From Actinomycetes bacterium (GTDB lineage: Bacteria > Actinomycetota > Acidimicrobiia > Acidimicrobiales > JABEUL01), in the NCBI GenBank assembly GCA_021777355.1, contig JAJYDO010000001.1, positions 2,941 through 66,940 on the forward strand: a stretch of DNA of 64,000 nucleotides, written 5' to 3'. Positions 1 through 64,000 of this stretch are shown here, piece by piece. How positions within the stretch are numbered: the stretch's first letter is position 1; each line of letters begins with the position of its first letter. The notes under the pieces were generated by a model, which was given only the letters and a program-made list of their open reading frames with translations, made no database searches and had not been told where the DNA came from. Made by a program: the position numbers and the translations under genes.

Positions 1-2
1 AA

Positions 3-1061
3 ATTGAGGGCCATTTAATTGGCAAAGGTCAGCCCTGTTTTATTATCGCCGAAATCGGAGTAAATCATAATGGTGATCCGGGACTTGCAAAGGCCACTAT
101 TGATGCAATTCGGACAACGGGAGTTGACTGTGTAAAGTTCCAGACATTTTCTGCTGACGAATTTGTTAGTCCAAATGCCGCAGATTACGAATACATATCT
201 CAAGGCATTCAAGTAAAAGAGTCGATGCGAGATATGTTCAAACGCCTTGAACTGGATCGCAGTGAGCTTTCAAAGCTATTTGAGTTCGTTCGAGAGGCAA
301 ATATGGTACCGCTGTCAACTCCAGCTGATCGAGACGCTGTGGATCTTCTTGATGAAATTGGAGTTATGGCATACAAGGTAGGTTCGGATGACTTGATCCA
401 TATTCCGTTAATTAGTTACATAGCTTCTCGGGGCAAACCAATTATACTTTCAACCGGAATGGCTTATGCTGAAGACATAGATCGAGCAATAAAGGCCATT
501 GAACTAACTGGAAATGAGTCAATTGCTCTCCTGCATTGCGTATCCCAGTATCCGACCCCAGAGAGTGACGTAAATTTAGCAAAGATTATAGAGCTTAAGA
601 AAAGATACCAACGTGTTGTGGGATTTTCAGATCATTCCGTTGGCATCAATGCTTCGGTAGGCGCTGTGGCTTTAGGGGCGAGCATTATTGAACGTCACGT
701 CACATTGGATCACTCACTTCCCGGGCCAGATCATCGCTTTTCGCTCGACCCAGATGAACTTATAGCACTTGTTAAATCAGTGAGAGAAGTCGAGGCGATG
801 ATTGGATCTTCAAAGTTAATACCAACTGAAGCTGAGAGAAAAATGGCGGATGAGTGCCATAGATCGATAGTGGCTAAGGTTGATTTATGCTCCGGAGACG
901 TCATTAACGAAGAAAATATCTCCTATATGCGCCCAGGCGGTGGATTGCCGCCATACGAAATCAACAAAGTGATTGGGAAGGTCTTGAGATCGAATGTTCC
1001 TGCAGGATCTTATATCAATTTGGATAACTTGGATTCGATGACTCCAGATAATTCTGAATAA
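3..1061 (+). CDS. Nonulosonic-acid synthase, NeuB/LegI type (N-acetylneuraminate synthase family); 5' end cut by the window edge
   Basis: Frame 3 is open from nt 3 and is in frame with the listed ORF 225..1061. Nt 3-224 translate to IEGHLIGKGQPCFIIAEIGVNHNGDPGLAKATIDAIRTTGVDCVKFQTF, the N-terminal NeuB signature. The C-terminus has a SAF-like domain (VAKVDLCSGDVINEENISYMRPGGGLPP). Confidence 0.85.
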   Translation: MEGHLIGKGQPCFIIAEIGVNHNGDPGLAKATIDAIRTTGVDCVKFQTFSADEFVSPNAADYEYISQGIQVKESMRDMFKRLELDRSELSKLFEFVREANMVPLSTPADRDAVDLLDEIGVMAYKVGSDDLIHIPLISYIASRGKPIILSTGMAYAEDIDRAIKAIELTGNESIALLHCVSQYPTPESDVNLAKIIELKKRYQRVVGFSDHSVGINASVGAVALGASIIERHVTLDHSLPGPDHRFSLDPDELIALVKSVREVEAMIGSSKLIPTEAERKMADECHRSIVAKVDLCSGDVINEENISYMRPGGGLPPYEINKVIGKVLRSNVPAGSYINLDNLDSMTPDNSE

Positions 1062-1652
1062 ATTGAAGTTGCACTTCGAATTAGAATCCAAGCCTTATTA
1101 ATAGTTGTTAAACAAACTGATATTTAAGTTGCCGCCTATAGTAGCTCCCATCAAATATTGCCCACCCGGAGCGATTTGCTTCGTATCAGATTGACGAATA
1201 GTCTCCGGCATAGAAAAGTGAAAATTTCACCTGTGTAGGTTCTCTCAAGTTAAGGTGCTATCTGCTTCACCTAACTGTCTTTGTGCGAGGTGCCTAACAA
1301 GTTCTGGAAGGCTTTTTCTTGGAATTTAATAGCAGGTTTTCACTTCAATGTTGAATTCAAGGATTTTGCATAGGTTAGTATGACTCGAATTCCTAGCAAC
1401 CGAGGCACATCCTCAAGACGAGAATTGTACGTATTGTGCTGATCATTTCTTATGGAAATTTAGAAGATTGATAAAAGAGCAATTGAAATCGTGGTTTTCC
1501 GGTTCGATTGGTCTGCTTATCCCATTTTTTGGATTATTACCTCCACTGGAGTCAAAACTCACAATTATTGGTGATTTGATTAATTCCCAAAAATGGGTCC
1601 ATTTTGCTGCCCGCGCTTTACAGGGTGTTGAATATGTGGCATTATAGAAGTA

Positions 1653-1691
1653 ATGAAAATTTCCTCGTCGATCGTACTTGTAGTTATGTAG
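1653..1691 (+). promoter_or_regulatory. Candidate ilvB leader peptide ORF (MKISSSIVLVVM, 12 codons plus TAG)
   Basis: ATG at 1653 and TAG at 1689-1691. Five consecutive Ile/Val/Leu codons occupy 1671-1685. The ORF lies ~110 nt upstream of the ilvB start and is followed directly by stem-loops and a terminator. Confidence 0.55.
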
Positions 1692-1718
1692 CACACGCCC
1701 AACATTGCGTGTGCCTTG

Positions 1719-1746
1719 GCCTCCCATTCGGGGGGCTGTTTTATTT
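1719..1746 (+). terminator. Intrinsic terminator-like hairpin in the ilvB leader (attenuator terminator)
   Basis: GCCTCCC (1719-1725) pairs with GGGGGGC (1730-1736) across the loop ATTC, with one G-U pair. A TGTTTTATTT tail follows. A perfect 8-bp hairpin precedes it: GCACACGC 1691-1698 / GCGTGTGC 1707-1714. Confidence 0.55.
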
Positions 1747-1799
1747 GCAGGGAAGATTTAATTAGGAATTATCAAAAAATAGGAAAAGGAGAAACAACC

Positions 1800-3545
1800 A
1801 TGAAGCTGACAGGTGCGCAAGCTTTAATAAAAAGCCTGGAAACCCAGGGTGTCGAAGTAATGTTCGGCCTCCCAGGCGGTGCCATTCTGCCTGTATACGA
1901 CCCATTGTTGGACTCTTCAATCAGGCACATACTGGTGCGACATGAACAAGGCGCCGGCCATATGGCAGAAGGTTACGCTCAGGTGAGCGGCAAGCCGGGA
2001 GTTGCCATGGTGACAAGTGGACCAGGAGCTACCAATATTGTCACTCCGCTGGCCAATGCTTATATGGACTCCACTCCCTTAGTCGTAATTAGTGGACAGG
2101 TAGCTTCAACCTCCATTGGAACGGATGCCTTCCAGGAGTGCGACATCACTGGAATCACCATGGGTATTACCAAGCACAACTGGCTGATAACAGATGTCAA
2201 TGACATTCCCCAGGTCATTGCAGAAGCTTTTCATGTGGCAACAAGTGGCCGCCCAGGCCCTGTTTTAGTGGACTTTCCCAAAGATATTGCAAATGCTCTG
2301 ATGGAATGGCATGAACCTGGAGAGATTATCTTGCCCGGATTCAATCCCATCACGGAGCCAAATCCGGAGTCCATCCGCCAAGCAACTGAGCTGATATTAA
2401 GTTCAAAAAGACCGGTGCTTTATGTTGGCGGAGGAGTACTGAAATCACGTGCAAGCGAGGCGCTTTCTATCTTGGTTGAGCAAAGCGGGATCCCTGTGGT
2501 CACTACGCTTATGGCACGAGGAGCATTCCCTGACAGTCACCCACTGGCTCTTGGGATGCCTGGAATGCATGGAAACTATACTGCTGTCACTGCATTGCAA
2601 AAAGCCGATCTTTTAATATCTTTGGGTGCCAGATTCGACGACAGGGTCACAGGCAAAGTTTCAGCTTTTGCTCCAAATGCCAAAGTCATTCACGCCGACA
2701 TTGACCCAGCAGAAATTGGCAAAGTGCGCACTCCAGATGTTTCACTAATTGGTGAGTGCAGGAGGTCAATTGAAGAATTGACCAGATCACTCACTGAAAG
2801 AGCTGCCACCAAGGCGCCTGGTGAAACCCCGCTTCTGCCGCTTCAAATATCTGATTGGATTAAAGAGATTAGGGCATGGCAAGATGAGTTTCCACTTAAC
2901 TATGACAAAGAAGCAACAGATACCGTCAAGCCTCAATTTGTGATCGAATCTCTTTCAAAAGCAGCCGATGACGGAACAATTTTAGTTGCAGGCGTGGGCC
3001 AGCACCAGATGTGGGCTTCGCAGTATTGGAAGTTCGACCACCCTTATACCTGGGTTAATTCAGGCGGGCTCGGCACTATGGGTTTTGCAGTCCCCGCTGC
3101 AATTGGCGCCAAAGTGGGCAGGCCGGATAAGACAGTTTGGGCTGTTGACGGAGACGGTTGTTTCCAAATGACAGCACAGGAAATAGTCACTGCAACCGCT
3201 GAGCGAATCCCGGTCAAGATAGCGATTTTAAACAATGCTTATTTGGGAATGGTGCGCCAGTGGCAGCATATGTTTTACGACGAGCGTTACTCCGAGGTCT
3301 ACTTGTCCCCTGATCTTCCGAACTATGTTGGTTGGGCAGAAGCAATGGGAGCAGTCGGATTCCGAGTTGACACCCCAGAAGATGTGGGCCCAACCATTGA
3401 CAAGGCAAATGAAATCGACGACCGGCCTGTTGTGATTGACTTTAGAACAGATGTCACCGAGAAGGTTTTCCCCATGGTGGCAGCCGGCGCATCAAATGAC
3501 GACATCATGGTTGGACCATTTGGACGTAAAGGAGAGAGTAAATGA
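1800..3545 (+). CDS. ilvB: Acetolactate synthase (acetohydroxy-acid synthase) large subunit
   Basis: MKLTGAQALIKSLETQGVEVMFGLPGGAILPVYDPL...HEQGAGHMAEGYA...SGPGATN is close to actinobacterial IlvB, and the TPP-binding GDGCFQM motif is present. ATG 1800 is preceded by AAAGGAG. The longer ORF from 1716 would run through the leader terminator. Confidence 0.95.
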   Translation: MKLTGAQALIKSLETQGVEVMFGLPGGAILPVYDPLLDSSIRHILVRHEQGAGHMAEGYAQVSGKPGVAMVTSGPGATNIVTPLANAYMDSTPLVVISGQVASTSIGTDAFQECDITGITMGITKHNWLITDVNDIPQVIAEAFHVATSGRPGPVLVDFPKDIANALMEWHEPGEIILPGFNPITEPNPESIRQATELILSSKRPVLYVGGGVLKSRASEALSILVEQSGIPVVTTLMARGAFPDSHPLALGMPGMHGNYTAVTALQKADLLISLGARFDDRVTGKVSAFAPNAKVIHADIDPAEIGKVRTPDVSLIGECRRSIEELTRSLTERAATKAPGETPLLPLQISDWIKEIRAWQDEFPLNYDKEATDTVKPQFVIESLSKAADDGTILVAGVGQHQMWASQYWKFDHPYTWVNSGGLGTMGFAVPAAIGAKVGRPDKTVWAVDGDGCFQMTAQEIVTATAERIPVKIAILNNAYLGMVRQWQHMFYDERYSEVYLSPDLPNYVGWAEAMGAVGFRVDTPEDVGPTIDKANEIDDRPVVIDFRTDVTEKVFPMVAAGASNDDIMVGPFGRKGESK

Positions 3546-4066
3546 CAAGCGCGAAACACCACATTGTCACTGCCTTAGTTGAAAATAAGGCCGGAGTATT
3601 GGCACGTGTAGCTGGTCTTTTTGCCAGGCGAGGTTACAATATCTTTTCCCTGGCAGTAGCGCCAACGCATGATCCGAAACTAAGTCGAATCACAATTGTT
3701 GTTGACGTGGACTCTGCGCCACTCGATCAGATAGTCCATCAGCTAGACAAGCTCATAAATGTTGTGGAGATTCGAGAGCTAGGCCCTAGCGACTCGCTTG
3801 AAAGAGAGCTCCTTTTAGCCACTATTGCAGTAGATTCCCAGGTGAGAAGCGAAGTCATCCAAATAGTTGCTGCACTTGGAGGAGCGGTTTTAGATGTCGG
3901 AGTCCAGTGCCTGACAGTCGAATTGGCTGGCACCCCTGAATCTCTAGATACACTTGAAGAGTTGCTACGAAGCTACGAAATAGTTGCAATTCAGCGAACT
4001 GGAAGGGTAGCTCTTCCAAAACTAAGAAGTACAGGTTCTCAGATTGACAACCTAAGAATCGCATAG
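3542..4066 (+). CDS. ilvN: Acetolactate synthase small (regulatory) subunit
   Basis: The N-terminus HIVTALVENKAGVLARVAGLFARRGYNIFSLAV is an ACT domain. The start overlaps the ilvB stop by ATGA. Confidence 0.93.
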   Translation: MTSAKHHIVTALVENKAGVLARVAGLFARRGYNIFSLAVAPTHDPKLSRITIVVDVDSAPLDQIVHQLDKLINVVEIRELGPSDSLERELLLATIAVDSQVRSEVIQIVAALGGAVLDVGVQCLTVELAGTPESLDTLEELLRSYEIVAIQRTGRVALPKLRSTGSQIDNLRIA

Positions 4067-4109
4067 CTGATCTGACAGCGATAGTTCCTATAATTTTTAC
4101 GAAAGGTGA

Positions 4110-5141
<1,032 letters not shown>

Positions 5142-5347
5142 AAACTTACTTGTGACTAAAAGAGCTAAATCTAGCAGGAATGTTTTAAGATAATTATCGC
5201 ACTACTCCTAGTAGGTGATAGCCTCAAGTGAAGATGTTTTCCTCGAAGCAGTTCGCTTATTGCCCCCCAATACGTTTCCCGGCTGGTGCCAAATGCCTTT
5301 TCGAAGCCCTTTTTATCGCCGGTATTTTGAAGTTGAGATGAGATAAG

Positions 5348-6676
5348 TTGTACTCGCGAGTAGTCGTTCTTGGCGCCGGTTACGTTGGAATTACCCTAAG
5401 TGTCGCACTTTGCGCCACCGGAATAAATGTACTTGTTGCAGATATTGACGAGAATAAGATAGATCGTTTAAAGAATGGTGATCCATGTATACGCGAAGAT
5501 GGCTTAGAAGAACTTTTGAAAAAACAGATAGATTCTTCACGTATTGATTTCATCTCAGGTGATGCCTCGGTTGCAGCAATCGGTGCCGATCTTTTTTTCA
5601 TTTGCCTTCCAACCGATGTTGACATCTCCGGAAAACCTCAACTTGACGCACTAATAAATGCTGCACATATGGCAAGTCAAAACATGGCACCTAATGGCAG
5701 TTTGGCAGTCAAATCAACTGTGCTTCCCGAGACTACATTCAAAATTGCCAAGAGTATTGGAAGGCGCGACATAAATGTCTTAGTGTGTCCAGAGTTCCTT
5801 CAAGAAGGCACGGCGCTTCGAGATACTTTGAGTCCGGATCGAATTGTAATAGGGGCAGAAAACTTGCAAGCGGCATCAGAGCTAGCTGAAATTCTTCCTA
5901 AGAGTGAAAATACCGAAATAATTATTACCGATCCGACTTCAGCAGAGCTTGCCAAAATGATATCCAACACTATGCTCGCTTCAAAGGTTACTTTTGCCAA
6001 CTTGGTAGCAGATATTGCGGAATTAACCGGTGCGAATTCTCACGATGTTCTCTTGGCTGTTGGAGCTGACAAGCGAATTGGAAACACTCACTTGAGACCA
6101 GGCCCAGGGTGGGGTGGATCGTGCCTGCCCAAGGATACTCAGATGCTTGCCTACCTCACGCAAAGCATCGGGATGCCAAGCCAGTTTGTCGACAGCATTT
6201 ATTCGGAAAACAAGAATCATATTGAAAGAGTTGCTAGCAGTATTCTTGGCCTTATGCCACAAAAGGGCTCGACGAAACTTGCGGTTTTAGGCGTCACATT
6301 TAAAGGTGGGACAGATGACTTGCGCAGATCACCGGCAATTGAAATCATAAATGAAGTATCAAAGAAGGTTTCAAATATCCATATTTATGATCCTTCCCTG
6401 TCCTCAAGTTCCACTGTAAGTGACTTTGAATCCGTAGTTGGCCAAAATAAATTTTTCATCACTGAAGATCCTTATAAGTGCGTAGATTCGGCAGATCTCG
6501 CTGTGGTTTTAACTGACTGGGAAGAGTTTACGAAACTGGATCTAGCGCTAATTAAGGCCGTGATGGGAACACCGGTAATCTACGACACAAGAAACGTCGT
6601 TGATGAAACAGTCGCATCAGAATTGGGGATTGATCTAATCAAACTTGGAACTCAAAATCCCAAGAGGTTTTCTTAA
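5348..6676 (+). CDS. ugd: UDP-glucose 6-dehydrogenase family (nucleotide-sugar dehydrogenase)
   Basis: N-terminal VVLGAGYVGITLS Rossmann motif and the catalytic-Cys motif GWGGSCLPKD. TTG start at 5348. Confidence 0.85.
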   Translation: MYSRVVVLGAGYVGITLSVALCATGINVLVADIDENKIDRLKNGDPCIREDGLEELLKKQIDSSRIDFISGDASVAAIGADLFFICLPTDVDISGKPQLDALINAAHMASQNMAPNGSLAVKSTVLPETTFKIAKSIGRRDINVLVCPEFLQEGTALRDTLSPDRIVIGAENLQAASELAEILPKSENTEIIITDPTSAELAKMISNTMLASKVTFANLVADIAELTGANSHDVLLAVGADKRIGNTHLRPGPGWGGSCLPKDTQMLAYLTQSIGMPSQFVDSIYSENKNHIERVASSILGLMPQKGSTKLAVLGVTFKGGTDDLRRSPAIEIINEVSKKVSNIHIYDPSLSSSSTVSDFESVVGQNKFFITEDPYKCVDSADLAVVLTDWEEFTKLDLALIKAVMGTPVIYDTRNVVDETVASELGIDLIKLGTQNPKRFS

Positions 6677-6681
6677 ACTGG

Positions 6682-7695
6682 TTGCAACCTATGGCAGATG
6701 AATTGGGTGGTACCTCGATGCCAAAAGGATATGTAGTAGCAGGGGCTGCTGGGTTTATTGGTTCACACTTGGTCGAAGCTTTGCTGAGTCAGGGAAGCAG
6801 TGTTCTAGGAATTGATAATTATTTAACCGGCAAGCAAGAAAATATTTCCCACTTAGTAAATAGCGGCAACTTTATTCCAATTAATGGTGATATTTCTTTC
6901 CCGGAAGACGCTTGCTTTCAATCGGCCAGACAATTTCTAGGATCCAAAAACTTTAAATCTACTTACGTTTTTAATTTTGCCAGCGCTGCTTCTCCCCTAA
7001 TCTATCAAGAATTTCAAATAGAGACTTTGATGGCGGGTTCCTTGGGGACAAAGAACTTGCTTGATCTTGCCACCGAGACATCATCTAGATTCATCCAAGC
7101 CTCCACGAGCGAGATATATGGCAACCCAAAAGTTCATCCCCAGGTCGAAGAGTACCATGGCGATGTTGATCCAATCGGACCAAGAAGTATGTACGACGAA
7201 GCAAAGCGCTTTGGAGAAGCCTTAGTAACTAGCTATGTGAATACAAGAAACACCAACGCAGGAATTGTGAGGATTTTTAATACCTATGGTCCAAGAATGC
7301 GAGAAGATGACGGAAGAGTAATACCTAATTTCGTATCTCAAGCCCTCTCAAACTGCGACGTCACTATTTACGGAGATGGCAACCAGACCAGATCCATGTG
7401 CTTTGTTGCTGATTTGGTGAGAGGAATAATCAAATTTGGGAACTCAAGCTTTAGGGGGGTTTTGAATCTGGGTAATCCTGAGGAGATAACCATGTTGGAA
7501 CTTGCCGAGAAAATCATCAAGGTCACCGGCTCTAAATCAAAAATTGTTCATCTGCCAATGTCTCCGGGAGATCCAGAAAGACGCCGTCCAGATATCTCAA
7601 GGGCAAAAAAAGTTTTGTCTTGGCAGCCAGAAGTCACTCTAAGCCAAGGTCTTGACTTAACAATTCCCTGGTACCGAGAACAGCTGGGTATTTAG
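6682..7695 (+). CDS. UDP-glucuronate decarboxylase (UDP-xylose synthase)-like short-chain dehydratase
   Basis: GAAGFIGSH, ASTSEIYGNP, YDEAKR (YxxxK), RIFNTYGPRM and IYGDGNQTRS are typical UXS-family blocks. The true start could be ATG 6691 or ATG 6718 rather than TTG 6682. Confidence 0.8.
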   Translation: MQPMADELGGTSMPKGYVVAGAAGFIGSHLVEALLSQGSSVLGIDNYLTGKQENISHLVNSGNFIPINGDISFPEDACFQSARQFLGSKNFKSTYVFNFASAASPLIYQEFQIETLMAGSLGTKNLLDLATETSSRFIQASTSEIYGNPKVHPQVEEYHGDVDPIGPRSMYDEAKRFGEALVTSYVNTRNTNAGIVRIFNTYGPRMREDDGRVIPNFVSQALSNCDVTIYGDGNQTRSMCFVADLVRGIIKFGNSSFRGVLNLGNPEEITMLELAEKIIKVTGSKSKIVHLPMSPGDPERRRPDISRAKKVLSWQPEVTLSQGLDLTIPWYREQLGI

Positions 7696-7988
7696 CACAA
7701 GAAATGTGTGGATAGCGTAGGAATTAGCTATAGGAAACTTTTCCGGCACAAAAATCCCTTAAATCCCGTTAATTTTTTAGCCTCAAGTTAATTCAAGAGG
7801 ATCCCTTCTTCGACTGGCAAGTGGCCCATTTCGAAATGTGAACCAATACCGGTGGAAGCAACAAAAATCACATTTTCGTGATGCATTGCCTTAAGAGTCT
7901 GCAATATTAAATATTTGATAAACGCCGAATTGGCAAATGGATTAATAGGATCCTAGCAAATGGTTCAGAGAATCCTAGTCAATAGCAT

Positions 7989-9143
<1,155 letters not shown>

Positions 9144-9257
9144 TTATCTATTCTCAACACTATCGATTATATGAAACATTAATGGGCTTAAAATCAGGAT
9201 GAAAGCTCTAAAAGTTGACTGTTTTGGAAGAGTTTGAATCTGTGCAAGCATATTAAT

Positions 9258-10505
9258 ATGGCTTCTGAACAATTTGAGAACTCCAGAAATGAGACTACTG
9301 GCGAAAAAGGCAGAATTTCCGAGCTGATTTCTGCTATCAAACCATCTGCAACTTTAGCTGTGGATGCTAAAGCCAAGGCATTAAAGGCTAAAGGTGAGCC
9401 TGTGATCGGATTTGGGGCAGGCGAGCCGGACTTTGCAACGCCTGAATTCATTGTTGAAGCAGCAACCAAGGCTGCCGGTGACAAAACCATGCATAAATAC
9501 ACTCCTACGTCAGGACTTCCGGCACTGAGAGAAGCTATAGTCCAAAAGACCCTTCGTGACTCAGGACTTCCAATCTCAACATCGCAGGTTCTGGTGACAA
9601 ATGGTGGAAAACAAGCAATTTCGAATGCTTGTTTGACACTTCTTGACCCAGGAGACGAAGTTCTTCTGCCTGTCCCCTACTGGACTACTTATCCGGAAGC
9701 CGTTGCATTGGCCAGAGCCGTGCCCGTTGAAGTGCCCACATCAATTGAAGATGACTTCCACGTCACTGCCGAAGAGCTTGAAAAACACGTGACTAGTCGA
9801 ACCAAAATGCTTATTTTGAACTCACCTTCCAACCCAAGCGGAGCGGTCTTGAGTGAAAGCGAATTGTCTGAAATTGGAGATTTTGCCCTCGAACACGGAC
9901 TTTGGGTACTCACTGATGAGATATATGAGCACCTCACCTATGGCGGGCGTCCTTTGGTTTCACTTCCTGTGGTAAAACCCGAATTAAGAGAGAAATGCAT
10001 TGTAGTCAATGGGGTTGCCAAGACCTTTGCCATGACCGGCTGGAGAGTCGGATGGATGATTGGTCCAAATGATGTGGTGGAGGCCGCAACAAACCTTCAG
10101 TCACACACCACGTCAAATGTCTCAAATATCTCTCAGATGGCCACCGTTGCTGCTTTATCTGGAGATTTAAGTGCGGTTGCTGAGATGAAGGTCGCCTTTG
10201 AGAGGCGCCGACAGAGTATTTTCAAGCTTTTCGGTGAGATACGCGATGTAGTGTGCAGGGAACCCGAAGGCGCATTTTATGCATTCCCCAGTTTCGAGAA
10301 GCTCTTAGGCAGAGAAATTAGGGGAGTAAAAGTTGAGACTACAGTAGAATTGGCTGAAATCGTGCTGGATCTGGCTAAGGTAGCTTTTGTGCCTGGAGAG
10401 GCATTTGGAGCACCTGGTTACGGTCGCTTTTCGTATGCGCTTGCAGATGCAGATTTAGGAGAAGGTCTCAGCAGGTTGATTGAACTGTTTTCGGAGGTTA
10501 AATAA
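9258..10505 (+). CDS. Aspartate/aromatic (class I) aminotransferase
   Basis: [20 protein letters not shown] and the PLP-lysine block [18 protein letters not shown] 9258 is preferred over TTG 9234. Confidence 0.88.
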
Positions 10506-12074
10506 GTGGCAAGAATTCTAGTTACCGAGGAGTTGGCTGACCGCGGGCTCGAGTTGATGCGAGAGGCCGGTCACCAAGTGGATGTAAGCCTTGGATTGAC
10601 CCCGGATCAGTTGAAAGAGGCCGTTGACGGCGCTCACGCCCTTATCATTCGCTCGGCCACCAAGGTGACAGCCGAGGTATTGGGTGCCGGGACGTCTCTT
10701 ATCGTAGTGGGAAGAGCCGGTATCGGCCTTGACAACGTAGATGTAGCTGAGGCCACCAAGCGCGGGGTCATGGTAGTTAATGCGCCCCAGTCCAATATAT
10801 TAAGTGCGGCCGAGCAGGCAATGGCTCTCATGTTGGCACAGGCCAGGAATATCCCTCAGGCCCATACGGCACTCACTGCCGGCAGGTGGGAAAGATCTAA
10901 ATGGGAGGGCGTCGAGCTCCATGGCAAAACTCTGGGAGTAGTCGGACTCGGTCGAGTTGGGGCCTTAGTGGCACAACGGGCCCTCGCCTTTGGAATGAGG
11001 CTAATTGCTTACGACCCATACGTCTCAGCAGAGAGGGCCAAGCACATGGGAGTTGAACTTCTTCCATTGGACGAGGTTATGGCTGAGTCTGATTTCATCT
11101 CGATCCACCTGCCAAAGACTCCAGAAACTGCAGGCCTGATTGGAAAGGAGCTTCTTTCAAAAGCCAAGGCAGGTATTCGAATCATCAATACGGCTCGTGG
11201 AGGAATTATTGACGAGACGGCTCTTTACGACGCCATTAGTTCGGGCCATGTAGGGGGTGCAGGCCTGGACGTATTTTCAAGTGAGCCATGCACTGACTCC
11301 CCACTGTTCACACTTCCAAATGTTGTAGTTACTCCTCACTTAGGAGCATCAACTGTGGAAGCCCAAGACAAGGCCGGAATAACTATTGCAGAACAGGTCC
11401 TCCTGGCTTTAGAAGGCGCCTTTGTGCCATTTGCAGTCAACATCAATGCCGCAGAAGCTTCGGCAGATGTCAGTCAGTTCCTAGGTCTGGCTGAACAGCT
11501 GGGCAGAATATTTGCTTGTCTTTCAGAAGGTCTTCCTGATCATTTGGAGATCGAATATCAAGGTGACTTAGCCACTGAAGATACCCGCATTCTGACTCTT
11601 TCAATTTTAAAGGGGATCTTTGCCGCAGGAACCGAAGAACCCGTTTCTTATGTAAATGCCCCCCAGTTGGCAGCAGAGCGTGGATTAGATATTCGCGAAA
11701 TGAAAACTTCCACTAGCCGAGACTACAAAAACCTAATGACCTTGAGATCTTCAACTCATGCCCTTTCAGGGACTTTGGTTGGAGTGCAATCTAGCCCGAG
11801 GATAGTAATGGTTGATGATCACATAGTCGAAGTTCCCCCTGCCGAACACATGTTAGTGGTTAGAAATGACGACCGGCCTGGAATGATTGGCGTGGTTGGG
11901 ACTCTTATGGGTACCCACAACATTGGCATTTCCTCAATGGCTGTCGGACCCTCTGCTGTGGGACCAACAGCCCTTATGGTGTTTTCCACAGGCCAAGCTG
12001 TCACCAATGAACTCCTGGACGAGCTTCGCTCAACCGATGGTATCATCGATGTCCACCAGATCGGAGCATTTTAA
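10506..12074 (+). CDS. serA: D-3-phosphoglycerate dehydrogenase, long form with C-terminal ACT domain
   Basis: GVVGLGRVGALVAQRA NAD-binding site, the HLGAST catalytic block, and a 522-aa length with a C-terminal ACT-like region. GTG start immediately follows the upstream TAA. Confidence 0.92.
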   Translation: MARILVTEELADRGLELMREAGHQVDVSLGLTPDQLKEAVDGAHALIIRSATKVTAEVLGAGTSLIVVGRAGIGLDNVDVAEATKRGVMVVNAPQSNILSAAEQAMALMLAQARNIPQAHTALTAGRWERSKWEGVELHGKTLGVVGLGRVGALVAQRALAFGMRLIAYDPYVSAERAKHMGVELLPLDEVMAESDFISIHLPKTPETAGLIGKELLSKAKAGIRIINTARGGIIDETALYDAISSGHVGGAGLDVFSSEPCTDSPLFTLPNVVVTPHLGASTVEAQDKAGITIAEQVLLALEGAFVPFAVNINAAEASADVSQFLGLAEQLGRIFACLSEGLPDHLEIEYQGDLATEDTRILTLSILKGIFAAGTEEPVSYVNAPQLAAERGLDIREMKTSTSRDYKNLMTLRSSTHALSGTLVGVQSSPRIVMVDDHIVEVPPAEHMLVVRNDDRPGMIGVVGTLMGTHNIGISSMAVGPSAVGPTALMVFSTGQAVTNELLDELRSTDGIIDVHQIGAF

Positions 12075-12132
12075 ATCTAACTATTGGCCGGATTTGACAC
12101 GACTATGCCTTGTCTGGCAATATAATAGTTAT

Positions 12133-12177
12133 ATGCAACATATAAGGAACATTTCAGAAAACTTGCTCCTTAGCTAG
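12133..12177 (+). promoter_or_regulatory. Candidate leuA leader peptide ORF (MQHIRNISENLLLS, 14 codons plus TAG)
   Basis: ATG 12133 and TAG 12175-12177. Three consecutive Leu codons (TTG CTC CTT) occupy 12163-12171. The hairpin GCGAGCG 12180-12186 / CGCTCGC 12193-12199 and then a terminator follow. Confidence 0.55.
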
Positions 12178-12204
12178 ACGCGAGCGTTCCCACGCTCGCC
12201 ATGA

Positions 12205-12233
12205 CCTCCTGCGCAAAAGCCAGGAGGTTTTTT
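12205..12233 (+). terminator. Intrinsic terminator between serA and leuA (leuA attenuator terminator and/or serA terminator)
   Basis: CCTCCTG (12205-12211) pairs perfectly with CAGGAGG (12221-12227) across a 9-nt loop, followed by TTTTTT (12228-12233). It lies 35 nt before ATG 12268. Confidence 0.7.
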
Positions 12234-12267
12234 GTTGCCATGCAGGAAGATAGAAAGGTACACACAA

Positions 12268-13833
12268 ATGGACAATAAGACAGATACAAAAGGCGAACAC
12301 TTAATAATCTTTGATACCACGCTTAGAGATGGCGAGCAGTCTCCTGGAATCTCGCTTGACACTGCAGAAAAGCTCGAGATAGCAGAGCAGTTGGCCAGGC
12401 TAAATGTTGACTACATCGAAGCCGGTTTCCCTGTGGCAAGCCAAGGTGACTTTGAAGCCGTATCCGCAATAGCCAAAAGTGTCGAAGGTCCCATAATCGC
12501 CGGCCTGTCGCGAACTCAACTGCATGACGTGGACAGATGTTGGGATGCTTTAAAGTTCGCTGAAAAAGCAAGAATCCACGTATTTATCTCCACTTCCCCA
12601 TCCCACATGGAACACATGTTGCACATGGACCAGGCACAAGTATTGGCTGAAGTTAAAAGTGGTGTGGGAAGAGCAAGAGAGCACACCGATGACGTGGAGT
12701 TTTCTCCGCAAGATGCGACTCGTACTCCACTTGATTTCATGATCGAAGTACTTAATGCAGCGATTGAGGCAGGGGCAACCTGTTTGAACATTCCTGACAC
12801 GGTTGGCTACGGAATCCCGTGGGACTTTGGAGCTTTAATAAGCTATGTCAGAAAGATGGTGCCGGGTGAGTACATTCTCTCGACCCACTGCCACAACGAC
12901 TTGGGTTTGGCCACTGCCAACTCATTAGCCGGAGTCCAAGCCGGGGCACGTCAAGTAGAGGTGTGTGTGAATGGGATTGGAGAGAGGGCCGGCAATGCCG
13001 CACTCGAAGAAGTCGTAATGGCAGTGAACATTAGGTCAGATCAATTCCCCGGCGTAACAACGACTGTCAATACCTCTGAGATCGCCAAGACTTCACGACT
13101 GGTAGCCCGATTGACGGGATATCCTGTTCAATACAATAAAGCTGTAGTTGGCCGCAATGCTTTTGCCCACGAGTCGGGAATCCATCAGCACGGAGTATTA
13201 GCCGAAAGATCTACCTATGAAATAATTGAGGCTTCTTCTGTAGGCCAAGCTGGCCGCCAGATTGTCCTTGGCAAACATTCCGGACGCCATGCATTCAGTG
13301 ACACCTTAGAGAAAATGGGTTTAAAGGTGCAAGGGGACACATTAAATGCAACATTTAATCGTTTCAAGGAACTTGCAGATAGGAAGGTACAGATCACCGA
13401 AGCCGATCTAGAGGCAATCGTGGCAGAAGAGCTAGGAACCGCGGTTTCAAGCGAATTTGTATTAGAAGAACTTGAAGTATCAGGCGGCACGGTTGCCCAA
13501 CCCATGGCACGCGTGGTTATTGACAAAGATGGCACTAAGTCAGAAGGAAAAGCTGAAGGAAACGGCATGATTGATGCAGCATGCAACGCTTTATCAAATG
13601 CAACGGGAGTCAATGCCAAATTGAGCGAATTTAATGTATCAGCTGTAACAGGTGGAATTGATGCTCTAGGTGATGTAGTCATTCAGGTTGAATCAAATGG
13701 CATAAAGGTTTCCGGACGGGGAGTTTCAACCGACGTGGTTGAAGCCTCAGCAAGGGCTTATTTGAATGCAGTAAATCGAATACTGAGAATGCAAGCGAAA
13801 GGCGACGAGCGAGAAGTAGAAATAGGCCCTTAA
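12268..13833 (+). CDS. leuA: 2-isopropylmalate synthase
   Basis: IFDTTLRDGEQ and HCHNDLGLATAN, plus a C-terminal LeuA dimerisation/regulatory domain. ATG 12268 with GAAAGG upstream is preferred, because TTG 12232 lies inside the terminator T-tract. Confidence 0.93.
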   Translation: MDNKTDTKGEHLIIFDTTLRDGEQSPGISLDTAEKLEIAEQLARLNVDYIEAGFPVASQGDFEAVSAIAKSVEGPIIAGLSRTQLHDVDRCWDALKFAEKARIHVFISTSPSHMEHMLHMDQAQVLAEVKSGVGRAREHTDDVEFSPQDATRTPLDFMIEVLNAAIEAGATCLNIPDTVGYGIPWDFGALISYVRKMVPGEYILSTHCHNDLGLATANSLAGVQAGARQVEVCVNGIGERAGNAALEEVVMAVNIRSDQFPGVTTTVNTSEIAKTSRLVARLTGYPVQYNKAVVGRNAFAHESGIHQHGVLAERSTYEIIEASSVGQAGRQIVLGKHSGRHAFSDTLEKMGLKVQGDTLNATFNRFKELADRKVQITEADLEAIVAEELGTAVSSEFVLEELEVSGGTVAQPMARVVIDKDGTKSEGKAEGNGMIDAACNALSNATGVNAKLSEFNVSAVTGGIDALGDVVIQVESNGIKVSGRGVSTDVVEASARAYLNAVNRILRMQAKGDEREVEIGP

Positions 13834-13968
13834 TTTTTTTTTGCTACGGAAATATTTCCAGTGGAATATTGACAGGATGAGATTCCATAAAATTTTTCGC
13901 CGCACATATTGGTTGATCAATAACTGACTTAAAATGTCTAAACCTAAATGGAATCGACTTGATATAAG

Positions 13969-14844
13969 CTATTTTTGTGCCTCAATTAGAAGATCTAGGC
14001 CCAAAAAGGGCATTTTTCGAATAATTGGCCGCGGCCAGAATTTTCTTGCAATACTTAGCGATCGAGAACCGTGTCGATGTCCTACCTCACCTTCCAATAG
14101 GTCTCCGAAAGTAACAATCGGCCTGACGGTTGCCGAAGAAAAATCTGAAACAAGACTCTTTGCTTCGTCAACGCTATATCCTTTTGTCCCGGGACTTTCA
14201 AGATGATTAGCGTATATGTCAGCCATTGATCGCCCTAATCTGCCTGCCGCCAACCCGTATCGAGACCAAAGCATGATTCCGACGATTGAGGGACGATGGT
14301 AAACCATTGCTCGCAACTCTCCCCCGGGTTTAAGGACTCTATGGCACTCAGCAAATGCACTTTTCGTATCAGGACTGTGGTGGAGAACACCCCATGAATA
14401 AATTATATCGAACGTGTTGTCAGGAAATGCCAGATTCTCGGCATCGCCAACTGCTAAGCGAGGTACCTGAGATTCTAAGGCCATTCTTTCGCGAACAATT
14501 TCTACGGCTCTTGGAGTGATATCAATTCCAACGAGAAGTTCGGGTTTGCTGCGCGCCCACTCAACGTGATCCGCACCCATTCCAATTCCAATTTCAAGAA
14601 TTCGTTTCCCGTCACCATCAAACTTTGCAACGGTTTGTATGTAAGGCTCTATTGTGTAACGGGCATTGGCTTGTGCGGCAAACTGCTCCTCAATAGTCTC
14701 ACCTTCAGCATAAATTTCACCACAAGCCTGAGCGTCCCAGAAACTCTGAACCGCAGACTTAGGATCTTCAAGAGTGCTTTTAGTCTCACCCCTAACTCTC
14801 CTAAATTCAATGTCGGATCTCTCGCTACTCAAAATTGGCTCCAA
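13969..14844 (-). CDS. Class I SAM-dependent methyltransferase
   Basis: ILEIGIGMGAD (motif I), FDIIYSWGVLHH and LKPGGEL. It is convergent with leuA. Confidence 0.8.
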   Translation of the reverse strand: MEPILSSERSDIEFRRVRGETKSTLEDPKSAVQSFWDAQACGEIYAEGETIEEQFAAQANARYTIEPYIQTVAKFDGDGKRILEIGIGMGADHVEWARSKPELLVGIDITPRAVEIVRERMALESQVPRLAVGDAENLAFPDNTFDIIYSWGVLHHSPDTKSAFAECHRVLKPGGELRAMVYHRPSIVGIMLWSRYGLAAGRLGRSMADIYANHLESPGTKGYSVDEAKSLVSDFSSATVRPIVTFGDLLEGEVGHRHGSRSLSIARKFWPRPIIRKMPFLGLDLLIEAQK

Positions 14845-15822
14845 TCATTAAATTCCTCAACTTTAGACTCGCTTTCATAAAAACCACAGAGCTTAAGGTG
14901 TGAAGCCATAATAATGGAATATTCTCAAATATTTCACCTTTAAGTCTCTTGGGGACTCTGTGCCTGCTAACAGCACTATCTTAGTTGAGTCGTTCCAGTG
15001 GATCTTTACTACATAATCAACTAAGCACTTCGGTGCAAGTTGTTAGGGGAGAATTTAATACTCCACCGGATTTTTTCCTAAAGTATTCATTTAAGGAGGC
15101 GGATGAACTTTTCTTCCCATAGCTTAGAGATCATTTAGGAAAACTAGCTGAGTTTTTGATTTCAGTGCTTATCTATAAGTTACTTGCAAGATAGAAGAAT
15201 CAACAGTAGCAATATTTTGAGATACTCAAATGTTAATGCCGAATTCAACTTATTACAATAGACTTTCGTAGTTAATTTAAGCAGTAATATCGCCGGCCGC
15301 TATGCTTTGCACCCAAGTTTTTTAGCTTTTAGCAGTAACAATATTACTTCTTCAGAAAAATAATGACAGAAAATCCACCATTGAGAGTCCGTTGGGTCTT
15401 GCGCTTTGGGAACGTTAAACGACTTGCAGCAATGTGTCTGTAAGCTTCTAGCAATTTCATAAACTGAATCAATTTGTTCACCTTGCTTTCAAAATTCCCT
15501 CAAAAGAAGCAGCTTTTTACAATATTTGGAAAAATATAGTTTTTGTCTCCCTAGAAATATTGAACCTACAACACGTCAATCAGCTTTTAGGAATGTAAGA
15601 TTTACTATTCAGTCATTTTTTAGGAGAATAAGATCGGAATTGCCAAAGCCTTAGCTTGGCAATTTAATTGAATAATTTGCACAAACCAGAAATCCCTTCT
15701 GGCTTGAGACCAGCCAATCCAATAGGTTGCGCCGAAATGCAGTAATCGACGCTCAAATATGGATAATAATCACTTAAAATGATCACTACGTCAGCATTTT
15801 TCCACTATATTGGTAATTCTAC

Positions 15823-17619
15823 GTGTGCGGAATAATTGGATATGTAAGCCAAAATCTCAATGAGGAGACTTTTAGAAAAGCGACTTGCTCGTTGGAGCAC
15901 CGCGGTCCAGATGGCCTCAAAATTGAAGGTGGTGATTTTGATGGCTTGCCGTGGAGGCTAGGTCACTGCCGCTTATCCATTAATGATCTCTCGGAACTGG
16001 GTACGCAGCCAATGGCTAGTCCTTCCGGAAGATATTTGATGGTTTATAATGGCGAGATTTACAACTCACCCGAATTAAGGAAGGAATGCGAAGCATCTGG
16101 AAGCATTTTCAAATCGCAGATGGACGGCGAAGTCATTCTCCACCTCTGGGAACTAGAAGGATCTGATTGCTTAAAAAAGCTGAACGGTATTTTTGCAATT
16201 TGTATAGTTGACACTGTTGGCAAGAGCATCACAATCGCTCGAGATCCTGTAGGAGTCAAGCCATTGTTTTACTCTAATTCCGATAATCGGTTTTGTTTTG
16301 CCTCCGAAATTGAGGCATTAAATGATCTCGGAATAAATAACGGTGGACTGGACTCTGCCGGGCTAGCACAATTTTTGACTTTTTTGTGGATTCCTGCACC
16401 AAACACGCCATTTAAAAACATTAAAGCACTAAAACCCGGAGAAATGGCAGTTTACGCCAACTCCCGATTGGAGGCCAAGCGTTTTTCACCTGTTTTCACT
16501 GCTTCTTCCTCATCATTAAGCGGAGCTACAAGTGAATTAATGGCTGAAGTTAGCCTGAAAATAAGGCAGGCTGCCAGCAGGCAACTCCTATCTGATGTTC
16601 CGATTGGCATAATGGCATCAGGAGGGGTTGATAGCGGCCTTATATGGGCGAACACTTCTCAAAATCTATCCTTGGCATATTCAATTTCTTGGGACCTCAT
16701 TAAAAATGACAGTGAAGGAATTTCTGACGACCTGGTAAGCGCAAGGCTCGTGGCATCAAACTTCCAGACAAAACTAAGGGAAATCCCAGGTGATGATTGG
16801 GGTGGATCCGGGCTCCCCCATTCAGGTGATTTGTTTGCAGATCCGGCCTACGAGTTAGTTAGGAAGATGGCTGTCGCCGCACGTGAGGATGGGCTAAAAG
16901 TATTGTTTTCAGGCCAGGGCGGAGACGAAATATTTGGTGGATATAGGCGCCACGCAGTGGCACGGGTTATTGGATCAAAACCTCATTTTTCCGGCCTATT
17001 CTTCAAGGGACTATATAACTTATCCAAAATGAAATCTGGCATGAATATTTCACAGGAGTACATTTCTCGTCTAGTTCTAGCGCTTTCCGAAGGAGACAGG
17101 GAAAAGGGTTATCTGCAACTTTGCAGTTACTCTACTCAGGAAGATCGCGCAAATGCCCTTGATCTAACTTCTGCGGAGGTCTCGGACGACGTGGTTTACA
17201 AGGAGCATTTGGAGGTATTTGCAGTCCAACCGGCAAATATTTCTTTTCTAAGAAAAGCAATGTCAGTAGATTTAAATGTGTACCTCCCAGGGCTTGGCTT
17301 GAGCTATGTGGACAGAGCTTCTATGGAAGCAGGTATCGAGGTCAGGGTCCCGTTGGTTGATCTTGAATTACTAAAGTATTCCTTAGATTTGCCCGACAAC
17401 GTGTTAGTAAGGCGTGGCACGACTAAATGGATAGCTAAACAAGCAGCTCTTGCCGTTTTGCCGCCAGAAACTGTAGAACGACCGAAACGTTCTTTTGGTG
17501 CACCGGCATCGCAAGTAGGTTCCAACACAAATAGCGACAATTCGAGAGGTTACAGGCAAAGTAGATATTTTAACCACGCCTGCCAAGTGCTTGAAAAGTA
17601 TAGAGAAAAGTACGCTTGA
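15823..17619 (+). CDS. Asparagine synthase (glutamine-hydrolysing)-like amidotransferase
   Basis: Starts MCGIIGY, giving the Ntn glutaminase Cys2. The PP-loop SGGVDSG is present. GTG start, 598 aa. Confidence 0.88.
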   Translation: MCGIIGYVSQNLNEETFRKATCSLEHRGPDGLKIEGGDFDGLPWRLGHCRLSINDLSELGTQPMASPSGRYLMVYNGEIYNSPELRKECEASGSIFKSQMDGEVILHLWELEGSDCLKKLNGIFAICIVDTVGKSITIARDPVGVKPLFYSNSDNRFCFASEIEALNDLGINNGGLDSAGLAQFLTFLWIPAPNTPFKNIKALKPGEMAVYANSRLEAKRFSPVFTASSSSLSGATSELMAEVSLKIRQAASRQLLSDVPIGIMASGGVDSGLIWANTSQNLSLAYSISWDLIKNDSEGISDDLVSARLVASNFQTKLREIPGDDWGGSGLPHSGDLFADPAYELVRKMAVAAREDGLKVLFSGQGGDEIFGGYRRHAVARVIGSKPHFSGLFFKGLYNLSKMKSGMNISQEYISRLVLALSEGDREKGYLQLCSYSTQEDRANALDLTSAEVSDDVVYKEHLEVFAVQPANISFLRKAMSVDLNVYLPGLGLSYVDRASMEAGIEVRVPLVDLELLKYSLDLPDNVLVRRGTTKWIAKQAALAVLPPETVERPKRSFGAPASQVGSNTNSDNSRGYRQSRYFNHACQVLEKYREKYA

Positions 17620-17975
17620 ACTTATAGGCGGACGGATTTTGCTTTGTTTTCTTTTTGTGCTTCTGGCAGCGAAAATCTTATAATAATGGGTGACACATGG
17701 GTTAGGCATTTAAAAGTCTGGTCTGACGAAGAAATCAGTGTGAACGGAAGGACATGAGGTTTTTTTTCGCGGAATATCACATAAGGTCCCTTTTTGTAAT
17801 CGTAGAATCATTGACCGAAATTGCGTCTTTGTAGTTGGAACTGAGAAAAGCATCATTAGTCTAATTTCGTAAGTCTAAACAAATGACCAGGTGGTTCCAC
17901 AATAAAGTTTAAGAATTTTAGCTACTTGGCACGCGTGCCATTACAGATAGCTCTAGAATTTAACACCAGATAGCG

Positions 17976-19286
17976 ATGATTTCAAAAAGGCCACTTAAGT
18001 ATCGAGATTTGCTATATGCAAACGATAACGGCGCCGATTCAACTGATCGGCAAAAATCTAAGGGTGCGATAGAAGCCGTCACCGTTGTATTCTTCATGCT
18101 TTTGAACACTAACCTCCAGTTGCCCAGTGGTATCTCGCTAGGAAGGTGGGTGCTGCTTGGGATACTTAGCATGATTGCAGTTGGCCACGCCTTGGCCGGG
18201 AGGGATCAAGTACGCATTCCAGGAAGCGTAATTGCTTTAATTGGGTTTTCTCTACTGGCCCTTATCTCAACTTTCTATTCTAGTGAACCACTTTTAACAG
18301 GCTTAAAAGCAGGAACTCTTATATTGCTTTTCATTGGATGTTTAATTAGACCTTCGTGGGACTTTAATTCAGACGGTGAACGGTGGCTGGTCATTCTAGG
18401 AAGAATTAATATTTTCATACTTTTAGTAACTATCCCGCTAGCACTAACCGGTTCATTTAATGCATACTCTTCTGGATCTCTTCAAGGTCCAATGGATAAT
18501 CCAAACTCGCTCGGAAGTGTTTTAGTTCTAACTTTTCCGGGACTTTTGTATCTTATGGCGAAGCCAAATAGGTTGTCCCCGCTAAAGCCATTTGCATCCT
18601 CTATTTTAAGTTTAGCGGCCATTGCTGATGTAGCCTTTGTGGTTTTTTCAAAATCTCGAACTTCGGCCGCGGCATTGCTTGGAGCGTGGCTAGTTTACGC
18701 ATGGCTAAATTCTAAAGGAAGAACTTTTACAAGAGTTGCAGGCGTTATAGTTTTACTTGCTCTCATTCCACTACTGCCAATAAATGCTACAAAAGGAATT
18801 TCGGACTTTGTCTACAAGGGGCAGACCACTATCGGCCTTGATAGAGTTTCATCCCTTTCAACTACTTATCATGAGTTCTTAAAAAATCCTATTGTTGGGA
18901 ATGGATTTGGAGTATTAGTTGCCAACCCAAATTCGACTCCGGCAAATAATACTTCGTCACTTCTTCCACTAAGTGACACAGGCGTCGAACAGACTAACTC
19001 AATTCTTGGAACTGCGGCCAACCTTGGTCTTGCCGGTGCAATACTTTTGTTGTTTGCACTCATAACAATCTATTTCGGGGCGTGGTTCAGATTAGGCAAA
19101 AATGCTAAGTTTTCGGATGAAAGATCGGTCAATGTATGCCTTATTACTATCGGCATTGCCGGATTGATCAATATGAATGGGGAAGCTTGGTTAACTTCAG
19201 CAGGGACTTATGAGGCTTTGATATTCTGGACTACAACTGGATACTTGATTTCTGCACTTCATAGATCTAGAAAAAGAAGCACTTAG
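17976..19286 (+). CDS. O-antigen ligase / Wzy-type polymerase family integral membrane protein
   Basis: About 10-12 hydrophobic segments, plus SKSRTSAAALLGAWL and NPIVGNGFG blocks resembling Wzy_C. Confidence 0.75.
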   Translation: MISKRPLKYRDLLYANDNGADSTDRQKSKGAIEAVTVVFFMLLNTNLQLPSGISLGRWVLLGILSMIAVGHALAGRDQVRIPGSVIALIGFSLLALISTFYSSEPLLTGLKAGTLILLFIGCLIRPSWDFNSDGERWLVILGRINIFILLVTIPLALTGSFNAYSSGSLQGPMDNPNSLGSVLVLTFPGLLYLMAKPNRLSPLKPFASSILSLAAIADVAFVVFSKSRTSAAALLGAWLVYAWLNSKGRTFTRVAGVIVLLALIPLLPINATKGISDFVYKGQTTIGLDRVSSLSTTYHEFLKNPIVGNGFGVLVANPNSTPANNTSSLLPLSDTGVEQTNSILGTAANLGLAGAILLLFALITIYFGAWFRLGKNAKFSDERSVNVCLITIGIAGLINMNGEAWLTSAGTYEALIFWTTTGYLISALHRSRKRST

Positions 19287-20288
19287 TATTCGAGTTTTGC
19301 TTCGTCCCCAATATTGTCATCTCATCTCCAAGCGTTTGAATACGTTAATTCACCGATGATTGGAGTCTTAAATATCGTGGAAGGAAATGCCAGCTATTAG
19401 CTCTTTACATTTGGACCCGATTTAATGCACTGAATTGTACGAAGCTGTCCCTCGCACAGTTCTTCTTGCTTAAGACATTTTGAGACCTGCTATTTGAAAC
19501 ACAAAGACATTTAGTTTTTTAGGGTTTCGAATCTCCATTGGTCTAATTGGGGTGGCCAATGAATATTTAGAGTCAAAAAGCGCTCCGCCAAAATTCGCCT
19601 GCGATCATAATTCGGGCCGTGCAAGTAGTTTTGGTTTTAGATCCAAACAATTCCGTAAATCTCGTCAAAGCTTTGTTCGAGTTGCCATGTTAGCAATGGA
19701 GGTCAAGTTTGAATAAAAAATGGGAGAAATGTTCTTGCCCGATTTGACCGAATTTGCAATCCTGCAATCACAAAATGATGAGTGAATGCGAAGTGAATTG
19801 CATCTCGAAAAACAGTGATATTTGCCATGGTGGAGGGAAATTTGCTCTTAAACTATCGACAGGCGAAGTTTTCAGGCTCTTCTTAAATATAGGCCATAGC
19901 AAAACCTCACCAGTGGTCAAAGCAATTGCCGATCTGAAAGGTTGGCGATACAACCGAATCGATTGAGACACAGAACCAGCAATTCGCCCCGGATGCAGTA
20001 ACCTATGTGGAGTGTTCAACTCTCAGGATTACTCACATAGTCTCATCACCTTTCGAATTCAGGAGTTGCTGCGGGCCACGAACCCAGATTACGGGCTTCC
20101 TCTTGGAAATTCGGCAGCACAGACGGTTCGAATTGATCAACGACAATGCGAAGGGGACTCATTGCGGAGCAGTATCCATTCTGAAAATGAGACCTTATTG
20201 GTACTCGAATCAGATGCGTCTAACAGTTTGGCGCCAGGTGCTGTGATTGTCGCTTCTCTTGCCGTCACAAACTTCCAACAGGAGGTGA

Positions 20289-21473
20289 ATGTTAATGCGA
20301 GTGCTTGTAGTAACAAATGATTTACCAACATCGCGGTTCGACCCACAAATGAGCTTCATACGTGACCAAGCATGTGCGTTGGCACGCAGGGGCGTCGATG
20401 TTTCAATTATTGTTGCGCGTCCCTGGCAGTGGTCATGGCCAGTTATAGGGTCACCACGTTGGCAGCAAGCTTCTTTTGGGTCAGATCGATTAGATCTTCA
20501 AGAACTTAGATCTGTAACCGAAATCCGTTGCCTTTCATTCCCTGGGCGAATAAACTACTTAGCCTGTGCGGCTGCCCAGAGTCTACAGATAAGAACCTTG
20601 CGTCGTGAAATACAGAGTGGCAAATACGACGCGGTGCTTGTGCATAGTGAAATTAGCGCATGGGCCATTCGGCGAGTTGTAGCGCGGCAAAAAGTTCCCA
20701 TGGTTCTAGTAATCCATGGAGAGTACAAAATACGTAGCGCCGAATCTCGGACTGGGCAAAAAGTTCTCGCGGAGGCATGTCGGTACTCATCGGCACTAGT
20801 GCTAGTTGGGGCTGGAGTGAAAGTTCCTTCTGAGATATCAACTCGAGCTTGTATGATCCCAAATGGCTACATGCCCCTCGATCCAGTCGAAGGGAGAGAG
20901 GAGGTATCGCTCATTCGGCCCCCAGCATGTCTAATACTCTCGGTTTCGCGGCTTGTGGAAATTAAAGGAATTCAAGACAATATTAAAGCTCTTGCGCGCC
21001 TTCGATCCAATGGTATCGCGGCACACTATTGGATAATAGGTGATGGACCGTTACGTTCCAATTTATTGTCTCTGGCAAAAGAGTTGGGAGTGGAAGATTC
21101 AGTAACCTTCATCGGTACTATATCTAGGGAGAAGCTAGGAGCTTACATAGAAGCATGCGACTTTTTCTCATTACCTTCTTCCCGCGAGCCTTTTGGAATT
21201 GCCCACCTCGAAGCCGCGGCTCTTGGAAAACCGGTTATCTGCGCGAGCGGGACTGGTCCAGCAGCATTTTTGGAGCACGGCATTTCAGCTATTCACGTTT
21301 CCCCAGGCGATGTGGAAGGACTCGCTGATGCCTGGCAGGAACTGGCCCAGGACACAAATTTGAGGGCGTCAATTGGCGCTCGTGCTCAACAAGCGGGAAC
21401 TAAATTAACTTGGGATGTCAACGCTGAACGGATCGAAGCGCTTTTCGCCGAACTTATTGCCTCTGATTCATGA
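20289..21473 (+). CDS. Glycosyltransferase family 4 (GT-B)
   Basis: EX7E motif EPFGIAHLEAAALGKPVI. ATG is preceded by CAGGAGGTGA. Clear paralog of 23165..24355. Confidence 0.88.
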   Translation: MLMRVLVVTNDLPTSRFDPQMSFIRDQACALARRGVDVSIIVARPWQWSWPVIGSPRWQQASFGSDRLDLQELRSVTEIRCLSFPGRINYLACAAAQSLQIRTLRREIQSGKYDAVLVHSEISAWAIRRVVARQKVPMVLVIHGEYKIRSAESRTGQKVLAEACRYSSALVLVGAGVKVPSEISTRACMIPNGYMPLDPVEGREEVSLIRPPACLILSVSRLVEIKGIQDNIKALARLRSNGIAAHYWIIGDGPLRSNLLSLAKELGVEDSVTFIGTISREKLGAYIEACDFFSLPSSREPFGIAHLEAAALGKPVICASGTGPAAFLEHGISAIHVSPGDVEGLADAWQELAQDTNLRASIGARAQQAGTKLTWDVNAERIEALFAELIASDS

Positions 21474-21941
21474 CGTAGGGTGGAACCTGAAATTGTATTT
21501 TAGGGAGTCTAGCTAATTGAGCTCATTAACCGGTACTGTTTTTAATGTCTTCAAGAGAGCCTCTGTGCAACTTTTGCTTTAGTTTATCATTCTAGCTTTT
21601 TGCCAGGCGCATCACCTTAAGCCGCCTCGAGAGTGAATATCCTAGGTGAATAGCCTTGGGCCATTAATGCTCATTGAATGTGTCCACGAGTACGCTGTCT
21701 CACAATTTAGCCCACTTTTTAAACTGAAGTACATTCCATTATGGCCGCACAGTTCAAGTTCACATTAGTTACCCCGCCTACCAAGAAGGCCTAATAAGTA
21801 ATTTTAAACAATTTCTCAAGCCGGCTCTTCACTAATTGCTAAAACATTATTAAGTTCGCATAATAGTTAATTTGCTAAGCTCTATCAGATAAAAAGGTGT
21901 ACATAAACTGGTAGCCTGAAGGATTTTTTGTAAGGAGGACA

Positions 21942-22892
21942 ATGATTATGTCACCGAGTATGAGGCGTTTCCTGAATAGAGTTAGATATAATCGCCTGAT
22001 CTCCTTGATTTTGAGAACTATTGGCAAGCCAGTTTCCCAGATATCGGAATCTCTCGCCCTTCAGTTGCGGCGGAAGGTATGGATTAATGGGTGTACGGTT
22101 GGCTTTGACGGCTTAGATCTTGTTTTCCCACCCGATGTTGGAGTTGACTTTGCAACCTCAATATACTGGAACGGCAAGGAGGGATATGAGCCTGAGGTTT
22201 GGAATACGTTAAGGCCTATTCTCGAGAACTTAACTAGGTTTGCTGATATTGGAGCCAACATAGGATTTTATTCGGTATTGGCTTCTCGGTTAAATGCTAA
22301 AATGCAGATTTGGGCTTTTGAGCCTGTGCCTAAAATCGCCTCGAAATGCCGGAAATTCCTTGCAGCTAATAATGCGGACAATGTGAAACTTTATGAGTTA
22401 GCGTTATCTGACTCAGAGGGAGAAGCAGTACTTTACCTTCCAGAGTCCTCCTATGTCGAAGAGGAAAAAACAGGGACAATCCGATTGGATTCATGGCAAG
22501 CTAAAAGACCAAATGCCATGCATATTGAAGTTGCCACAAAAACTTTTGATTCGTTGTGCAGCGGCGCTAATTGGTTCCCACAAGCAATAAAAATTGATGT
22601 GGAAGACTTTGAGTCAAGCGTGTTAAGAGGCATGAATGATTTGTTGAGAATTCATAGACCACTAATCGTATGCGAAGTGCTCCCGCGTGACCACTTAAAT
22701 AATGACACGCTTTCAATTTTGAAGGAATACGAGTACGCGATATATGCCATCACTCGCGATGGGCTATTTAAACAAACTTCTTTTCACCTTAGCCGTCGAT
22801 TTACTGACTTTTTATTTGTTCCAGACTTATATTTTCACGAGTACATTCCGTATTCGGATATGACACCTTTAATCCAGTTTCTAAAGAAATAA
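21942..22892 (+). CDS. FkbM-family methyltransferase
   Basis: FADIGANIGFYS, WAFEPVP and IKIDVEDFESSVLRG blocks are typical of FkbM methyltransferases. Confidence 0.8.
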   Translation: MIMSPSMRRFLNRVRYNRLISLILRTIGKPVSQISESLALQLRRKVWINGCTVGFDGLDLVFPPDVGVDFATSIYWNGKEGYEPEVWNTLRPILENLTRFADIGANIGFYSVLASRLNAKMQIWAFEPVPKIASKCRKFLAANNADNVKLYELALSDSEGEAVLYLPESSYVEEEKTGTIRLDSWQAKRPNAMHIEVATKTFDSLCSGANWFPQAIKIDVEDFESSVLRGMNDLLRIHRPLIVCEVLPRDHLNNDTLSILKEYEYAIYAITRDGLFKQTSFHLSRRFTDFLFVPDLYFHEYIPYSDMTPLIQFLKK

Positions 22893-23164
22893 TAGAATTA
22901 ATTACATTTCAATCTAAATAATAAAATGCACGATCAAAAACGCTAAGCTTCTTGCTGCCAAAATAATTTAACAAGACTTTAATAAACCTTAGTTTTAAAT
23001 GGCGCAAATATCCAAAAGGTTTTTGGCCAAAGCATCGTAATCGGAATATTTACTGCTGCCTACTAATTATTTGCTCTATTTACTCCATTGGCTGCCCCTG
23101 GCGGGCATGCTGCCCCAGAAGAACTGTGTGCAATCTAAATATATAACCTGTTGGATATGCATTG

Positions 23165-24355
23165 CTAATGAAATGAATCCAGGCTCGAGCCATGGGATTC
23201 AATAATCTTTACGAGTTCGATGGCATTTCTATCCCAGCTAAACTGGCTTGCAATTTTGGACGCATTTTCACCAAGTTTATGACTTAAACTTGGGTTTTCA
23301 ATAAGTCTCTCCCATGCCTCTGCTACCGATTTGGAGTCTTTAGGCGGAACAAGTAGAGATGCAACTTCGTTAGGTAGATTGAATGCGGGACCTGTGTCGA
23401 CACATGCTATTACCGGTTTTCTCATACTTGCGGCCTCTAAGTGGGCTAGCCCAAATGCCTCAGGATAACTGGGAAGGGAAAAAATGTCGCAGCTATCTAT
23501 GTAGTTTCCAATTTCATTTCGGTCGATTAAACCATAAAATCGTGTGTAATTTGCTATTCCTAAATGGGCTGCAGTTTTCTTCAGCATATTTCTCAACGGG
23601 CCGTCGCCGACTATCCAGTAAGTGACGTCGAACCCTTTTTTACGCAATATTGACACCGCCTCTAAATTTGACTTGATTCCCTTTCCAGATTTCAAAGTAC
23701 CGATTGAAAGTATTAACGTCCCTGATGGTTTTTCAAGTTTCTTAATCGCTCGAGGAATGGTCAGTCCATTCGGGATTACTTTTCCTCTATCTTTTATCCA
23801 TCCTGGAATGTCGATTCCATCCCCAACCATGACAATGCTACTGGCTTTCGAGGCGCAAATGCTTTGAACTTTTTGACCTCGGCGATTTAGAGAACTCTTT
23901 GAATCGCCCCCGCCATGAACGACGTATATAAATGGAAGATCGATATTTTCGAAAGTGTCTGCAAATATTGCCCCCATTATTTCGCCATGGACTATTGCAG
24001 CATCGAATTGTTTTTCTCTAAGGGAATACCGGTATTTTCTTGTCTGCAACTTGGCTGCCTGAACCCAGGCCAACAGATCAACTCTTCCAGGCACTGCAAG
24101 GATTGGAATTTCAATAACCGAATTAAGTGGCTCGAGATCGGGCCTGTTGCCAAAATCTGGGTTTTTCCATTTACTTCCTGGCATGAAAGACCACAACAAT
24201 GGTCTAATTACAACTAAATCTACTTGGACCCCAAGATTTGCGATCGCTACTGCCTGGTCTCTAACGAATGCATGCTGCGGATCGTCTGGAGTTACTGGTA
24301 TTGTATTTGAAACCACTAGTATTTTGAGATTTGAATGTATATTCATTGACATCAA
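23165..24355 (-). CDS. Glycosyltransferase family 4 (GT-B), paralog of 20289..21473
   Basis: EX7E motif EAFGLAHLEAASMRKPVI. The N-terminal half aligns by eye with the other GT4 (LVVSN/LVVTN, FVRDQA/FIRDQA, YWIVGDGPLR/YWIIGDGPLR). Confidence 0.88.
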   Translation of the reverse strand: MMSMNIHSNLKILVVSNTIPVTPDDPQHAFVRDQAVAIANLGVQVDLVVIRPLLWSFMPGSKWKNPDFGNRPDLEPLNSVIEIPILAVPGRVDLLAWVQAAKLQTRKYRYSLREKQFDAAIVHGEIMGAIFADTFENIDLPFIYVVHGGGDSKSSLNRRGQKVQSICASKASSIVMVGDGIDIPGWIKDRGKVIPNGLTIPRAIKKLEKPSGTLILSIGTLKSGKGIKSNLEAVSILRKKGFDVTYWIVGDGPLRNMLKKTAAHLGIANYTRFYGLIDRNEIGNYIDSCDIFSLPSYPEAFGLAHLEAASMRKPVIACVDTGPAFNLPNEVASLLVPPKDSKSVAEAWERLIENPSLSHKLGENASKIASQFSWDRNAIELVKIIESHGSSLDSFH

Positions 24356-24429
24356 TTTGTTAAGGTATTGGGAATCGTTTACTCATTCCCAAGATCAATG
24401 TTATATGGCATTAGGAAGGTTTAATTATT

Positions 24430-25842
24430 TTGTCGAAAGAAAGCACCCCTCGCACTGTAGTTATAGGTCTTGACTGTGCTACCCCGCAGCTGTTTTTCGA
24501 AAAACTTTCTCAAGAGCTTCCCAATATTTCGGCACTGGTTAAAAGCGGGGCTTCTGGCAATTTAGCTAGTGTTGCTCCACCAATAACAGTTCCGGCATGG
24601 GCATGCGCTATGACGGGAAGAAACCCAGGCCAATTGGGTATTTACGGTTTTCGAAACAGGTGTGATCATTCTTATGACGGGCTGTCTATTGCCACTTCTC
24701 AAAGCATTCGCGAAAAAGCTCTCTGGGACCAACTCGGTGAAAAAAACCTTAAGTCATTGCTGATCGGGGTTCCGCCCTCTTACCCTCCGTCAGAAATCAA
24801 CGGATGGAGGGTATCTTGTTTCTTAACTCCCCCAATGGCCAAATCAACAACGTGGCCGCCTGAACTCGCCCTTGAGGTAGAAAAAGAGGTCGGAGATTAT
24901 ATATATGACATTCCAGACTTCCGAATGGCCGGCGAGGAGAGGGTTCTTCGAGATATTCATTCAATGACCACCAAGCGGTTTCAAGTTGCTTCAAAACTAG
25001 CAACTACTAAACCGTGGGATTTCATGATGGTTTGCGAGATTGCCTTAGACAGATTGCACCACGTGTTTTGGCAGCATTGCGATCCAAGCCACCCACTTTA
25101 TGTAGCTGGCAATCCCTACGAAAGTGCTTTCGTCGATTACTATCGACACCTCGATGACCAAGTTGGGAAATTTCTTTCCGTTTTGCCTCAAGACGCGGTT
25201 GTGATTGTAATGTCTGACCATGGTGCAAGACCAATGCTTGGAGGGGTATGCGTGAATGAATGGTTGATCAGAAATAACTATCTAACACTCAACTCTTCTG
25301 TGGAGAAGCCTTCTAAACTAAATGAACTTTCTATCAACTGGAACAAGACCAAGGCCTGGGCCGATGGTGGATATTATGGTCGTCTATTTTTAAACGTTAA
25401 AGGTCGCGAGCCAAACGGATTAATCGATCAAAGCGACTATGAGAAAGTAAGGGATGAATTGATTCAAGCATTTGAAGAAATGCCGGGGCCCAGCGGAGAA
25501 TATCTTGGCACCAAAGTGCATCGTCCCGAAGATCTTTACGGTGTAGTCAATGGAATAGCGCCGGATCTAATTATTTATTTTGGAGATCTCTCGTGGAGAA
25601 GCGTTGGAACTGTAGGTCTAGGTGATCTTTTTACGGCTGAGAATGACACTGGTCCAGATGGGGCCAACCATGACAAAGAAGGAATTCTCGCAGTAAAGGG
25701 GTTACCGGGTTTGGCTCCTGGGAAGAAAGTGGCGGCTAACCTCGTTGATATTGGACCAACCTTAATGTCGCTTTACGGATGTGAAATCCCTGAAGGGGTA
25801 GTGGGGAAAGACCTGCTATCGCAAAAAAACTTTTTTAACTGA
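24430..25842 (+). CDS. Type I phosphodiesterase / nucleotide pyrophosphatase (alkaline-phosphatase superfamily) protein, cytoplasmic
   Basis: VVIGLDCATP (metal Asp), PPITVPAWACAMTG (nucleophile Thr position) and VIVMSDHG. No signal peptide or TM segment. TTG start. Confidence 0.75.
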   Translation: MSKESTPRTVVIGLDCATPQLFFEKLSQELPNISALVKSGASGNLASVAPPITVPAWACAMTGRNPGQLGIYGFRNRCDHSYDGLSIATSQSIREKALWDQLGEKNLKSLLIGVPPSYPPSEINGWRVSCFLTPPMAKSTTWPPELALEVEKEVGDYIYDIPDFRMAGEERVLRDIHSMTTKRFQVASKLATTKPWDFMMVCEIALDRLHHVFWQHCDPSHPLYVAGNPYESAFVDYYRHLDDQVGKFLSVLPQDAVVIVMSDHGARPMLGGVCVNEWLIRNNYLTLNSSVEKPSKLNELSINWNKTKAWADGGYYGRLFLNVKGREPNGLIDQSDYEKVRDELIQAFEEMPGPSGEYLGTKVHRPEDLYGVVNGIAPDLIIYFGDLSWRSVGTVGLGDLFTAENDTGPDGANHDKEGILAVKGLPGLAPGKKVAANLVDIGPTLMSLYGCEIPEGVVGKDLLSQKNFFN

Positions 25843-25848
25843 ATTTTC

Positions 25849-27423
25849 TCAGTCTAAATATCCGAGCGATTGCAGATGCGCCTCCATTGCAAAACGCTCC
25901 TCGTCGCTCAATTCCTTATTTGCCGATTGGGAATTCTTAATGGATTCTTCTACACTCTTAAGATTTTCAGCATTTACGGAAGATATCCAATCAATAGATT
26001 TGCCTTCTAAATGGCCAGGACTAGCTATCCCTGCAAGGTTCAATAATGTCGGCAAAATATCTACCATCTCACTTGATTCATGCAAGCCACTTTTAACTCC
26101 CGGGCCCTTGGCAATCAAAATTCCTTTCATATGATGCACTGCTTCAACATCTCCAGAAGGGAGCACTTCAAGCTCGGATCCCACTTCGCTAGTTAGTATC
26201 CAATCATCATTGGGCAGTATTACAAGATCAGGAATAGTTGCCCCACTTTGAGTACCAAAAAGATCCAATCCTGTTTGAACTGATTTAAATGGACAATCTG
26301 CCCCGTCAATTTTTTGACAATTTTCAACGCCTTCAATTATCTTGTTTATGATTTCTGCTTTGTCCGTGGCATCTGGACTAATAAAAAGATAGCTTGCCCT
26401 TCCATCAACGGTTGGAGACCAGACCAAAGTGTTATTTGGATTCGCAGTCAGCGGAAGATATTCGGGAATGGATCTGAATTTCTTAACTGTATTGGATATC
26501 CTATCTTTGATGTTTGTAGGAATGTAAGCTGCAATTTTGTGCTGTAAATCCAAAGTTTTTGCAGATGTTGGCGACTTTACGCCTATCTTTTCCAACCAAC
26601 GCACTATATTGAGGCGCTTACCGCTGTCAAATCCGTGGTCAGATACGCACATTAAGTAACCGTCTTCACCGAGCCAGTCAAGTACCTGGCCAAGCTGTAG
26701 ATCAGTTTCTCTCCAACATCTTTCAAGCTCAGATTCACCTTTTCCAGTTTGTGAGAGTTTTCTTAAAGCTTCAAAATCCATATGGGAAACTCGGTCGGGA
26801 ATCACGTTGACACAAACTAATACGTCCAAAGAGTCCAGATGCTCTGAAAGGAAATGTCTTCTCATTTCTACCTGGTCGCCTAATTGGGTAAGGTATTTGC
26901 TTCTCTGGTCCATGTCATGTCTAAGTGCTTGAGAATGGATATCTTTTACGACTTCTGGCAGCCATCTTGGATAATTATCCAACAGTCCGGGTGGGCTGTA
27001 CATTCGGTCTGAATTAGGTGGAGCCATAATCCCACCGGTGAAAAATCCTTTTATATCTGGCGCAGGAAATCCAAGCGGGATGTCGATGCAGCCAACTTCA
27101 AGTCCTATTTCACCATAAAAGTCCCATAACATGGGTATTTTGCCGAATGGAACAAAACTAAAGGGATCCTCTGCATCATCTCTCCATGGCAGCCAAGGGC
27201 TGACTTGCCTCCAATAGAGAACCCCATGAGTTTTGGGAGAGACTCCTGACCAACAAGTAACCCAAGAAGGAACTGTGTAGATTGGAACAGTTGAGTTAAG
27301 CACTCCCCTACCAGCGGTTTTTAATAATTTGGCCATATTCGGCATTAAACCGCAAGATGCCAGACCTTCTAAAATCTCAAACGAAGCGCCATCAAGACCA
27401 AAAACTGCAATACGACTTGCCAC
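25849..27423 (-). CDS. Type I phosphodiesterase / nucleotide pyrophosphatase (alkaline-phosphatase superfamily) protein, diverged paralog of 24430..25842
   Basis: IAVFGLDGASF, VPIYTVPSWVTCWSG and LMCVSDHGFD. No signal peptide. Its stop lies 6 nt from the stop of the convergent paralog. Confidence 0.75.
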   Translation of the reverse strand: MASRIAVFGLDGASFEILEGLASCGLMPNMAKLLKTAGRGVLNSTVPIYTVPSWVTCWSGVSPKTHGVLYWRQVSPWLPWRDDAEDPFSFVPFGKIPMLWDFYGEIGLEVGCIDIPLGFPAPDIKGFFTGGIMAPPNSDRMYSPPGLLDNYPRWLPEVVKDIHSQALRHDMDQRSKYLTQLGDQVEMRRHFLSEHLDSLDVLVCVNVIPDRVSHMDFEALRKLSQTGKGESELERCWRETDLQLGQVLDWLGEDGYLMCVSDHGFDSGKRLNIVRWLEKIGVKSPTSAKTLDLQHKIAAYIPTNIKDRISNTVKKFRSIPEYLPLTANPNNTLVWSPTVDGRASYLFISPDATDKAEIINKIIEGVENCQKIDGADCPFKSVQTGLDLFGTQSGATIPDLVILPNDDWILTSEVGSELEVLPSGDVEAVHHMKGILIAKGPGVKSGLHESSEMVDILPTLLNLAGIASPGHLEGKSIDWISSVNAENLKSVEESIKNSQSANKELSDEERFAMEAHLQSLGYLD

Positions 27424-28091
27424 TCGCCGATATTATCTCGCATTTGAAGGACTCTCCATCATTATTGTGAAGTTGTTGCAAATAAATGCTTTTTACATGA
27501 TGCACTTTTCTTTTCCCTCGACTTATTGCCACTTGTGACAATTTAATAATGCACAACCGACAAACCTGACTGCGGGATACTAAAGAATCTCATAACGCAG
27601 GACACTCTCAATTTCCGGCAAACATTTAATTCTTCACTTTAATCAACCTGGAGAAGTCACCTAGAAATCTAAATCCGAGAATATCTTGGTAATCGGCAAG
27701 CTGATGAAATTAGGCAATAGTAGCAACAAGACCAGTTAAAACAAAGTTGCACTACGGCGCTGGTGCCTTAAGCAATAGAAAAAATGGCCGCAGTTGTAAG
27801 CCAATGAAAATGGGCAGGAAATAAAAGTATTTTCCGAATTTCTTAGAAGATGGCAAAATCAATTTTGTCCGTGGGCCCTCGGGGGAGATTTCGACTATGG
27901 ATAATAAGGAACACGTAGAAGCGGTGCTTTGAAAGGAGGCATATTGCCACAATAAGACGACTCCAAGAGGCGGACACTGATTGAATCGCCAATTCCATCC
28001 TCAACTCAATTAAAGGTGCCAAATTGAAGTCTCTGATTCCATGCAACGTTATGCCTATAATGGAGTTGAAGATCGGCAATGGTTCCCCTAA

Positions 28092-29114
28092 ATGATATCC
28101 CGAGGTAGGATTTTCACGCTGGAATCGTGCCGGCGTTGTCGTCAGGAGGATCATGAGGTGAATAACAAGTCATTATTTGACGATCTTCGACTTGAACTCG
28201 AGCGCGGTAACTCAATGGCAGTTGGGAGCGCTTTCCACAGAGTTCTTGTGGACGAACTCACATCTGGAAACCCTTATCTAAATTCAACAGAGTTTGAGAT
28301 GCTCAGGAAGCACTACCCGAATATCATGAATGGAAGCCGCCAACTCTGGCTAAGAGACGTGTATGCAAAAAGAAGATCCTACACCCTTGAATGCATTCGG
28401 AATGATGAGCGGGCAATGGTTTTAGATGCTGGATGTGGATTTGGCTCCGACAGTTTTCTTTTTGCTTCTCTAGGCGCCTCTGTGACGGGAATCGATATTT
28501 CCGATGACCAAATTCAAATTGCCGAAAAACGAAAGAGATATTATGAAGAAGGACTTTCCCAGGAACTGGTAGTAAAGTTCGAATCTGCAAATCTCGATCA
28601 ATACCGATCAGATCTTGACAATTTGTCATTGACATGGTTTGCAAGCGTCTTGGCGGCCGTTAGCGATCAGGACTCATTGTTTTCTTGGTTAAATCAATTA
28701 ACACGGCCCGGTGGACGTGTTGTCGTGACTGACATGAACTTACGAAACCCATTCTTTTCTTCCAGAGAATGGTTACGCCGCCAGAAGGCCAAAAGGCGAA
28801 ATCCGGAATTTGCCGCTAGTGCCAATTTTGGAGCTATGTTCCGCCGGACTGGACGCGTAGGCGCTAGGTATTTTCCGAGAGAAAATTCCGATAGTCAAAA
28901 AGGATTTGTCTTTGATGATGTCCAGTTCTTTACGCCAAATACATGTGCGAAACTTATGATAAATTCAGGATTCCGCGTTGAAACGGTTGATTATTCTGCT
29001 TGTACGCCACCTCTTCCAAGTGAATCTTTGACTGTTGCGGCAGAGAGGACCACCGGTGCTGTGCCAGGATTGAGATCTTTAGGTTATTTCTATACTGTCG
29101 TCGGTTCGAAGTGA
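28092..29114 (+). CDS. Class I SAM-dependent methyltransferase
   Basis: VLDAGCGFGSDS (motif I), GIDISDDQI and RPGGRVVVTDMN. A better start may be GTG 28158, which sits 10 nt after AGGAGG (28144-28149). Confidence 0.8.
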   Translation: MISRGRIFTLESCRRCRQEDHEVNNKSLFDDLRLELERGNSMAVGSAFHRVLVDELTSGNPYLNSTEFEMLRKHYPNIMNGSRQLWLRDVYAKRRSYTLECIRNDERAMVLDAGCGFGSDSFLFASLGASVTGIDISDDQIQIAEKRKRYYEEGLSQELVVKFESANLDQYRSDLDNLSLTWFASVLAAVSDQDSLFSWLNQLTRPGGRVVVTDMNLRNPFFSSREWLRRQKAKRRNPEFAASANFGAMFRRTGRVGARYFPRENSDSQKGFVFDDVQFFTPNTCAKLMINSGFRVETVDYSACTPPLPSESLTVAAERTTGAVPGLRSLGYFYTVVGSK

Positions 29115-31915
29115 AATTATTTAAAAACGAGGTCTCGAGAACTTTAATAATATCGCGCATCGCAATATACCTTGCCGCCGAAGTGATTTTTATAGTCGCT
29201 AACATGCTTCCGCAAACTATTCGAACAGCAATGTGGAGGCTAGTCCTTCGGATGAATCCTTATCATGTCCTCGCGGCGCTGAACGCTGCAGCTGACCTTG
29301 AGGATCGAAATGGCTTGGATTCGTTTGAAATATTTCATCAAGCGCTTGGGGCGATGAGAAATATAGAGAAAATTTCCGCACCTGATCTCGCTGTGGCTTG
29401 GTATCCGGGCGAGAAGGTTTGGCTGCATGTTGTGAAAGTGTTATTGGGTCATGTTGGCTCGGATGTTGGATTGAAGGCAAGGGACGAAGCTACCGCTAAA
29501 ATGATTGTTGAACTTTCACAAAAATACCTAACCAGTGCCCAAAAAGCCAATAGATGGGACATCGCCGAGGAGGCTTTGGCAACATTCGAATCTATTGGTG
29601 GCACTAACTTGGAGTGTAGTTGGGCACGAATTGAAATCGAATGGAGACGCGGTTCATTGCTCTGGATCGATTTACTTGCTCAGATGTGCGAGCAGGGTTC
29701 CTTTCTTGATCCACGTGACCCTATTGAATGGGCCGAACGATCCCAGGAAATTGGCGAGCTTAATCTAGCGGAGGCGTGCCTTGTTTGGGCGAAATCTTGG
29801 CTTCCTGAGTATCCCAAAACTTGGCGAGTGTCAGCAAAAACAAAAAAAGCTTTAGGCAAGATGGAGGAAGCTCGAAGGCACCTGGAAAGAGCTTTGACAC
29901 TTGATCCCGGCGATATCCACGCATTTATAATGTGGCTTTGCCTAAAAGAGGATTCAGGCATTGGACTTGAACCGAGTTCGGAGATGAGTATTAGTCTTGA
30001 CATTTCTGGCGATACAGGACTTGGTTCGGAATTCGAAGTAATTTGTTTTGTTAAAGGTGCATCTCTGGAAGGTCGGATCTATCTTATTCCCCCTACCGGC
30101 TGGGGACTTGTTCCACTTGAAAACAACAAAGGAATTCAGAGCTCTGAAGCACGTTTTAATGTACTAGCAGCGCGGCCCGACAGGATCAATAAAGGGCCAT
30201 GGCTACTTCAAGCGATAGTGGTTGATCAAGGTTGTTATGCAGCGACAACTTGTGAAGTGAATGTAAACGATCCAACCCCTGGAAATATTCTAGTGGCAGT
30301 TACCGAAGATCACGAGTTTCAAGAAGAGCGGGGAGAGCTATTAGTCGACGATCTAAAGGCGCTATTTTTAGATAAGGCTAGATTGACTGCATCGCTGGGT
30401 GTGCCAATCACGCGTATGGTCGAAGTGGGATCAGCTATAAAGACGCTGCGCTGGGCCGAAAATACCTCATTGGATTCTAGGTGGGGTGATTTACAAAGGG
30501 AAGTGGAATGCGAATTGGCTGATGAGGTAATCCGAGGACTGGATGTCCAACCTCATTTACATGCATTTAACGATCCTGAATTCGATCATTTTCCATATGG
30601 CGTACTATCTGATCGCTTGGTACTATCCGATAAGTTTCTCAATACATCTTGGAATCTCAGAGGTGACTGGGCATCCGTTTCTTCACCTCCAGAACGAAAT
30701 CTAAAATCGAAAACCGATCGTCTGGCTTCTGCAGAACGTACAATAAGCGAAGTCGAACGAATCGGCTATCTCTCGGATCCTGATTATGCCGCATTGGTAT
30801 GGCGAAGTGGCCTATTGGAATTTGGAGAAGACCCGGTAAGCAGATTATGGTCAACAGTGGCACTTTTGCGAGCTGGCCTACTCGCCGATAGTGATGTACT
30901 GGCACCGTCGGAAGACAGCTTGTTCAAAAAGCAAGCTTCGGGTTTCGCGGCGAGTTGGAACGACCCATTCCAAGAAGGAGCGAACGGACCAATCTTGCAG
31001 TTGCCAATAGCTCAGAATTTGGAAGGCAGTTATATGAGCAGTGCACGCACATTGGCGCGTCGGGTGCGGCAACTAATTGATAATGAACGTGACTCAGGGG
31101 TAATCCGTCCAGGAGTACACGTCTTTACTCTCCTGACACATGACAAGTTAATAAACAGTAGGCATGGGCGTGACGTGGATAGTCTGGATGCAAGATATGG
31201 TGATTGGCCTGTGATTTTGGATCATATAGACACCTGGAAAGCTGAAGGGGCCCGCTTCGCAACTGCAAGAGAGTCAGTGCTTGCCCTTGCCTCCGATCTT
31301 TTATTTAGGCCGTCAGCATTGCTGCGTGGACTCACGTATATAGTTTCGCCAAAAGGTTTAACGGGCATAAAGTTTATGTTGTGCACGACAGGAGCCAAAC
31401 CAAACACAAATTCTCTCCACCCAATCCATCTGATGGCCGTGATCCCGCCTGTCTTTCGAGAATTTATAGATGGGGTCAGAGTCATTACCCAAAATGGGCA
31501 TGGGGAATCTGAGATCGACGAAAAGCCGGTTGAGCTAGGATCCGATCGCATATGGGTACAGGTTGGGAATGTTTCTTATCCAATTTCCTGCTTCTTTTCG
31601 TTAAATGGGAAGCAAGATCTATTGACTAGTGATTGGAAGCAAATTAAAGAGGGAAGTGAAGTAGTGGTGACCCTGGAGGCAAAGATAGCTAAAGCCAGAG
31701 TAGAGGTTTTGATCGGCCAGAATGACCTTGCAAATGCTGGACTATTGGGGGACTTAGCAGTATGCAACGAAACAGATACTCTAGTTCCCTCCGAGCAAGT
31801 TGCCGAAGGCTTGAGAATTGGTCCATTAGAATTAGCGGGGTCTAACAAAAATAATAAAAGCATGTGTAAATTGATCGTGCGCCAGGCCGATTCCAGAAAT
31901 ATTAAAGCACTATGA
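29111..31915 (+). CDS. 934-aa orphan protein: N-terminal TM helix, helical/TPR-like region, beta-rich module, possible divergent deacetylase-like barrel
   Basis: The long ORF has GTGA overlap with the upstream methyltransferase and ATGA overlap with the downstream GT. Residues ~10-31 are hydrophobic. EEARRHLERALTLDPGD looks TPR-like. VAVTEDHE, QPHLHAF and FTLLTHDK loosely recall NodB/CE4 motifs, but this is weak. Confidence 0.7.
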   Translation: MKLFKNEVSRTLIISRIAIYLAAEVIFIVANMLPQTIRTAMWRLVLRMNPYHVLAALNAAADLEDRNGLDSFEIFHQALGAMRNIEKISAPDLAVAWYPGEKVWLHVVKVLLGHVGSDVGLKARDEATAKMIVELSQKYLTSAQKANRWDIAEEALATFESIGGTNLECSWARIEIEWRRGSLLWIDLLAQMCEQGSFLDPRDPIEWAERSQEIGELNLAEACLVWAKSWLPEYPKTWRVSAKTKKALGKMEEARRHLERALTLDPGDIHAFIMWLCLKEDSGIGLEPSSEMSISLDISGDTGLGSEFEVICFVKGASLEGRIYLIPPTGWGLVPLENNKGIQSSEARFNVLAARPDRINKGPWLLQAIVVDQGCYAATTCEVNVNDPTPGNILVAVTEDHEFQEERGELLVDDLKALFLDKARLTASLGVPITRMVEVGSAIKTLRWAENTSLDSRWGDLQREVECELADEVIRGLDVQPHLHAFNDPEFDHFPYGVLSDRLVLSDKFLNTSWNLRGDWASVSSPPERNLKSKTDRLASAERTISEVERIGYLSDPDYAALVWRSGLLEFGEDPVSRLWSTVALLRAGLLADSDVLAPSEDSLFKKQASGFAASWNDPFQEGANGPILQLPIAQNLEGSYMSSARTLARRVRQLIDNERDSGVIRPGVHVFTLLTHDKLINSRHGRDVDSLDARYGDWPVILDHIDTWKAEGARFATARESVLALASDLLFRPSALLRGLTYIVSPKGLTGIKFMLCTTGAKPNTNSLHPIHLMAVIPPVFREFIDGVRVITQNGHGESEIDEKPVELGSDRIWVQVGNVSYPISCFFSLNGKQDLLTSDWKQIKEGSEVVVTLEAKIAKARVEVLIGQNDLANAGLLGDLAVCNETDTLVPSEQVAEGLRIGPLELAGSNKNNKSMCKLIVRQADSRNIKAL

Positions 31916-34338
31916 ACAACTCCCGAACACAAAAAGTTGCCATCGTAACGAACGTACTCTCGTCCTACCGCGTTCCTTGTTTCCAAGAGCTAATGTCGTT
32001 GTCGAAAGATCCCGTTTCTATTTTTATACTCGATAATTCGCTACACGAGCGCGAGTATATCCAACGAGGGGCGAACGCAAATATCCAAGTCACATATCTC
32101 CCAGGCAAGTCATGGCGCAGACAGCCATTCGATGATATTCATCTCAATGATATCCGTCCGATCGTGAAAGGTCGCTTTAAAATCATAATCTTGGGCGGAT
32201 GGCATGAACCTACCTACCTTATTCTTTGGCTCTGGGCACTCCTGACTCGACGTCAGACTTTATTTTGGGTGGAATCAACTTCGGCCGACAGTAGCCGTTC
32301 AGGATGGAAGGAGGCGGCAAAAAAATACCTGCTTGCCCGCACATGGGGTTGTATCGTCCCTGGAGAAGCATCACGATCTTACTGCCTGCAATTAGGGGTG
32401 GCCCCCGAGCGGATTTTCGTCGCTCCCAATGCAACAAACCGCGAGTATTTCAAGGCAAAGGCTGATGAGCTTATTCCCAAGCGGACAGACTTGCGGCGTT
32501 CCCTTGAGTTAAACCAGCAAACGGTACTCTTTGTTGGCAGGCTTGTCGAGAGACTAAAGGGAGTATCGAACCTTATTTCCGCGTGCGCGACTCTGAGTGG
32601 CTCAGAGAAGATAACTCTGGTGTTAGCTGGCGATGGTCCAGATAGATTGCGCTATGAAGCCGAAGCCAAAAATTTAGGGGTTAAATTGCGTGTAACCGGA
32701 TTTCTTACCCCAGAAAAGCTCTCTGAATATTATGCGGCAGCTGATCTTCTAGTCCTTCCGAGCCAGTCAGAACCCTGGGGATTCGTGGTAAATGAGGCTA
32801 TGGAATTTGGTCTCCCTCTTGTGATTTCACAGGCTGCCGGATGCGGCCCAGACCTTGTGAAAAATGGCATTAACGGGATTTTAGTTGATCCTGAAAATGT
32901 ATCTCAGATTGCGGACTCCATCAATCAAATCCTAGATAGTCCCAATAGAGCGAAAGAGATGGGTAGGGCTTCGCGGGAAGCAATACAAAATTTTAGTCCT
33001 CAAAAATGGGCAAACGGAGTCCTTGGAGCAGTAGAGTCATGCAAAGCCACCTCAAGCTCAGGATCATCTACCAATAAGAATTTCGAGAATAGGCGAATAT
33101 TGCTTTTCAACCCGTGGCAGCCACTAATTGGTCCCAACATCTACTTGGAAGAGCTTTTTAATGAGTGTCCTGAACTCGCTGGCCACTCTATTGTGGTCTC
33201 TCCATTCGAGAAAACTTTAGATATCTATTCAAACCTTGGATGCGAAGTGGAAATCTGGCCGGAGGCGAAGCTTATCCACCCTCCCCGTACTTGGCTGGGC
33301 ATGAGAGACTTGATGGCTGCAAACACAGTTGATTTGGTCAGAATTGTCCACAGGGTAAACCGCCTAAAGCCATCGGTGATAGTTACGAATACGGAGAATA
33401 TGTGGGCCAGTGGCATTGCTTCTAGAGTGTTAGGCATACCGCATATACAGGTGTACCACTCTATGCTTGTGGACTATCGTTTAGCTAACCACCCAAGATT
33501 TCGTAACTTTTATTTAAAATTGATGTCTCAACTTTCTACCTTCATAGTTCCAGTTTCCAATACTTTGGCTGTTTCATTAAAAAGAGGCGGGATGCCCGAA
33601 AAGAAACTACAGGTAGTGCCGAACTCGATTGCGATAAATCCTATTGTTAATTCTGAAACGAAACGCTTCCGCTTGAGCCCAACGGACACTGCAAAATTTT
33701 CTGACGTTGTTGCTGGCCTGGATGAGACTATCGAGGGGTCACCCATAATAGTCTCAGTTGGATTGTTCAGCAGCGTAAAAGGACAGGATATATTAATCGA
33801 AGCTCTACCCGACGTGATAACCGAATTTCCGAATCTTGTGTGCCTTTTGGTCGGGGACGAGATGGATATCGACGCTTCTCTACAGGGAGCCTCAATGGAT
33901 CTCGATACCCAGCGTATACATGGAGAATTTCGAGAACAACTTGTAGCGCGCATGGAAGAGCTTGGAATCGATAAAAACGTAAGATTGCTGGCGCGTTATA
34001 AAAATGTCCGCGATATTTTGCGAATGGCAGATTTGTGTGTCCAGCCATCTCGTACAGAATCGTTCGGCCGTGTCGCAGCAGAAGCGCTTCTGGAAGGAAC
34101 TCCGGTTATAGTTAGCGATGCAGGAGGCATGCGAGAAGCTGTAGGACCTGGCGGATGGATAGTAAGCACTGGAGATGTACCTTCTTTGACGCAGGCCATC
34201 CTTGAAGTACTTAGAGATTGCGAATCTGCTAGAGTTCGAGCTGAAGAGGGGCGGAGGTATGTAAGCGCACAATTTTCACCTTCAGAGTGCTCAGCAAAAT
34301 TCGTGGAGGTACTTCGGCATGCAGGATACACTTTCTAG
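31912..34338 (+). CDS. Fused double glycosyltransferase (two GT4-like GT-B modules)
   Basis: There are two EX7E motifs: EPWGFVVNEAMEFGLPLV in module 1 and ESFGRVAAEALLEGTPVI in module 2. The Ser-rich linker CKATSSSGSSTNKN separates them. Confidence 0.85.
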   Translation: MNNSRTQKVAIVTNVLSSYRVPCFQELMSLSKDPVSIFILDNSLHEREYIQRGANANIQVTYLPGKSWRRQPFDDIHLNDIRPIVKGRFKIIILGGWHEPTYLILWLWALLTRRQTLFWVESTSADSSRSGWKEAAKKYLLARTWGCIVPGEASRSYCLQLGVAPERIFVAPNATNREYFKAKADELIPKRTDLRRSLELNQQTVLFVGRLVERLKGVSNLISACATLSGSEKITLVLAGDGPDRLRYEAEAKNLGVKLRVTGFLTPEKLSEYYAAADLLVLPSQSEPWGFVVNEAMEFGLPLVISQAAGCGPDLVKNGINGILVDPENVSQIADSINQILDSPNRAKEMGRASREAIQNFSPQKWANGVLGAVESCKATSSSGSSTNKNFENRRILLFNPWQPLIGPNIYLEELFNECPELAGHSIVVSPFEKTLDIYSNLGCEVEIWPEAKLIHPPRTWLGMRDLMAANTVDLVRIVHRVNRLKPSVIVTNTENMWASGIASRVLGIPHIQVYHSMLVDYRLANHPRFRNFYLKLMSQLSTFIVPVSNTLAVSLKRGGMPEKKLQVVPNSIAINPIVNSETKRFRLSPTDTAKFSDVVAGLDETIEGSPIIVSVGLFSSVKGQDILIEALPDVITEFPNLVCLLVGDEMDIDASLQGASMDLDTQRIHGEFREQLVARMEELGIDKNVRLLARYKNVRDILRMADLCVQPSRTESFGRVAAEALLEGTPVIVSDAGGMREAVGPGGWIVSTGDVPSLTQAILEVLRDCESARVRAEEGRRYVSAQFSPSECSAKFVEVLRHAGYTF

Positions 34339-35238
34339 CCCGACGTCGGATAATTGACGGCGCCATCTATATTTGACCTTTCGCACACAAACCTCTTTGG
34401 GTTTAGTATTTACCTTTTACGAGTCTGATTTTCAAAAATACCATCTGTCGACTACTGGTTTTAAAGCTGGAGGGACACACCTCTCCAACTATTTATTTCC
34501 GTTTTATCAAAGTGGTGTTAGCAAACGAGTAATGCACAGTGAACAATTTCCCATGCCGTCACATCCGAGGCCAACCAAGATAAGACAAAGTTACAAAAGA
34601 AATCCAACCAGAAAACGAAACTCTCATTTTTTGGGACCAAGAAAAGTTATGATTTCCATACATCATCTGTTGTAATTGTCTTCGTAAAACTTTCTCAGCA
34701 TCGGATAGGAACTAATATCCTGCGGCCTAATTGCCTGCCCAACTAAAACGATGGCCCGTAAACTTGTAAAATCAAGTTGCTTAATCCTGCCACTTCAGTT
34801 TTTGCCTAAGTATTTGAACGGGCTCTTAAGAGTAAATTTAACCGCCAAAATGTCACCGGTTGTCAAGTTGCCAAAGAGGAGAAAACGTCATATAACTTTA
34901 AGGATACAAATTCATTATTGCCAGAAATCATTTAAATGCCAAGACAATGTAATTATTTGAAATATTGCTCTGCATTATTTAAATTTAAATAGAGAGTTCA
35001 CTTCACCGAATTATTTACTGAGCCAAGTTCAGAAGATTTGCAATAAATGTGCCCGCTAATTAGCCAGCTCTTACACCTTCAAAAAATTGAATGTAATTGT
35101 TGGGTTCACTTAATATTGGTAGAGAAAAAGACCAAATGTTGGATTTTCCCTAAACCCCCAAGTTTGTTTTTCCATTCTTTGTACTTGCTTCCTACAGTAA
35201 TATGGACTTAAGTTCATGGAAACTGATATGATCAGAAA

Positions 35239-35865
35239 ATGGAAATCTCGAAGTTTGAGACAAAACAAGAGGAATTCTGGGCAGGAATTTCTGGCGACGA
35301 GTACATTGAGCGCAACTGTGACTCGACAACCATTGCCGCTAACATGGCTTTATTTTCCGAAGTGCTTAGAAGAACGAAGGAAGTAAATTCTGTCTTAGAG
35401 CTTGGATCGAATATAGGATTGAACCTTCATGCAATTCACAACCTTCTGCCCCATATTGATATTTCTGCAGTCGAGATCAATGAAAAGGCGGTTGCAAGGT
35501 TAAGAAAAGAGGATTGGATTGACATTCATCATGAGTCAATTCTCACTTTTTCTCCTGAAAGGAAATGGGACTTTGTTTTTACGAAAGGAGTCCTAATACA
35601 TTTGAACCCAGATACACTTCCAAGAGTTTATGACCTTTTCCATGCGGCAAGTTCTCGCTATATTATGGTAAGCGAATATTACAGTCCACAACCAGTAGAA
35701 ATTACATATCGGGGGCATAAAGATAGGCTGTTTAAGCGCGATTTCGCAGGAGAGATACTGGACCATGCGCCTGGCTTTGAACTAGTAGATTACGGGTTTA
35801 CATATCACAGGGATCGGCACTTTCCGCAAGATGATATCAACTGGTTCTTGTTAGAGAAAATATAA
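35239..35865 (+). CDS. Small SAM-dependent methyltransferase resembling the pseudaminic-acid-biosynthesis-associated methylase family
   Basis: EEFWAGISGDEYIERN at the N-terminus and VLELGSNIGLNL as motif I. It is ~200 aa and sits 475 nt upstream of pseB. The family assignment is from memory. Confidence 0.6.
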   Translation: MEISKFETKQEEFWAGISGDEYIERNCDSTTIAANMALFSEVLRRTKEVNSVLELGSNIGLNLHAIHNLLPHIDISAVEINEKAVARLRKEDWIDIHHESILTFSPERKWDFVFTKGVLIHLNPDTLPRVYDLFHAASSRYIMVSEYYSPQPVEITYRGHKDRLFKRDFAGEILDHAPGFELVDYGFTYHRDRHFPQDDINWFLLEKI

Positions 35866-36340
35866 GAGCCTATTTGGCACGAAAAGTACTTCTCGATTTC
35901 AAAAAAGGATCTCTTTAAGGAATGGTGACGCTGGAAGCGGGAGATTCTTTAAACGATTTAGTGCGCAGTTTTGATGGCGAAGGAAATTTCTACTCTAATT
36001 TGGCACTGGTTTGAACCAGGTCAAATTAGAATTGATATTCGAATATTTTCCCACCGCAAATGCCTTTAGAGGATTCGGAAATCATTGTAGTATTTCCCCA
36101 GAAAGCACTACAGTCAAAGCAATCTGGCAACTAGCTGGTTACAGAGAGTAACAAGGAAATGCGAGGCAAAGGTGTAAAGTTTTAGTAAAGTCACTAGAAT
36201 TGCGAATATTTATGTAATGTGGAGATACAGGACTACGGGTCCAGGTATCATGTAATAATTATGATTTGTTTGTTAATAATGTATGCCTTGCATACTCGTA
36301 ATATTGAGTCTGACCTCCCTAATTTTAAGGTCAGTCAATT

Positions 36341-37324
36341 ATGAATAGTTATGAGCAGCTTGACGACCAGGTAATCTTATTAACAGGAGGTACTGGATCT
36401 TTTGGACGCGCATTTGTTAAAGAAGTACTGCAAAAATCAAGCGCGACTATTCGCATATTCAGCCGAGATGAGTTGAAACAGCATGATTTGAGCCTAGAGT
36501 TAGAAAATTATAATGACCGGATCCGTTTTTTTCTAGGTGACGTTAGAGATAAGCCAAGGCTAACACGTGCTGCTAAAGGCGCTAATATTCTGATTCACGC
36601 CGCTGCCTTGAAGCAAGTTCCGGCTTGTGAGTACAACCCATTTGAGGCAGTCCAAACAAATGTAGTTGGTGCGGAAAATGTGGTCGACGCTGCCATAGAT
36701 GCTCAAGTAGCTAAAGTAATTGCCGTTTCTACCGATAAGGCGGTAAATCCAGTAAATCTTTATGGCGCCACTAAGTTATGTGCCGAAAAAATCATAGTTC
36801 AGGGAAATGCTTACGCATCTCGAAGCGAAACAAAACTGTCGTGCGTAAGATATGGCAATGTGGTTGGATCAAGAGGTTCCGTTTTACCTTTGTTTCTTAA
36901 GCAGAAAGCATCGGGGTGCTTTACAATTACAGATACTCGTATGACTAGGTTCTGGATTACATTACCCCAAGCAGTTGAACTTGTTATTACAGCGCTAAGT
37001 ATAATGAAGGGAGGAGAAATATTCATTCCTAAAATCCCATCAATGAAAGTTACTGATTTGGCAAGGGCAATATCTCCGGATGCCAAACAAAATGTGGTTG
37101 GCATCCGTGCCGGCGAGAAACTTCATGAGATCCTTTTGACTTCTGAAGAGAGCCGCCATGCGGTGGAACGTGATGGGATGTACGTTATTTTTCCAGAGCA
37201 TCCGTGGTGGGGAGTTGATCGATCAGATGAAAATGATATTGCACTCCCGGAGGGAATGGTGTATTCAAGCGATTCAAACGAACACTGGTTGACAAGCAAA
37301 GAAATTGAAACCCTGATTCGATGA
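36341..37324 (+). CDS. pseB: UDP-N-acetylglucosamine 4,6-dehydratase (inverting)
   Basis: ILLTGGTGSFGRAF, IFSRDELKQ and YGATKLCAEK (YxxxK). It is 327 aa and the first gene of the pse operon. Confidence 0.88.
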   Translation: MNSYEQLDDQVILLTGGTGSFGRAFVKEVLQKSSATIRIFSRDELKQHDLSLELENYNDRIRFFLGDVRDKPRLTRAAKGANILIHAAALKQVPACEYNPFEAVQTNVVGAENVVDAAIDAQVAKVIAVSTDKAVNPVNLYGATKLCAEKIIVQGNAYASRSETKLSCVRYGNVVGSRGSVLPLFLKQKASGCFTITDTRMTRFWITLPQAVELVITALSIMKGGEIFIPKIPSMKVTDLARAISPDAKQNVVGIRAGEKLHEILLTSEESRHAVERDGMYVIFPEHPWWGVDRSDENDIALPEGMVYSSDSNEHWLTSKEIETLIR

Positions 37325-38415
37325 TTCCTTATGGCCATCAATCAATTAATGATGACGACATTGCAGCTGTCACGCAGATCCTAAAAGGTGACTGGCTTAC
37401 TCAAGGACCAGCAGTTGAGGAATTCGAAGAAGCCTTATGCAGCTACACTGACGCTAAGTTTGCCGTTGTTTTTTCAAGTGGAACGGCGGCATTACATGCT
37501 GCTTGTGCGGTCGCCGGATTTGGGCCAGGAAACAGTATCTATACTTCGGCATTAACCTTTTCAGCCAGTGCGGCATGCGCCCTTTACGTTGGAGCTGAAC
37601 CTCGCTTTCTTGATATTTCTCCGGACACATTGAATATGGATTTAAGTCTTCTGCCTCCGAATGCCGATGGCCTAATTGCAGTTCATTATGCAGGGCTCCC
37701 TATTGACTTTGCAAAAATGCCCTATCGACCTGGAATAATAATTGAAGATGCATCTCATGCACTCGGCGCCATTGGGAAGAATGGCCCTATTGGTAATTGT
37801 GCGGATTCTGATATGTGTACTTTTTCCTTCCATCCCGTGAAAGCTATCACCACCGGCGAAGGTGGCGCGGTGACTACTAATTCAAAGGCTCTGGCTAATT
37901 CACTCAGAACTTTTAGAAGTCACGGAATTGTTCATAAACAAGAACAAGGTAATTGGTTCTATGAAGTCGATTCAATCGGTTTTAATTACCGTTTAACTGA
38001 TATTCAATCGGCTCTTGGCCTAAGCCAGCTAAAGAGATTGGATCGATTTATCGAAAGGCGCAACGAAATTGCGAGTCGCTATAGAGAGTTACTCCAAGAT
38101 CTTCAGGTGACTTGCCCCCCAAGTGCTCCAGTAGGCTCAACTCACGCCTATCATCTATTCCCGGTTAGGGTTAAAAATCGGCGAGCGATATTTGACTATT
38201 TGAGAAATGCTGGAATCGGTGCTCAAGTGCATTATATTCCTCTTTACAAGCATCCTTTATATGCTCGCACAGGAAGCCAGTTCCAGTTTCCTTCAACCGA
38301 AACAGTTTATGGCGAGCTACTCTCGTTGCCTATTTTTCCAGATTTAACAGATGCAGATCAGGATATAGTGATTGAAGTCCTTGGCAAAGCTTTGAATGAG
38401 GTACCTGATAAATGA
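37321..38415 (+). CDS. pseC: UDP-4-amino-4,6-dideoxy-N-acetyl-beta-L-altrosamine transaminase (DegT family)
   Basis: MIPYGHQSINDDDI...LTQGP N-terminus. The PLP-lysine block is FSFHPVKAITTGEGG, with the Lys codon at 37840-37842. ATGA overlap with pseB. Confidence 0.85.
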   Translation: MIPYGHQSINDDDIAAVTQILKGDWLTQGPAVEEFEEALCSYTDAKFAVVFSSGTAALHAACAVAGFGPGNSIYTSALTFSASAACALYVGAEPRFLDISPDTLNMDLSLLPPNADGLIAVHYAGLPIDFAKMPYRPGIIIEDASHALGAIGKNGPIGNCADSDMCTFSFHPVKAITTGEGGAVTTNSKALANSLRTFRSHGIVHKQEQGNWFYEVDSIGFNYRLTDIQSALGLSQLKRLDRFIERRNEIASRYRELLQDLQVTCPPSAPVGSTHAYHLFPVRVKNRRAIFDYLRNAGIGAQVHYIPLYKHPLYARTGSQFQFPSTETVYGELLSLPIFPDLTDADQDIVIEVLGKALNEVPDK

Positions 38416-38894
38416 ATGAGTTAACCCTTCATCTAGCTTCTGCAAAAGACGCCAGTTTAATATTCGGTATACGCAATCTGCCTGAGAGTATCAAGTTTAG
38501 TGGAACCGGGCAGCCCGTGACAGAAAACGAGCACTTTGTTTGGTTTGAAAATTTACTGAAGGATAAAGGTCGCAGACTTTGGATTTTAAACGACGGCATT
38601 GATGATATTGGATTCGTCAGAGTTGATTTGCTAGATGAGGCCGTGGGTCAGATTGGCCGGGTAAGTATTGGAATCAAAAGAGAGAGTCGCGGACATAATT
38701 ATGCGAGTCAAGCCCTCGGATTACTAACTTTGCAGCTTAAGGATATGCGTGACTTTTACGTTGAGAGATTAAGAGCTTTTGTGCATTTCGACAACATAGC
38801 TTCAGTAAAGACATTTAGAAAAGCCGGTTATGCAGAAGTTAACACTGAAAATCCATTTGTTACTTTCGAGATCCTATTGAGTAATGAGAGTTAA
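38412..38894 (+). CDS. pseH: GNAT N-acetyltransferase, PseH-like
   Basis: IFGIRNLPESIKF, EHFVWFENLL and NIASVKTFRKAGY. ATGA overlap with pseC, and the position between pseC and pseG is as expected. Confidence 0.75.
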   Translation: MNELTLHLASAKDASLIFGIRNLPESIKFSGTGQPVTENEHFVWFENLLKDKGRRLWILNDGIDDIGFVRVDLLDEAVGQIGRVSIGIKRESRGHNYASQALGLLTLQLKDMRDFYVERLRAFVHFDNIASVKTFRKAGYAEVNTENPFVTFEILLSNES

Positions 38895-39897
38895 TACGAC
38901 CAAGTCTGGGACACTATGGCTTAGAACAGGTTCATCACCCGATATTGGTTTAGGGCATCTTATGCGTACTTTAGCAATTGCAGAAAGCGCGCATAGGCAA
39001 AACCTGAGATGCTGCTTTGTAATTGACAACAATACCGATGTGGATCGTATACGAGCCGTTGCTGACAACGTTCAAACTGTATATTCAGTTAATGATGATA
39101 TGTGGACATCCTCAATATCGTCGGGAGATTTTGTCGTGTTTGACGGTTATGAATATAGTGGAGACAATTTTCGCCACGCTAATGATGCCGAAGCAGTCGT
39201 AGCTTGCTTTGACGATTTCGGGATCTCTTTCCCTGCCGGGGTTCTAGTTATTGATATTAGCGAAGCTGGTGGAGAAGGTCCCGTGGACAAGGATCATCAA
39301 AACTCTAGACATTCTAATCGGCTTGTAGGCCCTCATTACGCTCCGATTCGGAGCGAATTTTTTCCGTTCCGCCGCCACAGGGAAGATCCAATTGAAACAA
39401 TCGTAATAAGCCTCGGTGGTTCCGACATGGGAACGCTCACTCAGGAAGTTACACGTTCAATTCTCCATTTGAAAGATAAATATAACGTAGTAGCGATAAT
39501 CAACCAAGACAAGCTTGCCGGAAAGGAAGCAGACTGGCCAACTGATGTGGAAGTTATTTACTCGCCCCCTAGAGTCGGAGACATTTTTGATCGAGCCGAT
39601 TTAGGAATATGCACTGCAAGCACTACTGCTCTAGAAATGGCCTTCATGGGAATTCCAACATTACACTTGCAAGCGACTAATAATCAGAAGGCGATGGCCA
39701 ACATGCTTACAAAATATCAAATATCATATTCACTTGGAACCAATTTGGGAGATCTAGAACAAATTATTTACATGATGAATGAAAGTGCGATTCGATCGTC
39801 ATTGAGTAGGCGAGCATTGGAGACCATTGATGGAATGGGAGCCGAGAGGATATTAAAAACAATGGTCGAAGCACACCCTAATGTAAGGCGGGCATAG
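38884..39897 (+). CDS. pseG: UDP-2,4-diacetamido-2,4,6-trideoxy-beta-L-altropyranose hydrolase, PseG-like
   Basis: RTGSSPDIGLGHLMRTLAIAE N-terminus, SLGGSD, and a GT28-C-like fold length. It overlaps pseH by 11 nt. Confidence 0.78.
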   Translation: MRVNTTKSGTLWLRTGSSPDIGLGHLMRTLAIAESAHRQNLRCCFVIDNNTDVDRIRAVADNVQTVYSVNDDMWTSSISSGDFVVFDGYEYSGDNFRHANDAEAVVACFDDFGISFPAGVLVIDISEAGGEGPVDKDHQNSRHSNRLVGPHYAPIRSEFFPFRRHREDPIETIVISLGGSDMGTLTQEVTRSILHLKDKYNVVAIINQDKLAGKEADWPTDVEVIYSPPRVGDIFDRADLGICTASTTALEMAFMGIPTLHLQATNNQKAMANMLTKYQISYSLGTNLGDLEQIIYMMNESAIRSSLSRRALETIDGMGAERILKTMVEAHPNVRRA

Positions 39898-39900
39898 AAA

Positions 39901-40980
39901 TTGTCAAATGGAGATTTAATTTCAACGTGCGTGAAGATTGGAAGCAGCCGGGTTGGACTCGGTGAGGAGGCCTACATTATTGCCGAGCTTTCTGGAAATC
40001 ATCTTGGAAAACTTGACAATGCTATTGAGTTACTTCGCGCAGCTAAAAATGCTCGGGCTAACGCGGCCAAACTCCAGACATACACAGCTGACTCCATGAC
40101 AATAGATTCAGATGCTGATATATTTAAGCTACCCGAAACTTCGCTTTGGAAAGGTTACACTTACTACCAGCTATACAAAGAAGCTGCAACACCGGCTGAG
40201 TGGCTTCCAAAACTTAAAAAAGAAGCAGTTCGGCTGGGAATAGATCTTATTTCATCTCCGTTCGACAATGAGGCCGTTCGTATTCTAGATGAACTTGACT
40301 TTCCTGCTCTGAAGATTGCTTCGTTTGAAGTGGTTGACCTTAAATTGATTCAGAGTGCGGCATCCACCGGACGGCCAGTAATTATTTCAACAGGTATGGC
40401 CACGCTGGCAGAAGTTGATGCTGCCGTAAATGCCGCAAGATCAGTAGGCGACGGGGGAATAATTTTACTTTATGCCAGCAGCGCATACCCTGCGCCCACT
40501 TCCGACATGGCATTAAGGACTATCCCGCATATGATTAAGACGTGGAATTTGCCGGTTGGGTTGTCAGATCACACACAAGGAATACATGCGGCAGTCGCGG
40601 CAGTCGCTCTTGGTGCCAATGTTATTGAAAAACACTTGACTCTGCGACGATCAGATGGCGGGCCTGATGCAGAGTTTTCGATGGAGCCAGACGAATTTAA
40701 AAAGCTGGTGTCGTCAGTGCGTGAAGTCGAAAGCACATTAACGCGAGTTCGATATGGACCATCTCCTGGCGAAATAGTAAGCCTCAACTTTCGTCGCTCG
40801 CTTTTCGTCGTAAAGGATATGGAAGCAGGAGAAAAATTTAGCGAACAGAATGTACGCTCGATTCGGCCTGGTTACGGATTGCCGCCCAAGGAATGGAACC
40901 AAATTGAGGGCAGAGTTGCACGTGGTGCAATAAAGCGGGGAACCCCTCTTCAGTGGGATTTAGTAGGTGATATTGGTTAA
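39901..40980 (+). CDS. pseI: Pseudaminic acid synthase
   Basis: YIIAELSGNHLGKLDNAIELLRAAKNARANAAKLQTYTADSMT carries the QTY variant typical of PseI. A C-terminal SAF domain is present. The start is TTG 39901 or GTG 39931. Confidence 0.85.
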   Translation: MSNGDLISTCVKIGSSRVGLGEEAYIIAELSGNHLGKLDNAIELLRAAKNARANAAKLQTYTADSMTIDSDADIFKLPETSLWKGYTYYQLYKEAATPAEWLPKLKKEAVRLGIDLISSPFDNEAVRILDELDFPALKIASFEVVDLKLIQSAASTGRPVIISTGMATLAEVDAAVNAARSVGDGGIILLYASSAYPAPTSDMALRTIPHMIKTWNLPVGLSDHTQGIHAAVAAVALGANVIEKHLTLRRSDGGPDAEFSMEPDEFKKLVSSVREVESTLTRVRYGPSPGEIVSLNFRRSLFVVKDMEAGEKFSEQNVRSIRPGYGLPPKEWNQIEGRVARGAIKRGTPLQWDLVGDIG

Positions 40981-42805
40981 TCCTTCTCCTGAATCGTCAC
41001 CCGCTGGACTAATAATTGCTGCTGGAAGTGTGCTTCGACTAGATGAACTAGACCAGGTAATTGCAAATATTCCTGACACTTTAGAGATTATTGGATGGTG
41101 TGCATATCTTTCCCAAACGACAAGCTCGTGGGCGGAAAATACATTTTCTGTGAAATGCTTGGATTTAAATGCAATTTCAGGTGAAATTGATGAAAGCATT
41201 TGTGCAAAAGCAAGATCAGCAATGGATCTTTTTGGCAGTCAAGATGACCCAAAGCTCGAGGCTTTCGTCTTAGAGAAGCTCTATTCCGAAGCCGAAGAAT
41301 TAGTTCTGGCAACCGAAATGGTAAAACTGGTGAGAAGCCAGTTGAATTCGAAGGACCATAAGATTTATTTCCTGGGTAATGATAATAATGGATCCACCGC
41401 AGTAAAAACTGAGCTAGAAGATTTCTGCAATCTTGAGATACTTGAGCTTCCACCTAAATCTTCGCGTGACTTTAGGACTCGAGTAAATAAATATGTCCAG
41501 GGTCTCAGACTGGAAGGCAGAATCAGTCATGCAGTACCCGACCTGATTGAAAGAACCGATAATGAGTGGCGTTTTAGGACCTCATTGCCGCGGCAGTCAT
41601 TTTGGACGGAAAAGAAAAGTTATTATTCATTACCCAAGGGAGAGATATGTTTGCTGTCCTCCTACGCAAATAATTCAAGATCTATCTTAAACTTAAGTTC
41701 TTTATTTCCTCGCAATACTCACTGGATAGTGACTACTCTGTCAGCAAGACGAGCATTACCAAAGTCAGCCAAATGGTCTTGGCTTTGGGCGCATGCTAAC
41801 AAATCGCATCAGTGGTCCTGGCCTTTGCTGCCAACAGACAAGACTGAGATAAGTGCTCCTAAGTCAGACAGTGGACTAGGGAATGGTTGGCCAGCCAACT
41901 CCCAAACGTTATCACGCTGGGAAGAAATCGACAGGGCGTTGACCGCTCGAATGATGTCATGTTGGGACAATTATTTAGAGAAATATAGCCCAAGACTAGT
42001 TGTCGTGGCGAACCAATGGGACATTGAGGGAGCTTTTGCGCTCCGAGCAAAAGAGATGGGTATTGCGGTACTGCAAGTTTTTCATGGGGCAACAGGAGGA
42101 CATTTGTACCGTGAACACAAAGTAATTGGAGACTGCATGGTTATTCCTGGAAAGTACTGGGCCGACACGCTTCCAGTCGTTTCACGGCATAAAGCTCTCG
42201 TTGTAGGATCGACTCCTGACATCGCTAATAGCACCCCAGATGTTCCACGGCGCTTGACATTTTTCTCTACATTTATTTCGAACCAATCTCGCATGGTGGC
42301 AGAAGAAGAATATAAGTCTATGGTCAAGGCAATCTGTCATATTCGGAGCGTTTCAGGCTGGTTAGTGGTAATGCGCCCTCATCAACTTGAAAACCCTTCT
42401 CTATTTTTAGAATATTGGCGAAATAGCACCACCGATGATCCTCCGATTATACTTTCAGCACATAAAGAAACTCTCATTGAAGCAGTCAAGAGTACCGGAG
42501 TTGCACTTACGTTCCCTTCTTCAATACTTCTTGCTTGTGCATCAGGTGGAGTGCGTGCAACGATACCTGGGTGGATACCTTTCGAGTGGCGTGAGGGTGT
42601 AGAGTCAGTGTCTAATGGAAAATTGGCCGAATTTGCTTCTAATCCCGAAGATATAGGAAAGATTCTGGAGGCGCAGATTCTGGCTGCCGAACATGATGGC
42701 CCAATTGATTCTGGCGATTCTGACTTACTGGCAAGATTTGGAGTTGGACACGACGAATTCCGTGACTGGATATCGTCGACAACTGCAGGATCTAAAAGCA
42801 AGTAA
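40967..42805 (+). CDS. 612-aa orphan protein, possible GT-B-like nonulosonic-acid transferase
   Basis: The ORF overlaps the pseI 3' end by 14 nt. It has no TM or signal sequence. The C-terminal half has alternating beta/alpha character, with VFHGATGG and VVMRPHQLENP blocks that recall the HP motif of capsule/sialyl-type transferases. This is a weak inference. Confidence 0.65.
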   Translation: MILVNPSPESSPAGLIIAAGSVLRLDELDQVIANIPDTLEIIGWCAYLSQTTSSWAENTFSVKCLDLNAISGEIDESICAKARSAMDLFGSQDDPKLEAFVLEKLYSEAEELVLATEMVKLVRSQLNSKDHKIYFLGNDNNGSTAVKTELEDFCNLEILELPPKSSRDFRTRVNKYVQGLRLEGRISHAVPDLIERTDNEWRFRTSLPRQSFWTEKKSYYSLPKGEICLLSSYANNSRSILNLSSLFPRNTHWIVTTLSARRALPKSAKWSWLWAHANKSHQWSWPLLPTDKTEISAPKSDSGLGNGWPANSQTLSRWEEIDRALTARMMSCWDNYLEKYSPRLVVVANQWDIEGAFALRAKEMGIAVLQVFHGATGGHLYREHKVIGDCMVIPGKYWADTLPVVSRHKALVVGSTPDIANSTPDVPRRLTFFSTFISNQSRMVAEEEYKSMVKAICHIRSVSGWLVVMRPHQLENPSLFLEYWRNSTTDDPPIILSAHKETLIEAVKSTGVALTFPSSILLACASGGVRATIPGWIPFEWREGVESVSNGKLAEFASNPEDIGKILEAQILAAEHDGPIDSGDSDLLARFGVGHDEFRDWISSTTAGSKSK

Positions 42806-42935
42806 TTGTGAACAACTTTGAATTAATTTTGTATCATTTGTGACTTGTCAAAGGTGCACCAGGACCAAGAACCAGGAAGTCAGATCTAAAATAGAGTGAG
42901 TATTTAGACTGAAGAAAAGGGCAAAGTATTTAAGC

Positions 42936-43169
42936 ATGACTAGTTTCGAGTTCCAAGATAGTTTACTGAGTGAAAGTAATTTTGATTCCTGCATACTTCT
43001 CAACTTTCGATGTCACGCTATAAGTCTTTTTGCACGACAATCAAAGATAATCATTCAACCAGATGGAGAGTTGACGTTTTCACGGTTTGAAATTCAAAAA
43101 GCACAAGGTGTCCTGCAAGAACGAATTTTCCTAGAGTCGAAGCGTAAAATTCGGGGAGTTAGATTTTGA
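42936..43169 (+). CDS. Hypothetical small protein (77 aa)
   Basis: It is the only ORF in the 360-nt spacer, and it overlaps the TTG start of the next gene by 4 nt. It has no recognisable motif. Confidence 0.3.
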   Translation: MTSFEFQDSLLSESNFDSCILLNFRCHAISLFARQSKIIIQPDGELTFSRFEIQKAQGVLQERIFLESKRKIRGVRF

Positions 43170-44308
43170 GCGGATGGAAAATTCCGTTGATTACCCCTGA
43201 AGTAGATGATCAGGATGCACGCGCTGTCTACGACGTAGTCTTAGCAGGGGATGTGGCCGTCGGTCGCGAGCAGGAGCATTTTGAGAGAATCGTTACCGAT
43301 ATCACGGGGGCTAAATTTGGGGTTTCTTTATCAAGCGGTACCGCAGCTCTACATTTGGCGCTTCTCGCGTTGGATGTGGGCCCAGGAGATGAAGTTATAG
43401 TCCCCGATTTGACATATATTGCCTCAGCCAACCCGGTCCGTTACGTAGGTGCGGCACCTGTTCTTGTCGACATCAAACCAGATGACGGAAATGTGGACGT
43501 AGACATTCTTAACGATTTTATAGAGGAGCGGGTCAGAAGAAACTATATTCTCCCAAAAGCAATTATTGCCGTTCATGTTTTAGGAGAACCATGTGACATG
43601 GAGAAGTTATTGGCTATATCGAAAAATTACGGAATTCCCATTATCGAAGATGCCGCCCAATCTTTTGGGGCAACTTACGGGGCAGGCAAATTAGCTTATA
43701 AAGCGACTGGGTCCATTGGAAAGTTCGGAGTGCTTTCTTTCAGTGGAAACAACATAGTTACCACAGGCGGAGGTGGCATGTTGCTGACTAATGACGGAGC
43801 TCTTGCTTCAAAGGTAAGACATCTCTCCACCCAAGGCAAGCTCGCCAACAATAACTTTGACCACAATGTAGTAGGCTATAACTACCGACTTTCCAATATT
43901 GCTGCCACACTTGGAATTGTCCAGGCAAAGAAATTATCTGCTTTTATCAAAGCTAAACGCTTAATTTACTACCGTTATAGAGAGAATCTGGAACTCATAA
44001 GTAACATTAGGATGATCGCCATAAACCCAATCAACAATGGATCCTGTTGGCTCTCGACAGCCGTATTTCAAGATAAAAAAACTCGAATTAAAGTCGAGGC
44101 AAGCTTGAGATCTAATGGCATTGAGTGCAGTACACTCTGGACGCCAATCCACAAGCAAGCTCCATATATTGAAGCACCCTTTGTAGGTGCAGGCGTTTCC
44201 GTCGACTTGGCAGAAAGATCTCTAAGTCTGCCGAGTTCCACTTCCCTGAGAGAATCGGAGCAGAAGGAAGTTATCGACACAATTATTTCGACGCTTGTTC
44301 ACATTTAG
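43166..44308 (+). CDS. DegT/DnrJ/EryC1-family sugar aminotransferase-like protein lacking the conserved PLP lysine
   Basis: LSSGTAALHLALLAL, GDEVIVPDLTYIASAN and IIEDAAQSFGA. The lysine block reads LSFSGNNIVTTGGGGM, with AAC (Asn) at 43751-43753 where the family has Lys. Confidence 0.85.
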   Translation: MSGWKIPLITPEVDDQDARAVYDVVLAGDVAVGREQEHFERIVTDITGAKFGVSLSSGTAALHLALLALDVGPGDEVIVPDLTYIASANPVRYVGAAPVLVDIKPDDGNVDVDILNDFIEERVRRNYILPKAIIAVHVLGEPCDMEKLLAISKNYGIPIIEDAAQSFGATYGAGKLAYKATGSIGKFGVLSFSGNNIVTTGGGGMLLTNDGALASKVRHLSTQGKLANNNFDHNVVGYNYRLSNIAATLGIVQAKKLSAFIKAKRLIYYRYRENLELISNIRMIAINPINNGSCWLSTAVFQDKKTRIKVEASLRSNGIECSTLWTPIHKQAPYIEAPFVGAGVSVDLAERSLSLPSSTSLRESEQKEVIDTIISTLVHI

Positions 44309-44812
44309 CGGCTAAACACCATGGTTGTTATTTGACGGCATAAATAGTAGAAAATCTAGTCATAGTTTCTGAAAAACAGCTATTTCGGATGAAGAATTCA
44401 AAAGCTACCCAACTATTTAGCCGAGTGTTGTGCGAGCTTTAACTTGATGTTTTTCACCAAAAGTGTTTTTCGTAGTCAAATAGATTGATTCGAATTTCAA
44501 TTAACTAACTCGCAGGCATGAGCTAATCAGATATGTCATCTTTGTAGCAAATCGGGCTAATTTTCGACTTTTTGCAGCATTGGCCCTCCGTCTGAAAATT
44601 TGACATAAATTGGTACCAAGGTTCGAAACGGGTATCAACCACTAAAGTGCAATGACTACCAGGCAAAATTTTGGCTATTCGACCAATTTATGAATATATG
44701 CACATAAATATTTAGAAATATCTTTTAAGGTCGATATAGTATTTGGGTTATGCAATTGGCCTGAATAGGCCAAGTCCTGATTTAAAGATGGTAAAGATAG
44801 GACAATATCAAA

Positions 44813-46870
44813 TTGAAGCAAAGAGAAAACCGCGGAGAGAAACAAGGTAGTTTTCGGTTTCATTTATTTCTTATTTTGACATCAGTCTCACTGATCTTAT
44901 CCGGTTGCATCGGAACTGTTGGCGGGCTAACTTGGAATAATAATCCATTTTCGCTAGTAATAACTGTATCTAACCCTACATCTACTAATTTGTCGGACTA
45001 TCCTGTCCAGGTAAAAATAACCGGACAAAACTTTACCTCATTAAGCGGTGCTTATGGCGCTCCGGAATTAGAAGTTGCAGACTTTTTAACCGCCAAACAG
45101 GCGAACTATTGGGTTCAAGAGTGGAACGTTATTTCTGAAGTAGGCATTGTCTGGATAAAATGCCCGGAAATTGAAGGAAATGGAGATGCATATTTTCTTA
45201 TCGCCAAAGCTGCCAGCGAAGCAAATTACGGAAGCGGGCAAAACGTATTTCCGTTTTTTGAAGATGGAACAAATCCAGCTCTTTGGAGCAATACTGCCGG
45301 TGGCGGACCCTCTGTCACTACAGGTATGCAAAGTTACATCAATATAACAAGTAATTCGACCGTAGTTGACGACGGGAACTACAACGCAAATCCTGCCATG
45401 GTAAAACTTCCAAATGGAGATATCTTGCTCACATATGTCAGTGGAACAATGCATGTGAGTGTTCCATACGTGATGTTAGTCGAAAGTAAAGATAATGGCC
45501 GGACTTGGAGCACTCCAAGAATGATTTTCGACACAAGCGGAATGGACCCGGTAATTTTCGAAATTCCATCCGGAGGATTGCAGTTGTGTTTTGACAAGAG
45601 CCAGTCAGGAACCGGGTTTATTGGCATGGCATGTATGACTTCTAACGACAATGGAGTTACCTGGACACTTCCACAATTTATGACCTCAAACCCGTACGAA
45701 CTTTTTGCAGTGGACCAGGTTGTGACGGTTGGATCCACCTTATACGCAAGTGCATATGGACAACTTAGCTCACCAACCGGCCCTGTTAGCGTGAACTTGT
45801 GGGTCTCTTATGATTTTGGAAATACCTGGTCAATACTCTCAAATATTGTAACATCACCTTCAGATCCCACTTGCAACGAATCTGGACTTGCATATCTTGG
45901 AGCTCAAGAATTTGTTGTGGTTCTCAGATCCGGATCAAACTCTACTACCTATGAAAGGTTTAGCAACGATATGGGAGTTACGTGGGGGCCGTTAATTGAC
46001 ATTGGAAATCAAGTTGGAGTATTGCAATATCCCACACTTCAACACTTAGGCAACAATCTCGTTCTCACTGCTCGTGAAGCTTATGAACGGGTGCCTGGAA
46101 CCTATAGTACTTCCACTCGTGAAACGGCAATGTTTATCTCCAGTGACGAAGCCAAGAGTTTCAGTGACCCAACCCTAGTAGATAGATACACGGGCCAACA
46201 AATTGATGGGGGCTACGGACAGTTGATTATTGTCAACAATAATCAAGGCTTGTTAACCTATTATGCGAATCTTCACACGCTACGACAGCCCTCAATTCAA
46301 TTCGCTACAATTAATTTTGGCCAATATCCCCTTGCGGATCAGGGTGTAGGAATTTCTCAGTACTTCGAAAATGGTTTCGCATCCCGGTCATTTTCACCGA
46401 TAAACGGACCATACCAGGTGTTCGCAAGCTCAATTGGCTTTGACGCAGTTAACGGAAATCAATTGGAACTTAGTTTATTGGGTGAAAGCCAGAATAATTT
46501 GAACACAGCCGTAACAATTGGCACATTATTGACACCCTCGGGGAGTGTATATCCATCGAACAGCATCGAATTTTCAAATGGATCTCAGCTAGGATCAACA
46601 CTTGCAGCTTGGCAGCCTTCGGTCAATTACGATTTTTCGGTTACTGTAAATCCTAGTTCAGATTCGATCATGGCGCAGGTTTACAACAGCGACTTAGTTC
46701 CCGAAGGAACATCTTTTTCGGGTGCAATTCAATCAGGAACTAATGGATCGCTAACTGGGATAACTCTAGGAAGCGGAACTGCAGCAGTCGATACTTTGAG
46801 CGACGTTCCTTGGATCTTCGTCACACCTTATGCTCAATCGCCGCCCCAGGTTGCGATCTCTCCTGATTAA
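44813..46870 (+). CDS. Predicted lipoprotein with DUF2341-like N-domain and BNR/Asp-box (sialidase-like) beta-propeller
   Basis: The signal peptide has the lipobox LSGC, with the Cys32 codon at 44906-44908. There are four SxDxGxTW Asp-boxes (SKDNGRTWS, SNDNGVTWT, SYDFGNTWS, SNDMGVTWG) and one degenerate box (SSDEAKSFS). YPVQVKITG...VWIKCPEI resembles DUF2341. Confidence 0.8.
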   Translation: MKQRENRGEKQGSFRFHLFLILTSVSLILSGCIGTVGGLTWNNNPFSLVITVSNPTSTNLSDYPVQVKITGQNFTSLSGAYGAPELEVADFLTAKQANYWVQEWNVISEVGIVWIKCPEIEGNGDAYFLIAKAASEANYGSGQNVFPFFEDGTNPALWSNTAGGGPSVTTGMQSYINITSNSTVVDDGNYNANPAMVKLPNGDILLTYVSGTMHVSVPYVMLVESKDNGRTWSTPRMIFDTSGMDPVIFEIPSGGLQLCFDKSQSGTGFIGMACMTSNDNGVTWTLPQFMTSNPYELFAVDQVVTVGSTLYASAYGQLSSPTGPVSVNLWVSYDFGNTWSILSNIVTSPSDPTCNESGLAYLGAQEFVVVLRSGSNSTTYERFSNDMGVTWGPLIDIGNQVGVLQYPTLQHLGNNLVLTAREAYERVPGTYSTSTRETAMFISSDEAKSFSDPTLVDRYTGQQIDGGYGQLIIVNNNQGLLTYYANLHTLRQPSIQFATINFGQYPLADQGVGISQYFENGFASRSFSPINGPYQVFASSIGFDAVNGNQLELSLLGESQNNLNTAVTIGTLLTPSGSVYPSNSIEFSNGSQLGSTLAAWQPSVNYDFSVTVNPSSDSIMAQVYNSDLVPEGTSFSGAIQSGTNGSLTGITLGSGTAAVDTLSDVPWIFVTPYAQSPPQVAISPD

Positions 46871-47476
46871 TGTTCGGCTGGCTGTATAAAAAAGTACTAT
46901 AGGTAATTAGTTGCTAGGAATTCTTTTCCCGGTAACTTATTAAAATTAAACCGAATCGGAATTCTAGCTTTGCTTCATCAACGAATTTGTGTTGCCAACT
47001 TCTATACCCGATGGCACTTGGCTTGGCGTTGACAATGCTCTTTTTGTAAAATTTTGTACTTAAAAAGTTAAGAAATGCACCTAGAACTAGTCTTTAGAGA
47101 AGCGCAGAATCCTCTATTTGAATTTAACCACTATTGACTAGTTTATGCTTGAGTAAAATTTGTCCCTCATAAATGGGGTGAACTGCAAGATTGAGTTTTT
47201 TTGGCTGCTTCTGCATCTCGTTTGGCAAGGCTGCATCATTTTGCATCTAGTTTTTAGGGGCTTTCGGCGCGTCATCTGTTTTAGCTCTTTAGCAAGGAAC
47301 TCTCAATTCAAATAATTTTCTCTTGGAACTTTGTCCATTTACTCTGGTTTCGCTAACTTTTTGGGTCTAATCGATTTGAGTATATCGAAATTAAAAATAT
47401 TCTAAAATTAAAACTTGGCATATTTGTTGCTATATGCCACATTGCGCGTTCTGAATTTGGCGGATCAAATTATAAT

Positions 47477-48277
47477 TTGATGATAAACTACCCTGGCATG
47501 GACACTGTAAATCAAGGCGAAAGAATTATCGCTGTTTTGCAGGCCCGAATGACTTCAACAAGACTTCCCGGGAAAGTCCTAATGCCCTTAGCTGGAGCGC
47601 CACTGTTATCTCGAGTCATTGAGCGCGTTTCGCGAATTTCTGGTTTAGACGGGATTGTCGTAGCTATTCCCAGTGGAGATAAGCAACTTCCGATAGTGGA
47701 ACTTGTGGCGGGCATTCCAGAAGTTGACCTAGTTTCCGGATCGGAAGACGATGTTCTTGACCGCACTTTATATGCTGCAACCTCGGCAGGCGCTACTGCC
47801 ATTGTTAGAATTACCACAGATTGCCCATTGATAGATCCAGAAGTAAGTAGTGCTGTACTGGGCGCATTTCGCAAGCTGGGGATTTCATATGCCAGAACCG
47901 CTATTTCACATGGTTATCCTATGGGATTTGATACTGAGGTGATTTCAGTTGACGCTCTGAAAATTGCTGCAAGCGAGTCCAGTGACCCGTACGAACGAGA
48001 GCATGTTACCCCTTTTATATGGAGACAACCTGAGCGGTTTGAGTCAATTGTTTTATCATGCATGCCAGATCGAAGACACTGGCGGCTTACAGTAGATACA
48101 CCTGAAGATTATCGACTCGTATCTACAGTTTACGACGAACTAGCTAACGTTTCGCCTAGCTTTGGGATGAGAGAACTAGATGCTCTTTTTAAAAGACGAC
48201 CCGAACTTCTTGAACTGAACGCTGGCACCGCATCAACTCCATACATTGGTTTACCCTCTTCATATGCATCCTCGTAA
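47477..48277 (+). CDS. SpsF-type cytidylyltransferase (CTP_transf_3 family)
   Basis: IIAVLQARMTSTRLPGKVL, VRITTDCPLIDP, YPMGFDTEV, REHVTPFI and RLTVDTPEDY are blocks typical of SpsF/FlmC-like nucleotide-sugar cytidylyltransferases. The start is uncertain (TTG 47477 or ATG 47498). Confidence 0.82.
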   Translation: MMINYPGMDTVNQGERIIAVLQARMTSTRLPGKVLMPLAGAPLLSRVIERVSRISGLDGIVVAIPSGDKQLPIVELVAGIPEVDLVSGSEDDVLDRTLYAATSAGATAIVRITTDCPLIDPEVSSAVLGAFRKLGISYARTAISHGYPMGFDTEVISVDALKIAASESSDPYEREHVTPFIWRQPERFESIVLSCMPDRRHWRLTVDTPEDYRLVSTVYDELANVSPSFGMRELDALFKRRPELLELNAGTASTPYIGLPSSYASS

Positions 48278-48829
48278 TTAGGTCGAACTGGCATCCGCTG
48301 TTAAGTTCAACTAGAAATAATTTAAAGGGTTTGTGATCTAACTTAAACCGGCATTCTCAAATAGAGCTACTGGGTCGTCCTATGATTGGCAAAACGGGCA
48401 AATTATCATTGTTGATCTCTCATGGGCCATAATCAATGACTTGGTTTCATATCGGTCTGAAGGGTAAATGTGGGATGTTCAAGAAATGATACGCAGGATG
48501 CATTTGATATTTAGCTTTTACCCAACAATTTTTTGGATGGAGAGTAATTTGAAAATGCGGAGTTTTGAATTTTGCCAGTGAATTTCAAGGAGTTTACAAA
48601 GTCAAATCTTTTCAACCTAAGACTATTTTCATTCTGGCCGATAAGCGGTAATACTTGGCCTCATTACGACTTATTCCTAAGGTAAGAAGGGTGGATCTGG
48701 AGTTTCTTAGGCATTTTAGGAGTGGCAATACTTTTTGCTCTTTTGGGTTTAAAGAACACAAATTGGCTATTTTGTCAACTAGCATGAGGATAGTTATTGG
48801 AAATACAAGCAACGGAAAGTTATTTTTAA

Positions 48830-49933
48830 ATGCCGGACCAGGTTAACTTGGATAAGACTTCAAGGATTAAAATACTCTACGGAGTAGTCGCAGATGAGCA
48901 CAATATGAATGCTCAAAGCCAAAATGCAAGAGAAATCGGGTTGAGGTTAAACAGAGATGAATTTGAAATTAGCTACTTTGCAACTAATCCCGATCCAAAA
49001 CTACTGCAAAGAGAGAACGTAAAAATATTGATGCTTCCAAGGAGGCTCAAAACTATTACCTTTGTTAGGCGATATCTTCGGCATGACTACGACGTACTTA
49101 TTTATCCACCTTTCGATCACGTAGCTACAATAATAGGAAAACTGAAATGGTTAAGGAGACCTTCAAAAGTTGTTTATCCTATAGAAGGTACTCTCGAACA
49201 AGTTGAGTCTTCGTGGGCTGCCAAAAATCTTCTAGGTCTGATCGAGAGTGCAGACTTGAGGGTATCGCTAAGCAAGTTCATTGCGGACCAATTCATGTCA
49301 AAAAAAGGGTTAAGTTCAGTTGTTATACCAATTGGAGTAAACGTTGAAGATTTTGGGAATGTAGATAGATCCAATAGACATGGTCCGGTCAAGATTATAT
49401 CTATCTCTTCATTTATTCCACGGAAGAACTTACACTTCATTTTGGAAGTAGCCAAATCGGTGGCTCAAGATAAAGCCGAATTTCTAATTGTCGGCGCACC
49501 TCATGGGGATGCTACATATCTTGAATCGATTAAGAGGCAGGCAGACGAGCAAGGTATCCAAAACATTAGATTTTTGGGGCATAAAAACCGAGAGGAAGTA
49601 TCAGCACTGCTGAAAGAAGCTGATTTCCACATCCTTACGAGCCACATGGAAGGAACCCCGAAAGTAATTTTGGAAGCTGCTGCCTCCGGGCTTCCCTCAG
49701 TTATATTCGATGACTATGGAGCTCCTTCAGTAATTCATTGTAAGACTGGGTTTCAGGTAAAAAGTGACCAAGATTTCATAGACAGTGTAACTAAACTCGT
49801 CGATGACAAAGAGTTGCGTTTATCAATGGGCCAAAATGCATTTGGAATCATTAGAGAATTCTCATGGGACGATATTTCTATTTCATGGGAAAAAGAACTA
49901 AAGAAATTGTTTGGCATTAAATCACACTTATAG
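48830..49933 (+). CDS. Glycosyltransferase family 4 (GT-B)
   Basis: EX7E motif EGTPKVILEAAASGLPSVI. 367 aa. Confidence 0.82.
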   Translation: MPDQVNLDKTSRIKILYGVVADEHNMNAQSQNAREIGLRLNRDEFEISYFATNPDPKLLQRENVKILMLPRRLKTITFVRRYLRHDYDVLIYPPFDHVATIIGKLKWLRRPSKVVYPIEGTLEQVESSWAAKNLLGLIESADLRVSLSKFIADQFMSKKGLSSVVIPIGVNVEDFGNVDRSNRHGPVKIISISSFIPRKNLHFILEVAKSVAQDKAEFLIVGAPHGDATYLESIKRQADEQGIQNIRFLGHKNREEVSALLKEADFHILTSHMEGTPKVILEAAASGLPSVIFDDYGAPSVIHCKTGFQVKSDQDFIDSVTKLVDDKELRLSMGQNAFGIIREFSWDDISISWEKELKKLFGIKSHL

Positions 49934-50011
49934 TCTAAATAGTAGTAAAATATCCTTTTGAAATTGTACGCTTATGCAATTACTAGTCATTAATTTCCAG
50001 AAACGAGCTTT

Positions 50012-51946
50012 ATGGGTACATCAGCGGTAAAAGATAAGGATCGCTTAGGTTCACTAATAGGGGGGCATATTGGAGTATCACAAGCAAGTTTTGATTCAAT
50101 AGCTTGGGTGGTAGCAATAGTTTGTGCAACCTATGCGAGACTTGATTTTAATGAAGATCTGGTTAGTTGGCTAGGTGTTTCAATAATTGCTCCCATTGCA
50201 ATACTGGCGCAAATAGACTCGGGCATATTCATGGGGCTTTACAGTGGTCGCTGGCGATTTGGGAGCTTTGAAGAAGTAGGAGCATTAGTAAGAACAGTAT
50301 TGGTTTGTACCTCGGCAGTATTTTTGGCTGATGCATTATTACTTCCGGGCCGCGCCATTCCGCTTGGTTCAGTGTTGATTGGCGCGGCCTTAGCATTTTT
50401 ATTTATGTGTTTTGGGCGTTGGTGGTGGAGGGCGAGAACTGAGCGTATTAGTTCCTTTAGTGGCAATCGACCAAACAAGCTTGTTATTTTTGGAGCAGGA
50501 GAAGCTGGGTATCAAGCTCTGGCCGCAATCCGACGAGATTCAAGTTGTGGTTGGGAGCCAGTTGCTCTCATCGACGATGATCCTTTAAAAAGGAACTTGA
50601 GAATTTTTGGAGTTGCAGTTGTCGGAAAAAGTACAGAGGTGGAAGAGATCTTAAGAAAATATGACGCTAACTCATTGTTAATTGCCGCACCGAGTGCACC
50701 CCTTGGGGTCGTGACAAACCTTCTTGAGACTGCAACTCGTCTCAAGATTGCCGTTAAAGCAGTCCCTAATGCAGGAAGACTGTTTGGAGATGCATTTGAT
50801 GTTGAGGACATCCAAGAGATCCAACCTGAAGATCTCCTTGGTCGCGAACCGGTGAAAATTGATGACAGTGAAATTCGTTCTTTTATAAAGGGAAAAAGTG
50901 TACTTATAACAGGCGCTGGAGGGTCAATTGGCTCTGAGATTGCCAGACAAATACTAAAGTTTGAACCGGGATCATTAACCCTTCTAGATCGGGATGAGTC
51001 TGCACTTTTAGGCGTTCAGCTATCAATTGAAGGCAGAGCTTTGCTTGATTCACCTTCATTAGTCTTGGCAGACATAAGGGATGCAAAAGGAGTGGAGCAA
51101 GTCTTTAAAGATCGCAAACCCGATGTAGTATTTCACGCAGCTGCCCTAAAACACCTGACACTCCTTGAGCGATATCCACTTGAGGCTTGGAAATCAAATG
51201 TAATTGGAACTATAAATGTGTTAAATGCTGCGGTTGCCAGTGGGGTAACGGGGTTTGTAAACATCTCGACAGATAAAGCAGCTGATGCCTCAAGCGTATT
51301 AGGATTTTCAAAACGCATTGCCGAACGCCTTACTGCCAGCATCAATATAAAAGATGCCACATACGTTTCCGTTAGGTTCGCAAATGTCTTGGGAAGCAGG
51401 GGTTCGGTGCTGGAGGTATTTAGAGCTCAAGCCGAGGCGGGAAAACCTCTTACAGTAACCGACGCTAATGTGACCCGATTTGTTATGACTATTCCGGAGG
51501 CTGTACGTCTGGTTACTCAAGCGGCTGCAATAGGCAGGTCGGGAGAAGTTTTGGTTTTGGACATGGGGACGCCAGTAAAGATCCTGGATATAGCCAAACA
51601 CTATGCTTCTAGGAGAAATCCTCCATTAGACATTATTTTTACAGGGCTTAGACCAGGGGAAAAGCTTCATGAAGTGCTTTTTGGGGAAGGGGAACCTGAT
51701 GATAGGCCATTTCACCCAAAAGTCAGCCATGTGAATGTCCCGCCACTGAGCACTGAGAGCGCCCAAAGTGCATTTTCCTTGCTGCTTGGCGGTGATGGAG
51801 AAGATCCGGAAAGTGACTGTGACCCGATGGCAATTCGTAAAGTTTTGGCCTCAATATGTGCTATTCCCTCTGAGCTGACTCAAAACTGTGAAAATTTGGT
51901 TGAAAACTCCATCCAGGGTGGTTCAAATTTGACTAAAGTATTGTAA
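50012..51946 (+). CDS. Membrane-anchored polysaccharide biosynthesis protein CapD/PglF/WbpM type (UDP-GlcNAc 4,6-dehydratase-like)
   Basis: Four N-terminal hydrophobic segments and two Rossmann motifs (IFGAGEAGYQ and VLITGAGGSIGSEI), followed by an SDR-extended C-terminus. Confidence 0.85.
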   Translation: MGTSAVKDKDRLGSLIGGHIGVSQASFDSIAWVVAIVCATYARLDFNEDLVSWLGVSIIAPIAILAQIDSGIFMGLYSGRWRFGSFEEVGALVRTVLVCTSAVFLADALLLPGRAIPLGSVLIGAALAFLFMCFGRWWWRARTERISSFSGNRPNKLVIFGAGEAGYQALAAIRRDSSCGWEPVALIDDDPLKRNLRIFGVAVVGKSTEVEEILRKYDANSLLIAAPSAPLGVVTNLLETATRLKIAVKAVPNAGRLFGDAFDVEDIQEIQPEDLLGREPVKIDDSEIRSFIKGKSVLITGAGGSIGSEIARQILKFEPGSLTLLDRDESALLGVQLSIEGRALLDSPSLVLADIRDAKGVEQVFKDRKPDVVFHAAALKHLTLLERYPLEAWKSNVIGTINVLNAAVASGVTGFVNISTDKAADASSVLGFSKRIAERLTASINIKDATYVSVRFANVLGSRGSVLEVFRAQAEAGKPLTVTDANVTRFVMTIPEAVRLVTQAAAIGRSGEVLVLDMGTPVKILDIAKHYASRRNPPLDIIFTGLRPGEKLHEVLFGEGEPDDRPFHPKVSHVNVPPLSTESAQSAFSLLLGGDGEDPESDCDPMAIRKVLASICAIPSELTQNCENLVENSIQGGSNLTKVL

Positions 51947-53616
51947 TGCGCCAAGCTCCAGGAAATGGTGAACCAGATCTTCGCGCGCAATTGGGCGTGC
52001 TTATAAGGAGAAAATGGGTAATTCTAATCATTACGATAATAGTTGTCGGAGGCACAGTAGCCTACACGTCAACGCAAAAGCCGATCTATACAGCGACTAC
52101 GGAAGTGCAATTGGGTGCACTTTCGACTTCGGCCTCTCTGACTGGAATTAACAGTCCCCAAGTTCTTTCTCCTTCGGAAATTCAGACCGAAATTGAGCTG
52201 TTCCATTCAGCCCCTGTGGAAAATGCAGTAAAAGCACAACTTCACTCGTTGCCGGGTGTTTCTGTGAATGAAATTGGAACCACCAGTGATGTTTCGGTGC
52301 AGGCCACGAGTGAGTTTCCCGCGAAGGCGGCTCAGATTGCAAACGCATATGCAAATGCTTTTGTCACCGTTAGAAACGTTCAGGCATCACAGTCGATTTC
52401 TACGGAACAAGCAGCAGTTGAAGCACAAATTTCCCAGATAAATGCGCAAACTCAGAAGCTTCAGAATCAGATTAATTCAACGCCACCCAAACAGCAGGCC
52501 GCCGTCCAGGCGTCACTTCAGCCACAGTTGGATCAGTTGTCGCTGCAAGAAGGAAGTCTTCAGCAGTCGCTTAATTACTTGGATATAGAGGCTGGTTTAC
52601 CTAATTCTTCAGCATCTGTGGTGTCCCCGGCCGTCACCCCTATGTCCCCTACTTCTCCAAAGCCCACTAGAGACGGATTAATCGCCCTAATTGTTGGCCT
52701 GCTAATAGGTGCAGCCCTTGCCTACTTAATTGAATACCTAGATGACACAGTAAAATCTAAAGAAGATGTTGAAAGCATTACCCAGCCACTTCCGGTGTTG
52801 GGCCTTATTCCATATATGGAATCCTGGAAAAATAGGGCAGCTCCGAATATTATTGCAATGAACTCGTCAAATACTCCAATCTCAGAGGCATATCGAAGCC
52901 TTCGAACTTCTATTCAATTCATGAGTTTAGATAGATCGATGAGAACCATTCAAATAACTAGCTCAAGAACAATTGAAGGGAAATCCACTACTGTTGCCAA
53001 CTTAGGAGTTGCACTAGCAGAATCAGGGCAAAATGTTATTTTGGTTTGCTGTGACCTAAGGCTTCCGAGACTCCATGAGTTCTTTGAGCTTTCAAATGAG
53101 GTTGGCTTCACTTCAGTAATTCTGGGCGACACGCCACTTGCTGATGCCTTGCAGCCTGTCGCTACGAGCAGGGGTTCCCTTAGGATTTTGGCGTCAGGCC
53201 CGAGGCCTCCTAATCCTTCTGAATTACTTGCCGGGCAAAAAACAGCTGAAATACTTACGGAGCTGCAGGTTTTAGCTGACGTCGTAATTATCGACTGTCC
53301 CCCTATTCTTCCCGTTACTGATTCAGCTGTACTTTCAAAGCGAGTCGATGCGACGCTTTTGGTATGCATGGCGGGGGTAATTACCTCGAGAGAGCTAGAT
53401 AGAGCTTATGAGATACTTTCCCAAGTTGATGCTCCACTAGTTGGAACAGTTCTCAACGGTGCCAGCACTGCCGATGGGTATGGCGGATCTTACGGGTACA
53501 CCTACGGTTATGGTTACTATGACTCCGCGCCAAAGCATTCAAACAAGTCAACCAAAAAAGGAGATGGCCCTCAGTCTAGGAAGTTGCGGCGCCGACCACT
53601 AGCAAGGACAATGTGA
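51946..53616 (+). CDS. Fused Wzz-type chain-length determinant / bacterial tyrosine (BY) kinase
   Basis: N-terminal TM plus a Gln-rich coiled region and a second TM. Walker A is SRTIEGKSTT, Walker A' is VCCDLRLPRL and Walker B is VVIIDCPPILPVTD. The C-terminal Tyr cluster is GYGGSYGYTYGYGYYD. Confidence 0.88.
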   Translation: MRQAPGNGEPDLRAQLGVLIRRKWVILIITIIVVGGTVAYTSTQKPIYTATTEVQLGALSTSASLTGINSPQVLSPSEIQTEIELFHSAPVENAVKAQLHSLPGVSVNEIGTTSDVSVQATSEFPAKAAQIANAYANAFVTVRNVQASQSISTEQAAVEAQISQINAQTQKLQNQINSTPPKQQAAVQASLQPQLDQLSLQEGSLQQSLNYLDIEAGLPNSSASVVSPAVTPMSPTSPKPTRDGLIALIVGLLIGAALAYLIEYLDDTVKSKEDVESITQPLPVLGLIPYMESWKNRAAPNIIAMNSSNTPISEAYRSLRTSIQFMSLDRSMRTIQITSSRTIEGKSTTVANLGVALAESGQNVILVCCDLRLPRLHEFFELSNEVGFTSVILGDTPLADALQPVATSRGSLRILASGPRPPNPSELLAGQKTAEILTELQVLADVVIIDCPPILPVTDSAVLSKRVDATLLVCMAGVITSRELDRAYEILSQVDAPLVGTVLNGASTADGYGGSYGYTYGYGYYDSAPKHSNKSTKKGDGPQSRKLRRRPLARTM

Positions 53617-55436
53617 TTCGAAAGAGAAAATGGCTCAAAAGAGCTATTTGGGCTCTTATCATTGGAATTTGTTTTACCGTTCTAATATCTATCTTTGCGT
53701 GGCGTGATCTCAGCACAGCTAAATCTAATTTGGAACAAGCAAAGTCCGTGCTTGATTCACTTCAAAGCAACGTGGCAAATAATATTGGATCAAAAGCTGG
53801 AAGAAGCGAGACCGAAGCGAGTCTCACAAAAGCATTAGCGAGCACCATTGCGGCGGAGCAGAAGATAAACTCCTCTCTCTCCCTTGACGTACTTGACCAA
53901 CTACCCTTTATAAACACTCAGATTAACGGAATCAAGTCAATTGCCAGTGACGCTGATGAATCAATTAAAATGGGACAACAGCTGATTTCTCAGGTAGATC
54001 AAATTTCACGTGCTGGAAGTTTTCAAAATGGCCAGATACCAGTGAGCCAAATTTCGTCTCTCCAAGTCATGGCTAGCCAAGACTCAAATTCTATTCACTC
54101 AATGATCAAACCGGCCACCGGTCTAGTTAGCACGATTTCTGCGGCTAGGAATGATTTCAATAAGGTAGCAACAAAACTTGACGATGAGTTGGTCACTGCT
54201 TCTCAATCATTGGCCGCATTAGAAGTGATTGTTGGAAAAGATGGTCCGGAAAAATTCTTATTGGTTGGGGACAACAATGCTGAGATGCGTGACCAAGGCA
54301 TGGCTCTGTCGATATCTACTGTTTCCTTTGACAACGGCCGTTTTTCAACAACCCCTGCAAATTCAATATCATCGATGGCACTTAATTCCCCGGTAAATGT
54401 GCCGATCCCCTCCGGGACCAACCAGGTATTTGGAGAGTTGCAACCCAACTATTTGTGGCAGTCCGTAAACGCTACTGCAAATTTCCAATGGAGCGGATCG
54501 ACAATGTTAGCAATGGCCAAGGAAAATACAGGCATTAATTACAATGGAGTAATCGCAATCGACGTTCCGGCATTGGCCGACCTCTTGGCAGTTACCGGAC
54601 CTGTCAGCGTTGCCGGTATCGCTACTCCGCTAACAAGTCAAAACGTATCAGAAATTCTCCTACACGATCTGTACGTCAATGTTCCTGCCGGAAACCAAGT
54701 TTTAAGGCAGGAAGAGATTGCTTCGGCTGCAGATGCAGTCCTTTCGCGTTTAAAAGAAGGATCCAGCATAGACCTAGTCAGCATGGCAAAAGCCCTGGGT
54801 AATGCTGCCGCCGGCCGGCACCTATTGATTTATAGTTCCGATCCTCACCTGGAGGCTATTTTTAACTCAGACGGGATTTCAGGTAATCCAGCGGTCAAGA
54901 ACCCTTCAAGAACATTCCATATTGCTATCGAGAATGCAACGGCTACAAAACTTGATTATTTCATTTATCCTTCAATTAGTTCTTCAATATATCTCACAAA
55001 GTATGGTAACGCAATTGTCCAAACCTCTGTGAAAATTGTAAATACTGCTCCAGTTGGGGCAAAACCCAGCTATCAATTAGGGCCGGATTACATAAATTCA
55101 TTCACGCCTGGAGAGTATGTAGGAAGGGTTGAATTTTGGGGCCCTAAAGGCTCTGAACAACTTGGTAGTATTTCTGAATCTGGGTTAAGATTAAATGAAA
55201 TACCATTTAAGATTTTTCCTGGTCACAGTACTACTATAACTATTGAAACGATTATTCCAAATGCCATAGTTAATGGTGAGTTTAGTATTCAATTTATTCC
55301 TCAACCCAGAATAGAACCGGTTCCAATTAAAGTATCCATTAATACGCCATTTTGGCAATGTACTCCTCTGAATAGCGATAGCAACACGCTAGATAAGACT
55401 AGGGTATTTACGTGGCAGTTATACCCGAAAAAGTAG
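53613..55436 (+). CDS. DUF4012-domain membrane-anchored protein
   Basis: N-terminal TM (AIWALIIGICFTVLISIFAW) and a FLLVGDNNAEMRDQG block like DUF4012. GTGA overlap with the kinase gene. Confidence 0.75.
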   Translation: MIRKRKWLKRAIWALIIGICFTVLISIFAWRDLSTAKSNLEQAKSVLDSLQSNVANNIGSKAGRSETEASLTKALASTIAAEQKINSSLSLDVLDQLPFINTQINGIKSIASDADESIKMGQQLISQVDQISRAGSFQNGQIPVSQISSLQVMASQDSNSIHSMIKPATGLVSTISAARNDFNKVATKLDDELVTASQSLAALEVIVGKDGPEKFLLVGDNNAEMRDQGMALSISTVSFDNGRFSTTPANSISSMALNSPVNVPIPSGTNQVFGELQPNYLWQSVNATANFQWSGSTMLAMAKENTGINYNGVIAIDVPALADLLAVTGPVSVAGIATPLTSQNVSEILLHDLYVNVPAGNQVLRQEEIASAADAVLSRLKEGSSIDLVSMAKALGNAAAGRHLLIYSSDPHLEAIFNSDGISGNPAVKNPSRTFHIAIENATATKLDYFIYPSISSSIYLTKYGNAIVQTSVKIVNTAPVGAKPSYQLGPDYINSFTPGEYVGRVEFWGPKGSEQLGSISESGLRLNEIPFKIFPGHSTTITIETIIPNAIVNGEFSIQFIPQPRIEPVPIKVSINTPFWQCTPLNSDSNTLDKTRVFTWQLYPKK

Positions 55437-55463
55437 CAAAAATGAGGAATTTCACATGAAGTT

Positions 55464-56081
55464 ATGCAAACGCCATTGAAATCAGGTATAGTTGTGGTTA
55501 TGAAAATACGACTTATCCGTTCGGCGGTATTTACGATACTAGCGATCGCATTTTTGTCAATTGGTTCAAAGAATGTGTTTGCAGCCACCACCACCACCAC
55601 AAGTAGTGGATATCCCGGCCCAACAACTTCTACAACCCCGGGTCCAAACACTGTGATCAATCAGGAGGGAAATTTTACTTCTGGCAAAGTGATAAACATT
55701 CAAAGTTCTGGCTTTGCTCCCGGAGCGACAGTAACAATTACCTTGAATGGAGTAAATATCGGTACCGCAGTTGCGGATTCGACAGGAACTGTCACCGATA
55801 CGGTAACCGTAGATACTGTTACCTCAACGGGAGGAACAGTTTCAATTAATGGGACAACTTACACGGTGAGTTTGACTAACAACAATCTGACAGTAGTTGG
55901 AAGTGCACCTAATTCAACTCAATTAACCGTTGAAAATATCTTTGGCCTAACCAGTTCTTCGGGTGGCTTGGCCTTTACCGGTATCAATATTTTGAGATGG
56001 GGAATTGTTATCTTCGCACTTCTGGTAATTGGTGGCGGCTTAATAATGTTTGAAAGGCGTCGTTCTTCACGAAACGCATAA
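55464..56081 (+). CDS. Thr/Ser-rich secreted protein with C-terminal LAFTG sortase (class E type) sorting signal
   Basis: The signal peptide is MKIRLIRSAVFTILAIAFLSIGSKNVFA, so ATG 55500 is the likely true start. The mature protein begins with the tract ATTTTTSSGYPGPTTSTTPGP. LAFTG (55968-55982) is followed by a hydrophobic stretch and an ERRRSSRNA tail. Confidence 0.8.
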   Translation: MQTPLKSGIVVVMKIRLIRSAVFTILAIAFLSIGSKNVFAATTTTTSSGYPGPTTSTTPGPNTVINQEGNFTSGKVINIQSSGFAPGATVTITLNGVNIGTAVADSTGTVTDTVTVDTVTSTGGTVSINGTTYTVSLTNNNLTVVGSAPNSTQLTVENIFGLTSSSGGLAFTGINILRWGIVIFALLVIGGGLIMFERRRSSRNA

Positions 56082-56118
56082 GCTGCATTTGGCTAAGCCG
56101 TCAGCTAAGAATCTAGGT

Positions 56119-56895
56119 TCACCTAAATCCAAGTTGATTTAAAGCTTTGACTATAATGTTTGCATAAATTTCTGGATCGTAGTGATGATCAAAGGGATCT
56201 AGATTTATGAAATCGTCTTTAAGCAGGCCTGTTGTTTCATCAATGAGAAGAGGTTCAGTATCGACGAATACTGCTCCAACTTTGTTCGCCCAGTCCCTTA
56301 ATCTGTTGTTATATTCTCTGGTGAGGCCAGTTCGTTCTTCAATGGTTGCACTAACTTCCCGCCTTGCATTATCGAGTCCTCCCCAACTTGAATAGTCCCT
56401 GATGGAGGGAAACGGGACACTTGATACATGTACTCGCATCGTATCCAGATAGTTTTCCATAAACTTGGTATAGCTATTGAGCGATTTATCCATTTCTAAG
56501 GCAACAGAACTGTTGTTTTTTGCTCTAACCCAAACCAGAAAGCCACAATCCACCTCGCCTAAGTGAAACAAAATATTTGACCCCTTAGAGGTTTTAGATA
56601 AATTATGTTTAAAAATAGGCATTGCATTAGTGTTAGAGTTTGGATTTGCCATTCCAAGGGCCGTGGCGCCATCTATGACACAGGAGGTGAGTAGCGTCCG
56701 CGATAATAGGTCTAGGTTTTTTATCTTGGCGAATACTCTGGCGTGGCTGTCACCATACGCATGGATAATTTCGAAGTTGACTTTTCCAAGAATTGCCTTC
56801 GTTATTCCCAATTGGAGTGCATGGCTTCTAGTTAGCCCCACTCTAACTCGAAGGTCGTTACCGCGATCAAAAAGAGTGGGTGCCATTGTCCACAA
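56119..56895 (-). CDS. Hypothetical protein (weak SGNH/GDSL-esterase-like hints)
   Basis: A 258-aa ORF with no overlapping competitor. The YGDSH and DPFDHH blocks could be SGNH blocks I and V, but the spacing is not canonical. Confidence 0.55.
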   Translation of the reverse strand: MWTMAPTLFDRGNDLRVRVGLTRSHALQLGITKAILGKVNFEIIHAYGDSHARVFAKIKNLDLLSRTLLTSCVIDGATALGMANPNSNTNAMPIFKHNLSKTSKGSNILFHLGEVDCGFLVWVRAKNNSSVALEMDKSLNSYTKFMENYLDTMRVHVSSVPFPSIRDYSSWGGLDNARREVSATIEERTGLTREYNNRLRDWANKVGAVFVDTEPLLIDETTGLLKDDFINLDPFDHHYDPEIYANIIVKALNQLGFR

Positions 56896-56965
56896 ATTTT
56901 ATCAAACCTAATGCAATATCAAGTTAAAGCAACTGTAATGGTGGTAGCGTTAAGAGAGCCGGGAG

Positions 56966-58453
56966 ATGACTGATCAAAACGAAATTCGTCAAGCAAGCAA
57001 AAATGATGTAGTTAAGGGTGCCTTCTTTGCAGTAATACGATTTTTACTCACTTCCGCTTTAGGAATTCCGACGACAATCGCTTTAGTGAGGCTTTTAGAA
57101 CCGGCTCAGTTTGGATATTGGGTAGTAGCTACTGCTATTACCGGGTTGCTAACTTCTCTGGCCGGAAGCGGTCTTGGATCTGCAACTTCCAAACTCATCT
57201 CACAGGAAAAGGCCAGCGGAAACAAGGAAGGTGAAGCTAGAATAGCTCGAACAGCTCACAAAGCTGCCTGGCTGGTGGCAATCTTTGCAAGTTTCATCGT
57301 CATCGTAGTTGGTTTTTTTATTTTTTACTTTGCGAAATCTGGCTCTCAGGTAGTTATATTATTTGCAGTTCTCGCTCCCTATGTAATTTTCAATCCGTTC
57401 TACCATATTGCTATTGGCACATTAGTTGCCAATGCAAAACCAAAAAAAGTAGAAGGGTCGTATGTGGTGGGTTCTGTCGCTTTCTTAATTGGAATTGGAA
57501 TTGCACTAGCGTTTTCAAGGGAGGCTGTATGGATTGCATTAGCGAGAAGTATTTCAACGCTACTAAGTTATCTTTTCGTCATCGAAGGATTAAAATTTGA
57601 CAAGAGGGTCAGCCCCTTAAAGATGAAGGAGTTCGTCTCCAACAGCTTTTCAGCCCTAGTTAATTCGCTGGGTTTCAGCACTATTAATCGGCTAGATGTT
57701 CTGGTTCTTGGAACGGCGGTGTCGGTGACCGACTCAGGTCTATACGGCCCGCTTTCCTCATTAGCCACAGTAGCTCAAAATGTAGCTGCTCTGCCAGCCA
57801 GTTATTATCTCCCAAGTGCAGTGAAGTCGATTGTTGAAAACGATAGAAAGGCAGTCCTTGACCTATACACAACGGTTACCCGCGCCGGTATTTTACTTGC
57901 TGGGCCGGTTATGGTAGTTCTTATTGCAATACCTAATCAAGTTCTAAGTTTGGCATTTGGTGCGAGATATGCTCACCTCACGCTTCCGGCTCGAATTTTG
58001 GCCATTGGTATAGCTTGCCAAATAATTTCTGGACCCAATGGAACGCTTTTATTTGCATTCAATAAGCTAAGATTATTCGCTATCCGTAGTGTTGTAACAT
58101 TTTTTATTAGCGTGGCTGCTTGCGTTGTTCTGGTTCCCATTTTCAAACTGCCAGGGGCAGCATTTGCTACGGCAGTGCCTCTTATAGTTTCTAATTTGAT
58201 TTCGAGTATAGCTTTATATGCGTCAGAAAAGATATATCCAAATTTAATAAAAACTGGTCTTTTACTATTTGCCTTGCTTGCTTCAGTTGCCATTGTAGCT
58301 GTAGTTGCCGCCCATTCCGCCAGCAAGCCATTTGTAGTGACTTGTGGATTCGCTTTAGGATTCGCAATTCCTTTGGGAGTATATTTAGCTACTTTGACTG
58401 AAAGTGAAAGTCAATTCATCTCAAGATACGCATCTCGATTAAAGACAAAATGA
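56966..58453 (+). CDS. Wzx-type polysaccharide flippase (MOP superfamily)
   Basis: 495 aa with about 12-14 hydrophobic segments throughout, matching the typical polysaccharide biosynthesis protein architecture. Confidence 0.8.
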   Translation: MTDQNEIRQASKNDVVKGAFFAVIRFLLTSALGIPTTIALVRLLEPAQFGYWVVATAITGLLTSLAGSGLGSATSKLISQEKASGNKEGEARIARTAHKAAWLVAIFASFIVIVVGFFIFYFAKSGSQVVILFAVLAPYVIFNPFYHIAIGTLVANAKPKKVEGSYVVGSVAFLIGIGIALAFSREAVWIALARSISTLLSYLFVIEGLKFDKRVSPLKMKEFVSNSFSALVNSLGFSTINRLDVLVLGTAVSVTDSGLYGPLSSLATVAQNVAALPASYYLPSAVKSIVENDRKAVLDLYTTVTRAGILLAGPVMVVLIAIPNQVLSLAFGARYAHLTLPARILAIGIACQIISGPNGTLLFAFNKLRLFAIRSVVTFFISVAACVVLVPIFKLPGAAFATAVPLIVSNLISSIALYASEKIYPNLIKTGLLLFALLASVAIVAVVAAHSASKPFVVTCGFALGFAIPLGVYLATLTESESQFISRYASRLKTK

Positions 58454-58995
58454 ACCAATTATCTTTTTTAATTGTTGATTGAGTTATCGTGGTCTCGCTA
58501 CAGCTAGCCGTGAGAATATCCAATGCTGTGAGGCTGATATTCCTGACGTGGATACTCGCGTATCAACATATTGAAGTTAGAGTTACTTTGCGTCAAATGA
58601 AGATATTGTGACTATTCCAAAACTATGATGCATATATCTTAAAATAGGCGATGCCGCGTTAGTAGTTTCTATTTGAGAACTTACCCCTTTTACTATTTAA
58701 TACTTGCCCCAAATCCGGGAGGCTTCCAAAAGTCATATTGCCAAATGATTGCTCTGTGCAGTGAGATTAAGGGAACTGTAATGCTTTTTTAAACAGCACT
58801 CTAAATCGCCTCTTGTGAATTATGCACAAATTCCGGCGGTGAGATCTTGCCACCGGATTTCTTTCGATTTAATGTAACATTTATTATAAAAACACCTCGT
58901 CTAACCGCGGAATACTTCGTCAAATATACGCAGATTAATCCGTATATATTGTGGCAGCTGAGAAAGGCTAAGTCCCAGGTTAAAGGCAAGTTTTA

Positions 58996-61179
58996 TCAGA
59001 GAGAATACTTATTAAATTCTAAATACTCTCGGATAGCCATTGAATTGCTATTTAGTAAAGATTCTGCCCCAAGAATCGCAGCAATTGATGACTCGAATAC
59101 CCACTTTGGAGTTCCCGATTCGGAGCGGATTGCATTTGCAAACGCTGACAGGGCTTTGTCTTGGCCCTTGTCTTGTGGTCTGAAAGTCTTCCGCTTTTCA
59201 TTTAACTCAATACTCCTAAAGTCATCAATTAAACCGGTTTTCCCCCTTCCAAGAACTTCTACTCTTTCCTTCGGAGTAATTGGTGAACCCCCCGTGGCGT
59301 AGGTTATTGACGCTACTGATCCGTCTTCAAAAGTTAAAACTACGCCTAGATTATCGGCCAGTACTCTTTCATTTGAGCTTGAACCAGATACAGTTATGGT
59401 CTGTATTGGCGACTTAACTAGAGCCTGCGAGGTATCTATGAAATGACATACTTCTCCAATTAGTCGTCCCCCTTGGATCCTGTCGTTATACCAATGAGTA
59501 GAAGGAATCTGACCCGCACTTACACGATAAGTGACAACTAGCTGTGATCCCTGTGTGCCAAAAAAATCACTTAGCTCTTGAACCGGAAAAGAGAATCTTC
59601 TATTGAACCCAACCCAAAGCAGAGATTCGGGAGATCTTTTCGCCGAATCGGTAATTGCTTTAAAGTCCTCCATATTAAGTGCCAGTGGTTTTTCGCACCA
59701 TATATGCTTTTTCGCTTCAAGTGCCTTTATCACGAGTGTTGCATGGCTCTCATGCGGAGTAACAACAATAACTACATCTATATTCTCATCATCCATTATT
59801 TCATTGGCATCTTTTGCGACTCTTCCCGAGCCTAATCCTTCTACCAGGCGATTAGCGCTGATTAGGGACGAGGAAGTTACCGCGGTAATTTCTCCAAAGC
59901 CGGCGTCTTTTAATTTAGGCACCAGTGTTGAAACTGCGTAAGCTCCGCTTCCAATTAACCCAACCCTTAACTTCTTTTTTATCAGACCCGTTTTAGATGT
60001 GGATGTTTCGAGATTGGTTGGACTTGGCTTTTCTTGAATTACATCGAGTGAGCTTGATCCATATGAGAGGGTAATACTCATTACATTCTCATCAGGTCCA
60101 GGACTATCCACTAGTGCGTAAGCCTGAGGCGCCAAAGCAATCTCAAAGTTATGGGTAATCAATCCATTAAGATCTATCTTTTTAGAGGCCTGTAAGTCCA
60201 AGACCGCTTCTATGTTTCGCCCTTCGCTCCATCTCACATATCCTGGAGGATAGTCAACGCCCCACTCCTCATAACTTCTTTCATATCTCCCAGGACCATA
60301 TGATCTAGCTACTTTCATAGTTAGCTCTTTCATATAAAATGGGGTCCTCTCACCATCAAGGGAAACATCTCCGACGACTACCACAGTTGCCCTATCTCTA
60401 CATAGCTCCGGTGTTCGCCTTATTGTCGAGTTTGACTTTCCCCCTGCAGTCAACATAACTGCGTCGGCTCCTATCCCCCTGGAAAACGAAAGAACAGCAT
60501 CCGTAGTTTCTTTGCCGCCTTCTAGAAGTCCTAATGCACCCCACTTGGAAACCAAATCTACCCGCTTTTGGTCCACGTCAATTCCAACCACTCTGGCACC
60601 ACTTGCAATTGCAATTTGGGCACTTAGCTGGCCAATCAAACCTAATCCAATTACCACTACCACAGCCCCTGGCCCCACCTCTGTGAGTCTAAATCCGTGC
60701 ATTGCAATTGCACCAATAGTCGCAAGTGACGCTTCCTGCGGTTCAACGCCATCAGGCACCTTCACGCATAAAAGGCCCGGTACTGCCTGGTATTCAGCAT
60801 GATTCGCACTTCCCGCCCCGCCCGTTGCCACCAAGTCTCCTGGCTTTACATGACTTACTGTCTCGCCTACAATCTGGGCAATCCCGCAGGCTGAATAACC
60901 AAGTGGGAGATCACTTGCCAGACGCGATCTGACCGTAGAAAGCGTGGCCATGGGACCATCTGATTTGGCCTTTGCTATAACCTGTTTAACTAAATCGGGC
61001 CTGGCTTTGGCCTTTTGAAGATAGCTTGACTGAGCCAGTTGAGTAACTGCCCTCTCTGTTCCCGGTGAAATCGCAGAAAACAGCGTCTTTACTAAGACTT
61101 CATTACCATCGGCAGTCGGCGGCGGCACATCTATTACCCTTACGCTTCCGCCTGAGACACCTTGTACTACTTGCTTCAT
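58996..61179 (-). CDS. Bi-domain oxidoreductase: N-terminal zinc-type/MDR alcohol dehydrogenase fused to C-terminal Gfo/Idh/MocA oxidoreductase
   Basis: The MDR part has VIGLGLIGQLSAQ. The Gfo/Idh/MocA part has VGLIGSGAYA and the WCEKPLAL (EKP) motif. Confidence 0.85.
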   Translation of the reverse strand: MKQVVQGVSGGSVRVIDVPPPTADGNEVLVKTLFSAISPGTERAVTQLAQSSYLQKAKARPDLVKQVIAKAKSDGPMATLSTVRSRLASDLPLGYSACGIAQIVGETVSHVKPGDLVATGGAGSANHAEYQAVPGLLCVKVPDGVEPQEASLATIGAIAMHGFRLTEVGPGAVVVVIGLGLIGQLSAQIAIASGARVVGIDVDQKRVDLVSKWGALGLLEGGKETTDAVLSFSRGIGADAVMLTAGGKSNSTIRRTPELCRDRATVVVVGDVSLDGERTPFYMKELTMKVARSYGPGRYERSYEEWGVDYPPGYVRWSEGRNIEAVLDLQASKKIDLNGLITHNFEIALAPQAYALVDSPGPDENVMSITLSYGSSSLDVIQEKPSPTNLETSTSKTGLIKKKLRVGLIGSGAYAVSTLVPKLKDAGFGEITAVTSSSLISANRLVEGLGSGRVAKDANEIMDDENIDVVIVVTPHESHATLVIKALEAKKHIWCEKPLALNMEDFKAITDSAKRSPESLLWVGFNRRFSFPVQELSDFFGTQGSQLVVTYRVSAGQIPSTHWYNDRIQGGRLIGEVCHFIDTSQALVKSPIQTITVSGSSSNERVLADNLGVVLTFEDGSVASITYATGGSPITPKERVEVLGRGKTGLIDDFRSIELNEKRKTFRPQDKGQDKALSAFANAIRSESGTPKWVFESSIAAILGAESLLNSNSMAIREYLEFNKYSL

Positions 61180-61201
61180 TTATCTAAACCTGTCCTTCGT
61201 G

Positions 61202-63046
61202 TCACTTATACACTTCAAAACTAGTGTGAAATTCAATAGGTAATTTTCCAATGCACGTCAATGAAATAGTCAGAGCATCCTCAACGGAGTTGAAATCTTT
61301 TGCCAAGCTACACAGTTGTGAATTACTTTCAATAATGTTAATGTCTCCATGAACGCTGCTCTTAAATTCCAAATTTACTTGAAATTCTCCAATTACTAGG
61401 AGCATTTCTGCCTTACTCCCATTTGAGGATTTAGAATCTTCGGACTTGAAACCCAAAAACCGAACCAGAGAGCTGAAATGAAATATTAACTCGACTTTAT
61501 GTTCGTTTTCAGACCTTTCTATTTCCGAAGAATTCGTTTTCTTTAAAAATGTCGAAAATACTAAGTCCTTAATTTTCAAACCTGAACTTTTCACTTCGAC
61601 ATGCCTTTTATGACAAGGGGAGTCCTCTAAAAAAATATAACCGTTATGCGACGCCTCTACTACTACGGTATCTCCCAGGTCTTCAGCTTTAATCAATTTA
61701 GGTTCGGCTCTTCTCCCTGCCCTAAATGCTCCCCAAATCTCTGTTTGGTCACAATTGTCAATAACGACTGTGTTGTGCGCTCTGGTACTTCTCTCATATG
61801 CCCTTGTAGCACCCGGCTCATAGGTCGATACGCCTGTGTCGACTAAAAAAGGAAGAGTTGATATATAGGCTTGTACTGCCAAAGTGTCGGAGTGTGCGTG
61901 TGCAGGAAGAGCAGGAGGGCAGGGAAGTCCGGCATCCATCAATACTGTGAAAAGAGATCCCGTATTGGCTACAAAATAACCTGACGATTCTAAAAATGCA
62001 GTTTTTCCAAAGGGTGAAATTTCCAATAATTCCAATAATTTAGTGTCCGATGGCAAACAGTCATTTACATTCCACCACTTCCCGTCAGGAGCCAGCATTT
62101 TTGACAGCCATACTTTCATCCGAGCAATAGAGTCTTCAAGCCACGGAGAGGATTCGGCTATTGCTTTGGCTACTTCGCGCGAAGAGTCCTTAGCTGCTAA
62201 TTCAAGAATATTTCTAATATCTTCTAAGTCAGTAAGTACTTGAACATGGTAGGACGATGATCTTTCATAGTGTCCTCCGTCACCCAATATCTGGCGGCCT
62301 GTCTCTACTCCCAATTGCCACACGGTTCGTTTTAGATGCTTCTCGTCTCCAAAAAGAATAGATAAAACAATAAGAGCTTTCATGTTTTTTATTAAATGGT
62401 TGCCTCTGACTTCTCTTTCTTTAAAAACCTTGAGCCACCTAAATGCCGCTCTAAGCTCTTCAATTACCTCATCTTTGTAAGGCGAATCTTTTAAAGTTCC
62501 GTGAATCATCATTGAACCCAGTACAAAGGCGCGCAAAGAGACTACATAAGGTGACCAGGGAGTTCCTTTTCCCAAACAAGTATGTTTTCGATATGACTTC
62601 CAGTATTTTTCAAATATTTCATCGAAGTGCTCGTCGTTTAAAAACCAAAGCCATTCCATATAAAAAAGGTGATACTTATATAAAAGTGTTGCACTGGAAA
62701 GATCCCAATTATCACTACTTTCTCCCCGTTGAACTAATATCTGGAAATTCTCGCCAACTTGGTCGACGATACCATTCTCCAGTAAATTCAAAAGCTTATT
62801 TCTCTCAACAGATTGCCGATGAGCTTCTTGGTCGATTGGGATAAATGATGGAAAAATATTAATAATTGATTTAGTTGAGCTACCTGACTTTAGCCAGAAG
62901 CTAAGAATTTGGCTGGGAAGAATCGAAGCGATCTTTCGACCTCCTCTTAGCGCCACACGCCAAATCAAATCAGACACGGGAATTTGTCTAGCAGCTGATA
63001 TCGTCTTTTTGACTCTTTCAAGTGGTGTTTCTTTGGAATTTCCCAT
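61202..63046 (-). CDS. Heparinase II/III-family (alginate-lyase-like toroid plus Hepar_II_III C-domain) protein, no signal peptide
   Basis: GGHYERSSSYH, PAHAHSDTLAV and RSTRAHNTVVIDNCDQ are typical Hepar_II_III blocks. The N-terminus MGNSKETPLERVKK is not a signal peptide. It lies 22 nt upstream of the oxidoreductase gene. Confidence 0.82.
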   Translation of the reverse strand: MGNSKETPLERVKKTISAARQIPVSDLIWRVALRGGRKIASILPSQILSFWLKSGSSTKSIINIFPSFIPIDQEAHRQSVERNKLLNLLENGIVDQVGENFQILVQRGESSDNWDLSSATLLYKYHLFYMEWLWFLNDEHFDEIFEKYWKSYRKHTCLGKGTPWSPYVVSLRAFVLGSMMIHGTLKDSPYKDEVIEELRAAFRWLKVFKEREVRGNHLIKNMKALIVLSILFGDEKHLKRTVWQLGVETGRQILGDGGHYERSSSYHVQVLTDLEDIRNILELAAKDSSREVAKAIAESSPWLEDSIARMKVWLSKMLAPDGKWWNVNDCLPSDTKLLELLEISPFGKTAFLESSGYFVANTGSLFTVLMDAGLPCPPALPAHAHSDTLAVQAYISTLPFLVDTGVSTYEPGATRAYERSTRAHNTVVIDNCDQTEIWGAFRAGRRAEPKLIKAEDLGDTVVVEASHNGYIFLEDSPCHKRHVEVKSSGLKIKDLVFSTFLKKTNSSEIERSENEHKVELIFHFSSLVRFLGFKSEDSKSSNGSKAEMLLVIGEFQVNLEFKSSVHGDINIIESNSQLCSLAKDFNSVEDALTISLTCIGKLPIEFHTSFEVYK

Positions 63047-63211
63047 TTTCTTTCAATTCAACTATAGATTGCGTGACTTGAAGGTGGTGCCAGTTGGTGC
63101 TCTAGCCGAATAGTTGAACAAGCATTGAGCCGGTGCCGAGGAATCCTTAAATCAGGAGCACTAGGACCGCTCGGAAGAGAAAAAAGCCTTTACTGAAGAA
63201 TCAAACCAGCA

Positions 63212-64000
63212 TCAGCGATCCGGCATTACCTGACAGATCAAATTCCATTCTTGCTCAATCCCCTCTTTGAAAGTTCGAGGTTGATAATTTAGGTCTCTTA
63301 TAGCATCTGCAATTGAAACGTTTTTATTTTCATCAAGCCTTTGAATCTGCTCTGCCGATATTGGAGATTTGCCAAATATCTTTGACATGTATTGAGCACC
63401 TTTGACCAATGGCGAAATCGGAAGGGAAATAAAATGAGCTCTATTTCCAACAGCCAATGCTGCGGTTTCAAAAGTCTCCTTGAGCGTCATTGGCTCTGGG
63501 CCGCCCAAATTGTACTCGCCTTTAATGGCTTTTGTGCTAAACAGCGCTTCTGAAATGCCCTCTATCAGATCATAGACATTTACTGGCTGTTGTAGTGCTT
63601 GTCCATGGCCTGGAAGTGGAAGCAACGCTACTCTGGATCTTTTGATATATCTAAGTAGTCTCTCCATGTTCCGGTCACCGGGAGCTCCATAAATCATGGT
63701 AGGTCTTATAATTGTCCAATCAAGATCACTTGATTTAACCGCATATTCCGCTTCCAGCCTAACTGGCTTTGAAGAAGTCGGCAAAGAAGTGAAAATGGAT
63801 GTAGTCGAGACAAATAATGAACGCTTGATCCCACTCTCAGTTGCTGCTTTAACAACATTTGGCCCACTTCCAAATCCCATTGAAGCAATATTGGCTAGAT
63901 GAGCATCAGGAAACTCCTTGAAGATAGTCTGGATTGACAAGAAATCATCTAAATTACCCATCCGCACTTCGGCTCCCAGACCTGAGATTTTTGCTTTGGA
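63212..64000 (-). CDS. NAD(P)-dependent epimerase/dehydratase-family protein, N-terminus beyond the window edge
   Basis: The reading frame stays open past the listed Met 63967 to nt 64000 (SKAKISGLGAEVRMGNLDD...). RSLFVSTTS, WTIIRPTMIYG and NLGGPEPMT are SDR-like blocks. Confidence 0.75.
   Translation of the reverse strand, partial: SKAKISGLGAEVRMGNLDDFLSIQTIFKEFPDAHLANIASMGFGSGPNVVKAATESGIKRSLFVSTTSIFTSLPTSSKPVRLEAEYAVKSSDLDWTIIRPTMIYGAPGDRNMERLLRYIKRSRVALLPLPGHGQALQQPVNVYDLIEGISEALFSTKAIKGEYNLGGPEPMTLKETFETAALAVGNRAHFISLPISPLVKGAQYMSKIFGKSPISAEQIQRLDENKNVSIADAIRDLNYQPRTFKEGIEQEWNLICQVMPDR

Follow-up and report, generated by a model that had tools for sequence, protein, structure and literature searches.

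A translationally coupled operon encoding a methyltransferase, a putative TPR-fused CE4-fold enzyme and a double GT4 protein in an actinobacterial Wzx/Wzy-type polysaccharide cluster

Within a window of 64,000 nucleotides, by which we mean the whole stretch of DNA analysed here, three genes encoding a methyltransferase, a 934-aa multidomain protein (hereafter X) and an 808-aa glycosyltransferase (GT) constitute one translationally coupled operon. Judged from structure models, X is best read as belonging to a family of sugar-deacetylase-like enzymes whose sequences have not been described before. The interpretation of the operon that we favour, and hold with about even confidence, is that X represents a new TPR-fused enzyme of the CE4 fold, which would tailor a heteropolysaccharide made by the Wzx/Wzy pathway.

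Organisation of the operon and its products

The three open reading frames are located on the forward strand at 28092-29114 (340 aa), 29111-31915 (934 aa, GTG start) and 31912-34338 (808 aa). At the GTGA junction (29111..29114, +) the methyltransferase stop codon and the X start codon share nucleotides, as do the stop codon of X and the start codon of the GT gene at the ATGA junction (31912..31915, +). These frames, the 4-nt overlaps at 29111 and 31912 and the spacers of 668 nt upstream and 900 nt downstream, counted from the longest ORFs, agree with a preceding sequence-only reading of the region. Among homologous loci, the 4-nt ATGA/GTGA overlap between methyltransferase and X recurs in L004/L010, L005, L012 and L017 and is replaced by a 4-nt gap in L013 and L018; the overlap between X and GT is the same in L005, L009, L012, L013, L015, L016, L017 and L018. 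Scanning the operon for promoters and terminators yielded nothing above chance. The suggestion that the operon is GC-richer than its neighbours holds numerically (0.467 against a window mean of 0.441), but the excess is marginal, as 5.4% of same-size windows are equal or higher, and several housekeeping genes of the window are GC-richer than the operon.

The longest frame of the first gene starts with ATG at 28092 and comprises 340 aa. Because an in-frame GTG at 28158 is preceded, at a distance of 8 nt, by an AGGAGG motif, and because the public annotation likewise gives 318 aa, this GTG is more likely the genuine start, which widens the upstream spacer to 734 nt. The product (28158..29114, +) is a class I SAM-dependent methyltransferase of 318 aa that matches the Pfam models Methyltransf_31 (4e-14), Methyltransf_25, _23, _11 and _12. 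Its best PDB matches are generic for class I and include MitM and phosphoethanolamine N-methyltransferases (E about 3e-7), while the NodS family in Pfam gave no match. The protein lacks a TM segment and is thus predicted to be soluble (maximum KD19 1.13), and its orthologs (39-44% identity) are found directly upstream of X in 12 loci.

The third gene had been described as a double GT, and two GT4 modules are indeed present; the arrangement is explained by fusion of GT4 genes that remain separate neighbours in other loci. Module 1 (aa 1-375; 31912..33036, +) matches Pfam Glycos_transf_1 in two stretches, best at aa 197-356, and shares 42-50% identity with the stand-alone GT4 gene that immediately follows X elsewhere (compared in L004, L005, L007, L010-L014 and L016-L018). 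A Ser-rich linker, SCKATSSSGSSTNKNFENRR (33037..33096, +), joins it to module 2 (aa 396-808; 33097..34338, +), which features Glyco_transf_4 at aa 441-573 and a second Glycos_transf_1 stretch by Pfam. Its counterpart in other loci, the second of the separate GT4 genes downstream of X, shares 34-38% identity with module 2, which has no TM segment (maximum KD19 1.38) and gives a weak, sub-threshold match to the PelF family. On sequence comparison, the 808-aa GT is hence a fusion of two GT4 genes that are adjacent elsewhere.

The operon as part of a conserved gene block

A survey of gene neighbourhoods, which the sequence-only reading had called for, found the three genes co-conserved in the order methyltransferase-X-GT4-GT4, with overlapping junctions, in more than ten loci from three phyla (Acidobacteriota, Chloroflexota and, for the actinobacterial side, Acidimicrobiaceae). 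A larger block, GT4-methyltransferase-X-GT4-GT4-(Wzy)-AsnB-ADH/GFO-heparinase II/III-like, is recognisable in L004, L005, L010-L014 and L016-L018, and in L014, L007 and L008 a Wzy_C gene is placed directly upstream of X with overlapping junctions. The present window contains the corresponding partners, assigned by Pfam, at a distance from the operon: an AsnB-like amidotransferase (15823-17619, +), a Wzy_C polymerase/ligase-like protein (17976-19286, +) and a GT4 partner (20289-21473, +), whose orthologs flank the module in other loci, as well as an ADH_zinc_N/GFO_IDH_MocA fusion oxidoreductase (58996-61179, -; orthologs 39-47% identical) and a heparinase II/III-like protein (61202-63046, -; orthologs 26-32% identical), whose orthologs follow the module downstream in L004, L005, L010-L014, L016 and L017.

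The operon sits in a Wzx/Wzy-type polysaccharide cluster of about 48 kb. Besides Wzy_C, the window contains genes for a Wzx-like flippase, a protein resembling Wzc and numerous GT4s, as well as nonulosonic-acid genes. The earlier description of the operon as a self-contained unit does not stand, given this setting and the co-conserved partners elsewhere in the window. Instead, gene content indicates that it is the conserved core of a larger glycan-building block within a Wzx/Wzy/Wzc-type heteropolysaccharide cluster.

Family membership and domain architecture of X

X (29111..31915, +) combines a helix, TPRs, an Ig-like domain, a CE4-fold barrel and beta domains in an unannotated family. It matches no Pfam or NCBIfam family except for one sub-threshold TPR repeat, and searches of PADLOC and PHROG gave no match. 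It had been regarded as an orphan without a family, and while annotated families indeed fail to match, homologs in about 70 clusters show that it is no orphan. An exhaustive HMMER search retrieved 105 relatives with E<=1e-3, of which 70 reach E<=1e-10; the roughly 70 cluster representatives are all metagenome- or MAG-derived, from Acidobacteriota, Chloroflexota, Acidimicrobiaceae and Myxococcota. The tier-2 relatives from Myxococcota reside in non-glycan gene contexts. An alternative gene call starts X at M48, but the GTG at 29111 is supported as the predicted start because homologs align from about residue 8-22 and the overlapping start is conserved.

The proposed succession of TM helix, TPR, Ig-like, NodB-like and beta-rich parts was reproduced by the full-length AlphaFold2 model (pLDDT 91.4, pTM 0.92) together with Foldseek matches. 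An N-terminal hydrophobic helix (aa 7-30; 29129..29200, +), a candidate membrane anchor, precedes a TPR-like alpha-solenoid (aa 35-279; 29213..29947, +) with twelve helices in the model, which resembles the OGT TPR domain and consensus TPR proteins in Foldseek (E about 1e-5). Pfam TPR_14 reaches X at aa 235-273 below threshold, hits to TPR models are seen in 39 of 53 proteins of the family, and the TPR regions of some members weakly match the PgaA TPR model. The solenoid is followed by an Ig-like beta sandwich (aa 293-383, DSSP strands 293-383; 29987..30259, +), in which G332, R355 and W364 are family-invariant, and by the putative catalytic domain, a (beta/alpha) barrel of the CE4/GH57 fold (aa 385-735; 30263..31315, +). 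In the full-length model, the alpha/beta core occupies 392-730 and a beta-rich C-terminus 735-925; the C-terminal beta-rich domains, recognised by DSSP (aa 736-925; 31316..31885, +) are modelled with lower pLDDT (65-93), are less conserved and are absent or truncated in several homologs. Structure and HMM analysis, likewise called for beforehand, assigned X to no well-known non-glycan family: its core is a CE4/GH57-type barrel with deacetylases as best matches in the PDB.

Fold relatives and conserved residues of the core barrel

Modelled in isolation (pLDDT 93.2, pTM 0.93), the core found its best PDB match by Foldseek in the putative polysaccharide deacetylase 3rxz (E 1e-7), a similarity of moderate extent (TM 0.49/0.59, rmsd about 8 A). 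The GH57 4-alpha-glucanotransferase 1k1x ranked fourth (E 8e-5) and WbmS (3hft) fifth (E 2e-4); further matches comprised CE4 esterases, the N-deacetylase NDST1 and chitin deacetylases of V. cholerae and Bombyx, with 2cc0, 4ny2, 5lgc and Bc1960/Bc1974 at E about 1e-3 to 1e-2. On the level of sequence, PF01522 matched none of 53 full-length and 30 core sequences of the family even at E<=10, the core profile matched no PDB sequence, and hhalign of the core against the ArnD (CE4) profile gave a probability of 0.3%.

The segments that had been proposed as NodB-like motifs (VTEDHE, QPHLH and LLTHDK) turned out to coincide with invariant or near-invariant columns at strand ends. The motif 1 analogue AVTEDHE (30296..30316, +) holds the invariant T398, D400 and E402 at the C-terminal end of strand 392-401. 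The motif 2 analogue DVQPHLH (30542..30562, +), at the end of strand 478-483, has two invariant residues, H482 and H484, and a near-invariant one, D478; this is the sole segment that hhalign places on ArnD motif 2, in an alignment that is not significant. The motif 3 analogue VWRSG (30797..30811, +) contributes the near-invariant R565 and the invariant G567 on strand 563-566, and the motif 4 analogue LADSD (30881..30895, +), which follows the short strand 592-593, contributes S594, invariant in the core alignment, and D595, invariant among close homologs. Finally, H677 of the motif 5 analogue HVFTLLTHDK (31118..31147, +) is invariant directly after strand 669-676. Down to 17% identity, T398, D400, E402, H482, H484, S594 and H677 remain invariant and R565 and D478 near-invariant, and the conserved residues are placed at or just past the C-terminal ends of successive beta strands in the order of CE4 motifs 1-5. 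As to the loose likeness to CE4 motifs 1, 2 and 5 noted earlier, the order is borne out, whereas the spacing is non-canonical (TxDxE, HxH) and a profile link is lacking.

Since a GH57 enzyme ranks fourth, the fold leaves the chemistry unfixed, and the barrel might alternatively be a glycoside hydrolase, transglycosylase or lyase-type enzyme with a GH57/GH38-like (beta/alpha)7 fold, possibly metal-assisted, which would trim, release or size the Wzy-made polymer in the manner of the PelA hydrolase domain, PslG or AlgL. In keeping with this, the GH57 amylopullulanase 7e1y was found in the full-length structure search, the invariant D400 and E402, spaced i, i+2 on strand 1, are reminiscent of the H-x-D found in GH38 zinc sites, and many polysaccharide clusters carry their own hydrolase gene, as exemplified by PelA. 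We nonetheless consider such an activity improbable: deacetylases head the significant core matches and outnumber glycosidases there, three invariant His together with the Asp/Glu pair and Arg reproduce the CE4 catalytic set in count and order, the GH57 and GH38 Pfam models did not match the core even at E<=10, and the heparinase II/III-like protein of the conserved block could already cleave the polymer.

Conservation also bears on whether X is catalytic at all. X carries I433 and R435 where at least 90% of the family has W and H, and a loss of two near-invariant residues would suit a mainly non-catalytic protein that serves the Wzy machinery as scaffold or chaperone, with a pseudoenzyme barrel that binds sugar and thereby holds or guides the polymer. 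Scaffolding is a classic function of TPR and Ig-like modules, and the C-terminal domain of PgaB, a binding, hydrolase-like module, offers a parallel. On the other hand, X keeps D400, E402, H482, H484 and H677, and a compact polar set that stays invariant down to 17% identity is what one typically sees where an active site has been preserved; a mainly non-catalytic role is thus very unlikely.

Membrane location of X

The TM status of the N-terminal helix of X is uncertain from its sequence. The helix reaches a KD19 of 2.26 at aa 12-30, is modelled as helical (pLDDT 93-96) and is flanked by equal numbers of K/R (3 and 3) on both sides; E24 within it and the subsequent P34 are invariant in 15 close homologs. 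The N-terminal helices of close homologs are weakly hydrophobic (KD 0.7-1.8), mostly below or near the TM threshold. The weak helices and the invariant Glu imply that the close tier, including X, could be cytoplasmic. Moreover, the tier-2 relatives feature neither a TM segment nor a signal peptide. X might then be a deacetylase/deformylase, soluble or attached peripherally, at the cytoplasmic face, acting on a nucleotide-sugar or undecaprenyl-linked intermediate of the repeat unit, with the coupled methyltransferase methylating the freed amine by the logic of NodB followed by NodS and the GT4s extending the product afterwards. The conserved coupling of X to necessarily cytoplasmic enzymes, namely the SAM methyltransferase and the GT4s, is consistent with this, as are the best PDB matches of the methyltransferase to N-methyltransferases (glycine N-methyltransferase among them), albeit via the generic SAM-binding domain only. 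Two enzymes of the CE4 fold, ArnD and NodB, work on the cytoplasmic side, the former on Und-P-Ara4FN and the latter on chito-oligosaccharides.

Several observations render this cytoplasmic role rather unlikely, however. The helix of X itself is strongly hydrophobic, and remote members of the family are evidently exported or membrane-anchored: they possess between one and three strong TM helices (KD 2.5-3.4), the last of which is preceded by a loop rich in K/R (4-7 K/R), and this by the positive-inside rule puts the TPR and catalytic parts outside the cytoplasm, and one family member has a lipoprotein-type signal (LISGC). In addition, X recurrently adjoins Wzy, an enzyme of periplasmic chemistry, the combination of TPR, Ig-like and beta-rich domains is typical of periplasmic polymer handlers such as PelA/PelB, and the methyltransferase lacks the NodS-family match that the NodB-NodS logic would suggest.

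Proposed role in polysaccharide tailoring

For the favoured reading of X as a tailoring enzyme, we infer its catalysis, metal, substrate, membrane topology and interaction with Wzy as follows. Methyltransferases need cytoplasmic SAM and GT4s need cytoplasmic nucleotide sugars, and since both proteins are free of TM segments, the methyltransferase, being soluble, and the fused GT4 modules would be active on the cytoplasmic side, with the lipid-linked repeat unit as their target. X would be anchored at the membrane by its N-terminal hydrophobic helix, while the TPR solenoid and the Ig-like module may form a docking or glycan-guiding scaffold, probably directed towards Wzy because the Wzy gene adjoins that of X in many genomes. 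Outside the cytoplasm, the CE4-fold barrel would then catalyse the metal-dependent removal of N- or O-linked acetyl groups from the nascent polymer. Of the conserved residues, D400 and E402 would serve as base and metal ligand and H482 and H484 as metal ligands, R565 and D595 would tune base and acid, and H677 would be the catalytic acid.

Comparison with known systems

X shares its fold with CE4 enzymes (PF01522; S. pneumoniae PgdA, SlCE4 2cc0, V. cholerae 4ny2, M. smegmatis 3rxz), as well as five strand-end motifs of the same order and residue types (Asp/Glu pair, His pair, Arg, Asp, His). However, CE4 motifs read TFDD and H(S/T)xxH, compared with TxDxE and HxH in X, and the barrel of X spans about 350 residues with large insertions instead of about 200, is fused to TPR, Ig-like and beta domains and shows no HMM/profile similarity. 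With GH57 (T. litoralis 1k1x), X has in common the (beta/alpha)7 superfold (TMq 0.44) and accessory domains C-terminal to the barrel, but its conserved set is His-rich and metal-site-like, whereas GH57 catalysis relies on a Glu/Asp nucleophile and acid pair. WbmS (3hft; TM 0.29/0.39), from a Bordetella O-antigen locus, is likewise a divergent deacetylase-fold protein of a Wzy/O-antigen-type locus, yet it is a single domain of 242 residues without TPR or membrane helix, and its deacetylase role is putative. ArnD and NodB-NodS resemble the present genes in that a single operon encodes both a deacylating enzyme and tailoring steps downstream of it, and are precedents for combining a deacetylase with a methyltransferase or with further modification of the freed amine; unlike X, ArnD and NodB have neither TPR nor Ig-like domains.

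The resemblance to the logic of the Pel and PNAG systems that had been pointed out stands for tailoring by "TPR plus deacetylase", but not for the synthase, as neither a synthase-type GT2 nor a c-di-GMP receptor is encoded by window ORFs of at least 150 aa. Like P. aeruginosa PelA (CE21/CE4-like) and PelB, X features a (beta/alpha)-barrel deacetylase fold, a beta-rich C-terminus and a helix-preceded TPR. In PelB, an inner-membrane helix is followed by TPRs, onto which PelA must dock, and motif 1 of PelA comprises the base D528 and the metal ligand D530 in i, i+2 spacing (PMC12022489), as do D400-x-E402 in X, which also shares a His pair and a late His acid with PelA. The His pair is HxH in X and HxxxH in PelA, and the 50 best structural matches of the core did not include PelA. 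PelA additionally carries a hydrolase domain (PMC12022489); X has no counterpart of this GH166 domain or of the Pel outer-membrane porin, and the synthase-dependent Pel pathway contrasts with the Wzx/Wzy-type pathway here, which lacks a PelD/E/F/G-like set. In the PNAG system, periplasmic de-N-acetylation by PgaB is coupled to a TPR scaffold (PMC12022489), comparable to X with its presumed periplasmic site, but that system is synthase-dependent and has its TPR on the outer-membrane porin PgaA, whereas in X the TPR is part of the enzyme, in which no GH153-like domain as in the PNAG system was identified. Hence, while Pel divides these functions between two proteins, X, if the favoured reading is true, would merge the roles of PelB and PelA, or of PgaA and PgaB, so that one polypeptide would do their work in a Wzy-dependent rather than a synthase-dependent pathway.

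The X family and its domain architecture

The 934-aa protein encoded by the middle gene of the operon (29111-31915, plus strand; hereafter X) had been regarded in the sequence-only reading as an orphan, a view that does not hold, since HMMER, run exhaustively against 1.84 billion cluster representatives with X as query, retrieved 105 relatives at E<=1e-3, of which 70 pass E<=1e-10 and 32 pass E<=1e-30. Close relatives of ~900 aa share 31-40% identity and align over almost the full length, a second tier shows ~30% identity from residue ~200 on, and a distant tier of ~920 aa and 17-25% identity matches residues ~200/350-725; the weakest matches cover the TPR part only. Public labels for these proteins read 'hypothetical protein' or 'TPR repeat protein'. 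A word-indexed homology search with full-length X recovered only X itself, a core profile gave four matches, and none of Pfam, NCBIfam, PADLOC and PHROGs assigns X to a family. Across 53 family members TPR models (matching 39) are the sole Pfam/NCBIfam matches, and 30 isolated cores gave no recurrent Pfam match even at E<=10. An origin from a defence system or phage was discarded, as neither X nor the neighbouring glycosyltransferase matched in PADLOC or PHROGs.

The AlphaFold2 model of X, built from a 76-sequence alignment (mean pLDDT 91.4, pTM 0.92), comprises an N-terminal helix (aa 7-30), twelve paired TPR-like helices (aa 35-279), a beta sandwich (aa 293-383), an alpha/beta domain (aa 392-730) and beta-rich domains (aa 735-925). 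The helical arm qualifies as a TPR-repeat solenoid by the model helices, by the family HMM matches and by Foldseek, in which the whole model retrieved mostly TPR proteins (OGT, consensus TPRs; E ~1e-5); in X itself Pfam TPR_14 has one match just under its cut-off (22.8 vs 23.5 bits).

Because TPR matches dominated the full-length Foldseek search, the core (aa 385-740) was modelled alone (pLDDT 93.2, pTM 0.93). Against the PDB it retrieved a putative polysaccharide deacetylase of M. smegmatis (3rxz; E 1e-7, TM 0.49/0.59), a GH57 4-alpha-glucanotransferase (1k1x; E 8e-5), WbmS, a putative deacetylase from a Bordetella O-antigen locus (3hft; E 2e-4), the CE4 esterases 7fbw and 7ax7 (E ~8e-4), the human heparan sulfate N-deacetylase NDST1 (8cd0; E 1.3e-3), the V. 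cholerae chitin deacetylase (4ny2; E 1.6e-3), Bombyx chitin deacetylase (5z34), ArCE4A (5lgc) and SlCE4 (2cc0; all E 2.0e-3) as well as Bc1960 (5o6y) and Bc1974 (5nc6; E 3e-3 to 2e-2). Hence, the core is assigned to the (beta/alpha) barrels of the glycoside hydrolase/deacetylase superfold, nearest to CE4-type deacetylases, and its model displays the distorted (beta/alpha) barrel of the CE4/NodB homology domain. The same superfold would also accommodate a GH57/GH38-like glycosidase, though the likeness to GH57 (1k1x, 7e1y) is limited to the fold: the isolated cores have no GH57 Pfam match even at E<=10, and the Glu nucleophile/Asp acid-base pair of conserved regions III and IV is not identifiable in X. 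A glycosidase is accordingly ranked as improbable.

A candidate active site on the barrel

In an alignment of 53 sequences reaching down to 17% identity, D400, E402, H482, H484 and H677 are the invariant polar residues of the core, and T398, D478 and R565 are near-invariant. T398 and S594 are invariant in the 30-sequence core alignment, as are D595 and K679 among close homologs. According to the secondary structure of the model, five candidate motifs follow one another along the barrel. Strand 392-401 ends in TEDHE and strand 478-483 in HLH, WRSG lies on strand 563-566, and ADSD and LLTHDK follow strands 592-593 and 669-676, respectively. The candidate catalytic residues are located at or just past the C-terminal ends of successive strands, that is, on the catalytic face of the barrel. 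Motifs 1, 2 and 5 had already been picked out by eye, and all three fall on conserved family columns at strand ends; the candidates for motifs 3 and 4 are added here. In window X itself, I433 and R435 replace a W and an H present in at least 90% of the family.

In order and residue types these motifs parallel CE4 motifs 1-5 (Asp/Asp pair, His/His pair, Arg, Asp, His), with R565 in (W/F)R(S/A)G, D595 in ADSD and H677 in LLTHD as candidates, in the right order, for the residues of motifs 3-5. The first two motifs, however, deviate in spacing: base and metal-ligand Asp are adjacent in the TFDD of CE4 motif 1, whereas X carries T398-E-D400-H-E402 (i, i+2), and the two metal His of CE4 motif 2, H(S/T)xxH, stand four apart, whereas X features an invariant H482-L-H484 (HxH). 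Motif 1 of X thereby resembles D528-x-D530 of PelA rather than canonical CE4, since base D528 and metal ligand D530 of PelA are likewise spaced i, i+2 (PMC12022489).

Profile comparisons gave no link to CE4. PF01522 matched neither X (E<=0.1) nor the 53 members (E<=0.01) nor the 30 isolated cores (E<=10), the core profile found nothing among PDB sequences, and hhalign of the core with a profile built on ArnD, a genuine PF01522 enzyme, returned a probability of 0.3%, the helix-strand-His of motif 2 being the sole segment aligned. The core of X is thus close to CE4 in modelled fold but does not belong to it by sequence.

A non-catalytic scaffold, which would suit the TPR and Ig-like modules and the I433 and R435 of window X but would leave the invariant polar residues of the catalytic face unexplained, is deemed very improbable. 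In the boldest reading, judged slightly less likely than not, X would found a new CE4-fold carbohydrate-esterase family (TxDxE/HxH/R/SD/H) that cannot be related by sequence to CE4, CE18 or CE21, and its fused membrane helix and TPR arm would wire it permanently to a Wzy polymerase.

Operon structure and flanking enzymes

X is flanked on the same strand by a methyltransferase (MTase; 28092-29114, 340 aa in its longest form) and an 808-aa protein with two GT4 modules (31912-34338). The 4-nt start/stop overlaps proposed to chain the three genes are read at both junctions (GTGA at 29111, ATGA at 31912), and the spacers around the operon measure 668 nt and 900 nt, as claimed. For the MTase, an in-frame GTG at 28158 sits 8 nt after AGGAGG and is the start in public annotation (MAG GCA_027342685.1, contig DAHWQP010000154.1); this GTG, rather than 28092, is probably the true start. 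For X, one gene call in the protein database begins at M48 and thus omits the N-terminal helix. This start was ruled out, and the GTG at 29111 is the better one, since homologs align from residue ~8-22 and the overlapping start is conserved elsewhere.

The impression that the operon is GC-richer than its neighbours is borne out in value (0.467 vs a window mean of 0.441) but not in significance, as ~5.4% of windows of equal size reach or exceed this value and several housekeeping genes of the window are richer still. The excess hence lies within ordinary spread and constitutes no GC-island signature, so that a horizontally acquired GC island was dismissed. Scans for promoter and terminator consensus sequences yielded fewer sites than shuffled controls and are uninformative. 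The AT-rich 3' spacer (34339-35238; GC 0.37) harbours a 100-aa TTG-start ORF without Pfam family (34373-34675) and a terminator-like hairpin (34468-34487), neither above chance expectation. Directly upstream of the operon, two genes of the ENPP/alkaline-phosphatase superfamily (Pfam Phosphodiest; 24430-25842, plus strand, and 25849-27423, minus strand) stand tail to tail with 6 nt between them; the pair is absent from the conserved block of other genomes in the blastp locus comparison.

Judged by its domain matches, the MTase is a generic class I SAM-dependent methyltransferase: its Rossmann-type SAM-binding domain is recognized by Methyltransf_31 (52.9 bits vs a cut-off of 27) and four more models, and its best solved relatives, MitM and phosphoethanolamine N-methyltransferases, match over the SAM-binding domain only. 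In the 808-aa protein a Ser-rich linker connects two complete GT4 modules, with Glycos_transf_1 (239 bits) and Glyco_transf_4 each matching over two stretches in Pfam and GT4 enzymes as PDB relatives; 'GT4-conflict' Pfam matches are overlapping generic GT4 domains. In blastp each half matches a separate, neighbouring GT4 gene in other loci, which identifies the double protein of the window as a fusion of two adjacent genes. Neither the MTase nor the 808-aa protein has a hydrophobic segment, and both should therefore be cytoplasmic.

The operon within Wzy-type polysaccharide clusters

The operon had been considered a self-contained unit; instead, it lies inside one large polysaccharide cluster extending from ~15.8 kb to the window end. 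In addition to an AsnB-like amidotransferase, several GT4s, an FkbM methyltransferase and the two ENPP/AlkP-type phosphodiesterases, this cluster encodes a pseudaminic/legionaminic-type nonulosonic-acid set (PseB-like dehydratase, DegT aminotransferases, GNAT, NeuB, cytidylyltransferase), a BNR/DUF2341 protein, a WbpM/CapD-like dehydratase, DUF4012, an ADH/GFO fusion oxidoreductase and a heparinase II/III-like protein. The components that define a Wzx/Wzy-dependent pathway are all found in the locus, namely a polymerase (Wzy_C, 17976-19286), a Wzx-type flippase (Polysacc_synt_3/MatE-type, 56966-58453) and a PCP/Wzc-type co-polymerase (a Wzz plus P-loop protein, Wzc-like, 51946-53616); an OPX/Wza-type exporter was not found among window ORFs of at least 150 aa. 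The same ORFs gave no match to GT2-synthase, PelD, PgaC/PgaD or porin, and the PelF model was matched by GT4 module 2 only, at 46 bits vs a cut-off of 100. The window thus differs from the synthase-dependent Pel and PNAG systems, which are defined by GT2 or PelF-PelDEG, a c-di-GMP receptor and a TPR-porin. The first 14 kb consist of housekeeping genes (ilvBNC, serA-like, leuA-like), and the window contains neither tRNA genes nor Rfam families.

The nonulosonic-acid set spans 36341-48277 and comprises a PseB-like dehydratase, DegT, GNAT, NeuB, a second DegT and a CMP-transferase. Two of its ORFs have no Pfam family and no PDB sequence match, one (38884-39897, 337 aa) occupying the position expected for a PseG-like hydrolase and the other (40967-42805) encoding 612 aa. 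Among these genes, 44813-46870 encodes 685 aa that combine a sialidase-like BNR_2 domain with DUF2341; it is unusual for a biosynthetic cluster to include a protein of sialidase fold. A second NeuB/SAF sialic-acid-synthase-like ORF (225-1061) opens the window, cut off from the main cluster by the housekeeping genes; as the Pfam NeuB model is matched only from position 46, the gene probably starts upstream of this ORF start.

Neighbourhoods of X homologs were collected by exact-protein look-ups and by a scan of GTDB species genomes, and compared to the window proteins by blastp. The scan yielded 14 loci, all in MAGs, from Acidobacteriota/Thermoanaerobaculia, Chloroflexota/Anaerolineales, Acidimicrobiaceae and Myxococcota. 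Loci L004, L005, L010-L014 and L016-L018 share the order GT4 (like that at 20289 in the window) - MTase - X - GT4 - GT4 - [Wzy] - AsnB-like - ADH/GFO - heparinase II/III-like, with identities to the window of 39-44% for the MTase and of 42-50% and 34-38% for the GT4s matching the N- and C-terminal halves of the 808-aa protein. By this shared gene order, the three genes of the operon form the core of a more extensive conserved block, which in the window is split: AsnB, Wzy and GT4 are at 15.8-21.5 kb, and the ADH/GFO and heparinase-like genes are encoded on the opposite strand at 59-63 kb. The overlapping junctions (ATGA/GTGA) recur between MTase and X in L004/L010, L005, L012 and L017, and between X and GT4 in eight loci. 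Moreover, in several Acidobacteriota loci Wzy_C is inserted between MTase and X, overlapping each of them by 4 nt, and in L007 and L008, the latter a distant-tier locus, it directly precedes X.

The block is nearly identical in L004 (Logan assembly SRR24677613) and L010 (Chloroflexota MAG Centralia_MAG_208), and Acidobacteriota and Acidimicrobiaceae carry blocks like it, a pattern suggestive of horizontal movement of the whole block between phyla. Second-tier relatives from Myxococcota are found instead in non-glycan surroundings, next to MopE, PEGA and EGF-repeat proteins; as the neighbours are not glycan-synthesis genes, this branch may act on another substrate. In Myxococcota-type MAGs (L020, 8675-15239; L021, 670-11857) the second-tier relatives adjoin proteins with EGF repeats (1182 aa), with MopE-like metal-binding motifs and with PEGA and Band 7 domains. 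L020 is labelled 'uncultured Enterobacteriaceae', and this label looks like mis-binning, since the X relatives of L020 and of the Myxococcota locus L022 are equally close to the query (30.6% identity each).

Location of X relative to the membrane

The N-terminal helix of window X (residues 12-30) has a hydropathy score (KD) of 2.26 and equal K/R counts on both sides, and that of close homologs is weaker (KD 0.7-1.8) with invariant Glu24 and Pro34. Distant-tier proteins possess one to three strong TM helices (KD 2.5-3.4) with 4-7 K/R in the loop ahead of the last one, which by the positive-inside rule places their TPR and catalytic parts outside the cytoplasm; one family member carries a lipoprotein-type signal. 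Many distant-tier members (P0038, P0048, P0049, P0058, P0061, P0066, P0078, P0104) have in common a conserved motif, (I/L)LHN(T/S)G(V/A)F.Y, in the N-terminal tail that precedes their first TM helix.

The weak helix of the close tier, with its invariant Glu24, would also fit an ArnD- or NodB/NodS-like step at the cytoplasmic face, coupled to the MTase encoded next door, to which the loop charges of the distant tier are opposed; such a step is rather unlikely. An extracytoplasmic, membrane-tethered enzyme is favoured on these sequence features, as roughly twice as probable as a cytoplasmic one, and constitutes the weakest link of the argument.

Proposed function and implications

The operon, the X family with its fold and conserved strand-end residues, and its linkage to Wzy-type clusters can be combined into a putative route for a membrane-tethered deacetylase. 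The MTase and the two GT4 modules would build and methylate a lipid-linked repeat unit in the cytoplasm, which would be flipped and polymerized by Wzy before X acts. X, held at the membrane by its helix, might rely on the arm of TPR and Ig-like modules for docking or guiding and would deacetylate the nascent polymer through metal-assisted hydrolysis of the CE4 kind. The single chain of X would thereby reproduce the two-protein partnership of PelB (inner-membrane helix and TPR) and PelA (deacetylase and beta-rich domain), where docking of PelA on TPRs 9-15 of PelB is required (PMC12022489).

The fold and the tailoring logic of X are already known, while the family, its motif variants and the single-chain TPR fusion in Wzx/Wzy-type clusters appear undescribed in the libraries and papers searched; the putative enzymology and predicted topology are proposed from sequence and model. 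In synthase-dependent systems, deacetylase and TPR protein are distinct chains, the former docking on the latter, and de-N-acetylation renders Pel, PNAG and fungal galactosaminogalactan cationic and adhesive. To our knowledge, a TPR-docked periplasmic deacetylase step has been described only for biofilm polymers made by synthase-dependent systems, namely Pel, PNAG and, by analogy, alginate.

As a candidate new CE family, X would be useful for CAZy annotation and enzymatic glycan tailoring, and its recovery illustrates that conserved strand-end motifs together with structure prediction can retrieve enzyme families missed by every sequence profile library used here. If X is indeed a new CE4-fold family, a TPR-docked periplasmic deacetylase step would also exist in Wzx/Wzy-dependent heteropolysaccharide assembly, and such tailoring would be present in uncultured Acidobacteriota, Chloroflexota and Actinomycetota, whose surface glycans would be partly de-acetylated, cationic and methylated. 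Wzy-dependent assembly is the most widespread polysaccharide route, and a single-chain TPR-deacetylase-fold enzyme in Wzy clusters would extend the principle of cationic tailoring to it, giving a function to a family now labelled 'hypothetical' or 'TPR repeat protein' in MAGs of soil and sediment phyla without cultured models.

Follow-up and report, generated by a model that had tools for sequence, protein, structure and literature searches.

A GT-B protein encoded directly after pseI in Acidimicrobiales DNA is a candidate CMP-nonulosonate transferase

The gene that directly follows pseI in a 64,000-nt stretch of Acidimicrobiales DNA (hereafter, the window) is a real gene under purifying selection, and the predicted structure of its product makes it very likely that the protein is a GT-B transferase. 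As a real gene from a rare family of GT-B sugar transferases, it is the best candidate of this cluster for attaching a sialic-acid-like sugar. That it acts as a CMP-nonulosonate transferase, with pseudaminic acid (Pse) or possibly legionaminic acid (Leg) as the sugar, has in our judgement about an even chance. Of all steps in Pse and Leg pathways, the transferase is the hardest to predict and, to our knowledge, very few enzymes that attach these sugars are known: Maf proteins, FlmG, KpsS1 (GT118) and the BFO_1060-type proteins of Tannerella.

The reading frame at 40967..42805 is intact and stop-free throughout. Since its GTG start lies at 40967 and pseI, with its own stop counted in, extends from 39901 to 40980, both genes overlap by 14 nt, exactly as the original prediction had it. 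In the public annotation the gene (P0001, 610 aa) begins at a TTG two codons after the GTG, which leaves an overlap of 8 nt; the pseI stop is overlapped from either start. Comparison of the target gene with that of its orthologue P0002 (69% identical) gave values of 0.18 for pN and 0.59 for pS, with a dN/dS of ~0.17 over the whole length. No transmembrane segment, as claimed before, is predicted in the protein because its maximum Kyte-Doolittle 19-residue mean (1.53) falls below the threshold of 1.6. Scanning positions 34300-44900 for promoters and terminators produced counts no higher than shuffled expectation, and no convincing terminator was found in that region 3′ of the target gene. The features of the cluster are as follows:

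35239..35865, + strand: Pse-biosynthesis-associated methylase (TIGR03587, 275.6 bits; cut-off 112)
36341..40980, + strand: pseB-pseC-pseH-pseG-pseI, ORFs that abut or overlap one another and lead into the target gene as the last of the string (curated models, ORF coordinates)
40967..42805, + strand: target gene (612 aa from GTG 40967, 610 aa from TTG 40973), encoding a soluble protein, candidate CMP-nonulosonate transferase
47477..48277, + strand: CTP_transf_3 cytidylyltransferase (PF02348, E 5.5e-21; under the PseF equivalog cut-off)

PseB, PseC and PseI scored above the cut-offs of their models (TIGR03589, 448.6 bits; TIGR03588, 434.9 bits; TIGR03586, 422.1 bits), and the PseH and PseG models matched the corresponding upstream genes below cut-off. 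The cytidylyltransferase is likely the CMP-nonulosonate (PseF-type) synthetase that would supply the donor; its homologues adjoin PseG/PseI in one related locus (L017) and a Pse methylase in another (L010). Apart from GT4 proteins, the target is the only glycosyltransferase-like protein that was recognised in the window, where the family HMM matches no other protein. Flagellar genes are absent from the window. A 934-aa TPR protein (29111-31915) was weighed as a rival, FlmG-like Pse transferase and provisionally set aside, hhalign showing no kinship with the target family. It carries a single N-terminal membrane anchor, its PDB matches are to TPR only and no catalytic domain could be assigned to it.

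The window also contains a second NeuB-family synthase (3-1061), a LegC-like aminotransferase directly downstream of the target (324.9 bits to TIGR04181, under its cut-off) and, at 50012, a dehydratase resembling PglF. Given this second synthase and the aminotransferase, a Leg-type acid could be the sugar transferred. Fold and CMP-releasing chemistry would then be the same, with a legionaminic-type nonulosonate in place of Pse and, in diderm relatives, perhaps Kdo. We consider this unlikely: the target is coupled to pseI and not to the synthase 40 kb away, and the window has no LegG.

We then turned to sequence searches. Even at E<=10, neither Pfam nor NCBIfam matched the target protein, at full length or cut into segments, and a PDB sequence search found nothing significant with the protein and nothing meaningful with the family profile. 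The earlier statement that no standard family is recognisable in it was therefore right. The protein had also been called an orphan, which is true of the word-indexed search only: this returned 2 proteins, the target itself and one orthologue, and the 62-sequence alignment added none. The exhaustive HMMER search, on the other hand, recovered 97 clusters of ~600-aa relatives at E<=1e-3 (36 at E<=1e-30) from Acidobacteriota, Nitrospirota, Chloroflexota, Desulfobacterota and Acidimicrobiales. The family to which the target belongs is rare, unnamed and uncurated.

Several members of the 62-sequence family set weakly matched known transferase models, with at most 29 bits against 200, far under the curated cut-offs. 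These were NF046086 BFO_1060_trans (20 members, best E 6.9e-7) and TIGR04396 (19 members, best 1.9e-6), whose matches map to the C-domain bearing the HP motif, together with the TIGR04331 LIC12162 family (4 members), A-2_8-polyST (PF07388; 4 members, best 4.4e-5), Capsule_synth (PF05159; 3 members, sub-threshold, best 3.7e-5) and Glyphos_transf (PF04464; 2 members). Weak matches were likewise obtained for the GT4 N-domain model Glyco_trans_4_4 (12 members), the putative glycosyltransferase DUF6716 (11 members) and Epimerase_2 (PF02350; one member, E 0.0096). The target protein itself had no match to NF046086 at E<=10 (cut-off 200 bits; best member 28.7 bits), to TIGR04396 (cut-off 125 bits; 10.7 bits for P0002), to PF05159 or PF04464 at the Pfam gathering score or to PF02350, and MAF_flag10 (PF01973) was unmatched by the target and by all 62 members.

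The Glyphos_transf and GT4 N-domain matches would also suit an ordinary member of a polysaccharide cassette that uses a UDP-/GDP-sugar or a CDP-alditol (TagF-like) donor and lies near the pse genes only because both share a surface-glycan island. This reading seems rather improbable to us. The recognised transferase models matched by the family are of NulO-, sialyl- and Kdo-type plus TagF, all CMP-releasing; the other repeated matches concern DUF6716, which is uncharacterised, and generic models of the GT4 N-domain. Moreover, the scanned ORFs of the window included no recognisable gene for CDP-glycerol or CDP-ribitol synthesis.

Structure prediction, one of the checks put forward by the original prediction, gave a GT-B fold of the nucleotide-sugar-transferase kind. 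AlphaFold (AF2) run with 62 family sequences produced a confident model (pLDDT 87.7, pTM 0.90); the run with two sequences was unusable (pLDDT 31.8). In the confident model an extra N-terminal α/β domain precedes the GT-B fold (residues ~227-610):

40967..41584, + strand: extra N-terminal Rossmann-like α/β domain, residues 1-206 (in the model, DSSP elements from E14-18 to H202-206)
41645..42202, + strand: GT-B N-terminal Rossmann domain, residues ~227-412 (model, family motifs)
42251..42697, + strand: GT-B C-terminal nucleotide-binding Rossmann domain, residues ~429-577 (model, family motifs)

The GT-B assignment follows from the β/α units at 227-412 and 429-577 and the helix at 595-610. A GT-B half had been anticipated in the C-terminal ~270 residues; the fold was correctly foreseen, but it spans ~227-610, and the domain at 1-206 was not expected. 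Foldseek returned 123 PDB matches at E<=1e-3, and the best 50 of these 123 were all GT-B proteins; UDP-GlcNAc 2-epimerases, TagF, MurG and a polysialyltransferase were among the matches listed. The epimerases came first (3beo, E 9.8e-9, target-normalised TM ~0.61-0.64), and TagF (3l7k) matched at E 1.3e-8 over ~510 aligned columns and the polysialyltransferase with CDP (5wcn) at E 2.1e-7. That TagF ranks among the best structural matches speaks for the CDP-alditol donor considered above. Residues 1-206 align across the family, with W44, G89 and D198 conserved, and this domain may have a role in acceptor or partner binding. The top BFVD matches were viral 'cytidylyltransferases' of 585 and 545 aa, from which came the idea that the N-terminal domain is a degenerate cytidylyltransferase. 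As far as sequence comparison can tell, it is probably not one (hhalign against the local CTP_transf_3 protein, 0.06% probability).

Across the 62 sequences P342, H373, H472 and S518 are invariant, and E354, G355, D389, R470, P473 and T519 are conserved at >=90%. The N-terminal Rossmann domain holds three motifs: FFSSYxNNSR in the family (LLSSYANNSR in the window), LVVxANQWGIEG (window, LVVVANQWDIEG) and IPVLQxMHGVLGG (window, IAVLQVFHGATGG), the last with the invariant H373. The C-terminal domain motifs are RLTFFS, RxHPxENP with the invariant H472 and FxSTV with the invariant S518. Both blocks singled out beforehand, VLQVFHGATGG (residues 368-378) and LVVMRPHQLENP (residues 466-477), are present and contain H373 and H472 respectively, but their spacing is 98 residues instead of ~110. 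Across the family the suspected xxHP-type block forms a genuine HP motif, whereas the window protein reads PHQ: in RPHQLENP the His is kept and the Pro has changed to Gln. The orthologue P0002 has RPHPVENP. The HP criterion, for the nucleotide-binding domain, and the D/E-D/E-G criterion, for the acceptor-side domain, are those that PMC5420450 cites from Freiberger 2007 for bacterial sialyltransferases. The second motif reads WGIEG in the family and WDIEG in the window, with one acidic residue directly before G.

By eye, H-P and SS-type C-domain motifs occur in epimerases too, such as YHPPTLDLEN and GNSSSG in the LegG-like protein of the L001 locus. Along with the epimerases at the top of the Foldseek matches and the single weak Epimerase_2 match, this would fit an epimerase or hydrolase of nucleotide sugars with a GT-B fold (NeuC/LegG/PseG-like) that works in nonulosonate biosynthesis and is no transferase. 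We regard such a function as very improbable. The family profile aligned by hhalign at 0.7% probability with a bona fide Epimerase_2 protein and at 91.7% with a sister HP-motif family, and the Pse pathway of the window is complete already. True LegG/Epimerase_2 genes occur together with family members in three loci (L001, L028, L035), and six other loci have no nearby nonulosonate pathway to serve. PseG was also rejected as a relative, its likeness being a generic GT-B C-domain resemblance (6.5% probability).

We next looked at the neighbourhoods of relatives, using a 10-sequence subset alignment of the family as the query. A NeuB-family synthase, often with CTP_transf_3, was located <=10 kb from the family gene in 14 of 20 loci. 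This far exceeds chance at 1-2 such genes per genome, a baseline that is not the polysaccharide-locus background, and with that proviso argues against an ordinary cassette member. Co-occurrence with pseI had been suggested as a check beforehand, and homologues were not found mainly without nonulosonate genes. In L029 the order PseI-PseH-family gene repeats the arrangement of the window, and Pse-type sets (PseG, PseH, PseI) adjoin the family gene in L029, L033 and L017, which weighs against a Leg-type donor.

Other loci point towards Leg. In L001, home of the closest orthologue, pseI has decayed to a pseudogene and adjoins a gene for a hydrolysing epimerase of LegG type (5xvs, E 1.2e-39), while the orthologue beside them is intact; this arrangement fits a nonulosonate transferase that outlived a Pse-to-Leg swap. 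Gene sets of both the Pse-like and the Leg-like kind occur in L028, and NeuB accompanies Epimerase_2 in L035. In these last two loci a sister HP-motif protein is a more obvious transferase than the family gene: in L035 a ~590-aa protein of this type comes directly after NeuB and Epimerase_2, nearer to NeuB than the family gene, and in L028 one lies within a CTP_transf_3-NeuB-ABC-transporter set, one of two NeuB sets. No NeuB was present within the DNA at hand in L005, L007, L008, L012, L027 and L034. These loci are from diderm phyla, in agreement with the Kdo variant; diderm (outer-membrane) phyla make CMP-Kdo. Contigs of the distant members P0045, P0060 and P0083 were too short for informative neighbourhoods.

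The six loci without nearby NeuB also count in favour of an ordinary cassette member, as do the most constant neighbours of the family: a GT4 that directly follows it, a methyltransferase similar to MT_28092, a double GT4, Wzy, AsnB and sulfotransferases, one of which directly abuts the family gene in several loci. Linkage of the GT4, methyltransferase and sulfotransferase genes to the family is at least as tight as that of NeuB.

Returning to the proposed nonulosonate transferase, the pseudaminyltransferase of the original prediction is supported in part, by the GT-B fold, the weak matches to BFO_1060-type, polysialyltransferase, KpsS-KpsC and TagF models and NeuB in 14 of 20 loci; the Pse donor, by comparison, we infer, as we do acceptor, individual residue roles and stereochemistry. 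The target would be a soluble cytoplasmic GT-B enzyme of the group with CMP-releasing donors, which comprises bacterial sialyl-, Kdo- and Pse/Leg-transferases and TagF-type enzymes. Its C-terminal Rossmann domain may bind the CMP part of a CMP-nonulosonic acid via H472, R470, E475 and S518/T519, and most simply the donor would be CMP-pseudaminic acid, the product of PseB-C-H-G-I together with the cytidylyltransferase at 47477. In the cleft, H373, E354 and D389 of the N-terminal Rossmann domain could position and activate the acceptor hydroxyl. As acceptor we propose a lipid-linked repeat unit, assembled by the GT4 enzymes encoded nearby and then flipped and polymerised by Wzx, Wzy and Wzz of the island.

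On a wider view, at slightly less than even chance, the target would be the founding member of a new CAZy-level family of three-domain Pse/Leg-acid transferases (extra Rossmann-like domain plus GT-B) in uncultivated Acidobacteriota, Nitrospirota, Chloroflexota, Desulfobacterota and Acidimicrobiia, travelling with a cassette of GT4s, methyltransferases, sulfotransferases and a 930-aa TPR protein for a nonulosonate-containing, methylated or sulfated surface polymer. About 100 clusters, a confident model, invariant residues and repeated pseI/neuB adjacency make the family a tangible subject for expression and activity assays. If active, the enzyme would provide a new tool for chemo-enzymatic synthesis of nonulosonate glycans and would allow surface-glycan loci to be annotated in several poorly known environmental phyla. 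If the donor differs, it would be one further uncharacterised GT-B enzyme of a polysaccharide island.

Among known systems, the flagellin pseudaminyltransferases Maf (PF01973) and FlmG share with our proposal a CMP-Pse donor and a cytoplasmic location, but they are of a different fold family, and the target has neither a PF01973 match nor a TPR domain. The BFO_1060/Tanf_01245 proteins of Tannerella forsythia are genetically required for Pse/Leg addition and have an HP motif; they are ~445 aa long, carry a DXD motif (PMC5420450) and lack the extra ~200-aa N-terminal domain of the target. Like the target family, the BFO_1060 family (NF046086) is predicted to be GT-B, with a C-terminal HP motif and adjacent nonulosonate genes, and its closely related Pse-type and Leg-type versions parallel the pair formed by the window and L001. 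Their likeness nevertheless amounts to 14-29 bits (cut-off 200) and covers only about 60-125 residues. TIGR04396 and TIGR04331 comprise uncharacterised putative transferases beside neu and pse genes, as the target is beside pseI; in Herbaspirillum, a 'surface carbohydrate biosynthesis protein' and members of the LIC12162 family are encoded after neu genes (PMC6679464). All matches of the target family to these models are below cut-off, and the architectures differ (a 427-residue model against ~600 aa).

KpsS1 (GT118) is cited in PMC12887879 as a proven retaining pseudaminyltransferase for Pse5Ac7Ac. As proposed for the target, KpsS1 and the KpsC/KpsS β-Kdo transferases (PF05159) use CMP-activated ulosonic acid donors, and none of their structures was among the best 50 of the 123 Foldseek matches. 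The GT38 polysialyltransferase (PF07388, 5wcn), like other HP-motif sialyltransferases, uses a CMP-sugar donor and has the GT-B fold and the C-domain HP histidine in common with the target family. Sequence identity is ~10%, the target has the additional N-terminal domain, and the D/E-D/E-G motif is only approximated (GIEG in the family, DIEG in the window). Each Rossmann domain of TagF contains one of its two essential histidines, a pair that resembles H373 and H472 of the target family. CMP is the leaving group in TagF, as proposed for the target, from which TagF differs in having a CDP-glycerol donor and a phosphodiester product.

The target gene, which follows pseI, was confirmed as an uninterrupted open reading frame at 40967-42805 (+) in both the ORF list and the translation. 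The pseI ORF spans 39901-40980, stop included, and therefore a GTG start at 40967 gives the 14-nt overlap proposed from the sequence. The public gene call (P0001, 610 aa) starts at TTG 40973, two codons downstream, and overlaps pseI by 8 nt; with either candidate start the gene overlaps the pseI stop. Neither the whole protein nor fragments of it matched Pfam, NCBIfam or PDB sequences at E≤10, and a hydropathy scan revealed no stretch of transmembrane strength, in line with the original prediction of a protein of no standard family and devoid of membrane segments. The gene is followed by a 360-nt gap, in which a scan found no convincing terminator. Comparison with an orthologue from an Acidimicrobiales MAG (P0002, 69% identical) gave pN 0.18, pS 0.59 and a dN/dS of about 0.17; each third of the protein is constrained, the C-terminal 280 residues most of all. 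The target is a real gene.

A word-indexed protein search with the target retrieved only the protein itself and P0002. Exhaustive HMMER searching of 1.84 billion cluster representatives recovered 97 family clusters at E≤1e-3, 36 of them at E≤1e-30, so that the status of orphan first given to the protein had to be abandoned. Nearly all members are 560-650 aa long and align with the target over its full length at 21-27% identity; those with readable source names are all "hypothetical protein" entries from metagenomes or MAGs. Genome matches came from Desulfarculaceae, another "delta proteobacterium", Chloroflexota, Nitrospiraceae, Thermodesulfovibrionales, Acidobacteriota, Thermoanaerobaculia, Blastocatellia and Acidimicrobiales. 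In the window, the family HMM matched the target alone, without a sister gene.

AlphaFold reached a pLDDT of 31.8 with two sequences, and a pLDDT of 87.7 with a pTM of 0.90 when 62 family sequences were supplied. From the order of secondary structures in the latter model, the following parts were read (residue numbers of the 612-aa form).

Predicted domain organization of the target (AlphaFold model)
Residues 1-206: extra Rossmann-like α/β domain
Residues 227-412: GT-B N-terminal Rossmann domain
Residues 429-577: GT-B C-terminal Rossmann domain
Residues 595-610: terminal helix

In a Foldseek comparison with the PDB, 123 entries matched at E≤1e-3; the best 50 of the 123 were GT-B proteins without exception. 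These matches included UDP-GlcNAc 2-epimerases (3beo, 9.8e-9; TM normalised to the target 0.6), TagF (3l7k, 1.3e-8), a polysialyltransferase with CDP (5wcn, 2.1e-7), MurG and SenB. Since all PDB matches listed were GT-B, the nucleotide-sugar-transferase fold that had been foreseen agrees with both the model and the structural comparison. In a viral structure library, the target matched GT1/GT4-type proteins and two proteins of ~550-590 aa annotated as cytidylyltransferases. A GT-B fold alone cannot tell transferases from GT-B-fold epimerases, and the Foldseek matches to UDP-GlcNAc 2-epimerases would suit an epimerase or hydrolase; but when the family profile was aligned by hhalign with a genuine Epimerase_2 protein, the probability was only 0.7%, and we regard such an activity as very improbable. 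The target is, in our judgement, very probably a GT-B transferase. Kinship with PseG was also examined by profile comparison with the family and was discarded (probability 6.5%).

Across the 62 family sequences, P342, H373, H472 and S518 were invariant, and E354, A361, G374, D389, G395, W398, R470, P473 and T519, among others, were at least 90% conserved. The following motifs were recognised.

Family motifs and their form in the target
FFSSYxNNSR: LLSSYANNSR
LVVxANQWGIEG: LVVVANQWDIEG
IPVLQxMHGVLGG: IAVLQVFHGATGG
RLTFFS: RLTFFS, identical
RxHPxENP: RPHQLENP
FRSTV: FPSSI

The two blocks originally singled out by eye each hold an invariant histidine, one per Rossmann domain. The xxHP-type motif read in one of them is a property of the family, in which HP is common, but the target itself has Gln in place of Pro, which P0002 keeps.

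Five genes 5′ of the target abut or overlap one another and were named from curated NCBIfam models, and the Pse pathway of the window is complete.

Genes of the window related to nonulosonic-acid and diamino-sugar synthesis
PseB: TIGR03589, 448.6 bits, above cut-off
PseC: TIGR03588, 434.9 bits, above cut-off
GNAT of PseH type: PseH model, below cut-off
PseG-like GT-B hydrolase: PseG model, below cut-off
PseI: TIGR03586, 422.1 bits, above cut-off
35239: Pse-associated methylase
47477: CTP_transf_3 cytidylyltransferase
3-1061 (+): second NeuB-family synthase, 41% identical to the PseI encoded at 39901, running off the left edge
43166-44308 (+): LegC-like aminotransferase directly after the target, 324.9 bits, below the 420-bit cut-off
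50012-51946 (+): PglF-like membrane 4,6-dehydratase

The left-edge synthase matched SpsE, PseI and NeuB structures alike, at about 1e-52 to 1e-57, and because of this second synthase the genome may make two nonulosonic acids. The LegC-like and PglF-like genes belong to a second pathway for diamino sugars, of bacillosamine or Leg type, in the same island. All further glycosyltransferases recognised in the window belong to GT4, whose members use NDP-sugars; thus, the target is the only recognised candidate for a CMP-type donor site in the window. We give an even chance to its being a CMP-pseudaminate transferase that acts on the lipid-linked repeat unit of a Wzx/Wzy-dependent surface polymer. 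The second synthase, the LegC-like aminotransferase and the PglF-like dehydratase make a Leg-type acid a live alternative donor, and that the target performs this chemistry with a Leg-type acid or another CMP-activated acid is a possible, rather unlikely, reading.

Several further features of the window were recorded. Between the LegC-like and cytidylyltransferase genes, 44813-46870 (+) encodes a protein of 685 aa that has DUF2341, a BNR/sialidase-like β-propeller and, at its N terminus, a hydrophobic anchor or signal sequence, and which could be a nonulosonate-specific glycosidase or polymer-processing enzyme. Two convergent PF01663 genes (type I phosphodiesterase / nucleotide pyrophosphatase; 24430-25842 (+) and 25849-27423 (-)) lie inside the polysaccharide island. 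A small protein (55464-56081, +) combines a hydrophobic N-terminal segment with a sortase-type LAXTG/LAVTG motif at the C terminus (weak NCBIfam matches); together with DUF4012 at 53613 it fits a monoderm actinobacterial host. By eye, 1716-13833 seems to hold a UDP-sugar dehydrogenase, a decarboxylase-like SDR and housekeeping genes of amino-acid biosynthesis (ilvB/N/C, serC, aspartate aminotransferase, serA and leuA types); this block lies between the left-edge NeuB-type synthase and the main island.

Twenty loci with a family member, the window included and each flanked by ~4 kb or more, were annotated by tblastn with window proteins and by precomputed Pfam matches. A NeuB-family synthase lay within 10 kb of the family gene in 14 of the 20 (window, L001 as a pseudogene, L003, L004, L006, L009, L010, L017, L026, L028, L029, L033, L035 and L036), often with CTP_transf_3 and PseG/PseH-type genes; L029, where PseG, PseI, PseH and the family gene follow one another with overlaps, mirrors the window. 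No such synthase was seen in the DNA available for the other six (L005, L007, L008, L012, L027 and L034), which include contigs CAVSHB010000001.1 and JAJCXR010000047.1. Further Pfam scans covered ORFs of L005, L007 and L008 and one ORF of L012; no gene of a nonulosonate pathway was among them, and ORFs of these four loci encoded GT2, GT4, methyltransferases, a sulfotransferase and an ABC-transporter Wzt. The steadiest neighbours of the family gene are not pse genes.

Recurrent neighbours of the family gene
Immediately downstream: GT4 gene
Like window 28092: methyltransferase
Like window 29111: ~930-aa N-anchored TPR protein
Like window 31912: double GT4
Also constant: Wzy; AsnB-type amidotransferase
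In seven loci: sulfotransferase, abutting or nearly so

With the exception of the sulfotransferase, the window carries each of these neighbours too, arranged in another order. There is some chance, a small one in our view, that the target is a cassette glycosyltransferase with an unrelated donor. The PF13469 sulfotransferase adjoins the family gene in L007, L026, L027, L028, L031, L033 and L035, with overlapping coordinates in four, and hints at a sulfated glycan; none was seen in the window. The methyltransferase, the single-anchor TPR protein and the 808-aa double GT4 form a conserved trio (window 28092-34338 (+), L004, L007, L026, L029 and L033) that accompanies the target family in several phyla; for the 934-aa TPR protein of the window, neither kinship with that family nor a recognisable catalytic domain emerged.

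L001 (contig JABEUL010000207.1), from an Acidimicrobiales MAG, is the one close orthologous locus. Its pseI (1146-2042), directly upstream of the target orthologue, is decayed: it lacks its first 58 codons and is broken by at least 10 in-frame stops and two frameshifts. A LegG-type hydrolysing 2-epimerase (1-916; 5xvs, E 1.2e-39) is encoded divergently upstream. The orthologue itself is intact and under constraint, which argues against a strict dependence of the target on pseI. The locus fits the survival of a nonulosonate transferase through an exchange of Pse for Leg, a situation described for Tannerella strains. L028 (5242-6996) and L035 (2946-4730) encode a second protein of ~590 aa, distantly related to the target family (hhalign 91.7%, E 7.7e-7), 25.6% identical between the two loci and with SH..PG (HG-like) and HP motifs of its own. 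It lies directly after CTP_transf_3-NeuB-Epimerase_2 in L035 and within a CTP_transf_3-NeuB-ABC-transporter set in L028. In these loci the role of nonulosonate transferase falls more obviously to the sister protein, and the target-family member would then attach a second residue of this kind or work with a different donor. The sister family, likewise uncurated, is a further candidate for nonulosonate transfer.

The target, with support so far from fold, conservation and neighbourhood, is a candidate, well defined and testable, for a scarce enzyme class. When the 62 members were searched one by one against GT-B-type models, weak matches were obtained to BFO_1060_trans (20/62 members, best E 6.9e-7), TIGR04396 (19/62, 1.9e-6), Glyco_trans_4_4 (12/62, 0.00013), the putative glycosyltransferase DUF6716 (11/62, 2e-6), Alpha-2,8-polysialyltransferase (4/62, 4.4e-5), the LIC12162 family (4/62, 0.00041), Capsule_synth (3/62, 3.7e-5) and Glyphos_transf (2/62, 0.0045). 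Since these scores are far below the curated cut-offs and the target itself matches none of the models, the link is one of superfamily-level kinship, not of membership; the family is a distinct, uncurated one of a recognised kind. The BFO_1060 matches cover residues ~441-571 of the members, which in the alignment correspond to the C-domain with the HP and ST motifs. In Herbaspirillum, genes for a "surface carbohydrate biosynthesis protein" and a LIC12162-family protein lie directly after the neu genes (PMC6679464). In strain FDC 92A2, Tanf_01245 has BFO_1060 as its counterpart; from knockouts of Tanf_01245 and its Leg-strain homologue, both are reported to be needed for a complete O-glycan, and both carry the sialyltransferase D/E-D/E-G and HP motifs (PMC5420450).

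Follow-up and report, generated by a model that had tools for sequence, protein, structure and literature searches.

The Schiff-base lysine of DegT-fold aminotransferases anchors the cofactor and serves as base in the 1,3-proton shift, and stalled complexes are routinely trapped with Lys-to-Ala variants of PglE, perosamine synthase and ArnB. The GDP-perosamine synthase of Caulobacter crescentus (3BN1, 3DR7) has this lysine in its natural form, and its lysine-less form (3DR4) is a laboratory mutant only, used as a ligand trap. PglE from Campylobacter jejuni (1O61; K184A external-aldimine complex, 4ZTC) has the lysine and is active, and its substrate is a 4-keto-6-deoxy-HexNAc nucleotide sugar. 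The PMP-dependent sugar 3-dehydratases ColD and E1 share the DegT fold without a Schiff-base lysine. The position is held by a His that is conserved clade-wide and acts as the general acid/base in the established mechanism. To our knowledge, in every lysine-less lineage described so far a whole clade shares the replacement residue. Asn at the ColD position is known to us only from H188N, reportedly a laboratory mutant that traps bound sugar, and literature searches for this mutant or for a natural Lys-to-Asn DegT protein returned nothing usable.

An uncultured Acidimicrobiales bacterium is the host of a DegT gene with Asn at the Schiff-base lysine position. The gene lies in the window, the whole 64,000-nt stretch of DNA that was analysed, as an intact plus-strand ORF (43166-44308) that starts with TTG and encodes 380 amino acids. 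A GGGGAG element that reads as Shine-Dalgarno-like (43153-43158, plus strand) is located 7 nt 5' of the start codon. The Pfam DegT_DnrJ_EryC1 profile (PF01041) matches the ORF with 311 bits over profile positions 3-359 of 360. The AlphaFold2 model, built from an input of 46 sequences, has a pLDDT of 94.2 and a pTM of 0.92, with residues 221-240 as the sole soft region. Foldseek searches with this predicted model give TM scores of 0.88-0.91 to PglE, GDP-perosamine synthase, ArnB and WecE. The full-length profile match and the fold-type I structure identify the Asn196 protein as a member of the DegT/DnrJ/EryC1/StrS superfamily, as the initial annotation had proposed.

The top NCBIfam match is the LegC family (Cj1320-type; TIGR04181) at 324.9 bits, followed by PseC at 254 bits. 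The curated TIGR04181 cut-off of 420 bits is not reached by the Asn196 protein, by its sister P0002 (355.6 bits) or by the homologue in G002, a genome of the same family (246 bits). LegC and the Asn196 protein have the SF-x-GN-K-xx-TTGGGGM motif type in common, and the LegC flavour read earlier from GN(K)IxTTGGGG agrees with the best family match. The Asn196 protein differs from LegC in its score below 420 bits, in having Asn for the catalytic Lys, in the absence of LegB, PtmE and LegG, and in its long separate branch shared with one sister. The best sequence match of solved structure is the Caulobacter GDP-perosamine synthase (E 1.5e-61, approximately 35% identity, TM approximately 0.9). PglE has the same fold (TM 0.91) with 30% identity, and the PseC encoded in the same neighbourhood belongs to the same superfamily with 34% identity. 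Matches to ColD/E1 are weak (E approximately 1e-18); the Asn196 protein belongs to another subfamily, and its Asn is confined to one species. These results identify the product of ORF 43166-44308 as a LegC/perosamine-synthase-type DegT-fold protein.

The AAC codon for Asn196 (43751-43753, plus strand) occupies the column of the catalytic lysine in both phmmer and MAFFT alignments. The lysine block of the protein reads LSFSGNNIVTTGGGGM, and the corresponding block of PseC (37321-38415) reads FSFHPVKAITTGEGG. Asn196 had been placed exactly opposite Lys174 of PseC, and the alignments bear this out; Lys174 is encoded by AAA at 37840-37842, as described. In the phmmer search against PDB chains, Asn196 falls opposite Lys186 of the 'fgnkiittgegg' segment of 3BN1/3DR7, and the deposited K186A mutant 3DR4 has Ala in that column, marking it as the Schiff-base position. 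The MAFFT alignment with the 120 best homologues has Lys at this position in 120/120, and the invariant flanks of the column (S191, F192, G194, N195, T199 and G201-G204) are all present in the query. The closest lysine, K186, is 10 residues upstream, and most homologues have Arg in its column; the protein has no substitute lysine near Asn196. An alignment shift that would move the lysine onto another residue had been considered, and none of these alignments produced one. Asn196 at the lysine column is not a chance placement: the family shows no variation at this position, and no nearby lysine could take its place. The protein does not have the Schiff-base lysine of a functional nucleotide-sugar aminotransferase. 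The cofactor contacts D162, S191, G58 and T59 are invariant in the homologues and are present in the Asn196 protein; the roles of the aspartate at the PLP ring nitrogen and of the Ser/Thr/Gly contacts to the phosphate are described (PMC5936713).

A search of 5.8 billion proteins returned a single close relative, P0002, with 68% identity, and all others have at most 45%. P0002 comes from an Acidimicrobiales MAG (G001) of the only other species in the genus, and its block is ISFNGNKVVTTGGGGM. The codons of the congener are GGA AAC AAA GTT, compared to GGA AAC AAC ATA in the Asn196 gene, so that AAA and AAC at 43751-43753 are separated by one third-position A/C difference. The two proteins are sisters with a support of 0.994 on a stem of 0.99 substitutions per site, and the terminal branch of the Asn196 protein is 1.7 times as long as that of P0002 (0.394 and 0.234). 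The other nearest homologues of the Asn196 protein have 40-45% identity. Back-translated patterns were used to scan one genome per species from 185,579 species. The pattern G-N-N-x-x-T-T-G-G-G-G-M had 0 matches in these genomes, and S-F-x-G-N-N-x-x-T-T-G-x-G-G had 1 match, a chance hit outside the DegT family. This hit is an Asn/Ser/Thr/Gly-rich repeat surface protein of 1061 residues from a Micrarchaeota MAG (L044:632-3817, minus strand) and was rejected, as was the cluster mate P0123, an unrelated 55-residue fragment placed there by a clustering artefact. Conservation of Asn within a clade, the check proposed with the initial annotation, is not found: Lys is present in 120/120 homologues and in the 68% identical congener, and there are 0 DegT Asn variants in approximately 185,000 species. 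As judged from these sequences, Asn at the lysine position is private to one species and is not a clade feature.

The nearest lysine-bearing homologues on long contigs are located in canonical legionaminic-acid clusters in 3/3 cases. The G002 homologue is also in a Leg cluster, arranged NeuC-LegB-LegC with a 4-nt overlap and a LegB that scores 367 bits. LegB overlaps the LegC start in 4/4 of these loci (the three homologue loci and G002), and NeuC is upstream of LegC in 4/4. PtmE, a CBS-nucleotidyltransferase, is encoded in 3/3 homologue loci and a LegH-like hexapeptide acetyltransferase in 2/3, with NeuB/LegI and a cytidylyltransferase (LegF) nearby in all three. The LegC-like gene of the window is not paired with LegB or the other Leg genes. 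It follows a complete pseudaminic-acid module, pseB-pseC-pseH-pseG-pseI and a gene for a 612-aa GT-B protein (36341-42805, plus strand), whose genes are tightly packed and overlapping. PseB, PseC and PseI exceed their equivalog cut-offs. PseC (435 bits against a cut-off of 423.5) is the module's own aminotransferase, keeps Lys174 and is translationally coupled in the operon. In contrast to this compact operon, the LegC-like gene stands alone between long spacers of 360 nt on its 5' side (42806-43165) and 504 nt on its 3' side (44309-44812).

The six long spacers of the locus were searched by tblastn with LegB, PtmE, LegH, NeuC, LegI and LegF from four related loci, and only noise was returned (E > 0.05). 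The best match to the LegB model in the host genome is a generic SDR at 146 bits, compared to 367 bits for the G002 protein. The host genome has no PtmE-type gene, and no second Epimerase_2 gene (LegG, NeuC-type) accompanies the only one present, an ortholog of a core gene. The genome encodes a single LegH-like acetyltransferase, on contig C10 and unlinked to the LegC-like gene. The host MAG is 93.6% complete, which leaves the absence of these partners unproven.

Several other features of the region were recorded. An orphan plus-strand ORF of 77 amino acids (42936-43169), the sole ORF of the 360-nt spacer, has a stop codon that overlaps the TTG start and sits where the relatives have LegB. It is called a gene in the public record and has a low GC3 of 0.295. 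No homologues were found in 1.84 billion representative proteins, and the ORF has no similarity to the congener LegB remnant; it is probably spurious or very young. Four spacers of 360-607 nt without a detectable gene remnant (42806-43165, 44309-44812, 46871-47476 and 48278-48829) follow the pse operon in succession, and the region looks like a patchwork of separately inserted genes. The sole cytidylyltransferase near the operon (47477-48277) has a weak KdsB-type match and matches no PseF model at E <= 0.001. The cytidylyltransferases beside the LegC-like gene in the two congeners were rejected as orthologues, with 25% identity. A 644-aa protein encoded at 50012-51946 is a predicted membrane-anchored UDP-GlcNAc 4,6-dehydratase of the PglF/CapD type, which would make the kind of 4-keto sugar that PglE uses. 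As a rule, the 4-keto product of such dehydratases has to be processed further by a partner aminotransferase or reductase. PseC and the lysine-less protein are the only DegT proteins encoded in the host genome. There are three NeuB-family synthases in the genome. One is PseI, and another is encoded at window 3-1061, directly 5' of ilvB/ilvN/ilvC, with 363 bits to TIGR03569, under the cut-off. The third (G000 contig C10:36634-38306; L051:9635-11307) is paired with a NeuD/PglD-type acetyltransferase, and this pair has counterparts in G001 and G002.

The congener G001 has an intermediate arrangement. NeuC is followed by a 149-aa ORF and then by the LegC-like gene with Lys. The 149-aa ORF (contig C147, L040:195-644) matches only the last 60 LegB positions and is a C-terminal LegB remnant. 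A pseI-like gene is present in three frame-shifted pieces with stop codons (contig C126, L048:2941-3903, minus strand) and adjoins the gene for a 615-aa orthologue of the GT-B protein with 69% identity. The G001 island looks like a decaying nonulosonic-acid island, with the qualification that the MAG is 72% complete and assembly errors are possible. This intermediate state points to a Leg module that is being dismantled in the genus.

Private changes were scored at columns with a conservation of at least 95% among the other 119 homologues. The Asn196 protein has 11 such changes (A52G, F84Y, E165Q, L167F, N193S, K196N, A224G, Y231F, D234N, L254A and R322S) and its sister has 3 (binomial p = 0.057), and a Fisher test of conserved versus variable columns gives p = 0.058. 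This excess is no more than marginal (p approximately 0.06), and three-taxon counts of private changes over all sites are balanced (28 in the Asn196 protein and 24 in the sister, not significant). Several of the 11 changes fall in active-site elements. Ser193 (AGT, 43742-43744, plus strand) is three residues before the lysine position and is Asn in 120/120 homologues. Gln165 (CAA, 43658-43660, plus strand) lies in the IEDAAQ block three residues after the retained PLP-N1 aspartate Asp162 and is Glu in 120/120. The segment Phe231-Asp-His-Asn234 (43856-43867, plus strand) carries the private changes Y231F and D234N in a flexible loop with a model pLDDT of 63-76. Ser322 (AGT, 44129-44131, plus strand) is Arg in 120/120 homologues and in perosamine synthase. 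In the Spr1654 structure the residue at Lys-3, which contacts the sugar ring and the amino donor in characterised sugar aminotransferases, lies beside both, and the flexible loop becomes ordered over the substrate (PMC5936713). In perosamine synthase, positions 84 and 193 are Tyr and Phe; going by these aligned residues, some of the 11 changes do no harm in other members of the family.

The LegC-like genes of the two congeners (window 43166-44308 and L040:641-1783) encode proteins with 68% identity and have a pN of 0.195 and a saturated pS of 0.82. The GT-B pair (window 40967-42805 and L048:1104-2951) has a pS of 0.59. Across 121 ORF pairs, the two congeners have a median protein identity of 90% and a median pS of 0.46. 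The Asn196 gene was therefore rejected as an accelerated ortholog: a pS of 0.82 against the median of 0.46 indicates that the copies predate the species split and that their low identity is mostly age. The saturated or raised pS values indicate that the glycan-island alleles predate the species split and suggest that they were exchanged or separately acquired. Such alleles are often older than species splits. The modest pN together with the saturated pS indicates purifying selection over most of the history of the gene. Approximately 4% of random point mutations in ORF 43166-44308 would yield a stop codon, and the intact 380-codon frame means that any neutral phase was short and that the gene did not drift along the whole terminal branch. 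Either the lysine was lost recently, or there is ongoing selection for something besides transamination.

The initial annotation had offered three options for the substitution: altered PMP chemistry, a pseudo-enzyme or a single-base error. The last would mean a base-call error, or a minority or strain variant in the consensus, with Lys as the true or dominant allele of an ordinary LegC-type aminotransferase. AAC is one base from AAA/AAG and the genome is a MAG, but the identical protein is present in three assemblies, the window's MAG (105-kb contig), GCA_027342685.1 (51-kb contig) and Logan SRR13170410, and the DNA of the other two matches the window with 100% identity over 13.1 kb and 6.8 kb. 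An assembler artefact at the codon is unlikely because the same sequence was recovered in three separate assemblies, and three different assembly pipelines produced the same base. This agreement leaves the independence of the reads unproven, since all three may share the same reads, and an exact-pattern scan of JGI metagenome contigs with the third base free found no further copies around the codon that could serve as an independent contig. The protein has ten more private changes at near-invariant columns, one of them (N193S) only three residues from Asn196, and errors cannot account for all of these; even with Lys restored the enzyme would be without its LegB partner. An error or minority variant is accordingly very unlikely. 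A new PMP-dependent chemistry without the Schiff-base lysine, by analogy to ColD/E1, would probably act on the 4-keto sugar from PseB or from the PglF-like dehydratase (50012-51946). Producers of 4-keto-6-deoxy-HexNAc are encoded 6-7 kb away on either side, and several substrate-contacting residues changed along with the lysine. However, Asn cannot replace the His of ColD/E1 as general acid/base, and the nearest relatives of the protein are conventional LegC enzymes from conventional Leg clusters. The Asn form is a singleton without the clade-conserved His of ColD/E1, which argues against a new class of that kind with a clade-wide replacement residue. This chemistry appears the least probable of the options, and the finding is no evidence for a new enzyme class.

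The main rival to an inactive relic is a retained pseudo-enzyme that folds, binds PMP or PLP and a nucleotide sugar non-covalently, and is kept for a non-catalytic role. It might, for example, hold or hand a nucleotide sugar to the adjacent GT-B transferase, or sense nucleotide sugars. The intact ORF of 380 codons, its good ribosome-binding site and the high-confidence predicted fold fit such a role and count against a relic. All contacts to the cofactor phosphate and ring except Lys are kept (G58, T59, D162, S191, N239 and R241), and stable ligand complexes have been crystallised for the Lys-to-Ala variants of PglE, perosamine synthase and ArnB. The private changes are concentrated in parts of the protein that serve catalysis and substrate binding rather than at core positions (PMC5936713). 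The LegC-like gene and the GT-B gene are both kept near each other in the two congeners with 68-69% identity, which also counts against a relic and could reflect a retained role of the LegC-like gene. In the congener, though, the two genes are on opposite strands beside broken genes, an arrangement that looks like shared decay rather than a functional pair. The Asn form occurs in a single population without conservation, and because Lys is retained in the sister, a role of this kind could only be very young. A retained pseudo-enzyme is therefore possible but unlikely. It is less likely still that Asn196 is both genuine and maintained, with PMP or PLP held non-covalently in a protein that acts as a partner of the GT-B protein, a candidate nonulosonic-acid transferase, or as a Schiff-base-free catalyst. 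If the Asn form were maintained, it would be the first natural Asn-type lysine-less variant of the PLP fold, beside the His-type dehydratases; the evidence does not favour this.

The singleton status of Asn, the absent pathway partners and the extra private changes favour the inactive-relic form of the pseudo-enzyme option over altered chemistry and over an error. The reading that we prefer, with modest confidence, is that the Asn196 gene is a catalytically dead leftover of a dismantled Leg module. The gene would have descended from a legionaminic-acid-type 4-aminotransferase (LegC) and would have lost its lysine by a real third-position A-to-C change (AAA/AAG to AAC). Transaminase function would have gone with it, as expected by analogy from the established role of the Schiff-base lysine. 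The Leg module would have been dismantled in the genus, with loss of the substrate supplier LegB and the other Leg-specific genes, and the complete neighbouring pse operon, with its own aminotransferase, would have no need of a LegC-like gene. We infer that the gene is drifting rather than serving in a new role. Since the reading frame remains unbroken, the gene was probably inactivated only recently compared with its age.

Automatic annotation pipelines will label the protein an active aminotransferase, and they may credit the cell with a legionaminic-acid or bacillosamine step of which it is probably incapable. If the preferred reading is true, the locus would record the remodelling of a surface-sugar island in which Leg was taken apart and Pse was kept, and the LegC-like gene would be a leftover caught after the loss of its catalytic residue and before its reading frame breaks.

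Follow-up and report, generated by a model that had tools for sequence, protein, structure and literature searches.

Analysis of the 64,000-nucleotide stretch of DNA studied here (the window) led us to read one of its gene products, the 685-residue protein P0001, as a glycoside hydrolase from the sialidase superfamily that would be tethered by a lipid outside the cytoplasm and act on the cell's own polysaccharide of the pseudaminic acid (Pse) type, a reading to which we assign a probability of roughly 45%. The sequence observations made in a first-pass annotation of this DNA were confirmed, and its interpretation, namely that a sialidase-fold protein within a Pse locus could trim or remodel the cell's own glycan, act on the glycans of competitors or serve as a non-catalytic binding protein, was partly supported. 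The gene and its domains are located as follows:

44813..46870, + strand: gene for P0001, a 685-aa lipoprotein composed of DUF2341, a BNR_2 propeller and a beta-sandwich (ORF, gene calls, Pfam, AlphaFold2 (AF2))
44813..44908, + strand: predicted signal peptide with lipobox LSGC, aa 1-32, Cys32 (regex match, predicted helix 14-29, L-x-[AG]-C in Terriglobia homologs)
44951..45322, + strand: N-terminal beta-sandwich, DUF2341, aa 47-170 (PF10102, E 1.1e-8; all-beta, high pLDDT)
45326..46330, + strand: six-bladed sialidase-type beta-propeller, aa ~172-506 (BNR_2, Foldseek, PDB profile search, Asp-boxes)
46346..46867, + strand: C-terminal beta-sandwich, aa 512-685 (all-beta, pLDDT mostly >85; conserved in full-length members; Foldseek)

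The gene starts with a TTG codon, preceded by AGGA about 10 nt upstream, and was called identically in the NCBI and Logan assemblies; these calls and the list of open reading frames bore out the 685-aa frame and the two spacers described in the first-pass annotation, 504 nt upstream (44309-44812) and 606 nt downstream (46871-47476). Because four consecutive genes in this region are each separated by 360-606 nt, long AT-rich spacers are not peculiar to the P0001 gene, and its GC and GC3 are those of the surrounding locus. On the strength of this matching composition and of the long spacers common nearby, we rejected the idea that the gene had recently been inserted by horizontal transfer. Searching both spacers against Rfam yielded no matches, promoter and terminator scans around the gene remained at chance level, and contigs from three mine-drainage runs carried a sequence identical to the P0001 region, with zero variants.

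At the N-terminus, a positively charged n-region and a hydrophobic h-region are followed by a lipobox of the form [LVI][ASTVI][GAS]C, the sequence features by which we defined a lipoprotein (SPase II substrate). The lipobox LSGC occupies residues 29-32, preceded by RENRGEKQGSFR and FHLFLILTSVSLIL, and L-x-[AG]-C is common to the Terriglobia homologs. P0001 is accordingly predicted from its sequence to be an extracytoplasmic lipoprotein, which agrees with the earlier assignment of lipobox, Cys32 and cellular placement. The DUF2341-like N-terminal domain proposed at the same time was recovered by the PF10102 model with 35.9 bits against a gathering cutoff of 23.4. For the C-terminal region, which had been described as rich in Ser, Gly and Asn, the description held for Ser (16%) and Gly (10%) but not for Asn, whose share of 7.2% is not above the level of the whole protein. 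Foldseek alignments to two-domain sialidases (1mz6, 8hls/8axs) cover more than 600 columns, and the two beta-sandwiches flanking the propeller probably bind polymer.

Two of the checks recommended in the first-pass annotation, a BNR_2 profile search and a structure prediction, bear on the propeller. BNR_2 (PF13088) matched with 60.3 bits, above the gathering threshold of 31.4 (E 2.5e-16), and a motif scan located four strict SxDxGxTW Asp-boxes starting at residues 225, 277, 332 and 384 as well as a degenerate box, SSDEAKSF, at residue 443; at least one strict box occurred in only 9 of 20,000 shuffles of the protein. The AF2 model, based on an alignment of 63 sequences (pLDDT 88.5, pTM 0.83) and used in place of a discarded model built from only six sequences (pLDDT 57), places these boxes in a six-bladed propeller, as had been claimed, and lays out a signal helix, a beta-sandwich (47-170), the propeller (~172-506) and a second beta-sandwich (512-684). 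Foldseek matched the model to 5hx0, 2w38, 7lbu, 8du5, 1mz6 and 8hls, with a probability of 1.00 for 5hx0, the T. rangeli sialidase, GH181 Am1547, PA2794 (2w38), NEU1 and 7lbu, and a profile search of the PDB returned 5hx0 (4e-33), 7lbu (6e-29) and 2w38 (7e-26), so that prediction, structural search and profile search all gave a sialidase-like fold. No matches to P0001 were obtained in NCBIfam and PHROGs searches, and Foldseek against BFVD retrieved only generic sialidase or LamG-like viral proteins. GH93 arabinanases and GH74 xyloglucanases were also considered as the Asp-box family of P0001 and were rejected on account of their weak scores (E about 2e-4) and of the sialidase-type Glu/Arg/Tyr that the P0001 family keeps.

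Sequence and profile alignments, not 3D coordinates, were used to place the active-site residues, with the catalytic residue numbers of PG0352 as the reference (PMC10553830). The following positions were assigned:

45386..45388, + strand: Ala192, where GH33 sialidases carry the first (RIP) arginine (aligned to 8feb Arg-194 and to YRIP of 7lbu)
45452..45454, + strand: His214 in G-T-x-H, in the blade-1 loop of the GH33 acid/base Asp (aligned to the His of PA2794, ATEHV, and of 5hx0, GTNHV)
45878..45880, + strand: Glu356, candidate partner of the nucleophilic Tyr (aligned to the Glu of 7lbu, 6mnj and 2w38)
45926..45928, + strand: Arg372, equivalent of the second triad arginine (aligned to Arg in 7lbu, 6mnj, 2w38 and 5hx0)
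46073..46075, + strand: Arg421, an extra conserved Arg with which strand B of blade 5 ends (conservation; strand positions from AF2)
46118..46120, + strand: Arg436, equivalent of the third triad arginine by spacing and alignment (aligned to the 2w38 Arg; within one residue of the 7lbu Arg)
46214..46216, + strand: Tyr468 in a G-Y motif, candidate catalytic nucleophile (aligned to the GY Tyr of 7lbu, 6mnj, 2w38 and 5hx0)

Glu356 and Arg372 are each conserved in 57/57 sequences and Tyr468 in 54 of 57, the three being jointly present in 53 of the 55 relatives; by alignment, Y468 and E356 would provide the Tyr nucleophile and Glu partner of GH33. The distance of 16 residues from Glu356 to R372 is the same as that between Glu-382 and Arg-398 in PG0352, and R436 follows R372 at a distance of 64 residues and precedes Y468 by 32, the corresponding distances in PG0352 being 62 and 28. 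This third arginine is invariant among full-length members, with R or K in only 26/55 of the wider family, and the additional Arg421 is found in 51 of 56 sequences. The near-invariant Glu/Arg/Tyr core speaks for an enzyme rather than a protein that merely binds.

The remainder of the GH33 site is altered. Neither the motif scan nor the alignment to PG0352 Arg-194 and 7lbu revealed a RIP motif where the propeller begins; Ala192 stands in for the first arginine, leaving the GH33 triad incomplete, and its column is G, A or S throughout the family, which makes the missing FRIP arginine reported in the first-pass annotation both real and a family trait. The blade-1 loop reads GTMHVSVP, and in the alignment of this loop region, on which the assignment depends, Ser216 falls on Asp-219 of PG0352 and the aspartate acid/base of GH33 is lacking. 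His214 stands two residues before that column, in a position occupied by His in 49 of 53 sequences but not in P0024, the closest full-length relative. A further residue, F298, lies under chain residue F129 of 2w38 (F in P0022, Y in P0024), which in view of the uncertain loop alignment is a weak lead towards a Phe in a hydrophobic pocket that would select the C5 stereochemistry of Pse.

A site without the RIP arginine, with His in the loop, Tyr/Glu and two Arg, a pattern ascribed to PA2794, is recovered in P0001 by HMM alignment to 2w38, and P0001 is on this basis a candidate member of a RIP-arginine-less branch that also holds PA2794 and Dfer_1899. PA2794 of P. aeruginosa (PDB 2W38/3H6J, 'pseudaminidase') has the same six-bladed Asp-box propeller (Foldseek E 1e-14), carries no Arg at the RIP position, places the His of its ATEHV exactly on H214, and keeps Glu, two Arg and the GY Tyr. 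In contrast, sequence relatedness between the two is low, PA2794 has no DUF2341 and has an Ig-like trimerisation domain where P0001 has its beta-sandwich, and it is not known as the product of a Pse locus. The overall profile score of the P0001 family is no nearer to PA2794 than to ordinary GH33 sialidases. Xu et al. (2009; J Mol Biol 386:828) reportedly noted that neither the first Arg nor the acid/base Asp is present in PA2794, and proposed His as acid/base and a Phe as selecting for Pse. The pseudaminidase assignment of PA2794 came from its crystal structure and docking (10.1101/319418), and pseudaminidase activity was still described as unconfirmed as of 2026 (PMC13317340).

Dfer_1899 of Dyadobacter fermentans (5HX0, an uncharacterised structural genomics protein) is the best structural match (TM 0.74 on the target, rmsd 3.7 Å) as well as the best profile match, and it shares with P0001 a RIP-less HAAFP, GTNH, E, R and GY; it differs in being a stand-alone propeller of ~400 aa without the two sandwiches, and it allows no functional transfer. 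The GH33 exo-alpha-sialidases (PG0352, P. acnes 7LBU, M. viridifaciens) resemble P0001 in fold, Asp-boxes, Glu/Tyr, second and third Arg and spacings, whereas P0001 departs from them in the absent first triad Arg, in an acid/base Asp that is replaced or displaced by His, and in a genomic context that is biosynthetic, not catabolic. The GH181 enzyme Amuc_1547 of Akkermansia muciniphila (8HLS/8AXS) likewise combines a propeller with a CBM-like beta-sandwich (Foldseek E 6e-15), but it is a host-mucin sialidase, its 8axs profile (6e-14) scores weaker than GH33, and globally the two superpose poorly, with an rmsd of 14 Å.

The biosynthetic context is that of a polysaccharide locus of ~47 kb, in which the P0001 gene has Pse pathway genes on one side and a cytidylyltransferase on the other:

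35239..40980, + strand: Pse-associated methylase, PseB, PseC, PseH-like, PseG-like and PseI, upstream (NCBIfam equivalogs, Pfam)
43166..44308, + strand: second DegT-type aminotransferase, LegC-family-like, below cutoff, immediately upstream (Pfam, NCBIfam)
47477..48277, + strand: CTP_transf_3 cytidylyltransferase, candidate CMP-nonulosonate synthetase, immediately downstream (domain search)
48830..49933, + strand: GT4 glycosyltransferase (domain search; homolog beside P0024)

PseB, PseC, PseI and the Pse-associated methylase scored above the NCBIfam cutoffs and the PseH-like and PseG-like genes below them, and the pseudaminic acid pathway that had been proposed beside P0001 is real. Sugar-acid transporter or catabolic genes were not seen near P0001.

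A similar setting recurs at P0024, whose polysaccharide locus contains Pse genes and has seven gene families in common with the window, among them PseB, PseI, the cytidylyltransferase (38% identity) and an adjacent GT4, although the gene order differs; the GT4 homolog (37% identity) adjoins the P0024 gene in divergent orientation. P0001 and P0024, both singletons, are the sole members that have sufficient flanks and Pse genes, with PseB and PseI no more than 10 kb away in both of these long-flank non-Terriglobia members, and in homolog searches with P0001, with an alignment and with P0024 the non-Terriglobia branches were singletons. P0019 and P0138 lie in glycan loci, with no NulO genes in their short contigs. 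In a genome scan of 17 relative loci, nearly all from Terriglobia and with flanks of up to 10 kb, none (0/17) had Pse or polysaccharide genes; those with long flanks belong to a conserved housekeeping DnaE-AccA...Pal-TolB region with an AsmA-like gene nearby. Co-location with Pse or glycan genes is seen for P0001, P0024, P0019 and P0138 but not for the 17 mostly Terriglobia loci. The first-pass annotation had named homologs unlinked to nonulosonic-acid loci as evidence against its reading, and, given the 0/17, this is in part what was found, while the P0024 locus upholds the linkage. A scan of metagenome contigs with an alignment of P0001, P0024 and P0022 used DUF2341 motifs and returned only DUF2341-domain relatives, and it was for that reason uninformative on Pse linkage. 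Two further relatives, P0034 and P0093, belong to phage or phage-like structural modules, a placement that fits an enzyme acting on bacterial surface glycans, and the phage copy P0034 keeps the Glu/Arg/Tyr core.

On the reading we favour, P0001 would be a retaining glycosidase of an alpha-keto-acid (ulosonic) sugar: Glu356 would activate Tyr468 for attack on the anomeric carbon, the carboxylate of the sugar would be bound by the remaining arginines, Arg372 together with Arg436 and/or Arg421, and general acid/base catalysis would fall to His214. As substrate we propose a pseudaminic-acid-type residue of the Wzx/Wzy-type polysaccharide that the surrounding genes produce, and the cell's own glycan may thereby be trimmed, remodelled or released on the outside of the membrane. 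The glycoside hydrolases and lyases of exopolysaccharide operons, such as PslG, PelA, BcsZ and AlgL, likewise cleave polymers outside the cytoplasm and have their genes next to those that make their substrate; they differ from P0001 in having unrelated folds and chemistry, and none is known to act on nonulosonic acids. The proposed role can also be likened, by description, to that of KdhAB from Francisella, Helicobacter and Legionella, which is membrane-associated and takes an ulosonic acid off an envelope glycan of the same cell, but there the sugar is Kdo on the LPS core and the anchor is a separate small membrane subunit instead of a lipid. KdhA itself is sialidase-like and acts on the LPS of its own cell by trimming Kdo (PMC3573668).

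This Kdo hydrolase precedent also serves an alternative that we consider unlikely, though deserving of attention, in which P0001 is a glycanase for the locus polysaccharide or another envelope glycan without specificity for Pse, directed at Kdo or a legionaminic-type sugar, or an endo-enzyme governing chain length or release. The immediate flanks would suit such an enzyme, as the second aminotransferase is LegC-like and the cytidylyltransferase is not of the PseF type, and so would the occurrence of relatives in glycan loci generally, with P0019 and P0138 lacking NulO genes on their short contigs and the Terriglobia clade lying near AsmA-like, Pal and TolB envelope genes with no Pse genes. Yet PseB and PseI are retained close by in both long-flank non-Terriglobia members despite the rearranged order, and the RIP-less, His-bearing site resembles that of PA2794. 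That P0001 might instead be a non-catalytic glycan-binding or scaffold lipoprotein aiding polysaccharide export or anchoring appears improbable. The loss of one triad Arg and of the acid/base Asp, the two lectin-like sandwiches that flank the propeller in the AF2 model and the absence of the His from P0024 as well would be in keeping with it, but E356, R372 and Y468 are nearly invariant at about 25-30% identity, in the phage protein P0034 too, and near-invariance over such deep divergence is hard to account for without catalysis.

We regard it as equally improbable that P0001 scavenges or antagonises foreign glycans, be they the nonulosonic-acid surfaces of competitors or environmental polymers, with the Pse locus being incidental. 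Many BNR_2 proteins are nutrient-acquiring exo-sialidases, the gene is a separate transcription unit set off by a long spacer at either end, and its relatives occur in varied contexts; against this, the Pse/polysaccharide context recurs at P0024 in a different gene order, the composition of the gene is native to the locus, the transporter or catabolic genes for sugar acids mentioned above were not seen nearby, and the predicted lipid anchor would hold the protein on the producer's own surface. A trans-glycosidase comparable to trypanosomal trans-sialidase, moving Pse between glycans outside the cytoplasm, seems very improbable indeed: a retaining mechanism would permit transfer, and the T. rangeli sialidase 1mz6 can be aligned to the propeller plus lectin-like C-terminal domain across more than 600 columns, but this two-domain alignment has a low TM of 0.34-0.37 and an rmsd of 16 Å, and the cytidylyltransferase and glycosyltransferases already provide cytoplasmic CMP-dependent transfer.

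Many bacteria, important pathogens among them, carry pseudaminic acid on flagella, pili, capsules and LPS, and no enzyme is known for which cleavage of its glycosides has been demonstrated directly, PA2794 being the one candidate. A sialidase-fold protein with an altered site beside Pse genes in two distantly related genomes thus offers a concrete, expressible candidate together with the residues to mutate. If P0001 proves active, it would fill a gap among the tools of Pse glycobiology, in analysis, glycan editing and anti-capsule enzymes, would help to clarify the roles of PA2794 and of Dfer_1899-type proteins, and would add a nonulosonic-acid example to the exopolysaccharide loci that carry their own trimming hydrolase. 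More tentatively, and with some doubt on our part, P0001 and its relatives may constitute a distinct family of dedicated nonulosonic-acid (pseudaminic-acid-type) glycosidases with a two-Arg His/Tyr/Glu site, encoded next to the genes for Pse polysaccharide, used by bacteria for remodelling of the own surface and borrowed by phages as virion-borne depolymerases. If true, pseudaminidases would for the first time have a genetically anchored family, which would probably merit a GH family or subfamily of its own.

The gene for P0001, a 685-aa lipoprotein, was found where the first-pass annotation had placed it, at 44813..46870 on the + strand, with TTG as start codon and an AGGA ~10 nt 5' of it. 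Gene calls in a Logan assembly and in the NCBI MAG GCA_027342685.1 (contig DAHWQP010000154.1) were identical to it, and its composition (GC 0.438, GC3 0.385) matches that of the neighbouring genes. The sequence stems from mine-drainage metagenomes, and the contigs of three runs were identical, with no within-population variation at P0001. Also borne out were the lipobox LSGC (aa 29-32), the four strict Asp-boxes (SxDxGxTW, from aa 225, 277, 332 and 384) with a degenerate fifth from aa 443, and the missing RIP motif at the propeller start; at least one strict Asp-box occurred in only 9 of 20,000 shuffled P0001 sequences. Pfam searches matched P0001 to BNR_2 (60.3 bits vs a cutoff of 31.4) and upheld the proposed DUF2341 N-domain (35.9 bits vs 23.4), and an NCBIfam search gave no match. 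The C-terminal region proved rich in Ser and Gly as described, but not enriched in Asn.

The AlphaFold model of P0001, built from a 63-sequence alignment (A2), reached pLDDT 88.5 and pTM 0.83, compared with a pLDDT of only 57 for a six-sequence input, and consists of a signal helix, a beta-sandwich (47-170), the propeller (~172-506) and a further beta-sandwich (512-684). A Foldseek search of this model against the PDB substantiated the suggested sialidase-type propeller, with Dfer_1899 of Dyadobacter fermentans (5hx0) as best match (TM 0.74 on target) and T. rangeli sialidase, GH181 Am1547, PA2794 of P. aeruginosa (2w38/3h6j), BT1020, NEU1 and P. acnes sialidase among the further top matches. 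A profile search of the P0001 family against PDB sequences gave 5hx0 (4e-33), 7lbu (6e-29), 6mnj (2e-26) and 2w38 (7e-26). P0001 belongs to Pfam BNR_2 and the sialidase superfamily.

Putative active-site residues were mapped by residue-level HMM alignments anchored to the published residues of PG0352, a P. gingivalis GH33 reference (Arg-194, Arg-398, Arg-460, Asp-219, Glu-382 and Tyr-488; PMC10553830), an anchor that is self-consistent because a SEQRES offset of 17 turns the aligned R177 and D202 into Arg-194 and Asp-219. At the RIP-arginine position P0001 carries Ala192, in a column that is G, A or S family-wide. His214, found in 49 of 53 family sequences and part of a G-T-x-H motif, lies two residues ahead of the column matched to PG0352 Asp-219; its exact counterparts in the alignment are a His of PA2794 (ATEHV) and one of 5hx0 (GTNHV). 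The relative P0024 has a two-residue deletion here. Glu356 and Arg372 are invariant (57/57 sequences), with the same 16-residue spacing as in PG0352. Arg436 stands 64 residues past R372 and 32 ahead of Tyr468, where the PG0352 counterparts measure 62 and 28, and PA2794 has an Arg aligned to it. All full-length members keep Arg436, but in the wider family R or K stands there in only 26 of 55 sequences; Arg421 is conserved more widely (51 of 56). The Tyr of a G-Y motif, Tyr468, occurs in 54 of 57 sequences, and Glu, Arg and Tyr are found together in 53 of 55, 43 of these with the His too.

Since two GH33-defining residues, the first Arg of the triad and the Asp acid/base, are absent by this alignment, we do not class P0001 as a canonical GH33 sialidase. 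PA2794 and Dfer_1899 deviate in the same way. Xu et al. (2009) reportedly described PA2794 as lacking both residues and proposed a His as acid/base. By overall profile score, the P0001 family is no nearer to PA2794 than to ordinary sialidases. According to secondary sources, the pseudaminidase label of PA2794 derives from a crystal structure and docking (10.1101/319418), and a 2026 paper treats pseudaminidase activity as still unconfirmed (PMC13317340).

Judged by its neighbours on both sides, the gene lies within a ~47-kb Wzx/Wzy-type polysaccharide locus with a pseudaminic acid (Pse) pathway. On the 5' side, a Pse-associated methylase, PseB, PseC and PseI each exceed the NCBIfam equivalog cutoff, and PseH-like and PseG-like genes score under it; an unannotated 612-aa ORF and then a second aminotransferase stand between the Pse genes and P0001, with a Wzy_C protein, additional GT4s and an asparagine synthase farther 5'. 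The 3' side holds a cytidylyltransferase, a GT4, a WbpM-like dehydratase, Wzz/kinase, DUF4012, a flippase, a GFO/ADH fusion and a heparinase II/III-like protein. No Wza was found in the window. Individual features are as follows.

225-1061 (+), second NeuB-like ORF, ~39 kb 5' of PseI, 39% identical to the PseI homolog of the P0024 locus and adjoining amino-acid biosynthesis genes (IlvB-like, SerA, LeuA)
29111-31915 (+), 934-aa ORF without Pfam family, in the polysaccharide locus, with a methyltransferase on one side and a double GT4 on the other
40967-42805 (+), 612-aa ORF, overlapping the PseI end by 14 nt
43166-44308 (+), LegC-family-like aminotransferase flanking P0001, 325 bits vs a cutoff of 420
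47477-48277 (+), CTP_transf_3 cytidylyltransferase flanking P0001, fitting no PseF equivalog
61202-63046 (-), heparinase II/III-like protein at the locus edge

Because of its overlap with PseI, the 612-aa ORF probably belongs to the Pse operon; Pfam, NCBIfam and PDB-sequence searches gave no match, and a new type of Pse transferase, or an enzyme that modifies Pse, is conceivable. The genes either side of P0001 hint that the nonulosonic-acid pathway is modified or has a second branch, and the heparinase-like protein is a possible second polymer-processing enzyme for the locus's polysaccharide. The spacers flanking P0001 do measure 504 and 606 nt, and they are not special to this gene, since four successive genes here have AT-rich gaps of 360-606 nt (42806-43165, 44309-44812, 46871-47476 and 48278-48829; GC 36-37%). 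Single genes stand between these gaps, in contrast to the overlapping or directly abutting genes from pseB to pseI. Across the four spacers, Rfam returned no family, and promoter and terminator scans stayed at chance level.

The P0001 family is rare. An indexed search returned only five full-length relatives (29-33% identity), and exhaustive HMMER over 1.84 billion representatives gave 92 matches below 1e-30, a handful full-length and many stand-alone propellers; DUF2341 repeats also appeared in giant surface proteins. A scan of metagenome contigs, keyed to DUF2341 motifs, brought up only relatives of that domain and was uninformative on linkage. P0001 forms a separate deep branch, and the well-populated clade falls in Terriglobia (Acidobacteriota), per GTDB genomes. 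The suggested linkage to Pse genes holds for the neighbourhood of P0024 but for none of the 17 genome-scan loci, nearly all Terriglobia, whose available flanks (up to 10 kb) contained no homolog of the window's Pse/polysaccharide genes, a result that by the first-pass annotation's own standard counts in part against its reading. Terriglobia loci with long flanks share the order DnaE, AccA, the P0001 homolog, 2-oxoacid:ferredoxin oxidoreductase, AsmA-like, BamD-like, Pal and TolB; possible targets of these homologs are LPS and the outer membrane. In this block (L006-L019; e.g. L006 3514-20728) the oxidoreductase has alpha and beta genes, and a Ser/Thr kinase with TPR repeats sometimes follows the homolog.

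P0024, the best full-length match (32.5% identity, 327 bits; 5.9-Mb contig of GCA_963834725.1), adjoins a divergent GT4 37% identical to a window GT4 and has a flippase, a cytidylyltransferase (38%), a PseB homolog (58%) and a PseI homolog (57%) within 10 kb, in a gene order different from the window's. Near it, the PseB homolog (L022 18537-19557) and a GT4 (15592-16765) each run across two reading frames, reflecting either long-read indel errors or pseudogenes. P0019 has a formyltransferase/PIG-L pair on one side and a flippase on the other, and P0138 comes after GT2 and GT1-like genes. P0034 (L042 10001-11674; 557 aa, propeller and C-terminal region), between phage capsid and tail-tube genes, has retained all four residues (His, Glu, Arg and Tyr) and may serve the virion as a glycan depolymerase. 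P0093 (L043 9393-11534; L044 1643-3784), a 713-aa DUF2341-propeller relative, stands among unannotated genes that all share one strand; with its Gp10_C baseplate domain, this phage-like module is probably for a phage tail. Contexts of P0053 and P0035 were uninformative. P0022, on a 4.6-kb contig, has an extra C-terminal extension of ~200 aa; directly 5' of it, a partial 618-aa gene (L024 2-1858) has a segment resembling the DUF2341 part of P0001 (24% identity over 133 aa). Outside Terriglobia, P0001, P0024, P0019, P0138, P0034 and P0093 are thus found either in loci for surface-glycan biosynthesis or in structural modules of phage or phage-like type. The two non-Terriglobia members with long flanks, a tiny sample, both have Pse genes. 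For a gene placed at random in a 5-Mb genome, we estimate the chance of falling within 10 kb of a given single-copy gene at about 0.4% per genome, so two independent, rearranged Pse neighbourhoods are unlikely to be coincidence, small as the sample is.

That the Glu-Tyr pair and the arginines expected to bind the carboxylate have stayed nearly invariant through very deep divergence points, at the level of alignment, to a catalytically active retaining glycosidase, and a binder without catalysis, to which the missing first Arg and Asp could be fitted, is improbable. Knowledge of the GH33 mechanism underlies this reading; by analogy, the substrate would be an alpha-keto-acid sugar, cleaved with retaining chemistry as in GH33. 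A trans-glycosidase strikes us as very improbable. The predicted lipid anchor would hold P0001 either at the cytoplasmic membrane, on its outer face, or at an outer membrane.

From context and alignment, we tentatively favour an enzyme that trims, remodels or releases the cell's own Pse-type polysaccharide (probability about 0.45). Exopolysaccharide operons encode hydrolases, which offers an analogy. Such self-trimming would also parallel KdhAB, a sialidase-like Kdo hydrolase whose target is the cell's own LPS (PMC3573668). A glycanase for a different sugar or linkage, with the Pse-free Terriglobia flanks on one side and the two Pse neighbourhoods on the other, is rather unlikely yet carries some weight; a scavenging or antagonistic enzyme, with relatives in varied contexts on one side and the recurring Pse/polysaccharide neighbourhood on the other, has only a small chance. 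As far as we found, the three-domain lipoprotein architecture and its recurrent siting beside Pse/polysaccharide genes have no earlier description. Which enzymes cleave pseudaminic acid glycosides is a long-standing question, and P0001 offers a direct way to test it.
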